A DNA stretch of 62,156 bases, the filler included, from Dugesia japonica (Eukaryota), in NCBI GenBank assembly GCA_001938525.1. It is 6 parts of 6 records of this genome, joined end to end, with 100 filler letters (N's around TTAATTAATTAA, not from the genome) between each part and the next. Parts side by side here need not be neighbours in the genome. Positions count along the whole stretch, not along the records: positions 10,980 to 26,036 come from MQRL01631562.1; 5 more parts are not named here. The stretch is one strand, 5' to 3'. A model generated the notes under the pieces. That model saw only the letters and a program-made list of their open reading frames with translations, made no database searches and was not told the DNA's origin. The translations under genes were made by a program, and so were the position numbers. Position 1 is the stretch's first letter; each line of letters opens with the position of its first letter. Positions 1 to 62,156 of the stretch are shown here, one piece after another.

Positions 1-349
1 GTTCTATATTTCCAACGAAAAATTTAGAAAATAATAACAAAATTATTAGATATAAAGAAAATAATTTATAACTCGAATGACATTTTTCTATTTATTGAAA
101 AATTATTTTGTTTTAAAATGTTTAACCTGTTAATCGGGTTTCTATATATGCAACTTGCAATGGGTGTGCACATTTACATAAGGATATGTTATTACGTCAC
201 ATTTACTTTTTACACATATTTTAAGGACGTTTTTATACGTTCAACCCGATTAACAGGTTACAGAATATTTATGGAAAACATATTGTTAGGAATTTATTTA
301 ATTAATAAACAATAGTTTATTACTTTTAAAATGCGATCTTAATTTATAG

Positions 350-3300
350 GTTATATCAGTTGATGGAAAACAGGAAAATCTTGCAATGGCAACAGATAAT
401 GCTGTTCGACGTGCTAATCAGTTATGTAATGCTGTTAAAAATAGTGCTTTAGCAATTGGCTCAAATCCATCTTTATTGGGATTGCCACAATCGAGTGAAG
501 AGTGTGTTAGTGCACAAACATTGCTNCTTAATGCTGTTCGAGATGTTGCAGTTGCTCTAGTGGATTTTTTTAATTGTACAAAAATGAACGTAACAGCTGG
601 TGTCGATAAAGAACGAGATAGGTAAATTATAATATTAGAATAAAAATAATATCTACTTTAAATCGGTTTTTTTACAAATCTGAAAATCCAGCACGCACAT
701 AATATTTTAATTTCTTTCACTGTTATTCAATATTACTCAGTTATTAGGTTGAAGCTAAAGTTCGCGGATAAGTTTAGAAATTACCTTTGTTATTTTTTAC
801 ACTTTAACAACATTGTTCAGCATGATTTATTTAATTCACTTATTTTTAGTTTTTCTATATCTATTGAGCATTACGATTTTCGTGTGTCTATTCGTCATTA
901 TTAGAATAAAGGCCAAATGATTTAAGATACCGCTGTTACGATTTTCTCGATTGAAGGTGCTGACACATTTAAAAAACTGTAGGCATATAGTTCAAGCTCT
1001 TAATATAAAAACTCTCCTTCTGGTCGGCCAACAATGTTAGACAACGAGGACCTGTTGGCAGCCTTGGAAAATGAGCCTTATGATCTGAAAAACAACTTGG
1101 TTTCGACCAAATGACGATTTTACGGTATTTGCATCAGCTCGACTAGAGAAGAGGCACACAAACTCAATGAGGTTCAGACCAACAAGTGAATTGAAATCTT
1201 CAGTCAGTTGCTCAACAATCCATTGGATGATCGTTTTTAGATGCACGTTGTTAAGTCCAATGAGAAATTGATCTATCATATTTACAACGATCAACAGAGA
1301 CCATGAATTACATGTGGCCAAGATCTATCATCAATTAAACGTCCAAATCGGTTCGGCAAGAAGGTGATGATTTTCGTCTAGTAGCATTTTGAGGAAATAT
1401 TGCATTTTGAACTTGTGCCAAATGGGAAAGCCATCAATGCTTATCTTTTCAGATCCAAGTAACCAGCGTAGTATTTCAACCAGATCCGAATGCTCGCAGA
1501 TCGGTAGCAGAAAATTGTGGTATATACCTCTAAGAATGGTTGTGATTGCTTTTGAAACTTGATTTGTTAAATTTTGTTCACGAAAATTTGCTCCAACCTA
1601 GTTTTTTTTTCTACAGTCTAGCAAAATTTTTATTAATTTGCTGTACAAGTCAGTTGTTTAACTTTATTTATTTCATACACAAATCGTGCTGGTATTTTTT
1701 CACTTAATTTTCTGATAAAAATTAGTAGCCATAGGTATTATGTAATAATAATAATAATAAAACAGTTGCCAAGAAATTCAATTTTTATTCTGATTTCATC
1801 AAGACGTTGAAACACCATTGTCCATCTCATTCATCGGTATTAAAAAAATATAATGTAAATTAATATTACTTAAACGAAAAATTGGTTAAATGAAATGGAA
1901 AAATTCAACGGTAAAAAGGAATCTATCTGAAATAATTAATTTTTTTTTATTATTTACACAGAATAAGCAATGTAGTACACAAAGTAAATTAATGATGAAA
2001 TCAAACAAAATTGGGTTATTATCAGTCACGTATTTCAGTGATTATTTTATCATTCAAAATGAAATAAAATTCGTTGAATTATGATTAAATTTAGAGCAAA
2101 TTTGAGAAGCAGTCTTGAAAACATGGTGAAAAGTGTTGATGGTTTAATAAAAAGCGTTAAAAGTTTGGAGGACTCTGGATTTAGGGGCACTAGAGCACTC
2201 GAAGCCTCTCTTGAAGCTATGCGTAAAGAATATAGATTATTAGAAGCATGGATTCCGGACGAAGAAGCGGTATCGAATTGTACCACTCATGGTAAAAGTT
2301 AATTTAACGTAGTATTATTATATTAAATTTAATTCAGCTGGTGAATATTCTCAAATCAATGTTACTACAGATGTTGTTGTTCCTCTGCCAGATAAAGTTT
2401 ATTCGATGGAAAATTTGGTTTTAATGACAAAACCTCTAGTTACAGCCTCCCAAAAAGCTATGACTGCCGTCCAAACTTTCAAACAGGAAGATGTACAAAT
2501 TATTTTCATTTTATTTCCAATCAGAATTTGACATTTTTACTAGTTAATTTGATATCAGAAAAATCGCCAAATATAATTTTCTTTTGATATCAGAATTAAT
2601 AATTTGAGACATATTTCTATTCACACTAATCATAGATAAATATTTAATAAATTATTTCCTTATAGAAATATTTCTCCCAATTAAAATTATTTTAATCAAT
2701 TTCTATTGGTTAAATTTTTTTAATATTTAATTATAGATATATATTCTTTTATATGCTGATCTTCAGATTTATAGTTCACTTTGTCGTGCTCCTTATTAGA
2801 AAATTAATCATTCGATTTTATATTGCGTCAAATTTTCTTTTACATCAGATTTGGTTNNNNNNNNNNNNNNNNNNNNNNNATTCAAATTGAAATTCTTCAT
2901 TTTGTCTGAATCAAAAAAAATGTTAACTAATGCATGTTACGAAAAAATCAAAATTAATTTTATAAATTTCATTTAATCATATTGTTGATTTTAAAATTTG
3001 ATTTTTTTCCCATAGATTCTCATCGCAGCAAATGCTGGTCGTAGAGCAGTTTCTGATTTGGTGCATCAGATTAGAGTAACAATAGACATGAAATTGAAAG
3101 AAGAAAACTCGAAACCCTCGAGAATTTTCAGTGAAAAAGTTCCAATAACATCTGATCCAGATCGGCGATCAAGTGAATCTGTGAAAAGTAACTCATTGAA
3201 AATTGTAGAACATGGAAAAGGAGCAGTGAAAGCTCTCATAGACATGTATGAAAATCTAAACAAAAGTGTGTCTGAAGGTAAAAAAGGTGAATCACATAAG

Positions 3301-4605
3301 ATGCAGATGACTTTGGCTTCAAGGCGTATTGCTCACTCTATACATGAAATAACTGAGTCAGCCACTCAGATAAAAGGTAAATGAATTAAAAATTTTCATG
3401 TCCAAATTAATGCAATCATACAGATACTAGTTTAATTGGTCAGGAGGATTCTAATAATGCAGCTGATATAGCAGAAAATGAGTTGTTAGAAGCAGCTTCA
3501 CAAATCGAAATGGCAGCTAAAAAACTAGCCTTATTAAAACCGCGAAAATCTATAAAGGTAGGAATGTATATTTATAAATACTGCACCACCCACTTACATA
3601 GTGATTAATGTAGTTCTTATTCATTGTAGCTTTGTATGAGTGAGAATCTTGTATTTCATTTGTCTGTTTGTCTGACGTCAAATTAATATGACGACTTAAC
3701 ACAACTGCTGTCATTTGCTTACAAAATACCTTCATTAAATTGATTAAGTACTAGGATTAATATTCAATAATAATTATGTCTGAAATTTTAAAAACTTGTA
3801 GTACGTGAATTATTTAAGTATAAATTTAGTGTAAAATAAATAAAATATTTTATTCTGTGTCTAGAAAGAAACTGGTGAGGAGTATACTTTCGATGGTCAG
3901 ATAATTGTTGCTTGTGGCTCAATCGTTAGTGCAACATCACATTTGGTCAAAATGGCATCTCTTTCTCAACAAGAGTTGGTTGCATTAGGCCGAATGAAGC
4001 CTAGTGAAAATGTTTCCAGTCAACATGAAACACAGTGGACTCATGGTTTAGTTTCAGCAGTAAATATTTATTTCATAACTGAAATAATTTCATTTTAATA
4101 TTAATGAATTTATCGTAGGCAAGATTAGTAGCTGCAGCAACAGAAAATCTGAGCGACAGCGCCAAAGCTGTTGTACAGGGCAAAAGTGGAACAGATCGAT
4201 TAATATCGGCGTCAAAACAAGTTGCTGCTGGGACAGCACATTTATTATTAGCTTGTCAAGTCAAATCTGATCCTGATTCAATAACTAACCAAAGATTACA
4301 GACAGCAGGAGCTGCAGTCAAAAAAGCTACAGAAGCATTAGTTAAAGAGGCCACTGAACACAGAGATGTGCAAGATGGTTCGATTCCTTATACTTACGAT
4401 GGATCTAACAAGAGTATGGTCAGCTCTATGAGAAATGTGAATTTTACTTTCATTTGATATTTATTTTAAATTAATTCTTTAGGTTATTCAAGCTCAAGCA
4501 GACATTGTTGCCAAAGAAAGAGAACTGGAAATGTTACGCAATAAATACCAATCAATTCGGCAAGGTCATATTAGTACACATCCAGAATTTTTTAACAAGG
4601 ATTAA
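350..4605 (+). CDS. TLN: Talin, C-terminal rod and I/LWEQ (THATCH) actin-binding region; 5'-partial, 8 exons
   Basis: Phase-consistent GT-AG exons: 350-621, 2095-2291, 2338-2492, 3016-3376, 3424-3557, 3865-4059, 4119-4436, 4483-4605 (TAA). Peptides LNAVRDVAVAL, RGTRALEASLE, IAENELLEAASQIEMAAKKLALLKPR, QWTHGLVSAARLVAAATENL and LISASKQVAAGTAHLLLACQVKSD match the talin C-terminus as I recall it. Confidence 0.95.
744..1601 (+). mobile_element. Degenerate, internally deleted mariner transposon in talin intron
   Basis: Imperfect TIRs TAGGTTGAAGCTAAAGTTCG (~745) and CGAAAATTTGCTCCAACCTA (~1581-1600). Transposase remnants include KRPNRFGKKVMIFV**HFEEILHFELVPNGKAINA and IRMLADR*QKIV. Confidence 0.85.
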
Positions 4606-5129
4606 TGTTAAAATAATTTTTTTGTAAATACCACTATTTCAGACTAAATTTATTTTTAATTTCATTTAATAAATTTTAATTTTGCAAAATCTGATATTTT
4701 GAAATGTCTTCAATTAAATTTAGATGATTTTGCTTTTGAAACGGAACTTCTTTGATCATAGTGTTAAAATTAAATTATTAAGAACTATTTTTGATATGAT
4801 GATAGAGAAAAGTTTAATAGTGGTTCATTGATTTACGGGGTTTTAAAATTAGATTATAATGGTTTGATACTTAATTCTATTTTATCAGTTCTCTATTGGA
4901 CTGATCGGATTATCATTCGTTTTCAAGATTCAACTGGGCTACATTCTGATTTTCTTCTTGATTTCTTTGATAAGATTGCGTAATGTAATTTTCTCAAATG
5001 TGAATGAAAACATTGAAGTTTGTTTGATCTAATACGAAATAGCCGATTAATAATTTCGAGTTTTATATTTGAAATAAAATTAATTATTTGTTTATATTTG
5101 TTCAGGTTCTATTTAGACAGCTCCATTTT

Positions 5130-5290
5130 GATTTNTCTGAATGTAATATGACCTTATATAACTCCGCAAAGAATTTGAACTAGCGTTATAGATTTTCGGA
5201 ATAGAGCCTGTGACTCACAACACGTAATTCGGGTGCATGCTCGTATTCATCTGGTTCAGGTCTTTGTTCCTTGATACTCGCTTTGGTTCG
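5130..5290. repeat. Diverged fragment of the dispersed long TG..CA repeat family
   Basis: Shares AGATTTTCGGAAT.GAGCC..TGACTC and ATACTCGC blocks with 8080-8190, 24980-25140 and 56500-56690. Confidence 0.6.
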
Positions 5291-7292
5291 TTGTATCTGG
5301 TTACTTGTTGACAACCCTATCATCTTTGTTATCTCATTAATCGTTGAAGGATTCTTCCCGCACTTCGTTTCTTCAGTTTATATTCCTCTTTGATTATGAA
5401 TAATTTTAAAAATACCCTTTTGAAGTATACATGTTTATTAGGTTAATCAGTATCTTTTCGATTACTTTTCCTGATCGTTTAGCAATGTTTTGTCTTCATT
5501 GTTAGGCCTAATGTCCTTGATGTTCTATNAGGGCCCTGTTCCCGATCATAATCACCCGACACGTTACATTTTCCTCCAAGGTGACCTCATAATTTTNTTT
5601 ACAATTTGTAAAATTCAATGTTGGGGTTGGGGCAACCATTACCGAATCAATAATTTATAGATATTAAGTATTAGAAATTATGATTAATTTTGAGAGCGAG
5701 TATTAGAGTAATTGTGATTATTAAAAAACTTGCTTATATTTATAAGATAGTTTTTTGAAAACAGACTTAAATTTTTTGTATTTTAAAACGGAGTTTTTTA
5801 AAATCAAATTTGTATGTAAATTGGTATCAGAAAAATAATTTATAAAATAAATTATAAAATTTAAAGATATTTTAAATAGAATAAAATATAAAATTAAATG
5901 AATGTAAAATGTTTTTAGTGTATTTTAAATTGGATAATAATGAAAGTTTAAAATCAAAATATATTATAAATAGAATAAAATATAAAATTAAATTAATGTA
6001 AAATGTTTTTAGTATTGAAATTTAAAATTAAAATATTTAGCATTTTCCGTTTTTAAATAGGAATTTTTAAGTTTGTTTGTAAAAAGCAATTTGATGTTCA
6101 TAGTTTTTATTTGAAATAAATTTTAATATNGAGTCGAATTTTAATGTTGATGATCCGATAAGTACTCAAAACTCACATAACAATTACATTACGACTTAGT
6201 ACTACTAATTCATGAATAATTTATTTAGCTTAAACCAGTATTACTAACATAATCAGTTTAGAACTAAGTATTTTGTGAGCGGGTAGCAGCCCCGTGATCA
6301 AGGAGAATATATGTAGAAAAAAACATTGGCTGAAATATTTTCGAAATGAATTTTATTTGTGCACCTCATTTTTGTCTTATTCTTTTTTCGCTTATTTTCT
6401 CGACATTAGTGTCTTCCAACTGCTTTCTTTCTTCGTGTTGTCCAACTGATCTCATGTCCTTTGATATTCCCAACAATCACCCGCCTTATTTGGCATATCA
6501 ATTTCTTCANNNNNNNNNNNNNNNNNNNNNNNNNNNNNNNNNNNNNNNNNNNNNNNNNNNNNNNNNNNNNNNNNNNNNNNNNNNNNNNNNNNNNNNNNNA
6601 TTGTTGTGATATTGTTCCTTTTATGAAAATGTTTTTTTAAAATTTTATTTGTGTGCCAGAATTATATGTATATACATACATCCATGTATGCGTGTATATA
6701 CTTATACAGATACTTATTTTCTATAATAAAAATTTATTATAGAAAATTAGGTCAATAAAAATTATTGACAAAAAATTAAAAATATAAATTTGAAAATAAA
6801 ACTTGGCAGCGGCCAAAAATGACAAAAATACAAATTAAAAATATGAAATTATAATTTTGAAAGAAAAAGGAATTTTCTTGGCTCTCGCTAGATACCTTAA
6901 GAAAGCAGAACAAAATCCCAAACCCAAAAACAAAAGTGAATACAAAAGAAAACAGAAAAAAAAACAAATTCAGTTGCTCCTCTGTTTATAAAATAAATTG
7001 GAATTAAAATTTAAATTAAACTCTAACTTAAATATTGAAATTGAATAAAACTTGGAAACCGCCAATAAAATATTGAAAGACAGAACCTTGGGTTATTAGA
7101 ATTATTGGCAATAGAAATAAATTTTCCCCAAAGCAAAGATAACAAAGAAAATCCTTTAAAAGCAAAAGGAATTCTTCTAGCAGAAACAAATCCAAGCCAA
7201 AATTAAAACAGTAAATCCTTTTTTTATTAAGTTTGGTTACTAATAAAGTCTTTGTAAAATTATCATTAATTATTTTTGATTATTATCTTTCA

Positions 7293-7497
7293 TGTTTTAA
7301 TTAGTGTGTTGAAAATGAATTATTTATAAAACATACACCCCGGTTGTCCCAACATTGAGACAGAAGACACTTCAAGGCTCAACAGATTTCTTAAACAAAT
7401 AAAATTAATTAAAACAATATAAGATAAGAATAAAATAAATTATTAAAATACAAAATTTAAATTAAGTTTAAGCCATCCGAGATATAACTATATATAC
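7293..7497 (+). repeat. Solo-LTR-like copy related to the Gypsy LTR at 29826-30022
   Basis: Shares TGTCCCAACATTGAGACA...TCAACAGA.TTCT and TATAACTATATA with 29861-30012. Confidence 0.55.
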
Positions 7498-7516
7498 TAT
7501 AATACGTATCTTCGAG

Positions 7517-7968
7517 GTTACATTCCAATGACTTCGTTTTAGACTACTTTGCGAGTGAATTCTCGATCGTCTTTTAGCAACTAGCCTTGCTCATGTAATT
7601 TTAAAATTTTCATTTTACTATTGTTGCCTTTGCGAGCACGTGAAAAGCGAAATAAAGTTGGCCGTGACCGGATATTAGAAGCTGCAAGTCAATTCCTACC
7701 ATGTTATAGATTTGACTTTGGAATTTGTTTATAGTAATGCAGAACACAAGAGTCACCGAGAATTGACGTTGTCGCAAGCGTGCAAAAATAATTCGTCCAG
7801 TGATTATATTTCGAGAAAGATATTCAACAACCAATGGTGTGCCATTGCATAAACCCTTCTTCGGATTCAAATTTCTCAACAACATGACAATAGTCCACTC
7901 TTAAGCAATAATGTATGTGGTAGCATACCGGATTGAATTAAAAATTTGGTATTGAAATTTATAGCATC
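7517..7968 (-). mobile_element. Helitron RepHel PIF1-helicase C-terminal pseudogene fragment
   Basis: SGMLPHTLLLK..VMLLRNLNPKKGLCNGT, RQRQFSVTLVFCITINKFQSQ, VGIDL..SGHGQLY, ending TRKVV*NEVI. Frameshifted and truncated at 7968 by the adjacent repeat. Confidence 0.85.
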
Positions 7969-9839
7969 TGTTGGGATTTTACCCTAGGTCGGTTAATTTT
8001 TTATAACACTAAATCTAGGGGGTCGAATTTTATGTAAACTTTAATCTAGNNNNNNNNNNNNNNNNNNNNCCCGCGATGAATTTGAATCTGATGTCCCCAA
8101 AAAATCCAGATTTTCGGAATGGAGCCGTTGACTCGGAATCCGAGTACAGACTCGTACTCCTTTTGTTTGGGTCCAAACTTCATGATACTCGCTTGAATTA
8201 CAAATTATACTTATTAGTTATCTGTCATTAGCTTATTAGATTTCAGCTTATAACTTGATCATCAGGTTTCTCGTTATCAATTAGTGAGGTTCTAACTAAT
8301 TAAAATCTTTTCGTATTAGTGATTAAATATTTTTAACGGACTTTAATTACTACTTTTAGGTTAAAAATCAATACCCTATAGTTTTACTGTTATAAAGAAT
8401 AGCAGAATTAAACGAGTGAAAAAATTATATTCTAAATTTTATGGTTACTAGCACATAAGTTTAACAATTATAACAAACAACTAACGTGACTGAATCCCGA
8501 TCTGGAGCAAACACAACATTGGAGTAGACTGATTCTTTTATCAAACTTAACGATTCGAAGAGTCCACCCTCACTGTTTCTTCTCAAGTCGGAAATCGTTA
8601 CTTTTGATGAATAACAAAAATTACCGTTTTTAATCAATTCTTCGCTTCAAAAATAAATTAAATTTTATTTGTTACACTGGGTAAATTAGCTTGAAAATTT
8701 GATGAAAATGAATCGGTATATATACCGATTTATCTTCACACCCCAATTCCGTTTATTGGTTATTTGGAGTCTTACGATTTTTCTGACGTTTCTATGGGCT
8801 TGAACGTCTCGTGAGTTCTTTTTATTGGTGGTTATTTTAGGATTTTCAAATTATTGGTCAATCTTCAAACACTTATAACTTTTTTCCTTTTCTTGCCATG
8901 ATTTTCTAACTCTGATTTTTGAATTCATCGATTTTTCCTCTATCAGAAACCTTTAAATTGATAATTTTCACACCACTGGAAGTCGTCGTTTTTGCCATTT
9001 TTCACGAAATAATTATTTTTCTTTTAAAAATAATTTATTTTAAANNNNNNNNNNNNNNNNNNNNNNNNNNNNNNNNNNNNNNNNNNNNNNNNNNNNNNNN
9101 NNNNNNNNNNNNNNNNNNNNNNNNNNNNNNNNNNNNNNNNNNNNNNNNNNNNNNNNNNNNNNNNNNNNNNNNNNNNNNNNNNNNNNNNNNNNNNNNNNNN
9201 NNNNNNNNNNNNNNNNNNNNNNNNNNNNNNNNNNTCCATGTGATTTTCTTGATTTTGACTAATGCAATAATGGTTAATCATTAGTTTTTGTCGTCCTGCC
9301 ACATCTTTATTACTCCTTTTCTTCTTTGGTTTACTTATTTCAGAGTTGTTTCTTGCTGTGATTTCGGTTATTTCGTTGATTTTGATTACCAATCTTGACT
9401 TTTCTTTTCATTATTTCCTTCTTTTTAATTAATGAATCAGTTCCTTGGCTATCGTTTATTATTNNNNNNNNNNNNNNNNNNNNNNNNNNNNNNNNNNNNN
9501 NNNNNNNNNNNNNNNNNNNNNNNNNNNNNNNNNNNNNNNNNNNNNNNNNNNNNNNNNNNNNNNNNNNNNNNNNNNNNNNNNNNNNNNNNNNNNNNNNNNN
9601 NNNNNNNNNNNNNNNNNNNNNNNNNNNNNNNNNNNNNNNNNNNNNNNNNNNNNNNNNNNNNNNNNNNNNNNNNNNNNNNNNNNNNNNNNNNNNNNNNNNN
9701 NNNNNNNNNNNNNNNNNNNNNNNNNNNNNNNNNNNNNNNNNNNNNNNNNNNNNNNNNNNNNTTGTCTAATCGATTCTTTGTCCTGTTTCGTTATGGTTGC
9801 TCTATGTGCTCACTTGCTCCGATCGGTTTCCATGCCACA
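7969..9839 (-). repeat. Long (~1.9 kb including gaps) LTR-like TG..CA repeat with CCAAT cluster and TATA on the minus strand
   Basis: Colinear homology with 56480-57470. Multiple ATTGG boxes at 8755-8857 and TATATATA at 8717-8724. Termini TGTTGGGAT.. and ..TTTCCATGCCACA. Ends are approximate. Confidence 0.55.
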
Positions 9840-10061
9840 AAACCTAAAATACATTTATAATAATATTTAGATTCACATTCATTTTGACTACAGTGGTTTT
9901 AACAGTGTCTAGGTAAATTGATAGCGAGCATAAGATCAATATGAAGTAACTAAGAATTAATCAGTACATAATACATGGACCTTTAAATTCAACATACCAC
10001 ATTTATTACATAATTTACATTATACACCGATATTTATAGTTAATTATCATAAGTTCGTTTA

Positions 10062-10879
10062 TTAGACAAAGGTTCCTGTCAATCTACGAAGTGATGAGTA
10101 GCGACGTTTGTTGCTTCCTTCTGAATAGATTATCGAGCCGTCTGATGGTTCATTGAATGATTGATTCTGCCAGATAGGGCTTATTATTGCAATGGGCTTT
10201 GCTGGAGCTGCTTTGTTCCAGATTTCGTTATTATTTAGTTTTAGAGTTTGGATTTGATCGATTTTGCTTATATTTAGAGTTTCATCTGCTCTAGTTTTCC
10301 AGTTCTGTTGATGATCTGTTAGCTGCTTGTAGAACGTTTCTCTTTCCTCAATTATTTTCAATAATTTTTCATTGGTTGCTCTCTGTTCCTCTATGGTCTT
10401 CTCAGGTAATAGTTTAAAGTTTTGACATTGTATTTGGCTTGAACGTAAGACCTCTTTTAATTGGGATATATGGTTTCGGCTGAATGATATTTTTCTTTGT
10501 AAGTGGGCCAATTCTGTATCCCTTAATATTATTGCATCTCTTTTTCTTCCATTGCTTAATCTGCTAAGAACTTAAAATTTTGGCATTGTACTTGACTTAA
10601 TCGTAAAGCTTCTTCTAATCTGGGTATCCGGTCATCATATACATTAAGTCTTTTCTGCCAGTCTTCTGGTACTGACCGATACTTATCTTGTTCCACATGT
10701 GTCATTAATTGGTTTTCATTNAAAATATCAGGCGTTTCTACTGTTTCCTCTTCCTTAGTTACGTGTAACATACACAACTTGTTTGATCTTTCTATAATTA
10801 TAGCTAAGTCTTCACTACTTGCTTTAAATCGGCACCTTCTCATGGTATGTCCGCTTCTACCACAGTTGAAACATCTAGG
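10062..10879 (-). pseudogene. CCHC zinc-knuckle plus coiled-coil ORF (gag-like), frameshifted, 5'-truncated by scaffold end
   Basis: PRCFNCGRSGHTMRRC fits C-X2-C-X4-H-X4-C. Internal duplication (LEEALRLSQVQCQNFKFL / LKEVLRSSQIQCQNFKLL). Stop and frameshift near 10556; AATAAA overlaps the final stop. Confidence 0.6.
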
Positions 10880-10979
10880 NNNNNNNNNNNNNNNNNNNNN
10901 NNNNNNNNNNNNNNNNNNNNNNNTTAATTAATTAANNNNNNNNNNNNNNNNNNNNNNNNNNNNNNNNNNNNNNNNNNNN
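10880..10979. other. Artificial scaffold-joining spacer
   Basis: 44 N + TTAATTAATTAA (stops in all six frames, 10924-10935) + 44 N. Confidence 0.95.
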
Positions 10980-11289
10980 ATAATATTAATAATGTGTTAA
11001 CGAAAGTAGATAGATAGTAGCGGTCAACACCACCTGTTTGTGAAGACCCCCGCCCGTGACCTAATAAAATGTAATCCTAATGGATTTAGTTGTAAATTTA
11101 GAAATTGCATCATTAGGTAATATTACTTAATTTGGTGTTACTTTTTCCCTGTGTATTTAGTTGGGAAATTTTTTACACAAATTATGTCAAGATTNATTTC
11201 ATCGGTGAAATTTTACGTAATAGGATTAACTGGTGTTTAATTTTTCCTGTGTATTTAGTTGGGATTTTATTCAGTGAGATGGAATGAGG

Positions 11290-12150
11290 TCAAGTTTTGA
11301 TTGGTTCAGGTGAATTTGGCCGAATAATTTGCTCGGGTTTGAACAGTTTGGGCAAACTTGGTCGATTTTAGGTAATTTTTTGGTGATTTAGGCGAAAATT
11401 TCCTCGGGAATTGTTATTTTGGTCAATTTTTGGCTGGTTCGAATGATTTCGGTACATTATTTCTTCTGGATTGTTAATTTTTGGGTGATTTAGATAAAAT
11501 TGGTTTAAAATTTCCTAAGGTTTGGTCAACTTGGTAAATTTTTTGGGTGATTTGGTTAAAATTTTCCTCTGGAATAGATAGTTTGGGTAATTTTTGTATG
11601 ATTTTGTCAATTATATTTTCGGGATTAGTCAATTTGAGTAATTTTTTGACGATTGGGTCAATTTTTGGTTCAGGTGAACTTGGCTCATTTTTTGACGAAT
11701 CAGTCAATTATTTCCTTGGGATTGGTCAGTTTAGGTAATTTTTGGGCGTTTTAGTCAATTATATTTTCGTAAATAGTCAAATTGGAGCAATTTTGGGTGA
11801 TTTGGTTCAATATTTCCACCAGATTAGTCATTTTGGGTAAGTTTTTAACAATTTGGTCAATTATTTACTCAGTTTAGGTAATATTGTTTAAATTTTTCAT
11901 CGGTGAGGTCGAATCTGGGCAAACTTGATCAGTTTTGGGTTAACTTGGTCTAATTTTTCCTCGTGATTGGTCAGTTTGGGTAGCATGTGGGTGATTCAGT
12001 CAAATTTTTCATCGATCTGGTTTAATTTGGTTCATTTTTGGGTGATTTGGTCAATTATTTATTTGGTAGGGACAAACTTGGTTAATTATTTGCTCACAAG
12101 GGTAAGTTTTAGGAGAATTTGAATGATAATTTTCTCGGGCTAGCTAGTTT
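11290..12150. repeat. Degenerate short-period subterminal repeat array (TTGGTCAATT / TTTTGGGTGATT motifs)
   Basis: Dozens of diverged copies with roughly 10/20-bp periodicity immediately inside the left TIR. Confidence 0.7.
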
Positions 12151-12301
12151 GGGTTGTATTTTAAGGAAATTCATGATTAAAGTAGAATTTGTTTAAATTT
12201 TAAAAAATTTTTATGGGAATGTTTTACAAGAATCCGGGCAAACCGTTCATGTTGTTTAAATAATATGAAAATTTTAAATTTTTTAAATGAAATCTTTATA
12301 G

Positions 12302-13300
12302 TGTTGGGATGAAACACACCACTAAAAAGAAGGCAAAGTCGCCACAAATTATCATCATTACAAATGGAAAATACACAAAAATGGTTGAAATAAGAAGATA
12401 AATAGAATGGAGTCGGAAACCCATTAAGGAATGAATAAAGTAAAACTGGTTAACCAAAATCAGCATTCATCCACTTTAATCAATTAGAAGAAATTAAAAT
12501 TTATTATATAAAAAAGAAAAGAAAATATCCAATAAAATATTTAATTATAAGAAAATATCAATTAATTAAGAGGAAAAAATAAATGAAAATGAAACCCAAA
12601 TATGTTTTCTTCGAATAACTTGACTCCAAAAAGTCACCAGGACTCGTAAAAAGAAATTTTGAGTCGGGATTGGTATCGGGCAACAAAATTTCTTAGTCCG
12701 AAAACGTTGCGACCATCAAGAGGACCGTCACAAGGGTTAGAAGATTAAACCAATGAGAACCTGGAAAATAAATATATAACATAGAATAAAAGCTCACCTG
12801 ATTATCCAAAAATAACTACCAACGGAATCGCAGAAAAGTCTGCAAAATTCCAGAAAAGTAGCATCAACCCCAATGAAAACGTGTCATTTTAAACTAAAAA
12901 TAACTGGCCAATGCCAAACAAGTCGGGGTGTCTCGGGAGTCCTATAAAAGGACCCCTGTTTTAGCAACAAAAACACACGAAAACTTAACAAAATATTTTC
13001 ATCAACTATAACGAAAAATAACTTTATCAGCTTCAACAGGAATAATTTCATCAGCTACAACTACAAAAGAAATAATTCTTGTAGCTAATTAACGGAACTT
13101 TCATCAATTCGACAAGAAACATTTATTCTCACCGAAGTACCTTAAAAAACAATTTACAATTTAGTAGGTATTGGTTGATATTATTTCAAGGGCAAAAGAA
13201 AATCGCCACAAAAGTATCATTCAGCCTAGCAAAATAGCCACTGGAGAGAGCCTTTATTCGAAGAAATACTACAGTTAATATTGGCAATACCGTTTGACCT
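12302..13300 (+). promoter_or_regulatory. Left arm of inner inverted repeat; Pol II promoter-like
   Basis: Starts TGTTGGGATGAAAC. CCAAT at 12750, 12870 and 12908; TATAAAA at 12943-12949. An ATG-free ~200-nt stretch follows, then candidate donor AG|GTATTG at 13168. Confidence 0.5.
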
Positions 13301-14673
13301 GTTGCAGAAATTCCTAAATTTATTCTCAGAGAAAAGTAAAGTTTTATTTTGTTTGGAAAAAAAGTTTAAATATGAATACCTTAATAAATGTATAGATATT
13401 AAAATTTTTTAACTTATGATTTCATTACCAAATATCTTATATATAACCGAGAGTTTATTTGAATGATAATTTTTGTTATATGAAAATTTTTTAGACCCAA
13501 TAACTATTAAATTACCTAAAAAGAAAAGAATGAAGTCAAGTTCCGTTCCATTGTTTGTGAAAATAAATGGGGCATAATCAAAATATAATAACGCTAAGTC
13601 GTAAATCCACCATTATATTATCAGAATAGTATCAACTAGAAAAATGAACAATAATTTTTTGTTATTATGATGAAAAGAGAAACCACAGTTTTTAACAATT
13701 TATTTATAACAAAAAATGTTACCTCGGGTGAATCTGGGAAGCTCCATAATAAAATGTCTAAGAGTAACATATCCGCTAATATCCACTAGATCATGGAATT
13801 CCTTTTTATGTTTCTCCAAATTGGGACAGAAATAACTATATTATTTTCTAATCGATAGAATATTAATTGAGTTGGAAATAACTGCAGAATTGGCATTAGC
13901 GGTTACATCAAGAGATGGTACGTAGCTTCCGTGCGACGATCATATTTTCCATTTGATAATTATGAGTCATTATAATTCTCCTACACACCTATAACGAGGT
14001 GGTATTTGCACATACAAACTTGCCTAGATTCAATAATGACCAGTTTTCTAAGGAAACGGTCGCTATGCAACGATAACATATGTAAATTTAAAAGACCCAA
14101 ATTAATAAGATTTTTTCTATTTAATCGCGATACTTTATCCTTTTATTATTAATAGCAATTTCGGGAGTATCCATTATTACTACCGCTAGCAACACTATTA
14201 GTGCACATCAGTCTAGTAAACTTTTGACTCTTCTTTTATAACAAATCAGCACTCCCCTTTTATTATCAGGGATTGTAGCCCTATACCTAATATTATTCCC
14301 GGGATTAATGTCCAGAGTTAGGATGGTTATTGTTATCACTATGCTTTCCCGTATTGATAAAAAATAATTTTATTAGTAATATTAAAATAATTTTGCGGTT
14401 GTTTAATTATCATAGCGATATGTGTTTTTAATACTATTATTATTNNNNNNNNNNNNNNNNNNNNNNNNNNNNNNNNNNNNNNNNNNNNNNNNNNCGATAT
14501 GTGTTTTTAATACTATTATTATTGTTCAAATAGGTTTTTATGATAATATCCGCGTAATTATCTCTTATTCTTGGTTCTAGTCCTCATGTTGATACGGTCA
14601 GTCAGGAATAACCGTTTATGTTTGGAAACCACGTTCTGAATTAAATGTTGCGATTAATAATTTCCCTTTTTAG

Positions 14674-14828
14674 TTATGCAGACGAAATTATATCGTATCT
14701 TGCGATGGATAATAAGGCGGCGTCAAATTAGCCGGTACAAGCAACTGTTGGCTCACTTGCTGACAAAAGGGGAAATCGAACATCCGGATGAGACGGACCT
14801 TTGCTGTCTCGCCGAGATGTTTCTTTAA
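14674..14828 (+). CDS. Orphan cassette ORF A (50 aa from ATG 14676; MQTKLYRILRWIIRRRQ...)
   Basis: Polypyrimidine acceptor TTTCCCTTTTTAG ends at 14673. Locally GC-richer open frame. AATAAA at 14929. Confidence 0.35.
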
Positions 14829-14998
14829 AATAAGAAAGTAGACCTGGGCGAGGAATGACCTTCGGCTTCATTGAGATTCGTCTGACACTGAATACAAACC
14901 TTTATTTTTTATGTGTATTAGCTATTCAAATAAAATATTCATTATCTTTTGATGCTATGTTATGTGTGTTACTATTTATTTTCTTTTGTTGTTCTTAG

Positions 14999-15357
14999 AA
15001 ATGGAATCCATATCGGAAAGGGTCATAGATCGACGAAGCCGCCGAATAATTTTCCGACGGTACCACAACCCTCACAACCGTGACGCCGGGATTTTAGTTG
15101 ACAGGTCCAATCTGCCTCTGATAGAATCCATAATATCTCGTATAAGAGATTTTGGGGAACGACAACAATACCAGAACTGGACAGGCTCCGATCGCACTCT
15201 CACGACATCGTTCCAGTATCAGCCTTCCGCTCCAACTCCTGCGCCCGCCGTGCAAGCTTTTATCTCGAATCTTCTCTGGGGGGTCAGGAAACCCAGTGGA
15301 GTGACTGATATCGAAAATACAGTCCTTAATATTGACGATAATGTTGATCCTCATTAA
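14999..15357 (+). CDS. Orphan cassette ORF B (118 aa from ATG 15001; MESISERVIDRRSRR...)
   Basis: Acceptor TTCTTTTGTTGTTCTTAG ends at 14998. GC-richer intact ORF. AATAAA at 15379 with a downstream T/GT-rich tract. Confidence 0.55.
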
Positions 15358-15644
15358 TCTTTTTGGTCTTCTGATGTGAATAAATAAGCGTTTTACTTGC
15401 GTTAATTTTTGTCTTTATGTCGAGTCAAATAAACTTCGGCTGTAATAACAAAATGTTATAGAACTTTATAGACTTCATTAAAAAGTGAAATAATAATACC
15501 TCAAGGTAATGTGGTTAAACCGAGTTAATAATACCTACACCACTCACTGTTAATTTTAGCCATGGTAGACCAGGCTACCTAGTGTTTCCTTTAAATTAAA
15601 AACCTGTTAAGATTATACCAACCTTTACTATGTTTGTATTTCAG

Positions 15645-16003
15645 TGCACTCATCATTGAGTAGATCTCAGGCCCAAAATAAAAAGTTACGGGAAACCAGT
15701 GAATACATAGAACTCACATGGGATCTGTACCGACTCGCTAAAAGGCGGTGGGAGGCAGAAACTGTGGCAGCAGAAGCTAAGGTTAAACGTTATAAGCGTA
15801 AGTGCCTTTCTTTTAAATCCGAGGCAGAAGCTACTCGGAATCAAGAGCGAGTATGGAAACTACAGGTCGAAACGTTTACTGAAATTATCAAATCGTATCA
15901 AGAGCGTGAGAACCAGCTAATGGAAAATATTTTGAAGCTGAGGGCCGCTACCCCGTTAACTCCCCTCCTGATCGATAAAGGCACTCAGACGAACCGCTCC
16001 TGA
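15645..16003 (+). CDS. Orphan cassette ORF C, coiled-coil-like terminal exon
   Basis: Acceptor TGTTTGTATTTCAG ends at 15644. 119-codon charged helical ORF with no early ATG. AATAAA at 16035. Confidence 0.55.
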
Positions 16004-16127
16004 ACTGTGATTTTGCATTATTTCTTTTGTCTTTAATAAATTATTCATTTGCATAAAGTTTTCCTGTTACTTATTTTCTCCGAATTGTAAAATTGGTGTT
16101 CACTACTTAATTATAATTTTCTTTTAG

Positions 16128-16510
16128 TACCTCGAATTGTGCTCCCAACTTGCTTGAAAAGATGCCACCCTGTCCTACGTCGTTTATTACTAGAACGCCA
16201 CTTGAAACGCAAAACAGACCAGGCTCTTCTTAGGCATCTTGCCCAGCGGGACAAGCTCATAAAAAAGCTGGATCTGATAGTCCGAAAGCAAAACGACTTG
16301 GCCATCCAAACAAAGGCCCTAGAAGTAGAAACTAGGCAACTACTGCTAAGAAAAATAGACTTCTTAAAGCAGTATATCGCCGACTTATCCAGCCAGATAG
16401 GTAACTCAACTGAGATTCAATGGAGCGATGACGATGACATCGCGGCCTTCAATTTTCTGGCCACCGACCCAGACCAATGGTTGGACCCTAGTGTAATAAA
16501 TGAGTTGTAA
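16128..16510 (+). CDS. Orphan cassette ORF D, coiled-coil with acidic/aromatic tail, terminal exon
   Basis: Acceptor TTTTCTTTTAG ends at 16127. Intact frame with no Met. Tail WSDDDDIAAFNFLATDPDQWLDP. AATAAA at 16520. Confidence 0.55.
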
Positions 16511-17029
16511 ATGTGTGGCAATAAATGTTTCAAGTATCACTGACTTAAGTTTTGATATAAGATAAGGGAAAATAATGAACCCGAATAGAAAGGTTTATGG
16601 CGTGTACCTCCCATTAAGAGAGAGGTCAACCACCGTATGCTGAAAACCTGACCTAGGGACGTCAGGGTAAATTCTTGAAAGGGTTCCCCTGAGGGCTGTC
16701 TTTTCCCCAGCCACAATCTTTTTCACGCAACTAAGGTTGCGTGCCAAAATGTTAGTCGACTGTTTTCTCTAACTTTGGAAATTATGACATTCATTGGGGA
16801 ACAGTCATCATGAATTATTTTAACCAAGTGGAACTGGTATGATAAATATTTTGTTAATTCTTTTCTATACTATGTAAATAGTATGTTAATAGAGAAATAA
16901 TTGATAAGTTTTGTGTTAATTTGAATAATAATAAAATATAACATGAACAGTGTATTATGATACCATTTATTATACAATAATTAGAAATAAAAACGTGAAA
17001 TTTAGTTTATAAATAATTGCAAGGTTTTC

Positions 17030-17916
17030 TTTTCTCTGCAACGGGTAGTTAAATGTGATGTACTTGATTACGGTATAGAGCTGCTTCTAACGGAGTTCCA
17101 ATTTGTTTTCAAATCGAGCACTTTCTTTCTATAGTTCCCAAACGGATTCAATTAAATGATATTCTTTAAAAAAACAAATCGTGATCTTACAGATAGTGAA
17201 TAGATGTCTGAGTATTGATTTTCACAACATCTTCTTGATAATTTATATCCGTGATTCTACGACTAGTTTAATAAAACTGCTAAAATTTGGTTTTTTTGAG
17301 ATGATTTTCTCTAATTTTCTGGGGGTTTAAGTATCGTTTTTCACGACACCACGACTTGTTCGGCATAGGCCAGTTATTTTTATTTCCAGATTCTGCTACC
17401 TTATTGGTTCTGGTGCCAATTTTTTAACATTTTTTCATGTTTTTAGACATGTCATTGGTGCCTATTTTTAGAATGGCACATGACAATGATTCCTTTATTC
17501 TAATTTTATTTTTGGTCTAGTTTTTTGGACCTTATAGCAGACTTCTAGATGATAGTAAGGTTTTTTGATTATAAATTTTAGATGCTCTGCCCTTTATTCT
17601 TCTGAAATTCTCTTATCCCGGGCTCCTGTGATTTTCTGGAGCAAAGTTATTTGAAATAAACGAATTTTCGGCTTAATTTTAATTATTTTTTGTCTTCAAT
17701 TAATTAATATTTTTTCGCAATTAAATATTTTTTATTAATAATTTTCTTTCTTCTCGATATATTAATTTGTAATTTCTTTTAATTACTTATATGGAAGGAT
17801 GTGGATTTATATTATCTAAGTTCCTGGGTGCCGTCTGTTTCTTATTTTATGATAATTAATGCTTCATGACCCCCTTTGGTCTTATTTCTTTTCCAACTGA
17901 GAGTTTCACACCAACA
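17030..17916 (-). repeat. Right arm of inner inverted repeat (diverged inverted copy of 12302-13300)
   Basis: Reverse complement starts TGTTGGTGTGAAAC and contains AAAAATAACTGGCCTATGCCGAACAAGTCGTGGTGTC, matching 12896-12932. 17615-17760 matches 12515-12650. Confidence 0.7.
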
Positions 17917-18634
17917 GTTGTACTTCGAATAAAGTTTCTTTGAAGACTTAACTAATTAATTTTAAAAAATATTCAAATAAATAAATTAATTGATTTGAAA
18001 GACTAATAATAGGTGTAAGTTACTGATAAACTTTCTGAAAAGTCCATTAAATTCAATAAATTTTTATTTATAACACAAAATTTCAAATCTTCAAAAAACT
18101 ATATTTTTAAAAGCTGAATATTTAAACAAACATTTTAAATATTTTAGAAAATTCTTGAAATTTTTTATGATATTTTCTTCCAACTTTAAATTGCGATTTT
18201 CAATTTTTAATCCTTAAATATTTTAAAAAATTCTTGAAATATTTTATAACGTTTTCTTCAAACTTTAAATTGCAATTTTCAATTTTTAATCCTTAGTAAA
18301 TTTAATTGGTTAGATTTTTAAAGAATGAAAGAATAAAGTTATATTACAAGTTGATGATTAATTTGTTTATAAACACTTTAGCTTTACTTTGAGTTCGTTA
18401 ACTTCTGAGAAACGTTATTTTGCCATGCCTCTTTTTAATGCATTGCTGTAACTCTCCATCGTATTTATATTATCTGTTTATATTTTTAATGGATTTTACT
18501 ATATTAAGGTGAACAAATTATTGGATTATTCAGGTTATTAGTTGTAAAGTATAAATTCAGTGTGAATTATAGAGTTGACTATATTGAATAAGCGATGAAC
18601 AGATTAAACCATTAATTAAATAATCAATAGGTAA

Positions 18635-18750
18635 ATGATGATAGCGAGTATTCTATATGTTATTTCTTGGTGATAACGAGTATTGTATATGTTAATAGCT
18701 GTTGGTAGTAAGTATTGCATATGTTAAGAGCTGTTGATAGCGATTATTAT
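18635..18750. repeat. ~31-32-bp tandem repeat, about 4 copies
   Basis: Unit approximately GATAGCGAGTATTGTATATGTTAATAGCTGTT. Confidence 0.7.
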
Positions 18751-20943
18751 GTATTTAAATTTAATGAAATCAAATATTGTACTGTTTTTATGTTAAGATT
18801 TGATGAAAGTGAAAGTTGTGTTTGTCAATTTACAGTGATGATCAAAATTATTGTGTAATCTTTCATTGATTCAAAAAAAGTTCATGTAAATTTCAGATTA
18901 AATTACATGACTTCAAAAACATTAGATAATACTATATCGCTATTTCTTACTTTCTCATTCTTAGCCTCTCGCAGTTACCCTTCCTCACTTGATCCTTCTG
19001 AATCTTGTTTATTTATCTACCTTAAAACAAAGAAACATACTAAGAAAGAAGTGAAATCTAATTTAAATAAGAAATAATTGAATAAGTATTACGTTTTTGT
19101 TAAAATGTTGTTCTAAATAATAATAATAAATTATAATTTAGTGGGATCACTTTCAACAATTGGTTTATTGAATGTATCTGGTATAATAGTCTTATATTTA
19201 ATTATAAAAACCTATATTTTTCAGATTGACACCCATATTTTTATGATAAATTCCATATTTTCATGATAAATTCCATATTTTTTGCTAAAACCCATATTTT
19301 CAGGATATTACCCATATTTCACATTAAACCTATATTTTAATGTTGAGATCAGTATTTTTAATGATAAGATCTGTATTTTCTATGTTAAACTCTTATTTTC
19401 TAACAATGTATCTGAATATTGGGTATCAAAAGAAAAAAGATTCTCATTAAACGAAAAAGTGATCAGGGTTTCCAATGTGCAAGCAGAGAACCAAGGAGCA
19501 AGCAAAGAAACAGAAGGATAATCAGTCGATTAAAATATACTAAAATTATTATATTATTTGCAATAAGAAGCGTATCATATCAGCTTTTACTCACTATCAT
19601 TCAGTCTTAATGTATACTTTCATCTTTAAATGTTACTCTTTAAAGATTAAGATCCAATAGAAATTAAAGAAAAGTATAGATATTTAAGGTAAATGATGGA
19701 AAATAACTAAAAATATGACTAAATAGAGGTAAATTCTGGAAAATAAGCAGAAATGAGGTAAATAGGTTAAATATAGTTAAATGTTGAAAATGGTTAAAAA
19801 TATGGCAAAATGGTATAAAATAGATGAAAAGGGGCAAAAATAGACAAAAATAGAGTAATTAAGCATATTAAATGATTGTATGTATATAATAAATGTAGTA
19901 AATAATTAATGCATAAATTTACTCTAATAAATATTTTTCTATGTCAAACTCAAATTTTCTAATGGCAAAACTTGTATTTTATATCATAAGTCTTTCATTT
20001 AAAATGATAAGTCCATAGTTTTCCAATGATAAACCATTATTTTCTAATGTTAAAACTCATATTTTCAATAACGAAACCATGTAATAATGTAGAAGTTATA
20101 GTCAAAAGATTGATTGTTTACTAACAATTTAATTGATAATTAATTATTTAAAAGAAAAATAAACCCATAAAAACTAAGGTGCGTGCAAGTAACCAAGGAG
20201 CAAGCAAGGATGAAGGCAAAAAGTGAATGAATTTATTGTAAGAAATGCCTATTTGTCACAAGATAAACCTATTATTTTCATGTTGAAACCATATTGATCC
20301 TCAATTGTAATGAACTTAATCCTTTATCCAATTAATTAAACTTAGTCTCAATATTGATATTCAAAGCTTATTACATAAATGTAAATAAAATATGGAGAAA
20401 TAGAGTAAATGGGGGTAAAAAAGAGAGAAAATATAGGAAAATGGGGCAGAATATTGAGAAAAAATACACAGGAAAATTTTAAACACCAGTTAATTCTATT
20501 ACGCAAAATTTCACCGATGAAATTAATCTTATGACATAATTTGTGTGTAAAACATTTTCACAACTAAATACACAAGGAAAAAGTAACACCAAATTAAGTA
20601 ATATTACCTAATGATGCAATTTATGATGCAATTTTTAAATTCCCAACTAAATCCATTAGGATTAAATTTTGTTACGTCACGGGGGGTCTTTGCACACAGG
20701 TGGTGTTGACCGCTAATATCTATCTACTAACGAACAATAATAATCAAACATATAAACTAGTATCATATTGTTGCCTGAAATTCATATCACGTATGACGAA
20801 AACTTTTTCATAAAAACCAAGACCATGTGCTAAAATTCATTTTATTAAATAATACTATTTTAATAATGCATGTAATATTACAAGGGAATCATCCATCATA
20901 AATAATAAATAAATAATTGACAACCCTTTTTTAAAATATTTAT

Positions 20944-20984
20944 TTGCTATCAATTTCAACGAAATAATCGTCTTCGTCAGGCAA
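20944..20984 (-). ncRNA. Minimal type I hammerhead ribozyme motif in Penelope 3' pseudo-LTR
   Basis: Minus strand reads TTGC-CTGACGA-A-GACG(ATTATTT)CGTT-GAAA-TTGA-TA-GCAA. It has the core, stem II, a near-palindromic stem III, a UA cleavage site and stem I TTGC/GCAA, ~80 nt past the GIY-YIG stop. Confidence 0.65.
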
Positions 20985-21062
20985 TTAAACAATATTAAAA
21001 CAAACTTTTTACAAAGTTTAAATGATTATATAATTTCAATTGAGCAATATCAATAAAAAATT

Positions 21063-21660
21063 TCAATAAAATAATTTTAAGAGCGATGTTGAATCCGTCA
21101 ACTGAACATTAATTTTAGGGTTTAATGCTCTTATGAACAAAGCTTCGCACATCACTCTCTCCCAATAATTATTAAATTCACTGCACAGAATTTTAAAATC
21201 AGAACACCCTATTGATTTTGTACATTTTCTTCGATGCTCAACAATATTACTATTACCACTATTTCGACTTTGCTCATGAACTCTGCTGCAGAGATGACGG
21301 GAAGTCTCTTCGATGTATGTGGCGTTACACCCATTACATTTAAATGGATAGACCAGATCAGAGCACAAACCTTAAGGGGTTACAGATTTATTACTGAACA
21401 TATTTATAACCTTATGAGATTGAGAAACAACCTTTATATTTAAAATATTCTTAAGTGCATTTTCAACCGAAAGTTTGAATTTTTTAAAGCCTTCAGAATA
21501 AGGCAATGAAGTCTCTCTTTAGACTCGAATTCAAAATCTGTATTAGAGATTAGAAGGGTTCAAACACAACTCGCCATCATAGTATGATCCTTTATTAAAA
21601 CTTGTTTTCCCTATATCATTTAATATGAACTCTATTAATAATTATTCGACAGCATTTTAT
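21063..21660 (-). mobile_element. Penelope-like retroelement fragment (GIY-YIG endonuclease)
   Basis: LPYSEG... linker, then SDLVYPFKCNGCNATYIEETSRHLCSRVHEQ...EALFIRALNPKIN. In-frame stop upstream. Confidence 0.9.
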
Positions 21661-22619
21661 TAGGTTTTCTCTCTACTATTTAGTATCATTTCATTATATT
21701 TTTACTCTTTACCATGATGATTTGTCTTTATCATTTAGTTTATATTATATTATATTATAGTTTCTTTTTGTCACTTCACGATGATCTCTCGATATCATAT
21801 AACAATGTTGTATTATAGTTTCTCTTTATTGCTTCAACAATGTTTTATAATGGTGGATGATCTTGCTATTTATTCGATAATTAGGTTATTTAAAGCATCT
21901 CAGTTTAAAATATAACATAGAAAATTACTTTTTCCTTAAAATTGTTTTCGAGAGTTGATGTAACGAGTAAGATGCTTCTTAAGAATTTTAGCTATTAATC
22001 ACTAAGAACTCCAAAACAAGTTTTTTAAGAAATTTTTATGATTAAATAGACTTATTTTCTAGTTTTTTTGTACCTTTCTGTATCGTCAAATTTTGACAGA
22101 TACATGGTAGGCACCCAATTTAGTTTTTCTTAAATTATTGAATTGTGCGATGCCTACTCGCAGATTTGGTATATATCTCACAATTTAGATATGATTTATT
22201 TTTCAGTTGTTTTTTAGAGCAATCTGTGCTCTCCCTATGTTCATACCGTGATATGTTTTATCATTATATTTTCATTACTACATATAGTTTGTCTATTAGT
22301 TGTACACGGTGCTCACCCGCTCACACAGAATCTCGAAATGTGTTTGTTGCTCAGTCAATACATAATGTTAATGTAGTTGCCGTATGATTTTTCTAGAATT
22401 TTTTCTGAAATAACTTGTTTTGGTGTCGATGAAATCTGTGATTGATTGAAAATGATAATTTTTCAAAGTTTCTAGCCAATTATAAATAGGGATAATTACA
22501 TGATTCTTTGTAAGTAATTTAATATGAATATAAAAATATAACTTAAGTTTTTAATCTTTCATTTCATATAACTTTCTTTTCCGAATTCTAACTATTTCTA
22601 ACTCAACATTCCGTTGAGA

Positions 22620-24110
22620 AAATTTGATTGTAACGGCAACTCCGAAAATGTCGTAACTTTCAGGACCCGGTGCTTTGATAAACAAATCTGTACATCCATA
22701 ACATAGATTCTTTCCGTCCCCGTGCGAACACCCTGCGACCATCTTTATAGCTCCCGGAAATTATGGGGGTCGGTCTAATCTCTGCAAGAGATGAGTATTT
22801 TGTACAATCTCTTGTACAAGCTTTTAAAATGCTTGTATGCCTAGATGATATTGTACGAGATCTTGTCAATCATTGCTTGATTCATGCGGCTACTAAGCAC
22901 ATGAAAAGTTTAAATTAGTGTTCGACTGACAAAGCACTGAACTGGCTTTTTCTAGATACCACCAAATTAAATCTCAAAAGCTGGTGGTCCAAGGTTCATG
23001 ATGCAATAACATATCTAAATCGTGAGCTTAACCTGCAAGTAAAATTCAAGAGAAATGAACTGGGAATTTGCTTGCAGGTGATAGATTATATCGATGAAAG
23101 AAATTATTTGATTTCATTTAAAGATCGGAGATCCATGACTAAATTGCTTCATGGTCTATTTCATTTGAAACACACTAGAAAGTGGAATGCCTTTTTAAAA
23201 ACTGGTGCGTTTCCACTGCGATTGGTGCATCTTCATTTTCTAGTAAACCTTAGTATGATGGCTCATTAAAACCTGAGCATTGGCGGTTCATCTATAGGAC
23301 AAGAACAAACACTCTTCCTGTAGATAGCAATTACGGTATGTCCTTTAAATCCTCGAGAAAGTGTTCTTATCATTTAGAAATTCAAGCACACGTTTTTTTG
23401 TTACTGTGCACCCTCATCAGCGTTCCGTACAGGGCGCCACAATGATGTGCTTGAGTTTCTTGCTAGGTTTATTAGAACTACATCAACCTTCAATGCCATA
23501 GTCGATCGCACCTCTGACCTTGTTAATAGGACTGATCACGTTGACTTCGGCTTAAAAATGTTAGGAAGAAGCATATTTTCCTAATGGATGTGAAAATCCC
23601 TTACGACACATCCAGTAATCTAAAATTAGCCAGGGTCTCGAACATAAATAAATACACACCACTGAAAGAGGACATTCAGAAAAACCTTCTAAATTGGAAA
23701 GTTCTCCTTGAGACGATCTCAGTAGGATGTCTGAGATCATGGTGTGTTGAAAATGTGGCAGTGCTTAAACAGGTTTGGTTACGCGCTAATCTGATTAGAA
23801 AATTTTCACTTGTCTTGACCAGGAAATGCATAGCCTGATTGAGTGGGAATTGAAGTTTCCACAACAAACAGGCTGACACTTTTGATTATGAAAAGATCCA
23901 ATGTGAGTAGAGCCAGATGGACTGATGTGGAAGATTTCAATTAGGGTTTCCAAACTTTCCCTCCATTTTCTTGCACTTTCTTCTTATTTCTTCTTTTTTT
24001 GTTTTGTTTGATAGCTTTACGCTGGCCGAACCAAGACATGATTAAACTTGGGGAGGATTTTCTAGCTTGCAAGATGACTTTATTTATCGCGGCGTGTTAA
24101 ATACGAATAG
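22620..24110 (+). mobile_element. 5'-truncated, decayed non-LTR retrotransposon with restriction-like endonuclease (NeSL/Utopia/R5-like)
   Basis: GVGLISARDEYFVQSLVQAFKML, WRFIYRTRTNTLPV, RHNDVL, IFLMDVKIPYD..LKLAR..NKYTPL, ISVGCLRSW. Many stops and frameshifts; 3' end approximate. Confidence 0.8.
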
Positions 24111-24959
24111 TGCATAATATTTATTTAATAGTATAATTTAATAACATTTACTGCAATATTAATAAATTCAGATTTTAGACATTATAATTTAATTGTTGTT
24201 AATACTTTTTATTAATAATAATAATCCTAACTAAAATTATTATAAAATAATATTTCTCGTTTACTATTCTTTCCATTGTACTATAATAATTTTATTTTTG
24301 ATAATAAGGATATGCAATTTAATAAATAATTATTTGTTCAAGTCTACATAATAATAATATTTATTATATTATATTTCTACATGTATATCAGTGATAAAAA
24401 TATAAATAATAATTTACATTATCCATTCAGTTCCGGTCCAGTTTTTATTTTCAGCTATTGTTTTAATTGTCGTTTTTCGAATTTTATCCTTTTCTTTCTT
24501 TTTCTCGGTTATTTTTCATTTTAGTTTTTTAATATTCTGTTATTTTATAATTTATTTCTTGTTTTAATTTGCAGGATTTTATTTCGGTTTTACTCTTTAT
24601 TCGTTTCGATTTATGGGCCTTTTATTATGTTTTGTTCATTTATTTTCTAAGTGGTATTCATTATGTAGTTTAATCTGAAATATTTCTTCGAGCATTTAAT
24701 TTGTAATTAATGTTTCTCTAAGCACTATTTTTATTTAATTTTCTCTTTACATATAATTTGATTCTTTTATTTTTTTTCAATCGTTTCTTTGAGCTAGATT
24801 TTATTATTATCTATAATTTTCTTTGGAGCATTCGTTAATTTTTTCATTTGATTTTGGTATTTATCTCTTGATCATTTATTAGTTTGTTTCTTCTTTAATT
24901 CTTTTATTTAATTCATTATCTTTTTTTTTTGATTAAATATATTGGAATTTCTTCTAGGC

Positions 24960-25145
24960 AGCTCAGTTTTAAGTTATATCTAGGGTGACGTGACCTAGGG
25001 AAAACCCGTGAAGAATTTAATCTAGTATCTCCCTTCTAGATTTTCATAATGGAGCCGGTTACTCGTAATCCCTAGTTTGAGTGCATGCTCGCATTTTTTT
25101 GGTTCAGTTTCACACTTCAATACTACTCGCTCTGGTTCCACAGAC
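24960..25145. repeat. Fragment of the dispersed long TG..CA repeat family
   Basis: TCTAGGGTGACGTGACCTAGGGAAAACCC...GATTTTCATAATGGAGCCGGTTACTCGTAA matches 56536-56632. Confidence 0.6.
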
Positions 25146-26036
25146 AACATCGTGAGCTTACTGATTAGAGTGGCTGTTATTGAATGAAGTGTAAACTAGT
25201 ATCTTGTTACAACTATTATTATCGTTGGTATTACATTTCAAAAGAAACGCGAGATGTATAATCGTTAGTCAATCCTCAAGATTTTTCATAGATTTTTAAT
25301 GATGCGAATCTGATAAATAATCAAGTTTTTAGTTTGAAATTCATTATTATTCTTATTATTATTCTTATTGCCACATTTATTATCTGGGATAAGCACTAAG
25401 GTTCATATTAAGTTATACTCATCATGTTTCTTATCCAGTAACATTAATATTACCAGTATCCTTATCTTATTACCAATTATTGTACGTGGTTGTCGCCATT
25501 AATCATTATCATTACTGCCAATCGTTAAATCTTATTGTCATTAAACCCATTCATTAATTATTCATTTGTTATCATTATGTTTAATAGTTGTCATCATTAT
25601 CGCTATTATTATCATTGTTACCCTTACGATCATTATTGTTACGATTATAATCATTGTCATTATTATTATTAATATTATATTTTATTATAATCACTATATT
25701 ATCATTATTATATTGATAATTATTATTATCAATATTAAAGCAAACAAAGTCAGAAATGATTACGAGTAACTGTTTACTAATAATTATTCAAAAAGGCTTT
25801 ATTTTAATTATTTTATTGTTATTATCGTTGCCCTTGATTGAATTGTATATAAGATTTTTTTAAATCATTATTAATTGATATTACTACAAATATTCATCAT
25901 TACTATGATTTTTAACCAATCATTTTATCTATTATTTAATATAAATAAATATTAATTAAATATTTAATCCAAAATATAATTTTTACTAATCATTAGTATT
26001 AAGTAAAGAAAATTTATTTAATGAAAATTATATTAT

Positions 26037-26136
26037 NNNNNNNNNNNNNNNNNNNNNNNNNNNNNNNNNNNNNNNNNNNNTTAATTAATTAANNNNNNNN
26101 NNNNNNNNNNNNNNNNNNNNNNNNNNNNNNNNNNNN
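26037..26136. other. Artificial scaffold-joining spacer
   Basis: N run + TTAATTAATTAA (26081-26092) + N run. Confidence 0.95.
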
Positions 26137-28739
26137 GCGCGGTTTCGGTTTGCGCGTTGTTTTTGTGGAACGTATCTACCGCGCAGTTGGAGGGTTTACT
26201 GTATTTGAAAAAGAAATTCAAATTAAAAAAAACGGAACAGTATTGGTGAAAACAATGCTATGTATTCTTGAAATAATTGAAATAAAGTAAGAGTTATTGT
26301 TTAATTTATTGTTTAATTTATTAATTTTATTCAGAAATTTTGTAATGTAAAAATGAAAATAATAAATATATTTGATAAAAATCGGAGCAAGAGGTTGAAA
26401 TCGGGTGAAGTTATCGTATTTAATCATCTTATTTCAGTAAACAATGCCTTAATCGTCAATACTCATACCACAAATCTATGTGAAGAACACTAGATAACAG
26501 TTTACAAAAAACGAAGTAACATTACATATGAAATATTTATTTGCATGTATTTGTATTTTAAGAAATATATATTTTATTGTCAATCAATCTTGTTCATTTT
26601 TTCTTTTTAATAATACAAAGAAACAAAAGTACTCTATTTAAATAAACTTGTTATTATTTATTAAATATTGTGAACATGTCATGAACATAGATTTAACATG
26701 ACACTAGCATGCATTTACATTACTTCATCATATTTCATGGTTATTATGTAAATAAAACCTATAATACACGGTTACCATGTAAATAATACACTCATAAACC
26801 ACCTGTAATTAAAAATCTATTTACTTATAAGTTTTTTTATATAAATAATGCAAGAAAGAAACAAAATGATTATTCAAATCTATTTATTAAACAACAAAAT
26901 AATAATTACATTAATTCCGACCAAACAAAAAAAATATCACAAAGATGCCAATAAAGTTACAGCAATAAATTAAATCGTCTTTATGATCCTTAACTCTTCC
27001 TTAATTTTGTCCATGAATATTGATCGGACAATAAGTTAAACATACACATGTTTTCTCAATAGACCCTTGTCGATATAAAAAACTTATAAGAAATGATTTT
27101 TATGAGTGTATAGGGTTTATGAGTATATTATTTGTATTATTTACATAGCAACTGTGTAATATATTGCTTATGAGAGTAATATTTATATAGTAACCCTATA
27201 TTTCAGAGTTTATAAGTATATATAACGTGTAATAAGAGGTCGGAAAAATAGTATCGCTAATGAGATTTTTCATTAAAAATTGCATTGCTAATGAGATATT
27301 TTATAGAAAATTGTCACTAGTAATGTTTTTTAAAGAAAATTGTCACTAGTGATATGTTTTATATAGAAAAATTACATGACTAATATGTTATTTTAAAGAA
27401 AATTAACTAGTTAATATATTTTTAAGAAAAAAGTTCTATGTTTTTATCATCTTGTAAAGAAAAATTTTATTATATAAATATCGCAAAGACTCCCCTCTTT
27501 GAAGTTTTTTAATAGATATGTTTTATCATGTAAATATCGCAAAGACTCTCCTCTTTGGTTATTTTTAATTCACTGAAAATCATGTGCCTCAGGATTTTTA
27601 TTAATAAATGCAATAGCTATGCAACTCAGATGCCACAAAAATGCTACACACATACACTGAAAATCATGCGCCTGAGAAATTATAATAAATTTCCTACCAA
27701 AAAGAAATTTTTAAAACTCAACATAGCCGCCATTTCGATTTTTTAAAACTCAACAAAGCCATCATTTTGAATTTTATTGATTTTTTCAACTTAGATGCAA
27801 TTCAGATGAAACACATATACACTAAAAATCACATGCCTATGAATTTTAGACCGCTCATCTCATGAAAAATTTAGAGAATCCCCACATTTCATGCAAAATA
27901 TAGAAATTCCCCCCCTCTCATACAAAATATAAAGTCTGCCTAAAAAAAATTTAATTTCCCATGCAAAAAAAATATTTTTTTGAATTTTCCGACATAAAAA
28001 TTTTTGAATTTCCCGCCAAACAAATTTTTTGAATTTCCCGCCAAAAAATTTTTTAAAATTTCTTTTATAGACCAAATTTTTGTCCAACAACCACCAAATC
28101 TTAAAAACTTCAAAAAAAATATTTCCAAGATCTACAGCTCTCCCTCGAGTCCAAATTCACTCTTTCACACACATAGACACAAAAACTCAACTTGGCCTAC
28201 TTTTTAAATACTCCCCTATCAACCCAAACCCACACAAAATTTAAAAATTATAAATACACACACACTTTCAGGATCAAAAAAACTGATCCGATCAAAAAAA
28301 AATTTGATCCCAAAAATCTTAGAGAAAAAACTAGCCAAAAAATCATAGCACAATCGTAATGTGTTTCCGAGCCCCCTAAATTGTGCTATTACGCAATTGT
28401 TCCCAAGAGCCACTATCCCCCTACTCATATTGGTGATAAAACTTTTACTATTCGCTTTCAAATCTTTAAAAATGATGATTCCGTTGAACAAATAAATAGT
28501 AAATATTATTATACGATTGTAACTAAACATTTTTTAATTTGAAACTAATTTGTATATAAAGGATTTAAAACAACTAAATGATTATATTAAGAAAACCCTT
28601 TCAAAATTATTTAAATCGTTTTCATTAAAGCAAAACTAACTATTTAAATTTCCATTGTCAAATAAAACTAAAAGCGTTAAATGCGATAAAATCTTAACAA
28701 AATCATTAAGAATAAAATAATCGCAATATTCTCGATTAC

Positions 28740-29052
28740 ATGCTGATGATGAACAACTACAGTATGAAAGTAACAAGAAACCTAGAATATTTAAGTGTTA
28801 TAATGAAATATTCATCTATTGTAGTTTTGTTGAACCTATAATTGTAGGAGATGTTAATATTCCTCTATTGAAAGCAGTATGGATAGAAAAACATGAGGAT
28901 GATAGTTGTTGATCATCCAATGTATTTACCTATGTCTTCATCATATTTAAACAATATAGAAATCAATATACGCGATGATAGTCAATTTTGCAGAAGACTC
29001 AAAAACACATTTAACATTATATTTTAGAAAAATAATTAATAATGAACCCTGA
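28740..29052 (+). pseudogene. Polinton/Maverick minor capsid (penton, PX) C-terminal pseudogene
   Basis: IFIYCSFVEPIIVGDVNIPLLKAV, then a frameshift, then HPMYLPMSSSYLNNIEINIRDDS..THLTLYFRK. This resembles the YCDxVExQxVGDxxxPLLR / PxYxP / IEIxIRD / LHFR signature of Polinton/adintovirus pentons. Confidence 0.75.
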
Positions 29053-29825
29053 TATTATATCATTGTATATTACTAGTAAAGCTGGAGAATGGTAAAGATA
29101 TGGTTGATACTCATGATGCAGTCCCTAGTAACTATACGTTGAATAAAATTTTAAGCAACACACATTAGCACAAAAATCACGTGCCTGTGAATTTTTTTAT
29201 AAAACGTTCCACTATAATGAATTTTTTTTTAAAAAGTTCCAACGTAATGAATTATTTTTATAACAAGTTCCACGCTAATGATTTCTTTTTATAAAAGGTT
29301 CTACAATTTATGAATTTTTGAAAATATACAAAAAATTCTTTTTTGAATACTTTATCATGTTAATATACATGAACTCAACACACATTCAAACCATTAAAAT
29401 ATACTAAAAATATATATTTTGCAATAGGGATGCAACTCAGATGCAACACATGAGCAACATACATCATCTAAAATCACATTTCAAATAAATTTTAATAACA
29501 TGTCTAATATTTTTTATCTTATAAAACCATTAANAACATGCTTGAAACTCATTTTTGCATGCAACGCACAAAATCAAGTGCTTCGAAATTTTTTAACTAC
29601 TCAAACCATAAAATATAACAATAATCCATGGTAACTATGTAAAATATAAACAGTAACTATGTAAATTAGCACATGGTATATATGTAAATTAATACATGGT
29701 AACTAATAATAAATTAACTTTTAAAAATTTATATTCATATTACCATAATTATAATAATTGGAATTATGATAATATGAAATTAAACAATCAATAAATATAT
29801 TAATTGACTAATTTCATATTACCAT

Positions 29826-32584
29826 TGTAATTGTTTTATTTTTTTATTTTAAAAAGAAAATGTCCCAACATTGAGACATGGGACGCTGCCGGGTTCAACA
29901 GACTTCTCTCTACAATTAAAATCAAACAAAATATAAAATAATAATAAAGAATTAAGAAAATAAATTAAATTATAAAAGATTATAAAATAAAAAATCCTAG
30001 GTATAACTATATAACTTTTACAAATTGGTGTCAAAAGAAAAAAATGTTTTATAATAAAACTTCAAATTGAAAACGTTTAAAATCAGTACAACTGTTCTTC
30101 AATAATTGTGCTTTCATAATAACTATTATAGAGTTATAAAGTATCAAAGACTCTTTTGGCTGAACACAGTAAGCAATATCCTCCAACTTTCTCATTTTAT
30201 TTCAAATATAAAACATAATTAAGTTTGCATTAAAAAAAGAATAAACAAAAACCCTAAACTCTTAGATAACGGAAATGAATTCAGTAAATAATTAAAATGA
30301 AGAGCTGGATATAAATTCAGTTTTAAATCGGAAAATAAGCATCACTGATTACTTTAACGACGAAAATGGTACACGCAAAAGTGGCTTCATTTTGTGAAGT
30401 TAACATTAACCTTATCTGGGATCAAAGCTTCCGAATCATTGTGCTCCCACACACTCTCTGCCCTTCCAAAGCAACGTCCTGAATGAAATTGCAGACCAAA
30501 TCGGTTCACGCGCAAAAGACGAAGAACCATTCGAAAAACTATATAACATTTTGTCAACAAAAACAAAATTAATAGACGGCAAATGCTAGAAGCTTGTCTC
30601 AACAATACCCAACTAGAGAATAATAAACCAAGTGACTTTCTGAGGCAGCTCAAACAACACTTGGAATATCTACAACCAAACATTACAAACTCTGGCTCAA
30701 CCGAGTTATTAAAAGAGTTTTTCATGCGAAGGATGACCCCTGAAATAAGAAAAATCCCTGCAGCCAGCAACACAGAAAATTTAGAAACGCTGGCAGAAAT
30801 TGCTGATAAGATAAACAGTGAAATATTCCCAACTATCAGCAGCACAAAGAAATACAATAATTATCAGAAATTTTCATCTGATAACAAAAATAATCAAAAC
30901 AGTAAAACAGAATTACTGATAAAATCCCTGATGTCCAAAATGGACGATTTAGTTTCAGAAAACAAAAAGATCATGGAAGAACTAAATGAAATAAGAAATT
31001 CTCGAACACGAGAACGTAATTACAGCCCTAACAGAAACTACGACGATAGTACACATTCTAGGACTTTCTAGCAAAATTGATCTCATTCAAGGAATTGGGA
31101 TCACACACGATTTTGTAACAAATATGAAAATAAAAGCACAAACCTGTGTTATTTTCACAACAAATTTGGCGAAAAAGCATACAAATGCACCAAACCGTGC
31201 ACTTATAATCCCAACTAGGGAAACTAAACATTTCACCAGTAGTAAAACCTACATTCGGTGACAATAATCATACTTTTACGGTGCACTTAAATAAGTACAA
31301 ATGGTGATAAACAAGTAAAAATCACCATCAACAATAAAGTCTACAAATGGACGTTCACAATTTCTGAAGTCCAACAAGCAATTATCGGGTAAGACTTTCT
31401 AAGAGCACGTAAACTATTAGTGGAGTGTTGGAACAAACAAATTCTAGAAAATAAACACTTCTACCCAAATATTAATCACAACAATAAGTACTCAACAAAT
31501 CAAAACAAAATTGATATAGGAGTAATAAACACAGCTGTAACAAAAACGTTCAACATGAACACAAAAATTCCTAACAAAATTAATAATCTCCTTAAAAAAA
31601 ATACAAAATTATAACCGAAGAAATAGAAATAGCAGGAAATTCCTCAAACACCACAGAGAGTTAAATCATAACTAATGTTAACTTTGTGCCCTCAATTGCC
31701 AATGACAAAGCATGGCTCGGAAAATTCCCACAAATGCTAATAAGGTTACAAAACAACCCAAACAAAACAAACAATCAAAGCCTAAAACAAATGACATGGA
31801 GAAAACAAACAGCTATCTCGAACTTAAAAGAAAACGAAGTAAAAAACACAGAAAAAAGCAGAAAACAATGGAAACAGAACCAAACCAATGGAAATAAAGA
31901 GTATCCTAAAGAGAAAAAAACCGAAAACTCAAAATAAAATTATACTAACGACAAACTATGCATTAGCAAAAAAATCCCATCAGAAATAACTTTGAAGCAA
32001 AATATACAGACCCATATAAATTAATCAAGGTCGACAAAAATGTCGTAACACTAATCACCTATGGAAAAGAAGTAAAAATAAACATCGACAAAACCAAACC
32101 ATATCATGGTAAAAAGGAAAACAAGCATGTTCTTCAGGACTCAAAATGAAATAAAATCTTTCACAAAAAACACATAATTGGCTAAAACAAAATATTTCAC
32201 ACAAATGCCAAGTTTAGAGAACAGAAATCAAAACATAACAAACCCAAACTACTAATGGTATTCATACAATAAAAATAACTCATGATGTCTCAGTGTGTTT
32301 ATGCTGTTACATTTATTTTTATGAAAGTTTTCACGTATGTCACATAATACACAACCAAATAAAATTCTTCACTAAAAAACACGCAGTTGATATAAACAAA
32401 TAACACAAAATAAAAATTAAAAAATTATAATGTAAATATTTTGAAACAATATTGCGATGTAAATATTATCATGTACATTTGAATGCGTTTCGTTCCTTTT
32501 ATTACTGTTGTATAAACCTCCGGTCTTAAAGAGAAAAGTTTTATGTATGAAATTGTTTTATTTTTTATTTTAAAAAGAAAATGT
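29826..32584 (+). mobile_element. Internally deleted Ty3/Gypsy LTR retrotransposon
   Basis: 5' LTR ~29826-30022 and PBS-like TGGTGTCAAAAG at 30026. Gag includes KPSDFLRQLK, LETLAEIADKI and CYFHNKFGEKAYKCTKPC. Protease remnant AIIG*DFL; integrase tail KYTDPYKLIK..INIDKTKPY. A purine tract precedes the partial 3' LTR starting ~32544. No RT or RNase H seen. Confidence 0.8.
30583..31071 (+). pseudogene. Gypsy gag ORF fragment
   Basis: 162-aa ORF with a KPSxxLR capsid-region motif; the Cys/His box follows in another frame. Confidence 0.7.
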
Positions 32585-33329
32585 GTGTATATACATACAT
32601 ACATTTATATGATTGTGTTTATAATTATAATAAATAATTATACGAAGTAAATGCGAATATTGATTGCAGAATTTAAAATAAAACAATAAAATTTAAATGC
32701 AAATTCTTGGTAACCGCCAAATGTGAGAAATAATAAAAAATTGGAGATGGAAGCACTGCTACTGAAGATGCACATACCGTAAATCGAGCTTAGCTTTGTT
32801 AGAACTACGCAAGCTGGTCGATAAGTCTAATAATGAATGGACCTTAATAGATTCGTTCTGTTGGACTGCTGTATGGCGGAGGAGGTAATGTAATGGTATG
32901 TTAGAAAGAAATCAAGACTGTTACTGAAACAATGCATGAAAATAATTAATAATTTAGACTAATAAACTTATAAAAAAAATTTTAAAANACTTTAAATTTC
33001 GCACCAAAAAAAATAAGATTAAAAGAAAAAATTTGTAAATTTCCAGCCGAAAAAATTTTAATTTTCCAGCAAATTATTTGAAAATTAAAACAAAACTATA
33101 TCTTTCCGCAACCAATCACCATCCAACCAATGAAATCAAACACAAATTTAAACACAGCCCCCTCCCAAGGGGTCTCGATAACTAATAACTCTGTGCTATA
33201 GTTTGTGCAATGAGTTATCGTGGAAAATTTATAAAAGATAGAAAAAAATTCAAAAGAACAAAGAAAAGAGAAAAGTAAAGAAAACAATAGAAAAGAGAAA
33301 AGAAAAAAAAGAAAAAACCTAACTATCAA

Positions 33330-33737
33330 AAAATCTGATCCAATAAAAAATCTGATCTGATCAGAAATCTGATCTAATCAGAAATGTGATCCGATTAAGA
33401 AATCTGATCCGATCAAAACATTCTTTAATTCAAGATGGCTAGTAACTTATACAGCTGATGTGAGCGCACAAACATAGTGATCCTTGCTAAAAAAATTAAT
33501 ATTTTGCTTAAATCAATCACGAAAATAACAAAAAAATTTAAATCTTCAGGCAAAATATTTACATATTAAAACAAAACTACATCTCCCGCAAACAATCAAA
33601 AACCGACCAATCAAATCAAACACAAATTCAAACACTAAATCAAACTCAAATTCAAACAAATATTCAAACACACACCCCCCAAGGTGGAGGAGGTGCACGC
33701 TAACTCATCTGTGTTTGTGCGCTCACATCTACCTACT
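33330..33737. repeat. Maverick-like right terminus with 17-bp subterminal tandem repeats
   Basis: AAATCTGATCCGATCA-like unit x5 at 33330-33416. Ends ...GCGCTCACATCTACCTACT at 33737. Inverted internal copy GATGTGAGCGCACAAACA at ~33456. Confidence 0.5.
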
Positions 33738-34464
33738 CATTTTCTCGTTTTATAGTTAAATTTAATTAAAGTTTAATTTATAATATGAATTTTTTGTTAA
33801 GACTGATTCATTGAAATAACTTATAAGCATTTATTGAAAATAATCCATATATTTCATTAAATAAATTAAGTATGGCTAATTGATTAATTTTCAATGTGTA
33901 ATTTCATTAAAACTGTGCTTTTGTTGGTAAATTGAATTCAGTTTTGAATAAATTTTTAAAGGTAATGTTGAAAATATATTAGATTTCATGTATATATTGT
34001 TATGGCTAAATTAAAATTATAATCTCAAATTTAAAAAGTATTGAAATAATTTGTAACTATTTATTGAAAATATTGCAAATACTATTGATTGATTAAATTA
34101 ANNNNNNNNNNNNNNNNNNNNNNNNNNNNNNNNNNNNNNNNNNNNNNNNNNNNNNNNNNNNNNNNNNNNNNNNNNNNNNNNNNNNNNNNNNNNNNNNNNN
34201 NNNNNNNNNNNNNNNNNNNNNNNNNNNNNNNNNNNNNNNNNNNTACTAATTTATAAAATTTAAACTTTTACAATTATAAAGATGAAAAACCTTTACAATT
34301 TATGGTTTCCCATTCAGTAAATACTAAAATAAATAAGGATCAATTTTTTTTCAATTAGGATATTTCAATTTTTAAAGTTGAATTTATAATATTATATATA
34401 CCTTGGTTCTAGATTTTACTTTGGTTGAATATAGTTTCTGTTGAATTATAGTTTTNTGTTGAAT

Positions 34465-35008
34465 ATAGTTTTTAAGCACTTAATTAAAATATTTAAATAA
34501 ATAAATTAATTGATTTGAAAGGCTAATGATAGGTTAATGAATTATTGGTTAGAACATTTATGATTGAATAAAATGTATGTTACAAGTCTTTGATTAATAG
34601 GTGAATAAATACAATAGAAATCTAATTTTAAAAGAATTTTCTATATTACGAGTTTTAGTAAATTTGATTCTTCTCACTCTTGTCCTTACTTATCATTTTT
34701 CTAACTTAAAGCAAAGAAACTTACTGAGAATGAAGCGAAACCTAATTTGAATAAGAAATAATTGAAAAAGTAAAATTTTTTTGTCCTTGTGTTGGCCTAA
34801 GTGTTGAAAATATCAATAAATCCTAATGTAGTGTATCGAATATATTTAATTTAATATCCTATAATCAATGATAAAACCAATATTTTGTTTTTAAAACCCG
34901 TATTTTCATGATAAATTTTCTGTTTTTCATTAAATCTATATTTTCATGATAAAACCATTATTTCCAAGATAAATCTGATGTTTTTAATGATGAAACCATA
35001 ACTTTATC
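34465..35008 (+). repeat. Second copy of internal sequence of the 11005-20728 element
   Basis: AAATAAATAAATTAATTGATTTGAAAG.CTAAT matches ~17975-18010; CTTAAA.CAAAGAAAC.TACT.AGAA matches ~19021. Confidence 0.65.
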
Positions 35009-35108
35009 NNNNNNNNNNNNNNNNNNNNNNNNNNNNNNNNNNNNNNNNNNNNTTAATTAATTAANNNNNNNNNNNNNNNNNNNNNNNNNNNNNNNNNNNN
35101 NNNNNNNN
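35009..35108. other. Artificial scaffold-joining spacer
   Basis: N run + TTAATTAATTAA (35053-35064) + N run. Confidence 0.95.
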
Positions 35109-35179
<71 letters not shown>

Positions 35180-35275
35180 TAACAACAACAATAATAATAA
35201 TAAGAACAATAATAATCATAATCAATAGTAGTAATCCATAATAATCAATAACAATAATCTATAATAATAATAATA
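35109..35275. repeat. (AAT)n microsatellite
   Basis: Direct reading. Confidence 0.95.
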
Positions 35276-35881
35276 AAAAATTCTGTAAAAGTAATTAATG
35301 GGTTTATTTTATTTCTTCATCAATATATTTTTAGATATTCTCACAATGTGTACTAGACTAAAATTGTCTGTTAATCAGGATGTTCGATTAACCTGATCAC
35401 TTGTAAATTGATAGATATTAAATCAAACAAAATTGTTAATTTAAAACAATTTTTATTTGAATTTGAATTTTATTTCTTTATAAATAAAATTGATTTTCAA
35501 TATAAGAATTTGTAGATATTTTAATGGATTTGATTTTTAATTTCTATTTCTCTTAATATCATTTTAAATATACATCTGCATAATTATTTTTTATGCACTT
35601 GTTATGCTCTTCAAATAATAATTGATTGTTTAGAAAAATTATATCACATCAAAATGCTAAAATATTATAATAGATGGAGAGTTTGAAAATTTGTAAATTT
35701 TGTGGCATACACAAGAAACAAATTATTATTTGATTTCATAAAAGAAAATATAGTTTTCGTTATCGATAAAAGTTTAAAAAAAATTATTTTTTTAAAATTA
35801 ATTTTGTATATTTTTGTAGCACTATATGTTGATATATGTTATTGTTATTTAGTAAAGTAGGATTATTAATTTATTTTTTAG

Positions 35882-48600: not shown

Positions 48601-51443
48601 ATNNNNNNNNNNNNNNNNNNNNNNNNNNNNNNNNNNNNNNNNNNNNNNNNNNNNNNNNNNNNNNNNNNNNNNNNNNNNNNNNNNNNNNNNNNNNNNNNNN
48701 NNNNNNNNNNNNNNNNNNNNNNNNNNNNNNNNNNNNNNNNNNNNNNNNNNNNNNNNNNNNNNNNNNNNNNNNNNNNNNNNNNNNNNNNNNNNNNNNNNNN
48801 NNNNNNNAAGAAATTAAAATTATTTTACTACAATCAAATTTTTAATAATTGTAGAAAAAATAAAGTTGTTTGTGTACAGAAAAAATTATAAGAAAAAATA
48901 TACAAGTAGACAATAATTTTTCTAAAAATGTTTTATTAAATTTTGTAAAATTTAAATATTAAAATTTGTATTAATAAAAACTTAATATTAAGAAAAATAT
49001 TTGATTGTTTAAATGAATTAATTGAAATAAAATCAAAATGTTCATAAATAACTGCCAAACACATCCAAGAATATAGCTGAGAATTATTGAACATATATTT
49101 CTACCACCAAAAACTATAGTCCCTAACCAATCAGAAAGCTATTTGATCGATATTGTTTTATATCGTAAACTCTAAATATAACTTGAGTAATTTATTGAGC
49201 ACAGATCCTATAACTGCATATGATAGAACGAAACGAAAATAAAAAATATGATATAATTGTTTTTGTAAATATGGTTTATAGTAGTCTCAGTTCTTAGTAN
49301 ATCTTCTTTTCCCTATGCTCTGCTATTAACCGAAATAATATTCAATACATTAATAACGACATTAAATATGGAAATCAGAAAGATTAACATTACATTTATA
49401 TTTCACATGTAATCCGATGCGATTAGTTTCCTTAAACTTGACCACAATTCATTTTAAATGAAAAAGATTATTTTTGAGTTATAAGTATAATTACGAAATT
49501 ACATAGAAAATAACTATTAAAAAAATCATCCGAAGACAATTTATTTTCAATATCAAAACTATCAATTGTAGATATGTTTTACATAACAAATTTAAGGAAT
49601 AACATTAGACAATAAATTACCATATATATTATTTATCAAAACGTTTAACAGATATAACTCAACAACTAAAATCGATTATATTTAAGAAGAAACACATTGA
49701 ATCCAACGGTGTGCAAGTTTCTTAATTCCACTATGATACCATCCTTTTTCTGTAGACTGAAAACTTTGCCACACTCGATTTCTACGTTTTCAAGATTGAC
49801 AAAGGTTTCAATATATTGGCAAATATATAAAAATCAGATGGTGCCAAATTAGGCGAGTTAGCAGGATGTGAAAGAAGTTCAATGGAATTAAGCTCACGAA
49901 TCTTTTGTTTGGGTATTGATGAAGTAAGCGGTGTTGTATTGTCTTGTTGAAAAAGTACTAGCTTTCGATTGACCAAAGCCGAGTATTTTAACGACAAAGC
50001 AGCATGCAGTCGCTCAAGCTAAGCGGAATAGACTTCAGCATCGATGACCATGTTGTTCAGAAGGAGTTCAAAGGAGATTACACCTTCGTAACTCCACCAA
50101 AACCAGAGCAATGCTTTCATCAAAAATCGATCTTGTTTGGCGATAAATTCAATGGGTTGGTCGGGGTCCAACAATTGATTTCTTTTGTCGGGATTAGTAA
50201 AATACATTCACTTCTCACCATCCGTTGGATTCTGGAGGAATTCACGACAAACCTTGACGCGTCATTCTGCTCAAACCGGTGTCAGTTCATGAAGCATTTT
50301 TAAACAGCGTTTGTTGACCTTCCCAATCTTGTGTAGGTGGCGAGTAATGGTTGATTGTGAAGCCACAAGTTAGTATGATTATCTGCAAGTGCTTGTTTAT
50401 AGATTTTAGTTGATGGCTTTACATAAAGCTTTAGATGTCAACAGTGTTGACCTGNNNNNNNNNNNNNNNNNNNNNNNNNNNNNNNNNNNNNNNNNNNNNN
50501 NNNNNNNNNNNNNNTTTTTCCACAAAAGATTAAAAGCACTTCAATTTTCATATTTTCTATTATTTTTCTAGAAATCATAAAATTTGTTTGTTAATTGCTT
50601 AGAAAAAAATTATTAAAACAAAATATAAAGCATTTCAAGTGCTTTGCATTGATGGATAACGACAAATTATATTCACTGATGAGTTTTATTGAATGAAATA
50701 AAGCAAAATAGTGCACGTGAATTTAAGACTCATATTAATAGAAACATTCTTCTGAGAAATATTATTTATTCAGTTGGTTATTTTATTGGTTAATATTTTT
50801 TTAAAAATTTTATCTTCAATATATAATCTTTGCTGACTTCCTTTTTTAAAAAAAATTAAAAATAAATTTATCGATATTTCAATAACTCCTCATAATAACA
50901 ATTAAAAATTTTGTAAAANGGAAAATGAACTTTTAATTAAATTTAAATTAATGATTCTAAAACTTTATTTAGTCACGGAACAGTTTTAATAAGTTTTAGT
51001 TTTGGTGAAATACAAACATTTAATTTTTCAATAAAATATTAAATTTTTTATATTCATAACTCATTGATAAATTATTTATTTCNTGATTATTTTTTTAAAA
51101 TTTTTTTCAATTAAATACCTGAAATATTTTCATCTAATATTAATACTTTATCCAAGTGATTTAACTGACCAAGAAGCTGAATTGGTAAATTATCAATGTT
51201 GTTTTCCAACAAAGATTCTATAAAAATGATACAACATTTCAGAATATGGATGGATTTATTGTTTGGAAAAAACTTATCACAAAATTTAATCCATAAAATG
51301 AATTCCTAAATAAATTATTTAAANNNNNNNNNNNNNNNNNNNNNNNNNNNNNNNNNNNNNNNNNNNNNNNNNNNNNNNNNNNNNNNNNNNNNNNNNNNNN
51401 NNNNNNNNNNNNNNNNNNNNNNNNNNNNNNNNNNNNNNNNNNN

Positions 51444-51512
<69 letters not shown>

Positions 51513-52101
51513 TACCTGAATTCCAAAGGATTTAGCGTAAGAAAGCAAAAATTTTAAGTTAGTAATACATAATTTTGATAATTTATCATCATGTCCACTT
51601 TCCATTAGATGAAACGCTAATCCATGCAGCTTTCTAAATTCTTTATCACTGACTGGAGAATTATTAATTAATCTATCTGCATTTTTTATTTCTAAAACTC
51701 TTTTGTGATTTTTTAAAATGCATGTTTTTTTGAAGTTTCCGCTGATAGCATAGTAATTAGCAATTTCATTATGACGAGCTTTAAAAATTTCTGAATTCTT
51801 TGTATATCTATTTAAACAGGAATTAAAATAAGTAAACAAAATAATTTTTTAAAAATGAAAACCTTTCCAATGCACATTGATGAATTAAATTGTGATACCA
51901 AGAAAGTGTAATTTTACCATCAATTTGTTTTCTTACTAAATATCCTGTCAAATCTGAGTGAATTCGAGCCCAAAGTAAAGAAGGTAATCGAATTACTCCA
52001 GGAATTGGTGGATCGTGATATTGGTAAACTTCATTTAAAACATCATCTTGTAAACTAAGAAGGTCCTCTATTTCTAATTCACTTAAACCATTATATCCCA
52101 A
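44010..52101 (-). CDS. NACHT and WD-repeat domain protein (NWD1/NWD2-like), internal exons, partial
   Basis: Phase-consistent exons 52101-51863, 51807-51516, 51305-51119, 47728-47612, 47568-47356 and 47307-47131. A probable further exon lies at ~44374-44010, with the linking exon not found. GLSELEIEDLLSLQDDVLNEVYQYHDPP..RLPSLLWARI..WYH and PIQLLGQL match the post-NACHT region of NWD proteins. Confidence 0.8.
44935..45066 (+). pseudogene. Degenerate 28S rRNA fragment
   Basis: ATGAATGGATTAACG, then a deletion, then CAGCCAAAAGAACGAGCTTGG..AGCGGAAAAAGAAGACCCTGTTGAGGTTGACACTAGTCTG..AGAGGTGTAGCATAAGTGG. Matches the conserved eukaryotic LSU with substitutions. Confidence 0.85.
45164..46391. repeat. 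Pair of ~150-bp direct repeats (45164-45316, 46240-46391) ending in a Maverick-like terminal motif
   Basis: Both copies run AATAGATGGTTTTT...GAGGTGATCCAGTACGCTACTATCTACCTAT. Confidence 0.8.
48372..48580. repeat. ~49-bp tandem repeat, about 4 copies, running into a gap
   Basis: Unit approximately TTTAAAACAAAAAATCATTCGCTATATAAATATTTAATTTTACAAAT. Confidence 0.85.
49680..50740 (-). mobile_element. Degenerate mariner transposon in NWD intron
   Basis: KALLWFWWSYEGVISFELL, LFQQDNTTP and HPANSPNLAPSDFYIF (YSPDLAPSD motif). Frameshifted; ends approximate. Confidence 0.85.
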
Positions 52102-52514
52102 CTGAAAAATAATGAATAAAAATTTAATGAATAGAAAATTTCTAAAAGTTTTAATTTCTGAAAAATAAAATTATTATTGGAGCATCATAGTGTTATTATA
52201 TAGAAATTCGAATATTCTCAATGAAAGTTTACAAAAATTCTACTTATTATAATAATCAACAAACTATAAAATCATGTAATATTTGGTAAATTTCATTTTA
52301 ATTTAATTATTCAAATTTTCCTAAAATTAAATTTATNAAAAGTTTTATTATTTGAACAATATTTTGTTATTTTTTGTGGTTTTAGTTTATGGAATTACCA
52401 AGCAATCATAAAAATGAATATATTTTAATATTAAGAATCTATAAGACAAATTAGAAAAGATACTTAATATCTTAATATCGGTAAAAATTAGTCTAGGCCG
52501 AAGTAATAATAATA

Positions 52515-52882
52515 TATTAGGCGTGCAATTAGAAACTGGATACTGCAGTTGGTTCCATTAAAAAACAAACTTTAACGCATTCAATTCGCTGGCCATTTTG
52601 ATTATATGTAGCTTAGTCATTGTTGTTTTTTTTACAAAAGTTTCAGTCATTTAAACGCGGTAATTAGGTGTATATAAATTTTATAAAAGGTGGGTCCTCA
52701 ATAAACAACAGCTACACCATTGCATTCTATTCTGTTTTCATGCGAATAAAAATGCTTCTCGATGTATCGAATTGTTTAATTCGATTTTGGGTGAAGATTC
52801 TGTGAGTCATCCAACAGTAAAAAAGTGGTTGGCAAGATTTCCTGATAGAAACTTTAGTCTTGAGGACGATTCAAATACAGGT
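52515..52882 (+). mobile_element. 5' fragment of a mariner transposon
   Basis: TATTAGGCGTGCAATTAG TIR-like start. LHHCILFCF..GEDSVSHPTVKKWLARFPDRNFSLED is the N-terminal HTH. Confidence 0.8.
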
Positions 52883-53030
52883 GCAGTAAGAAATCCTAGC
52901 TATTTATCACACATTTATCATGTTTTCATGTATATTATATATATATATATATATATAATTCATTTAATATAAAAGCTTAGATCAAAATTTTGGTTTTATT
53001 AATTGATATTGGATAAAAATTCGATATTTC

Positions 53031-53130
53031 NNNNNNNNNNNNNNNNNNNNNNNNNNNNNNNNNNNNNNNNNNNNTTAATTAATTAANNNNNNNNNNNNNN
53101 NNNNNNNNNNNNNNNNNNNNNNNNNNNNNN
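53031..53130. other. Artificial scaffold-joining spacer
   Basis: N run + TTAATTAATTAA (53075-53086) + N run. Confidence 0.95.
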
Positions 53131-53962
53131 TGGTTTGCTCCTTTCTCATAATTAGTTCATTATACCAAATATCTATTGCAAATACAGACGATTGTGTTTG
53201 TTTGTTTGCCCAGTTTTGTGGTTAACAATGAAATATTTATGAGACTATTTGACCATCATCTTCTTGTTTGTACGACGACAGAAAAATGTTTGATAGTTAT
53301 TCTTCAGTCCTAGAAAATAGGATAAATCTTTGTACTTTTAATCAGCATGCATTTCTAGCCTAGAAGGTTTCTAACATAATTTAAATGTAGACAGTTTGCG
53401 ATTCTGAATCGGATGGTACCAAATTCGAAACCTCACGAACTTTTAACCAATCAAATTCAAAATCAAAAAATGTTTCTACTGAAATGTGTTGACTAATCAA
53501 ATTGCAAGTTTCATATCCCTTTGTAGGCGTAGAGTGGTGAGAAGGGGCAGATGAGGGGTAACACAATGATGATTTACCATTTGCGGTGAAAAGGGAGCAT
53601 TTTTCGATATTAGTCCTTTAGACAATGTATAGACAGTTTTCAATTCTGAGTCGAATGTCACCAAATAAACCCTAAAAATCATACACACATGCACAGGAAG
53701 AGAAGAAAGAACTTCCTGCAATCTGATTGGTGCATTACTAAACCAAAAAATTCCATTTCTTGGGCGGGGGGATGTGGTCAATTGCGCACGTATGTAGCTG
53801 TTCACTTTCCGACAGCGCTACAAATCAATCCATTATTCAAATTACAGCGCTTATTAATATATAATCAAATATTTTAATTAAATTAAACAAATATGAACTC
53901 AAACTGTTTGAAGAACAAAAACTAATCGGTTGCATAAAAAACAAAAGCTAAATAGTTATTAC

Positions 53963-54773
53963 TGAAATCGTTGTCGATTTGTTGAGGGTCTGGAGTGAAT
54001 TGCGAAGAATCTACAGCATTTGGAATTACAAACACTTTACGTGATTTTTCCCCACTTAAATTAGCTCTAATAACCGTGTTCTCTTTGCTAGTATGAGAAA
54101 CACAAATAACCCGGTCGGTATCGACCATTGTCCATTGTAACAGCTTATTCATGATAATAGATGATAAATCTGCAAATCCGAACAACGAATGATCTGTAAA
54201 TATAGTTTTCAGTTTTAATGTTTTTGCATGCATTATTCCTTCGTGTGCCAGTGCAGAAAAAGCCTTAATTTCACTCAATTAATTTACTAAATTGATTCAA
54301 AAATTTACTGAATGACTATGAACTATTTCAATGTTCTCGCGAATTAAAATGTCTCTGATGATTGGTAAAGTCAAAAAAAGAGTAGGTAATGTGCACTGTT
54401 GATAAATAGGACGTAAAGGAATATAGTATACCTGAAAATTGTATTTTAAAAAGAACTTGTAAACAGAGTTATTTTGAAATAAATTTAAAGAAACACTTAA
54501 AACTTAATTAATAAAAATTACACTAACTTTCAAATAATTTTTTAAATATCGTACACCCTGACGACAAAACCCTTCATTTTCTCCGTATGCATGCGTAATA
54601 ACAATTACTTTATGTCCTAATTTTATTAAACATTGCGACAATTCAAAAATGTGACCTTCCACTCCACCTACATTTGGATAAAAGAAATCTGAAATCATTC
54701 TACAAAAATTAGGTTATTTTCAAAAAAGAAAATTACTAATAAATTACGCTATTCGAAAATTTAAATTTTTCAT
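53963..54773 (-). CDS. PIGA: Phosphatidylinositol N-acetylglucosaminyltransferase subunit A (PIG-A), first four exons, 3'-partial
   Basis: Exons 54773-54748 (ATG), 54699-54528, 54431-54309 and 54263-53963. Motifs [52 protein letters not shown] and VIPNAVD. Confidence 0.95.
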
Positions 54774-56477
54774 TTTTATTTTAAATTTGATTTAAATAGA
54801 GATGGTTATTTTAAACAAAGGTCTGTTTATCATTAACATAATTTTATTAGTACTACAAATTTGTATTTTATCCAAGTATTCATAATAAAATTATAAGAAA
54901 AAATGTATTAATTTTATTGTGATAACGAAAATACTTCAAAAAAATAATTTAAATTTCATTACATTTTACTATGTAAATTTTTGAAATACATAAATAAAAA
55001 TTATTGAAACTAATAATTAAAAATAATTATAAAGTTCATCATATAGGAAATCAAAATGAGTAAACTATAAAGTTTGATTAAATTCTATTTATTAAAAATT
55101 TCTATTGGTAAAATTGTATTAATGATTTGTTCCTTTATGTATTTAAGCAGAAGGAATACAATCGGAATTAATAAATTACTTGTCAAAACATTATATGCTT
55201 GAAAATTGAAACAGCATATATGTTATCAGCCGATTGTTATGTTGGGAGAAAGCCTCATTCATAATCGAAATATCATCACAAAATGGTCGCCGATCTTTAG
55301 TATAGTATAATTAAAATTATTAAGTAAGCACTATAATTCTTGTGGAATGAAGGTCAGATAAATGAAAATTATTGCTAGTAAAGGTATTTTTATTATTGAT
55401 TTTAAATAAATAATATAATAAATAATATATAAACTAAAAGAACTCGTTAATTTTTTTTAAAAATGTATTAAATATCAAAATATATAAAAAATTAAGCAAA
55501 AATACAAAATATTGATTATCAAATGAATAATATATATTTTAGTGTCAATTTTCCTGAGCAAAATTTTTATTTAAATATTTAAATTTAGTGAAAGAAATAG
55601 CAGTAATATTTGATAACCTCAATTTCCCAAGTATTCTAGCGGTTGGTCTAATTAACTTTTCACCACCTATAGATATAAGATTAAAAATTTAAGGAAAACA
55701 AATGATTTTTAATTATCATTTAATTTTATCTCTACAAATGCAGTAGTAACAATTGAAAAATAGACAGATAAAGATAAAATNAAATATTAAATTAAAATTA
55801 ACATTTTAGGGTTNTTCGAAATTTCTAAATAATTAATAATGCTGTTATGAGTTAATTGAGCACTATTGTTAATTTAGTTTTATTTAAATTATATCGTGTA
55901 GAAGAGAATTTGTAGGCCACAAGAGAGTCTCCAAAATAAGTGTCTCTGTAGGGGACACTTGTGGTGAATATTGTGTAAAATTAAGTGATAATAAATTTTA
56001 TTTAATAATATTTTATACTTTTTAAAATAATTTACAACAGAATAAATAAAATCAAATGTTTAACAAAACCAATTTTTTAAACAAATTTTATTCCAAAACA
56101 ATAATTGAAAGTTACTTAATATTTCCGTGGCGAATAATATTCCTGCTTTATTTGATTCGGAGGGGAATTCTTTAGTGGACTTAGTTTGATTTGGAAGGAA
56201 AAGATTTTAAGCTGTTAATCTTCAATTATTCTTTGACTGATTTAGTTTTATTTCTAATTTGAAAATTAATTTGATTTTGAAGGGAAATATTCGAATTCAA
56301 TATTCAGGAGTATCTTTAATTCTTCTTTAACCGATTTAATTCTTCAAACGTTGCCAAATTTTTTTAATTCTCTTTAAATTGAAAATTTGGCGGTTCCCAA
56401 GAATATAAAAATTTTTTAATAGCGTTGNNNNNNNNNNNNNNNNNNNNNNNNNNNNNNNNNNNNNNNNNNNNNNNNNN

Positions 56478-57946
56478 GTGGGTTGATTTCTTATATGATT
56501 AAATCTAGGGGGGTCGAACTTTATATAAAATTTACGTCTAGGGTAATTGACCTGGTAAAACCCCGCGATGAATTGGAATCTGGTGTCCCCCAAAAAATCC
56601 AGATCTTCGAAATGAAGCCGTTGACTCGTAACTCGAATACAGACTCGCACCTCTTTGTTTCGGGTTCTTTTTACATGATACTCGCCTAATTTGCTAAGCA
56701 AAATTAGCCTTTTCAATTAACCACCTAATATTTTCCGCTTTGTGGAGTGTTCCTTAATTCGGCCACTCTATATTTGATTATAATTTTAATGGCTATATTA
56801 TCAATTCAGAAAAATAAAAGAATTTATTAGGGAAAAATATATTATATGCTTTAAATTTCACTTGGGGTATAATAACCTAACAATAAATATTGCTAACAAA
56901 ACTAACATGATCTGGATCCCGATGCATAACATCCATTCCATTTGTGTCCAATAGTGACTCCCGAGGTCCTCCGTAATAATAAATCATAGCAATCCAGTCG
57001 GAAATCGTTGCATCATCAATCGAATCGCATAAATAATCACCTTTTGTGTTAATTTCGTTTTAATTTCCGTATTTACTTGATAAAAAGTGCATATTTTTGT
57101 GAAAATTACACAGGTATTTATACCGGTTTCTCTTCACACCCGCATTCTTTTCATTGGTTATTTGAAATCGTACGATTTTCCCTACGTTTCCATTGGCTTG
57201 AACGTCACGTGAGTTCTTTTTATTGGTGGTTATTTTAAGATTCCAAAATTATTGGTCAATCTTCAAACCCTTATAACTTTTTTCTGAATCTTTTTATGAT
57301 TTTGTAACTGATATTTTTTAATTCCCCGATTTTTTCGGGACCATAACCTTCTTATTTGCTGATTTTTCCACCATGGGAAGTTGCCTTTTTTTCCTTATTT
57401 CACAAAATATTTAATTTTCTTTTAAAATTAAATTTTTTTAATTTGTTCGATTTATTTTATTTAAATAAANNNNNNNNNNNNNNNNNNNNNNNNNNNNNNN
57501 NNNNNNNNNNNNNNNNNNNNNNNNNNNNNNNNNNNNNNNNNNNNNNNNNNNNNNNNNNNNNNNNNNNNNNNNNNNNNNNNNNNNNNNNNNNNNNNNNNNN
57601 NNNNNNNNNNNNNNNNNNNNNNNNNNNNNNNNNNNNNNNNNNNNNNNACTTTCTTTCTTTTATTTAATGAATTATTTTCTTCCGTTATTTTCCCTTTTTT
57701 TGTTCTCTCAGTCCGTTTTTTGCTCTTCCAACATTTCTTTTCTTCTTTCGTAACTCACTAGGTTACGGATCATTTCCCATATTTAGTTCCTTTATTTCGG
57801 TTTTTTCTTCAATTATTCCTTTTAGTAACTGGTCTAACTCCTTCTTTTGTCTGTGTTCTTCGTTTTCTTTCTTGTGACATCTTTTCAAATTTCAGGTGTA
57901 CATAATCGCTGGTTTATATTCCATTCTCAAGTGTTTCACCCCAACA
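56478..57946 (-). repeat. Second long copy of the TG..CA promoter-bearing repeat family
   Basis: Homologous to 7990-9040. Four ATTGG boxes at ~57154-57255 and TATAAATA (minus) at 57115-57122. Terminus TGTTGGGGTGAAAC (minus) at 57946. Confidence 0.65.
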
Positions 57947-58299
57947 ATAGTTTTACGGCATTGTGTGATCAATACTAATTGTAATTATCCACAATTTGAT
58001 ATTTTAATTTGTTCTCAATAATTTTTATAATAATAGTAAAACACACAGGCATATACATACACTCACGTGTGTATGTATAAACTCCAAAATTTAAATTTTC
58101 TATTTAAAAAATGAAGAAATAGAAACAGGTATGGGACAGATAACATAACAAATACTAAAAATAATTTAGCAATAACCATAATAAATACAGTTCTAAGAAC
58201 TAAACTTTTTATTGTAAAAACTTTGAAGTTTTATTAAAAATATTTACAAAAATGAAAAATGATTTACTTTAAAAAATTAATAGTTTCAATAAATTAAAA

Positions 58300-58950
58300 T
58301 GCTTAGATCAAAATTTTGTGTTTTTGTTTAGCTGTTAGTAATTCGAATTTTCGATAATTTTCTTCTTCGTCGATTTATTTTTTGATTTATTCAAAATTTA
58401 TTTATTTAAATTGAAAAAGTTTGGAATTTAATTTTATTGAATTTTAATTGGCTAATTAATTTTAATTATTATAAATTATATTGATTATAGATTTATCTTC
58501 TTTAATGAGTAATTCTTTAATAAGTTTATTCTGTGAGGTGTAGATATATAGTGTGTTCTTAGTATTTTCATTGTTAAATGATGTTTTGGTGAAATTTAAT
58601 ATTTGTTTTGAAAGTATTTGAAGACTTTGCTTTCTTTTGCATCAGTGGTTCTTTAATTCTTGTTTGAATGGTTCTGCATGTTTCACCTATATATATGTTT
58701 CTTTACATATAATGTTTATTTTTTTATAAGTGACATTTTTCTTATTGCATTTATTTTTATCATCACAAAAGCATTATCGTGATTTCTGTAATTAGACACC
58801 CAAAGATGCTTGCGTTTTGAATATAATTCTTAAATTGTGGTTGAATTTATATTTTTATTATATTTTGCATGATTTGGCTACATTTATCATTGATAAAAGG
58901 TAAATTTAATTACTGTTTGTTTTTTGTGATTATTTGAACATATGTATGTT
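58300..58950 (-). mobile_element. Highly decayed Penelope-like GIY-YIG fragment with degenerate hammerhead motif
   Basis: NVTYK..ICKETY/IGETCRTIQTRIKE and ELLIKEDKSIIN. Downstream (C)GACGAAG..TCGAAAATTCGAATTA at ~58339-58373. Confidence 0.6.
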
Positions 58951-59839
58951 TTTTATATTTTTCAATGAAATCATTTACAATATCAATGACATTTTTAGGT
59001 CATTCAATATGAATTGATCTAAGTAGATTTGTTACATTCAATGAACCAAATACAGCTTAACTCTTCCAGTCATAATTTTTAATTCTTTCGAAAAACTCGT
59101 AAATATTCTTAAAATGATTAGGAATTGAANNNNNNNNNNNNNNNNNNNNNNNNNNNNNNNNNNTGCAAAATAAATGACTTCTTTTGATGAAAAATCAAAG
59201 TTTATTGTTCCAATATATTTTTCAAACTTATATAAATTCATCAAAGCATTTGCATAGTAATTCATGGCTCAATGCCTATCCAGATAATTTATTTATGTGG
59301 ATATGCAAGAACTCAGAGACTACAGGTGTTTATTGAAAAACGTTTTACCTCTCTTATATCTCCTTCAAAAGTTGTGTACATATCATTGTATATAAGTAAT
59401 TCAATCGGTTTTAAACGTGTCATAAAGTGTCAAGGAATTCTAGGGATTCCAGCCTATTCGGTGCTATTGAATTTTCTTGGAATGGTTGAAAAAAGTCAAC
59501 TAACAGAAAAATCCAATTTAAGATAGACCATCATCAAGTTCAATAACTTCTTGCATCCAGTAATTTTCCAAATTTTGATTGCATTTTGATGATTCTTCAC
59601 TGACTTCTTTCCACTTTTGAGATCTGCTTGTTATCTGCTCAAGTACTTCTAAACTCGTTGCTAATTTATTGTAAAATTCCTTCTTGTTATCTTTAAATTC
59701 GTTATAAATGGAGTTATTTTTATCAATGTAACAGCCGCATCTAATGACAAATTAATGAACTGGTATGGTTCTATGAATTTGATCGTTTTTTCAACTGATG
59801 TACAATGAGGCGAAGGAACGCTGTGTTTTATGTTAGAAT

Positions 59840-60690
59840 GCATGAGATATGTTATTCCAATGCATTATTTATCAACAGACTTTGTGAAGTAAATTAGCAA
59901 ATTTGGAAAATGCAATGACTGATGTTGTAAGAACTGTAAATTATATCAAAACATGTAGTTTTAATCACTATCAGTTCCAAATATTTTTAACTGAACTCGA
60001 AGCAAAATACATCGACGTAATGCATAACTTTGAAGTACGCTAGATGAGTAGAAAGAGGGTACTGAAACATTATTTTGACCTTCGAGAAGAAATTTACATG
60101 TTCTTGATGCATAAAGGTTATTCATTATTAAAGTTATCACATTCAGAATGGCTAACAAACTTAGCGTTTTCTGTGGACATCAATGCAAATTCAAACACGT
60201 TAAATAGTAAGGTGCAAGGTAAAGATTTTGTCATAATTGAAGCCTTTGATTTAATTTGTGCATTCATAATAAAAAATACAATTGTAGTCTTCTCAGCTTG
60301 TAAAAGGATGTTGAGATCATTTTAAACACTTGAATAAATTTAAAATGTCTGTTCAAACATTTCATAGTATTACTTTTGAATCATTGAAAACAAAATATTC
60401 AATGAAAGTCTAGTGGATACTTGAGGCATTTCAAAAGAGATTATTAGATTTTCGAAAAAAAGAAACTCACTTGCAATCAGTTCAGAAATTGCTTCTGTGA
60501 TATTGCAAATGAAACTAATTGATTTGTGGTTTAATGCAATGTTCAAAACTAAATTTCAAAGCACAAAACTCAAAGCATTTTATCAAGAACTTCCTAATGA
60601 TATATTTCCTTTATTAAGAAGCATGCTGCTTTTGTTTCAGCTATTTTTGGCAGCACTTACTAATGGAAGTAAGCATTTTCGAAAATGANN
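59840..60690 (+). mobile_element. hAT (Buster/GTF2IRD2-like) transposase pseudogene
   Basis: DVVRTVNYIKTCSFNHYQFQIFL..EVR*MSRKRVLKHYFDLREEI, WLTNLAFSVDI and FGSTY..AFSKM. Confidence 0.85.
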
Positions 60691-62156
60691 NNNNNNNNNN
60701 NNNNNNNNNNNNNNNNNNNNNNNNNNNNNNNNNNNNNNNNNNNNNNNNNNNNNNNNNNNNNNNNNNNNNNNNNNNNAAACTGCCAATTTTGTCGGTTGTA
60801 TACTGTTCTTACATTTTACATCTATCAATAAAAATATATCATTTTAAAATTGATGTTTAACTAAATTTCATAATAAATTTCTATTAGCTGCTCATGAATT
60901 TGAGTTAAATATTTGAAAAAACTTCTGATTATTACAGAATTACTAGCAATAATGAACTAATAATGGTTATTTTAAATTCAAGAAATTTTTTCTTTAGCCC
61001 GTGAAGTGNNNNNNNNNNNNNNNNNNNNNNNNNNNNNNNNNNNNNNNNNNNNNNNNNNNNNNNNNNNNNNNNNNNNNNNNNNNNNAATTATTTAATTATT
61101 ACTATTGTAAAATTAATAAAGAAGACAACAATTGAATTTGACCGAATCTATTATTTCAATCAGATCTCAAATGCAATCAATAGTTAAGTCCAACAATTAT
61201 TCTCGCAATAATTCTTGAAATTGTAAAATATTATAAATACAATTGAGTTAATTTTAATTTAGATAAATTATCCAATTAAATTCTAAAATCATTTCTATTT
61301 CTTTTAATAACATACATGAATCGAAAATTGAATCCCTGAAGACTATTGTCAAAAAATGTGGAACTCTAACAAGAAAATCTTTTTGATCTCAGCCTTTTAA
61401 TTCACTGAAACTTTAAAAATTCGATCGATGGTTAAGTTTAACAGTTATTCTAGTAATAATTTTTGTAATTGTAAAATTATTGTATTTATATTATTTATTT
61501 TTATTAACGTCGACTATTTTTAATAACCAGTTTCAATTACATCTAATTTGATTTGACATAATTTTAGTAAATCGATCTAAATTGATCCAGTTATGTCAAA
61601 CTAGCGGCCTGGAGATTTTAANNNNNNNNNNNNNNNNNNNNNNNNNNNNNNNNNNNNNNNNNNNNNNNNNNNNNNNNNNNNNNNNNNNNNNNNNNNNNNN
61701 NNNNNNNNNNNNNNNNNNNNNNNNNNNNNNNNNNNNNNNNNNNNNNNNNNNNNNNNNNNNNNNNNNNNNNNTGTTGCTACATAAATCAATTGAACTCATT
61801 AAAAAAGATGTATTAACGTCGAAAACGAATTTGATATAAACAAATTTCTATCATCAAATTTTTAAAATTTTCGCTTGAAAATTTCCAAAGAAAACAAATT
61901 TTTTAAAGTTTATTTAAGCCAATAAATAAATAAAAATTATATAAAATATTAATATTTCTAATATAAGCAGTAATTTTAATTTAATTAATTACTTATTTTG
62001 ATTTAAATAATTGATTAATATGAAATTTTTAGAAATTGTTGAATTAATAGAACTATTATATTTAAGTTTTAAATCAAATTTTTTGAAATAATCTCACAGT
62101 ATGATAACATTATATAATTTATGATATGAAAACATAATATCATAAAGAAATAATTA

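Follow-up and report, generated by a model that had tools for sequence, protein, structure and literature searches.

A very abundant, gene-less shell with Polinton-type ends in Dugesia japonica, probably interrupted by an unclassified low-copy element

The 9.7-kb insertion described here, from the genome of Dugesia japonica, is probably an old copy of an abundant, gene-less Polinton-type shell into which a rarer, unclassified element was later inserted, and not a purpose-built cargo vehicle. It lies in a window of 62,156 nucleotides, filler included, which is the whole stretch of DNA analysed and to which all positions refer. A talin exon has 93% identity to one protein and no more than 60% to 14 others, and a GC content of about 27% together with short introns suggests a planarian-like host.

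Results

Outer ends of the insertion

The insertion is delimited by terminal inverted repeats (TIRs) and a target site duplication (TSD):

10999-11004, no strand: left TSD, AACGAA, from the sequence match to the right TSD
11005-11256, plus strand: left TIR of the outer element, starting AGTAGA, from BLASTN pairing and summed depth
20462-20728, minus strand: right TIR, ending CTACT, from BLASTN pairing
20729-20734, no strand: right TSD, AACGAA, from the sequence match and a fall in depth

The TIRs (252 bp on the left, 267 bp on the right) are 85.6% identical over 270 columns (BLASTN, E 4e-85), and the left one contains an internal 54-bp repeat (11113-11166, resembling 11213-11264). AGTAG begins at 11005 and CTACT ends at 20728, both ends reading AGTAGA, a 5/6 match to each canonical motif. 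The 6-bp TSD, known from this one copy of the element only, is perfect, the chance identity of two random 6-mers of the window being 0.001. BLASTN pairing and the perfect duplication thus confirm the proposal of the first-pass annotation that the TIRs, the AGTAG..CTACT ends and the AACGAA TSD belong to one insertion, which, with TIRs 14% diverged, is an old copy. The first 19 bases of the TIR have two exact matches and one three-mismatch match in the window, where 0.01 are expected. TIR patterns had no match in metagenome or viral contigs, nor was an autonomous element with these TIRs found. On the left, the flank before the scaffold edge measures only 25 bases.

Mavericks are characterised by (AGT)2 or (AG)3 end motifs, 6-bp TSDs and TIRs of 46-1,447 bp (PMC8097293), while 6-bp TSDs are rare among transposable elements (TEs), their other carriers having TG..CA or TA..TA ends (PMC6839031). 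The AG..CT termini, the 6-bp TSD and a TIR length between some tens of bp and about 1,500 bp are those expected of a non-autonomous Polinton derivative, and the earlier assignment of the ends to the Maverick type fits the published motifs, TSD and TIR lengths (PMC8097293).

Absence of core genes

Autonomous Mavericks/Polintons are defined by pPolB and RVE integrase genes (PMC5499653). Neither was found in the insertion: none of the 12 X-read frames of 12302-17916 contained any Pfam family, and stop-free stretches in the outer arms never exceeded 83 codons in any frame (the Pfam scan of the arms' short ORFs, comprising two of them and one array ORF, gave no real match). ATPase, protease, and major and minor capsid genes were not found with Pfam or PHROGs either, and the absence of such ORFs claimed beforehand is upheld. 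An element without core genes would be mobilised in trans, as had been proposed, provided that it is of the Maverick/Polinton kind.

Elsewhere in the window, the stretch at 28721-29024 is a probable penton relic, in agreement with the first-pass annotation. By eye it shares the pattern Y..V....VGD...PLL..V with a published Polinton PX row, although it has no match in Pfam, PHROGs, PDB sequences or IMG/VR. Since this probable relic, too, escaped Pfam, decayed capsid genes are poorly detected by that search. None of six X-read frames of 26138-30300 matched Pfam, so no further Polinton gene is tied to the relic.

Two abundance classes

Contigs of two public runs (X1 and X5) were aligned to the element and their depths summed per bin. 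Contigs lose rare variants, and fixed differences between window and contigs were therefore not taken as absence of a copy. The element falls into two abundance classes bordered at the inner ends. In summed contig depth, which is not copy number and to which unrelated repeats recruited by AT-rich arrays at 86% likeness may contribute, the nine outer bins reached 42,360-183,740 (X1) and 36,002-156,233 (X5), against 140-797 and 117-829, respectively, in the seven bins of the interior core. The ratio of medians was 157 (X1) and 144 (X5), and the lowest outer bin exceeded the highest core bin 53-fold (X1) and 43-fold (X5). The left-TIR bin (10980-11414) stood at 1.5-1.7e5. Outside the inner unit, point depths stood near 1e5 (11467) and at 2.3-3.6e4 (18147); inside it, they were 397-487 (12657) and 331-381 (17910). 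The step coincides on both sides with the interior's own TGTTGG..CCAACA ends. Near-identical flank contigs (21614-22791), with a depth of 6-13 each, served as a single-copy yardstick, and at 20773, just past the right TSD, depth falls to 12 in X1. Among the 15 joints listed of 1,285, none lay at the element's ends, and neither the joint 12301-17917 (the shell without the interior) nor the empty site appeared.

With outer arms about 150-fold deeper than the core, the shell represents a gene-less and very abundant family, most members of which probably lack the 12302-17916 interior. The 'cargo vehicle' of the first-pass annotation is thereby weakened, the arms standing at 42,000-184,000 per bin and the core at 117-829, in an interior with its own termini and inverted arms. 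Its own counter-case, an interior missing from the other copies, is largely borne out by depth; nor is the interior a one-off sequence, being itself a repeat family.

A narrower form of the cargo idea, in which Polinton enzymes raised the composite of 9.7 kb to some tens of copies after a single entry of the interior into the shell, is unlikely. Such a cargo subfamily would agree with the presence of relatives for the entire interior, beyond its arms (core bins of 117-829 against 6-13 for single contigs), with their identity of 86-92%, a divergence about that of the two TIRs (14%), and with inner ends that carry no TSD; Polintons still mobile after the uptake of a TE are on record (bioRxiv 2025.02.07.637071). 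However, depth in the inner arms is several times that of the core, the pattern to be expected where a family has its own end-bearing derivatives, the interior has its own symmetric termini, and shell sequence exceeds the interior at least 40- to 150-fold.

Structure of the interior

The interior comprises the following features:

12302-17916, no strand: nested 5,615-bp unit with TGTTGG..CCAACA ends, an unclassified low-copy repeat, from termini, depth step and relatives
12302-12935, plus strand: left arm of the nested unit, with a TATA-like site at 12943, from arm comparison
14445-14494, no strand: assembly gap between perfect copies of a 29-bp duplication, from sequence
16600-17069 (approximate span), no strand: short patch common to a very abundant repeat, from bin depth
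17341-17916, minus strand: right arm of this unit, in inverted orientation and with about 66% identity to its left arm, from arm comparison

The interior is a low-copy repeat family of its own, unclassified, whose relatives in public-run contigs are 86-92% identical to it. Its inner terminal bases match at 12 of 14 positions, and its arms align with a score of 290 against a shuffle maximum of 74, the best blocks against the right arm being 12457-12642 (76%) and 12892-12932 (90%). Depth is 681-2,990 in the inner arms, rising to about 5,400 at 17621, and lies several-fold above that of the core. GC content reaches 0.40 at 14495-16530 compared with 0.24-0.32 around it. No Rfam match was obtained, and hence no support for a hammerhead or Penelope. 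The bin of the abundant patch near 16600-17069 has a depth of 5.0e4, position 16867 itself being low (81-237); no convincing TSD or TIR was found for this patch, its one 9-bp repeat being about what chance yields among 61,000 tested pairs.

The TG..CA ends of the unit have no TSD (best 2/4); a 3-bp AGT appears only if the ends are shifted inward by a single base. As a TSD is expected at a fresh DDE insertion, its absence from the inner unit counts against the nested reading.

With low probability, the interior could be what LTR-LTR recombination left of a giant, Burro-like Gypsy element with accessory ORFs, either a solo LTR or a remnant of the LTR region. Its TG..CA ends, its size of 5.6 kb and the patch common to a very abundant repeat point in this direction; giant planarian Gypsy elements have internal regions of up to 25 kb, exceed 30 kb with their LTRs and carry accessory ORFs, and Ogre LTRs reach 6.5 kb (PMC6431247). 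Against this, a TSD of 4-6 bp was not seen (best 2/4, though it may have decayed), and no gag or pol remnant adjoins the unit. LTRs are not usually known to carry 630-bp inverted arms. An origin as a solo LTR is compatible with the nested explanation, competing with it only over the identity of the interior.

Structure of the shell

Between the TIRs and the interior lie two inner arms:

11257-12301, no strand: left inner arm of the shell, a degenerate 51-bp tandem array, very abundant elsewhere, from repeat analysis and depth
17917-20461, no strand: right inner arm of the shell, with tandem units of 79, 32, 20 and 21 bp, from repeats, depth and composition

The shell, about 4.1 kb in total, thus consists of outer pieces of 1.3 kb (11005-12301) and 2.8 kb (17917-20728). 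The left array has a depth of 3.6-5.0e4, and numerous skip joints between its units occur in the public-run contigs. The right inner arm is AT-rich (GC 0.24) and mostly very abundant, with local troughs where depth is 10-45 (19444-19461) or about 330-420 (19687); given this uneven abundance, the shell itself may be a mosaic. A partial relative of the right inner arm occurs in the window at 34472-35006, where the interior's right end is absent upstream (score 49, shuffle mean 58), which speaks for the nested reading, and the left-arm end is not matched either (score 42, shuffle mean 47), which speaks against it.

It is quite unlikely that the shell is not derived from Polintons and belongs instead to another integrase-type or unknown group of DNA transposons, or is a mosaic of abundant repeats between a TIR pair. 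Neither a core gene nor an autonomous partner was found, the right arm combines uneven depth with many loose ends, and GingerRoot, Ginger2 and some LTR elements likewise have 6-bp TSDs (PMC6839031); the ends of these elements, however, are TG..CA or TA..TA and not AG..CT, TIR length and end motif fit Mavericks (PMC8097293), and the penton-like relic lies in the same window.

Orphan ORFs of the interior

Three ORFs were delineated in the GC-richer part of the interior:

15001-15357, plus strand: ORF A, 118 aa, starting with ATG, with an acceptor-like AG at 14998 and AATAAA at 15379, from one homologue
15645-16003, plus strand: ORF B, exon-like, with no early ATG of its own, acceptor-like AG at 15644 and AATAAA at 16035, from sequence
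16128-16510, plus strand: ORF C, exon-like and coiled-coil-like, acceptor-like AG at 16127 and AATAAA at 16495 and 16520, from sequence

ORF A has a single homologue, P0001 (40% identity, E 7e-9), and no Pfam or PHROG family; a search of viral and metagenome contigs with its alignment gave no related locus. The best ESM Atlas value, 0.83 to RHS-repeat clusters, is under the useful range, the AlphaFold2 model was too weak (pLDDT 55, pTM 0.21), and a BFVD search gave nothing under E 0.3. The phmmer matches P0002 and P0003 were dropped as low-complexity repeat proteins. None of 16 candidates proved to be a homologue of ORF B, and ORF C had no usable match in Pfam or PHROGs and none in the ESM Atlas. 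Weak Pfam/PHROG matches of ORFs B and C (E 0.008-0.08) were rejected as below the cut-off. Two poly(A) RNA runs had almost zero reads over the interior, and the public-run search listed no RNA run with the sequence.

There is a slight chance that the interior is a new non-autonomous unit with alternative 3' exons between its arms and that, with the shell at thousands of copies, the composite is helper-amplified, and possibly packaged, as a satellite. ORFs A, B and C and a fourth of 50 codons at 14674, all in splice phase 1, would then resemble the transcription unit of a small virus, in which three of the four exon-like units would end in their own poly(A) signal and the TATA-like site would lie in the left arm.

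Because of the gap at 14445-14494, it is the TSD, together with the outer TIRs and inner arms, that links the halves of the element; an assembly chimera of two loci joined there is very improbable, for although the gap has a perfect 29-bp overlap in an ATT-rich stretch inside a repeat, and no single public-run contig spans the whole element of this fragmented assembly, the TSD matches at both ends (chance 0.001) and the outer TIRs and inner arms are paired across it.

Discussion

In the nested explanation that we favour, the shell (11005-12301 and 17917-20728) would retain nothing but cis signals, namely tandem arrays and TIRs about 250 bp long. If Polintons are a guide, an autonomous Polinton would have supplied both the protein-primed polymerase that copied the shell from its ends and the retroviral-like integrase that inserted it, and the 6-base staggered cut of this integrase would have generated the AACGAA duplication. 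The 5.6-kb interior, from a separate and rarer family with TG..CA ends, would have entered this shell copy later. Polinton enzymes as the mover, this order of events and an interior that travels independently of the shell are our inferences.

Non-autonomous Polintons were reportedly described in 2006. The shell has AG..CT termini, TIRs a few hundred bases long and a 6-bp TSD in common with Mavericks/Polintons (polintoviruses), from which it differs in lacking pPolB, integrase, ATPase, protease and capsid genes and in having TIRs 14% apart. Its length of about 4.1 kb compares with 12.7-24.6 kb in intact vertebrate Mavericks (PMC8097293), and it is apparently far more abundant than small Polinton families such as that of Anolis (<10 copies). 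No description of this family was found in the literature searched, the scope of which excluded Repbase and most subscription papers, and we do not claim that it is undescribed.

The polB-less insect polintons (bioRxiv 2025.02.07.637071) are likewise Polinton-ended, without polymerase and with a mobile element inside; they have LINE or Gypsy cargo, keep several core genes and show co-amplification of the TE, whereas the element described here keeps no core gene, its passenger is unclassified, and co-amplification may have occurred. Nematode Mavericks with wasp/krma cargo (bioRxiv 2022.07.12.499685) similarly combine a GC-richer interior with apparently spliced genes between TIRs, but their cargo of 2-5 kb has the left TIR on one side and the integrase on the other, core genes are present, and large protein families have been moved between species, while the ORFs found here are near-orphans with their own flanking termini.

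With regard to the interior, its TGTTG at both ends agrees with the 5'-TGTNR ends of Ginger1/Ginger2, which have TIRs of 40-270 bp, 4-5 bp TSDs and an integrase-like transposase; with arms of about 630 bp at 66% identity, no TSD and no transposase, it departs from these elements. The TG..CA ends and multi-kb size recall the LTRs of the giant Gypsy elements Burro/GYPSM1; the absence of a TSD and the long inverted arms count against a plain LTR. DIRS1-like elements also have inverted ends without TSD and a size of 4-6 kb. This affiliation was rejected in the absence of RT/RH and YR (Pfam) and of an internal complementary region, the complementary-strand scores of both 60-bp ends lying within those of shuffles (reached by 159/200 and 73/200).

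Copy counts are needed before an interior flanked by Maverick ends is called cargo. If the composite proved to have multiplied as a whole, the element would be a Maverick vehicle that carries orphan genes and no core gene, and would go further than the polB-less cases on record. If instead the nested explanation holds, the shell would be a MITE-like, very abundant family of Polinton satellites in an animal genome, of modest value in itself; it would flag an unclassified low-copy element with orphan genes and would lend itself well to defining which minimal end signals Polinton enzymes require.

Setting and ends of the element

The window is built of short scaffolds with N44-TTAATTAATTAA-N44 spacers between them. 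Its DNA is AT-rich, and spliced talin exons mark it as animal; these C-terminal exons, with short introns and with Pfam PF01608 relatives, lie at 3016-4600 (+ strand). The element lies on the scaffold at 10980-26036, beginning 25 bases from its left edge, and consists of an outer shell (11005-12301 and 17917-20728) surrounding an interior:

11005-11256 and 20462-20728: left and right TIRs
From the left TIR inward to about 12100: degenerate 51-bp array
12302-17916: interior, 5,615 bp, with its own symmetric ends TGTTGG..CCAACA
Inward of the right TIR: tandem units of 79, 32, 20 and 21 bp

The left and right TIRs (11005-11256 and 20462-20728) share 85.6% identity over 270 columns, starting with AGTAG and ending with CTACT, and AACGAA is present beside both element ends, an agreement that two random 6-mers of the window would reach with a probability of 0.001. 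The TIRs, termini and TSD described in the first-pass annotation were thus confirmed, and the copy is old, given that its TIRs are 14% apart. The reported absence of Polinton core genes also stands: none of the 12 X-read frames scanned across 12302-17916 contained a Pfam family, and the outer arms hold no stop-free stretch longer than 83 codons.

The two ends of the interior match at 12 of 14 terminal bases, and its inverted arms (~630 bp; 12457-12932 versus 17345-17808) show 66% identity overall, with an alignment score of 290 against a maximum of 74 in 30 shuffles. No TSD was found at the TGTTGG..CCAACA ends; a 3-bp AGT appears only when both ends are shifted one base inward.

Abundance of shell and interior

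Four of the 24 public runs listed were mapped to 10980-24000 at 86% likeness: X1 and X5 as contig sets, X13 and X16 as raw reads of poly(A) RNA. Summed contig depth in nine outer bins was 42,360-183,740 (X1) and 36,002-156,233 (X5), against 140-797 and 117-829 in seven bins of the core, the middle of the interior (13155-16199). The outer/core ratio of medians was 157 (X1) and 144 (X5), and the lowest outer bin exceeded the highest core bin by factors of 53 and 43, respectively. The two bins covering 16200-17069, with depths of about 5,000 and 50,000, were omitted from this ratio because a short patch in them, somewhere near 16600-17069, also belongs to a very abundant repeat. The four bins over the interior's inverted arms had summed depths of 681-2,990.

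Just within the interior, positions 12657 and 17910 had depths of 397-487 and 331-381; in the shell, position 11467 stood at about 1e5 and position 18147 at 2.3-3.6e4, which places the depth step at the interior's own ends. Depth in the shell's right arm was uneven, with troughs of 10-45 at 19444-19461; just beyond the right TSD it was 12 at 20773 (X1), and near-identical flank contigs at 21614-22791 had depths of 6-13 each. Since summed depth is no copy number, only orders of magnitude are read from it, with the shell in the thousands and the interior in the tens. Five listed pieces within the interior were 86-92% identical, which makes it a repeat family rather than unique sequence. The right-arm troughs speak against so clean a division, and so does the fact that neither a 12301-17917 joint nor an empty-site joint was found among the 15 of 1,285 joints listed and that none of the 16 pieces listed spanned a junction.

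Orphan ORFs and expression

Three stop-free stretches of 130-139 codons occur at 14953-16510, and three of at least 110 codons arose in none of 500 dinucleotide shuffles of 14495-16600. The interior's ORFs are:

15001-15357, + strand: ORF A, 118 aa
15645-16003, + strand: ORF B
16128-16510, + strand: ORF C

Among 1.84 billion representatives, ORF A had one homologue (P0001, encoded on a 512-bp contig; 40% identity, E 7e-9), and a profile search returned P0001 again and nothing further. The match begins at the first methionine of both, so ORF A probably represents a genuine gene whose family also occurs outside the Dugesia japonica genome. No homologues of ORF B were found by sequence search, nor any usable match to ORF C in Pfam, PHROGs or ESM Atlas, and both frames lack an early ATG.

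All three ORFs have a pyrimidine-rich AG ahead of them, are in splice phase 1 relative to it, and have AATAAA shortly past their ends. On the interior's + strand, the longest frame was in phase 1 for 11 of 13 pyrimidine-rich acceptors, some in a common frame and not all independent, versus 59 of 129 elsewhere in the window (P 0.005); for independent long acceptor frames the count was four of four (P 0.04). Since some acceptors share frames and a donor scan found no leader exon, the idea that the interior is an alternative-terminal-exon unit can count as no more than a lead. Acceptor-like stretches at 14892-14921 and 15615-15644 are 73% alike and each have GTAGACC ~80 bases upstream, as if an intron unit had been duplicated. 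On the minus strand, 13200-14440 holds broken reading frames that include hydrophobic stretches; they had no Pfam or PHROG match and are possibly a decayed gene.

Over 13155-15764, RNA depth in X13 and X16 was 0 apart from a single bin at 0.04, and over 15765-16634 neither run exceeded 0.15, values resting on a quarter of each run and on a stretch without a host gene as control. This silence over the ORFs tells little, as planarians repress Polintons and LTR elements through PIWI (PMC8532177).

Relatives and other repeats in the window

A second, diverged partial relative of the shell's right arm lies at a scaffold end (34472-35006); 60 of its first 66 bases match, with 68-75% identity beyond, and the preceding sequence resembles neither the right end of the interior nor the end of the left arm. 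The same scaffold carries a broken penton-like gene across two frames (28721-29024, + strand), followed by a short ATG-led frame at about 29044. This relic, previously taken as a sign of autonomous relatives, resembles by eye the Polinton PX (penton) row in the supplement of PMC4028283, but found no match in Pfam, PHROGs, PDB sequences or IMG/VR. The PX likeness makes a Polinton helper lineage in the genome plausible. A 37-bp AT-rich match (89%) between 19529-19565 in the right arm and 29393-29426, just past the relic, may be due to chance.

Other features of the window are:

7613-7900, - strand: Pif1 helicase relic, Helitron-like (PF21530, E 3e-9)
52664-52969, + strand: mariner HTH relic (PF17906, E 4e-14)
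7988-9043 and 56478-57441: two blocks repeated across different scaffolds, 74-80%
45161-45335 and 46237-46408: a direct repeat of 175 bp (89%) whose copies are separated by about 1.08 kb; the former copy has a minus-strand 19-mer at three mismatches to the TIR start
10065-10880, - strand: gag-like CCHC zinc knuckle with a coiled-coil frame after it, truncated where the scaffold ends
21066-21371, - strand: fragment resembling a Penelope-type GIY-YIG endonuclease, very abundant and with RNA reads from both strands
22700-23840, + strand: decayed low-copy element with relatives about 86-89% identical; it is similar to the terminal part of a non-LTR retrotransposon carrying a restriction-like endonuclease
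30390-32300, + strand: presumed Gypsy-like gag/pol relic, without a Pfam match at 30547-31068
53925-54278, - strand: exon assumed to resemble the GPI-anchor enzyme PIG-A

Proposed origin of the composite structure

By analogy, the element appears to behave like a non-autonomous Polinton, and the shell most likely retains a Polinton's cis requirements. An autonomous Polinton would supply the protein-primed polymerase and integrase, the short shell would have out-replicated it in a MITE-like manner, and the interior would have entered this shell copy afterwards. The probable, though far from certain, reading is that a Polinton-type shell, itself non-autonomous, took in a passenger at a later time. 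Non-autonomous Polintons were reportedly described by Kapitonov and Jurka in 2006. The element does not qualify as an autonomous Polinton: pPolB and integrase are the defining genes of that group (PMC5499653), and neither was found here.

The first-pass annotation had proposed a cargo vehicle, an interpretation that is partly supported: the Polinton-type ends without core genes hold; a composite cargo subfamily is unlikely, with the interior far shallower than the shell. In nematodes, Mavericks that carry cargo retain their core genes (bioRxiv 2022.07.12.499685), whereas none were found here; polB-less Polintons with inserted TEs, still mobile, have already been reported (bioRxiv 2025.02.07.637071). 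Less likely again is a shell of another, non-Polinton kind: Mavericks have (AGT)2 or (AG)3 ends, TIRs 46-1,447 bp long and TSDs of 6 bp (PMC8097293), and other elements with 6-bp TSDs end in TG..CA or TA..TA (PMC6839031). An assembly gap (14445-14494, with a 29-bp overlap) lies inside the element; an assembly chimera is highly improbable.

The interior's ends resemble those of Ginger elements, with neither the TSD nor the transposase of that group found (PMC2836005); its size and ends are LTR-like, again with no TSD (PMC6431247), and DIRS1 hallmarks were not found in it (PMC3266345). The unclassified interior, together with the great abundance of the shell, makes this non-autonomous Polinton-type candidate worth a look.

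Follow-up and report, generated by a model that had tools for sequence, protein, structure and literature searches.

In the adenovirus major late unit and in the accessory mRNAs of complex retroviruses (foamy virus bel, HIV, MMTV sag), one promoter and a common non-coding leader serve several 3' splice sites, which alternate and are coupled to poly(A) sites; the products are small regulators with short host-binding motifs. Retroviral accessory mRNAs usually use one common 3' LTR poly(A) site, and solo LTRs are usually regarded as gene-less promoters. In Drosophila, the retrotransposons of the MDG1 group (412, Mdg1, Stalker, Blood) carry two small accessory ORFs, sORF1 and sORF2, unspliced and located between the LTR promoter and gag; premature polyadenylation after sORF1 produces an accessory-only RNA beside the full-length one (PMC11952523, in part). 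In springer-subclade errantiviruses, splicing completes the start codon of env (AU/G; a slash marks the junction throughout), a single gene beyond pol (bioRxiv 10.1101/2023.08.03.551782, in part). The planarian Ty3/gypsy giants Burro and GYPSM1 exceed 30 kb with an internal region of up to 25 kb, which implies very long LTRs, and they possess a CCHC gag, an Smc-like coiled coil and accessory ORFs (PMC6431247, in part).

The window analysed here, a stretch of 62,156 nucleotides of Dugesia japonica DNA, had been predicted to contain four tandem acceptor-ORF-poly(A) cassettes with GC-richer ORFs in a common splice phase. Direct checking of the sequence found all signals again at their coordinates, and the cassettes are real.

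14674..14934, plus strand: cassette A; ATG at 14676, stop at 14826-14828, AATAAA at 14929; 50 aa
14999..15384, plus strand: cassette B; ATG at 15001, stop at 15355-15357, AATAAA at 15379; 118 aa
15645..16040, plus strand: cassette C; exon opens with TG, stop at 16001-16003, AATAAA at 16035
16128..16525, plus strand: cassette D; exon opens with TA, Met absent, stop at 16508-16510, AATAAA at 16520
14270..14386, plus strand: possible fifth cassette, small or decayed (weak); acceptor followed by 31 hydrophobic codons, phase as in A-D, and by ATTAAA 16 nt later
14445..14494, no strand: assembly gap (N) with an exact 29-bp duplicate on both flanks

Each predicted exon start (14674, 14999, 15645 and 16128) follows a YAG with 10-12 pyrimidines in the preceding 14 nt. 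The long frame opens 2 nt past the AG in all four cases, as originally claimed, and runs for 50, 118, 118 and 126 codons from A to D, compared with only 4-34 codons in the remaining two phases. The distance from stop codon to AATAAA is 101, 22, 32 and 10 nt, respectively; additional AATAAA hexamers occur at 15428 and, within ORFs, at 15677 and 16495. The predicted difference in composition was also found (GC 0.45-0.47 in the ORFs versus 0.23-0.31 in the spacers), with GC steps matching the ORF positions. The possible fifth cassette has no start codon at its junction and no Pfam match. The N gap with its 29-bp duplicate looks like an assembly artefact, and the 3' end of cassette A may be damaged.

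When the cassette rule was applied to the whole window, 18 rows were obtained (13 on the plus and 5 on the minus strand), four of which are the array. Four or more cassettes never appeared in 3000 tile shuffles of 14495-16600 at any of three tile sizes, while at least three appeared in 3, 3 and 0 of 3000. The probability that a shuffled ORF remains open was 0.049 for A, 0.0026 for B, 0.0007 for C and 0.0013 for D. The cassette array is beyond chance expectation. Phase agreement by itself is weak support: the longest frame fell in the three phases 65, 68 and 96 times at 229 background acceptors, four alike have a P of about 0.05 and, since A and B have their own ATG, phase matters for C and D only. 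If the ORFs and signals had arisen by chance within repeat DNA, or were pieces of one polyprotein, this would suit the lack of homologues and the frequency of AATAAA in AT-rich DNA (21 in 12001-18000). Such an origin is nevertheless extremely improbable in view of the shuffling, of openness P values of at most 0.003 for B-D, of GC steps that track the ORFs and of the absence of significant Pfam or PHROG matches. No paralogy was detected between the cassettes, as every one of 28 DNA pairs was equalled or outscored by some of its 100 shuffles (2 of 100 for the best pair); a blastp comparison of A with the C-terminal half of D (E 0.02-0.05) gave no more than a hint.

Third-codon GC is 0.46-0.56 in the ORFs against 0.23-0.28 in three host exons and this roughly twofold difference makes the cassette ORFs unlike the host. 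Alternative last exons of a host gene, or of a host locus that was captured or domesticated, would account for the host-type splice and poly(A) signals. This origin is highly improbable given the third-codon composition, the absence of a homologue in all searches and the nesting of the array within two mobile elements.

The product of ORF A would have a basic N-terminal part followed by an acidic, Cys-containing motif. LxCxE is the motif of Rb-binding proteins; it was rejected for A, which carries LxCxxE only. ORF B has an Arg-rich N-terminus and a PSAP motif (15223-15234), and its predicted structure was of low confidence (pLDDT 44) and did not fold. ORF C is coiled-coil-like, with a C-terminal LC8-type motif, DKGTQT (15974-15991), after the coiled-coil-like stretch; by sequence alone, its tail agrees with the LC8/DYNLL pattern [DS]Kx[TVI]Q[TV][DE] at 6 of 7 positions (PMC3078936, in part). 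The PSAP and LC8-type motifs were spotted by eye before testing, and were then the two rare matches among 18 motifs tried (P 0.015 and 0.005 each). ORF D, which has no Met as had been stated, combines a long basic helix (predicted over residues 7-92, with 63 residues at a pLDDT of at least 90) with an acidic, aromatic tail; a bZIP Pfam match was not found in it, and a Foldseek viral search with its model returned a single match, at E 9.

The proteins had been described as orphans, and the searches run bear this out. Pfam and PHROG gave no significant match for the cassette ORFs, nor did PDB sequences for A. Homologue searches retained 0 of 19 candidates for D and 0 of 8 for B, the large protein collections having been searched for these two at near lengths only, and Atlas matches for both were all below 0.9. 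ORF C had 0 matches against 1.84 billion representatives and 0 of 24 in viral contigs. In metagenomes, 3 of 231 stretches were obtained for D; the one inspected was a chance match, off frame, in GC-rich bacterial-looking DNA.

The array is carried by an LTR-like element, the features of which are as follows.

12302..16717, plus strand: LTR-like element with the array, about 4.4 kb; right end uncertain, about 16712-16803
12302..12942, plus strand: putative U3-like A-rich region, about 75% identical to an inverted copy, R, at 17342-17814
12943..12951, plus strand: TATA box, candidate promoter by its sequence
12970..13163, plus strand: candidate leader exon, non-coding and ATG-free, with A as its last letter; its start is assumed
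13164..13169, plus strand: candidate shared splice donor A/GTAGGT, with the top crude U1 score among the three donors listed for the ATG-free zone
16574..16717, plus strand: 3' terminal block, common to LTR-like relatives X, Y, Z and W
17342..17916, minus strand: R, an inverted, truncated relative of the 5' part of the element; TATA and array both absent

The first 16 nucleotides of the element agree with relative Y at 15 of 16 positions and with R at 13 of 16, and these are the sole matches in the window at up to 3 mismatches. A profile of the 3' block built from the four other copies identified 16574-16717 (E 6.9e-5), with no further match elsewhere in the window; it scored 17.4 bits, versus at most 3.3 bits in a reversed-window control. 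A profile of the upstream parts of X and Y matched 12675-12806 weakly (E 0.008), in the same orientation. Outside the 3' block, similarity to X and Y is weak, and the parts following the TATA box do not align with theirs (180 and 97 of 200 shuffles scored equally well). Relative Y (56423-57946) opens with TGTTGGGG and is flanked by a 4-bp duplication, ATAG, while the CCCAACA terminus of X is the inverse of the start of Y. Directly 5' of X, on the same strand, a zinc knuckle scored 21.1 bits (Pfam cut-off 20.8) in a coiled-coil-like frame, for which a search gave no long relative. The start shared by the element, Y and R, TGTTG at 12302, agrees with the TGTNR terminus of Ty3/gypsy LTRs (PMC2836005). 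The opposite CA terminus, inverse to the start, is clear in X and degenerate in the array copy (candidates at 16712-16803), which lacks both a clean CA end and, on the right, the target duplication of 4-6 bp expected of such LTRs. An internal promoter and poly(A) signals, also expected of an LTR, are present as sequence (TATA at 12943, AATAAA). By eye, neither a PBS nor a PPT was recognisable in the array copy, and the window contains no paired direct-repeat partner of the element. The conserved upstream DNA motif had 0 matches in viral and prokaryote contigs, an Rfam search of 7500-24000 gave two matches, both chance, and tRNA genes were not found. Ginger DNA transposons have TIRs, a 4-bp duplication and an integrase-like transposase. 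We rejected one spanning 12302-17916 as a single TIR element, as its flanks differ (ATAG versus GTTG), its repeats are only about 75% alike and a transposase is absent. We also considered whether the hairpin at 16724-16743 marks a Helitron and dropped the idea by eye, for want of a clean CTRR/T end.

The reading that we favour, with moderate confidence, is that a large LTR retrotransposon of an animal has the cassettes as its accessory genes, located inside its terminal repeat of about 4.4 kb, and that in their predicted expression one short non-coding leader is spliced to a single terminal exon in each mRNA. The TATA box predicted at 12943 is indeed there (TATAAAAGG), and TATA-like boxes occupy a comparable place in relatives X (8724) and Y (57122). 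Past the box, ATG is absent for about 400 nt (12960-13371; P 0.001 for 12970-13371, and 0.13 for 12970-13163 alone). Five upstream ends were tried in silico, and full-length A, B and C were obtained only from a leader ending at 13163; one of the five (13138) sat 1 nt off the real site, 13137, which is itself preceded by A. None of the donors tried supplied an AUG to D. In favour of such a donor, the hand-annotated host talin gene has one of the A/GT type; on the other side, A/GT is not rare, 7 of the 13 GT sites of the ATG-free zone having a preceding A. Farther downstream, donors 13728 and 14554, which end in G and C, have higher crude U1 scores. A leader extended to 13917 would open with a 7-codon upstream ORF. 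The candidate donors named earlier, at 13918 and 15506, found no support, the open phase-1 frames above them (27 and 11 codons) being Met-less. One promoter, a shared upstream exon and alternative terminal exons still make the best model of the sequence, with one correction: a non-coding leader providing a single letter probably takes the place of a coding exon.

According to the model, transcription would begin near 12970, driven by the TATA box, and donor 13164 would give the leader a terminal A. In the mRNAs for A and B, this base would be a purine at -3 relative to the ATG of the ORF itself; in the mRNA for C, it would supply the first letter of the start codon (A/TG). The D junction of the present copy would read AUA, so that D would be weakly started, or its start broken. 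Each mRNA would stop at the poly(A) site of its own cassette, and the products are therefore proposed to be mutually exclusive. From a full element, RNA that escaped splicing and read through would serve as the genomic RNA, in which case the choice between splicing with polyadenylation and read-through would decide between accessory-protein mRNAs and replication, as a switch. A difficulty of the model is that genomic RNA would have to read through at least 4 AATAAA sites. The products may be host-hijacking regulators: C would act as a coiled-coil dimer clamped by LC8, B would be rich in Arg and bear a PSAP motif of the ESCRT type, and D would be transactivator-like, with its basic helix and acidic tail.

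The same LTR-borne genes could be wired differently, C and D receiving a coding upstream exon (decayed or outside this copy, such as a gag-derived peptide like that of idefix env), or a short promoter and exon serving each cassette separately (donor 15506 for C, for example). Pointing in this direction are a donor-like AAG/GTAATG at 15506, from which the intron to C would measure 139 nt, a frame of 60 codons lacking Met (13230-13412) with a donor-like site at 13336, and the better scores of donors 13728 and 14554; env is joined to an upstream peptide in the ZAM, Beagle and idefix clades (bioRxiv 10.1101/2023.08.03.551782, in part). We nevertheless consider such wiring unlikely, because Met is missing from the open phase-1 frames that precede 13918 and 15506, the element contains a single TATAAAAG-type box, and the ATG depletion past the TATA box suits a non-coding leader. 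An operon resolved by spliced-leader trans-splicing, proposed earlier as the alternative, is very unlikely. The gaps from AATAAA to the next acceptor (70, 217-266 and 93 nt) lie within the limit of 300 nt that defines flatworm operon candidates, but the flatworm spliced leaders reported all end in ATG (PMC12582326, in part). On the four acceptors, translation from such a leader would miss the frame of every ORF and end after only 13, 10, 5 and 10 residues, respectively, and starting C requires a leader ending in A.

The LTR-like element is, from its sequence context, nested in an older, gene-free Polinton-like shell (11005-20728).

11005..11256, plus strand: left TIR of the shell; AACGAA just before it (10999-11004)
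20462..20728, minus strand: right TIR of the shell, 85.6% identical to the left; AACGAA just after it (20729-20734)

TIRs of about 260 bp, the perfect 6-bp duplication and ends starting with AGT are shared with non-autonomous Polinton/Maverick elements; the shell differs from these in the missing core genes and in its end motif (PMC8097293, in part). Both ends read AGTAGATAGATA, with the motif AGTAGA, not exactly (AGT)2 or (AG)3. Genes for pPolB, integrase and capsid are absent, the longest stop-free frames of the shell being 77 and 83 codons. The array could be part of this enclosing element, as an adenovirus-type DNA-virus transcription unit with the inner inverted repeats as promoters: it lies between TIRs with a perfect duplication, the inner element has no duplication of its own, and Polintons have accessory ORFs and adenovirus kinship (PMC6431247 and PMC8097293, both in part). 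This is quite unlikely, as the inner element has homology at both of its ends to repeats that lie outside the shell, one of them with a 4-bp duplication, and as the shell, with TIRs 85.6% alike and no stop-free frame longer than 83 codons, looks older than the open ORFs.

Returning to the LTR-borne leader model, its fullest form would turn the LTR of a planarian giant retrotransposon into a virus-like multigene operon complete in itself, with one promoter, a leader that sets start context and builds start codons by its terminal A, four or five exclusive terminal exons encoding LC8 and ESCRT ligand mimics and a transactivator, solo LTRs supplying proteins in trans, and an accessory/replicative switch. 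Taken as a whole this proposal is tentative and rather doubtful. If an LTR is a complete multi-gene expression unit, many 'dead' repeats could yield regulatory proteins in an animal, and even a leftover end-repeat could work as a self-contained, virus-style accessory-gene unit. Accessory control of the complex-retrovirus type would then extend to Ty3/gypsy, in a new layout with a poly(A) site per gene, and the length of some LTRs, several kilobases, would be explained. Genes of this kind also escape standard annotation owing to their split start codons. As exact junctions are predicted, testing the model would cost little, and planarian piwi-knockdown RNA-seq data suited to it exist (PMC8532177, in part).

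The array resembles the MDG1 sORFs in having small accessory ORFs downstream of an LTR promoter with poly(A) signals that could generate accessory-only RNAs. It differs in having four or five ORFs that seem to lie within the repeat, every one with a separate acceptor and poly(A) signal, and database searches gave no similarity between the cassette ORFs and the MDG1 sORFs. As in springer env, splicing is predicted to complete a start codon, here as A/UG, for small orphan genes and with one leader for several exons. The likeness to Burro and GYPSM1 is one of description: their CCHC gag and Smc-like coiled coil recall the frame beside X, and genes inside LTRs are not described in the part of PMC6431247 used. 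A giant gag-env-pol polyprotein is a further mark of those elements. PMC13524379 and PMC11410931, in the parts used, contained nothing further on genes in LTRs. No paper in the literature listings searched described an array of spliced genes within a Ty3/gypsy LTR, a scope that ended short of the original Burro account and Repbase, which may describe LTR-internal transcripts. The comparison with adenovirus made in the original prediction holds for the logic of the unit and not for descent, the carrier being an LTR-like repeat, although within a Polinton-like shell. Compared with retroviral accessory mRNAs, the array is distinguished by one poly(A) signal per gene.

The four tandem cassettes of the original prediction, each consisting of an acceptor, an ORF and a poly(A) signal, were all found at their predicted places (cassettes A-D, exons beginning at 14674, 14999, 15645 and 16128, plus strand), and the array is a real feature. 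In every cassette the YAG is pyrimidine-rich, and the ORF frame opens 2 nt later. The ORFs of A, B, C and D span 50, 118, 118 and 126 codons, those of A and B with their own ATG, and the distance from stop codon to AATAAA is 10-101 nt. Applied to the whole window, a single cassette rule returned 18 rows, four of which were cassettes A-D, and no tile shuffle contained four cassettes (0/3000 at each of three tile sizes). The common splice phase was also present, but on its own it says little, background acceptors falling into the three phases 65, 68 and 96 times out of 229; by hand arithmetic from these values, P for four cassettes alike in phase is about 0.05. A possible fifth cassette lies in the same region:

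14270-14386: possible fifth cassette

The GC content of ORFs A-D was 0.45-0.47, against 0.23-0.31 in the spacers, and their third-codon GC (0.46-0.56) was roughly double the 0.23-0.28 measured in three host exons. The window has a low GC content, with short, AT-rich introns; together with the Pfam matches listed next, this points to an invertebrate animal as the host.

Host genes and a transposase fragment in the window (Pfam matches)
350-4607, plus strand: 3' end of host talin
51826-52170, minus strand: NWD1-like exon
52664-52969, plus strand: Mos1-type transposase fragment (HTH)
53925-54278, minus strand: PIG-A exon

Other elements were recognised by eye: a frame resembling the GIY-YIG endonuclease of Penelope-like elements (21063-21371, minus strand; no such Pfam match), a decayed non-LTR element with the CCHC and restriction-like endonuclease look of the R2/NeSL type (22900-23850, plus strand), and, with decayed sequence downstream of it, a gag-like frame from an ordinary gypsy element (30547-31220, plus strand; no Pfam match). 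Members of a MITE-like family, which have a short terminal inverted repeat in common, lie at 37761, 42402, 43255 and 61195.

Self-comparison revealed a family of related LTR-like repeats within the window. Z (24950-25150) and W (5150-5290, minus strand) are isolated 3' blocks of this family; X and Y are two LTR-like relatives, both shorter than the element that carries the array.

Relatives X and Y and adjoining frames
56423-57946, minus strand: Y, start TGTTGGGG, flanking 4-bp duplication ATAG
about 9043 to 7969, minus strand: X, about 80% identity to Y across 347 bp
10062-10879, minus strand: broken gag-like frames (CCHC and coiled-coil-like), adjoining X at its 5' side

Y, a shorter family member, measures about 1.5 kb, gaps included, and the terminus of X, CCCAACA, is the inverse of the Y start. 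Directly 5' of X lie a CCHC zinc knuckle that scores above the Pfam cut-off and, after it, a coiled-coil-like stretch with internal repeats. After the TATA box, both X and Y carry a frame of roughly 55-60 codons, and the two frames end in Cys-stop at positions that align. Between X and Y this region aligns as DNA (0/200 shuffles as good), the protein similarity not being significant; the frame may represent a version of the array with a single gene.

Around the array, a 16-mer at 12302 matched the start of Y at 15/16 positions and that of R, an inverted truncated relative (17342-17916, minus strand), at 13/16, with no other match in the window. A profile of the X, Y, Z and W 3' blocks hit one further place, 16574-16717 (E 6.9e-5; reversed-window control, ≤3.3 bits), and an X/Y upstream profile weakly matched 12675-12806. 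Together, these matches indicate that the array fills the stretch from TATA box (12943) to 3' block of a family member of about 4.4 kb. Neither a right-hand target duplication nor a clean right end was found for this copy, no partner LTR was found in the window, and its post-TATA part did not align with X or Y. Judged from its sequence, the carrier behaves like an LTR and probably is one, although it displays some, not all, of the marks of membership. Just past its 3' block lies a hairpin with a perfect 8-bp stem and a 4-nt loop (16724-16743).

The carrier is itself nested inside a 9.7-kb element (11005-20728) whose TIRs are 85.6% alike. This shell has a perfect 6-bp duplication, and its ends read AGTAGATAGATA, starting with AGT; TIRs and duplication match those of Mavericks in an excerpt of PMC8097293, the ends being not exactly the (AGT)2 or (AG)3 of that group. 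Given this nesting, the array might belong to the Polinton-like shell instead of the inner LTR-like element, which we consider quite improbable. The shell is filled with 51-, 79-, 32- and 20-nt tandem repeats and is gene-free, with no frame above 83 codons. In our reading, it is an old element, non-autonomous, that served as a landing site.

The best model, which we favour by somewhat more than even chances, is that of LTR-borne accessory genes expressed by splicing of one leader. ATG is absent across 12960-13371 (P 0.001). Among the donor-like sites of this zone, the one at 13164, A|GTAGGT, ranks first; beyond the zone, further downstream, are two stronger donors. Joined in silico to a leader ending at this donor, A and B were full-length with a purine at -3, and C acquired a start codon, A|TG. 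Four other upstream ends did not start C, one of them having been set a base off the true site at 13137, where the GT is likewise preceded by A, as at 7 of the 13 GT sites in the zone. The predicted D junction reads AUA in the array-bearing copy, so that here D would either be started weakly or have a broken start. The donors originally proposed, at 13918 and 15506, were rejected, as no Met lies in the open phase-1 frame upstream of either. A flatworm spliced leader ending in ATG (described in part of PMC12582326) was also rejected, giving products of 5-13 residues when joined to the acceptors. The ATG-free zone holds a Met-less 60-codon frame (13230-13412, plus strand). This frame includes an amphipathic stretch as well as a donor-like site (13336), and could represent either another leader exon or a cassette that has decayed.

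We propose that a non-coding leader ending in A would be spliced to the cassettes, completing the C start as A|TG. Full-length RNA would need read-through of all cassette poly(A) sites. In HIV, U1 bound at a donor suppresses poly(A) sites, and U1 at the leader donor could act likewise; with such read-through, splice and poly(A) choice would decide whether accessory mRNAs or genomic RNA are made.

No homologues of B, C or D were found in Pfam, PHROG and protein collections (nor in viral contigs for C; for D, metagenomes gave 3 hits among 231 stretches, the one inspected being a chance match), and none of A in Pfam, PHROG and PDB sequences. A Foldseek search of viral structures with the D model gave a single hit, at E 9. 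D is predicted to form a single helix (residues 7-92), its net charge being +11 over residues 1-60 and -8 over the final 30; this modelled basic helix with an acidic tail would resemble a basic-zipper transactivator. B has an Arg-rich start and a PSAP, a TSG101 ligand in retroviral Gag. C ends in DKGTQTN, which agrees with the LC8 motif at 6/7 positions, a motif typically found beside coiled coils according to an excerpt of PMC3078936. These motifs of C and B (P 0.015 and 0.005) are two among 18 tested, both first spotted by eye and then tested. A showed only a resemblance to LxCxE proteins, the motif itself being absent, and was rejected as one; it may be damaged at its last residues.

In the literature covered, which did not extend to Grohme 2018, no array of four or five spliced, separately polyadenylated genes within an LTR was found. 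The springer env start codon, AU|G, is completed by splicing (excerpt of bioRxiv 10.1101/2023.08.03.551782), a precedent for the split start predicted in C. MDG1 elements have a poly(A) site after sORF1 (excerpt of PMC11952523), a precedent for the polyadenylation predicted in the array. Each of three traits is already known from Ty3/gypsy elements: small accessory ORFs, start codons split by splicing, and premature polyadenylation sites.
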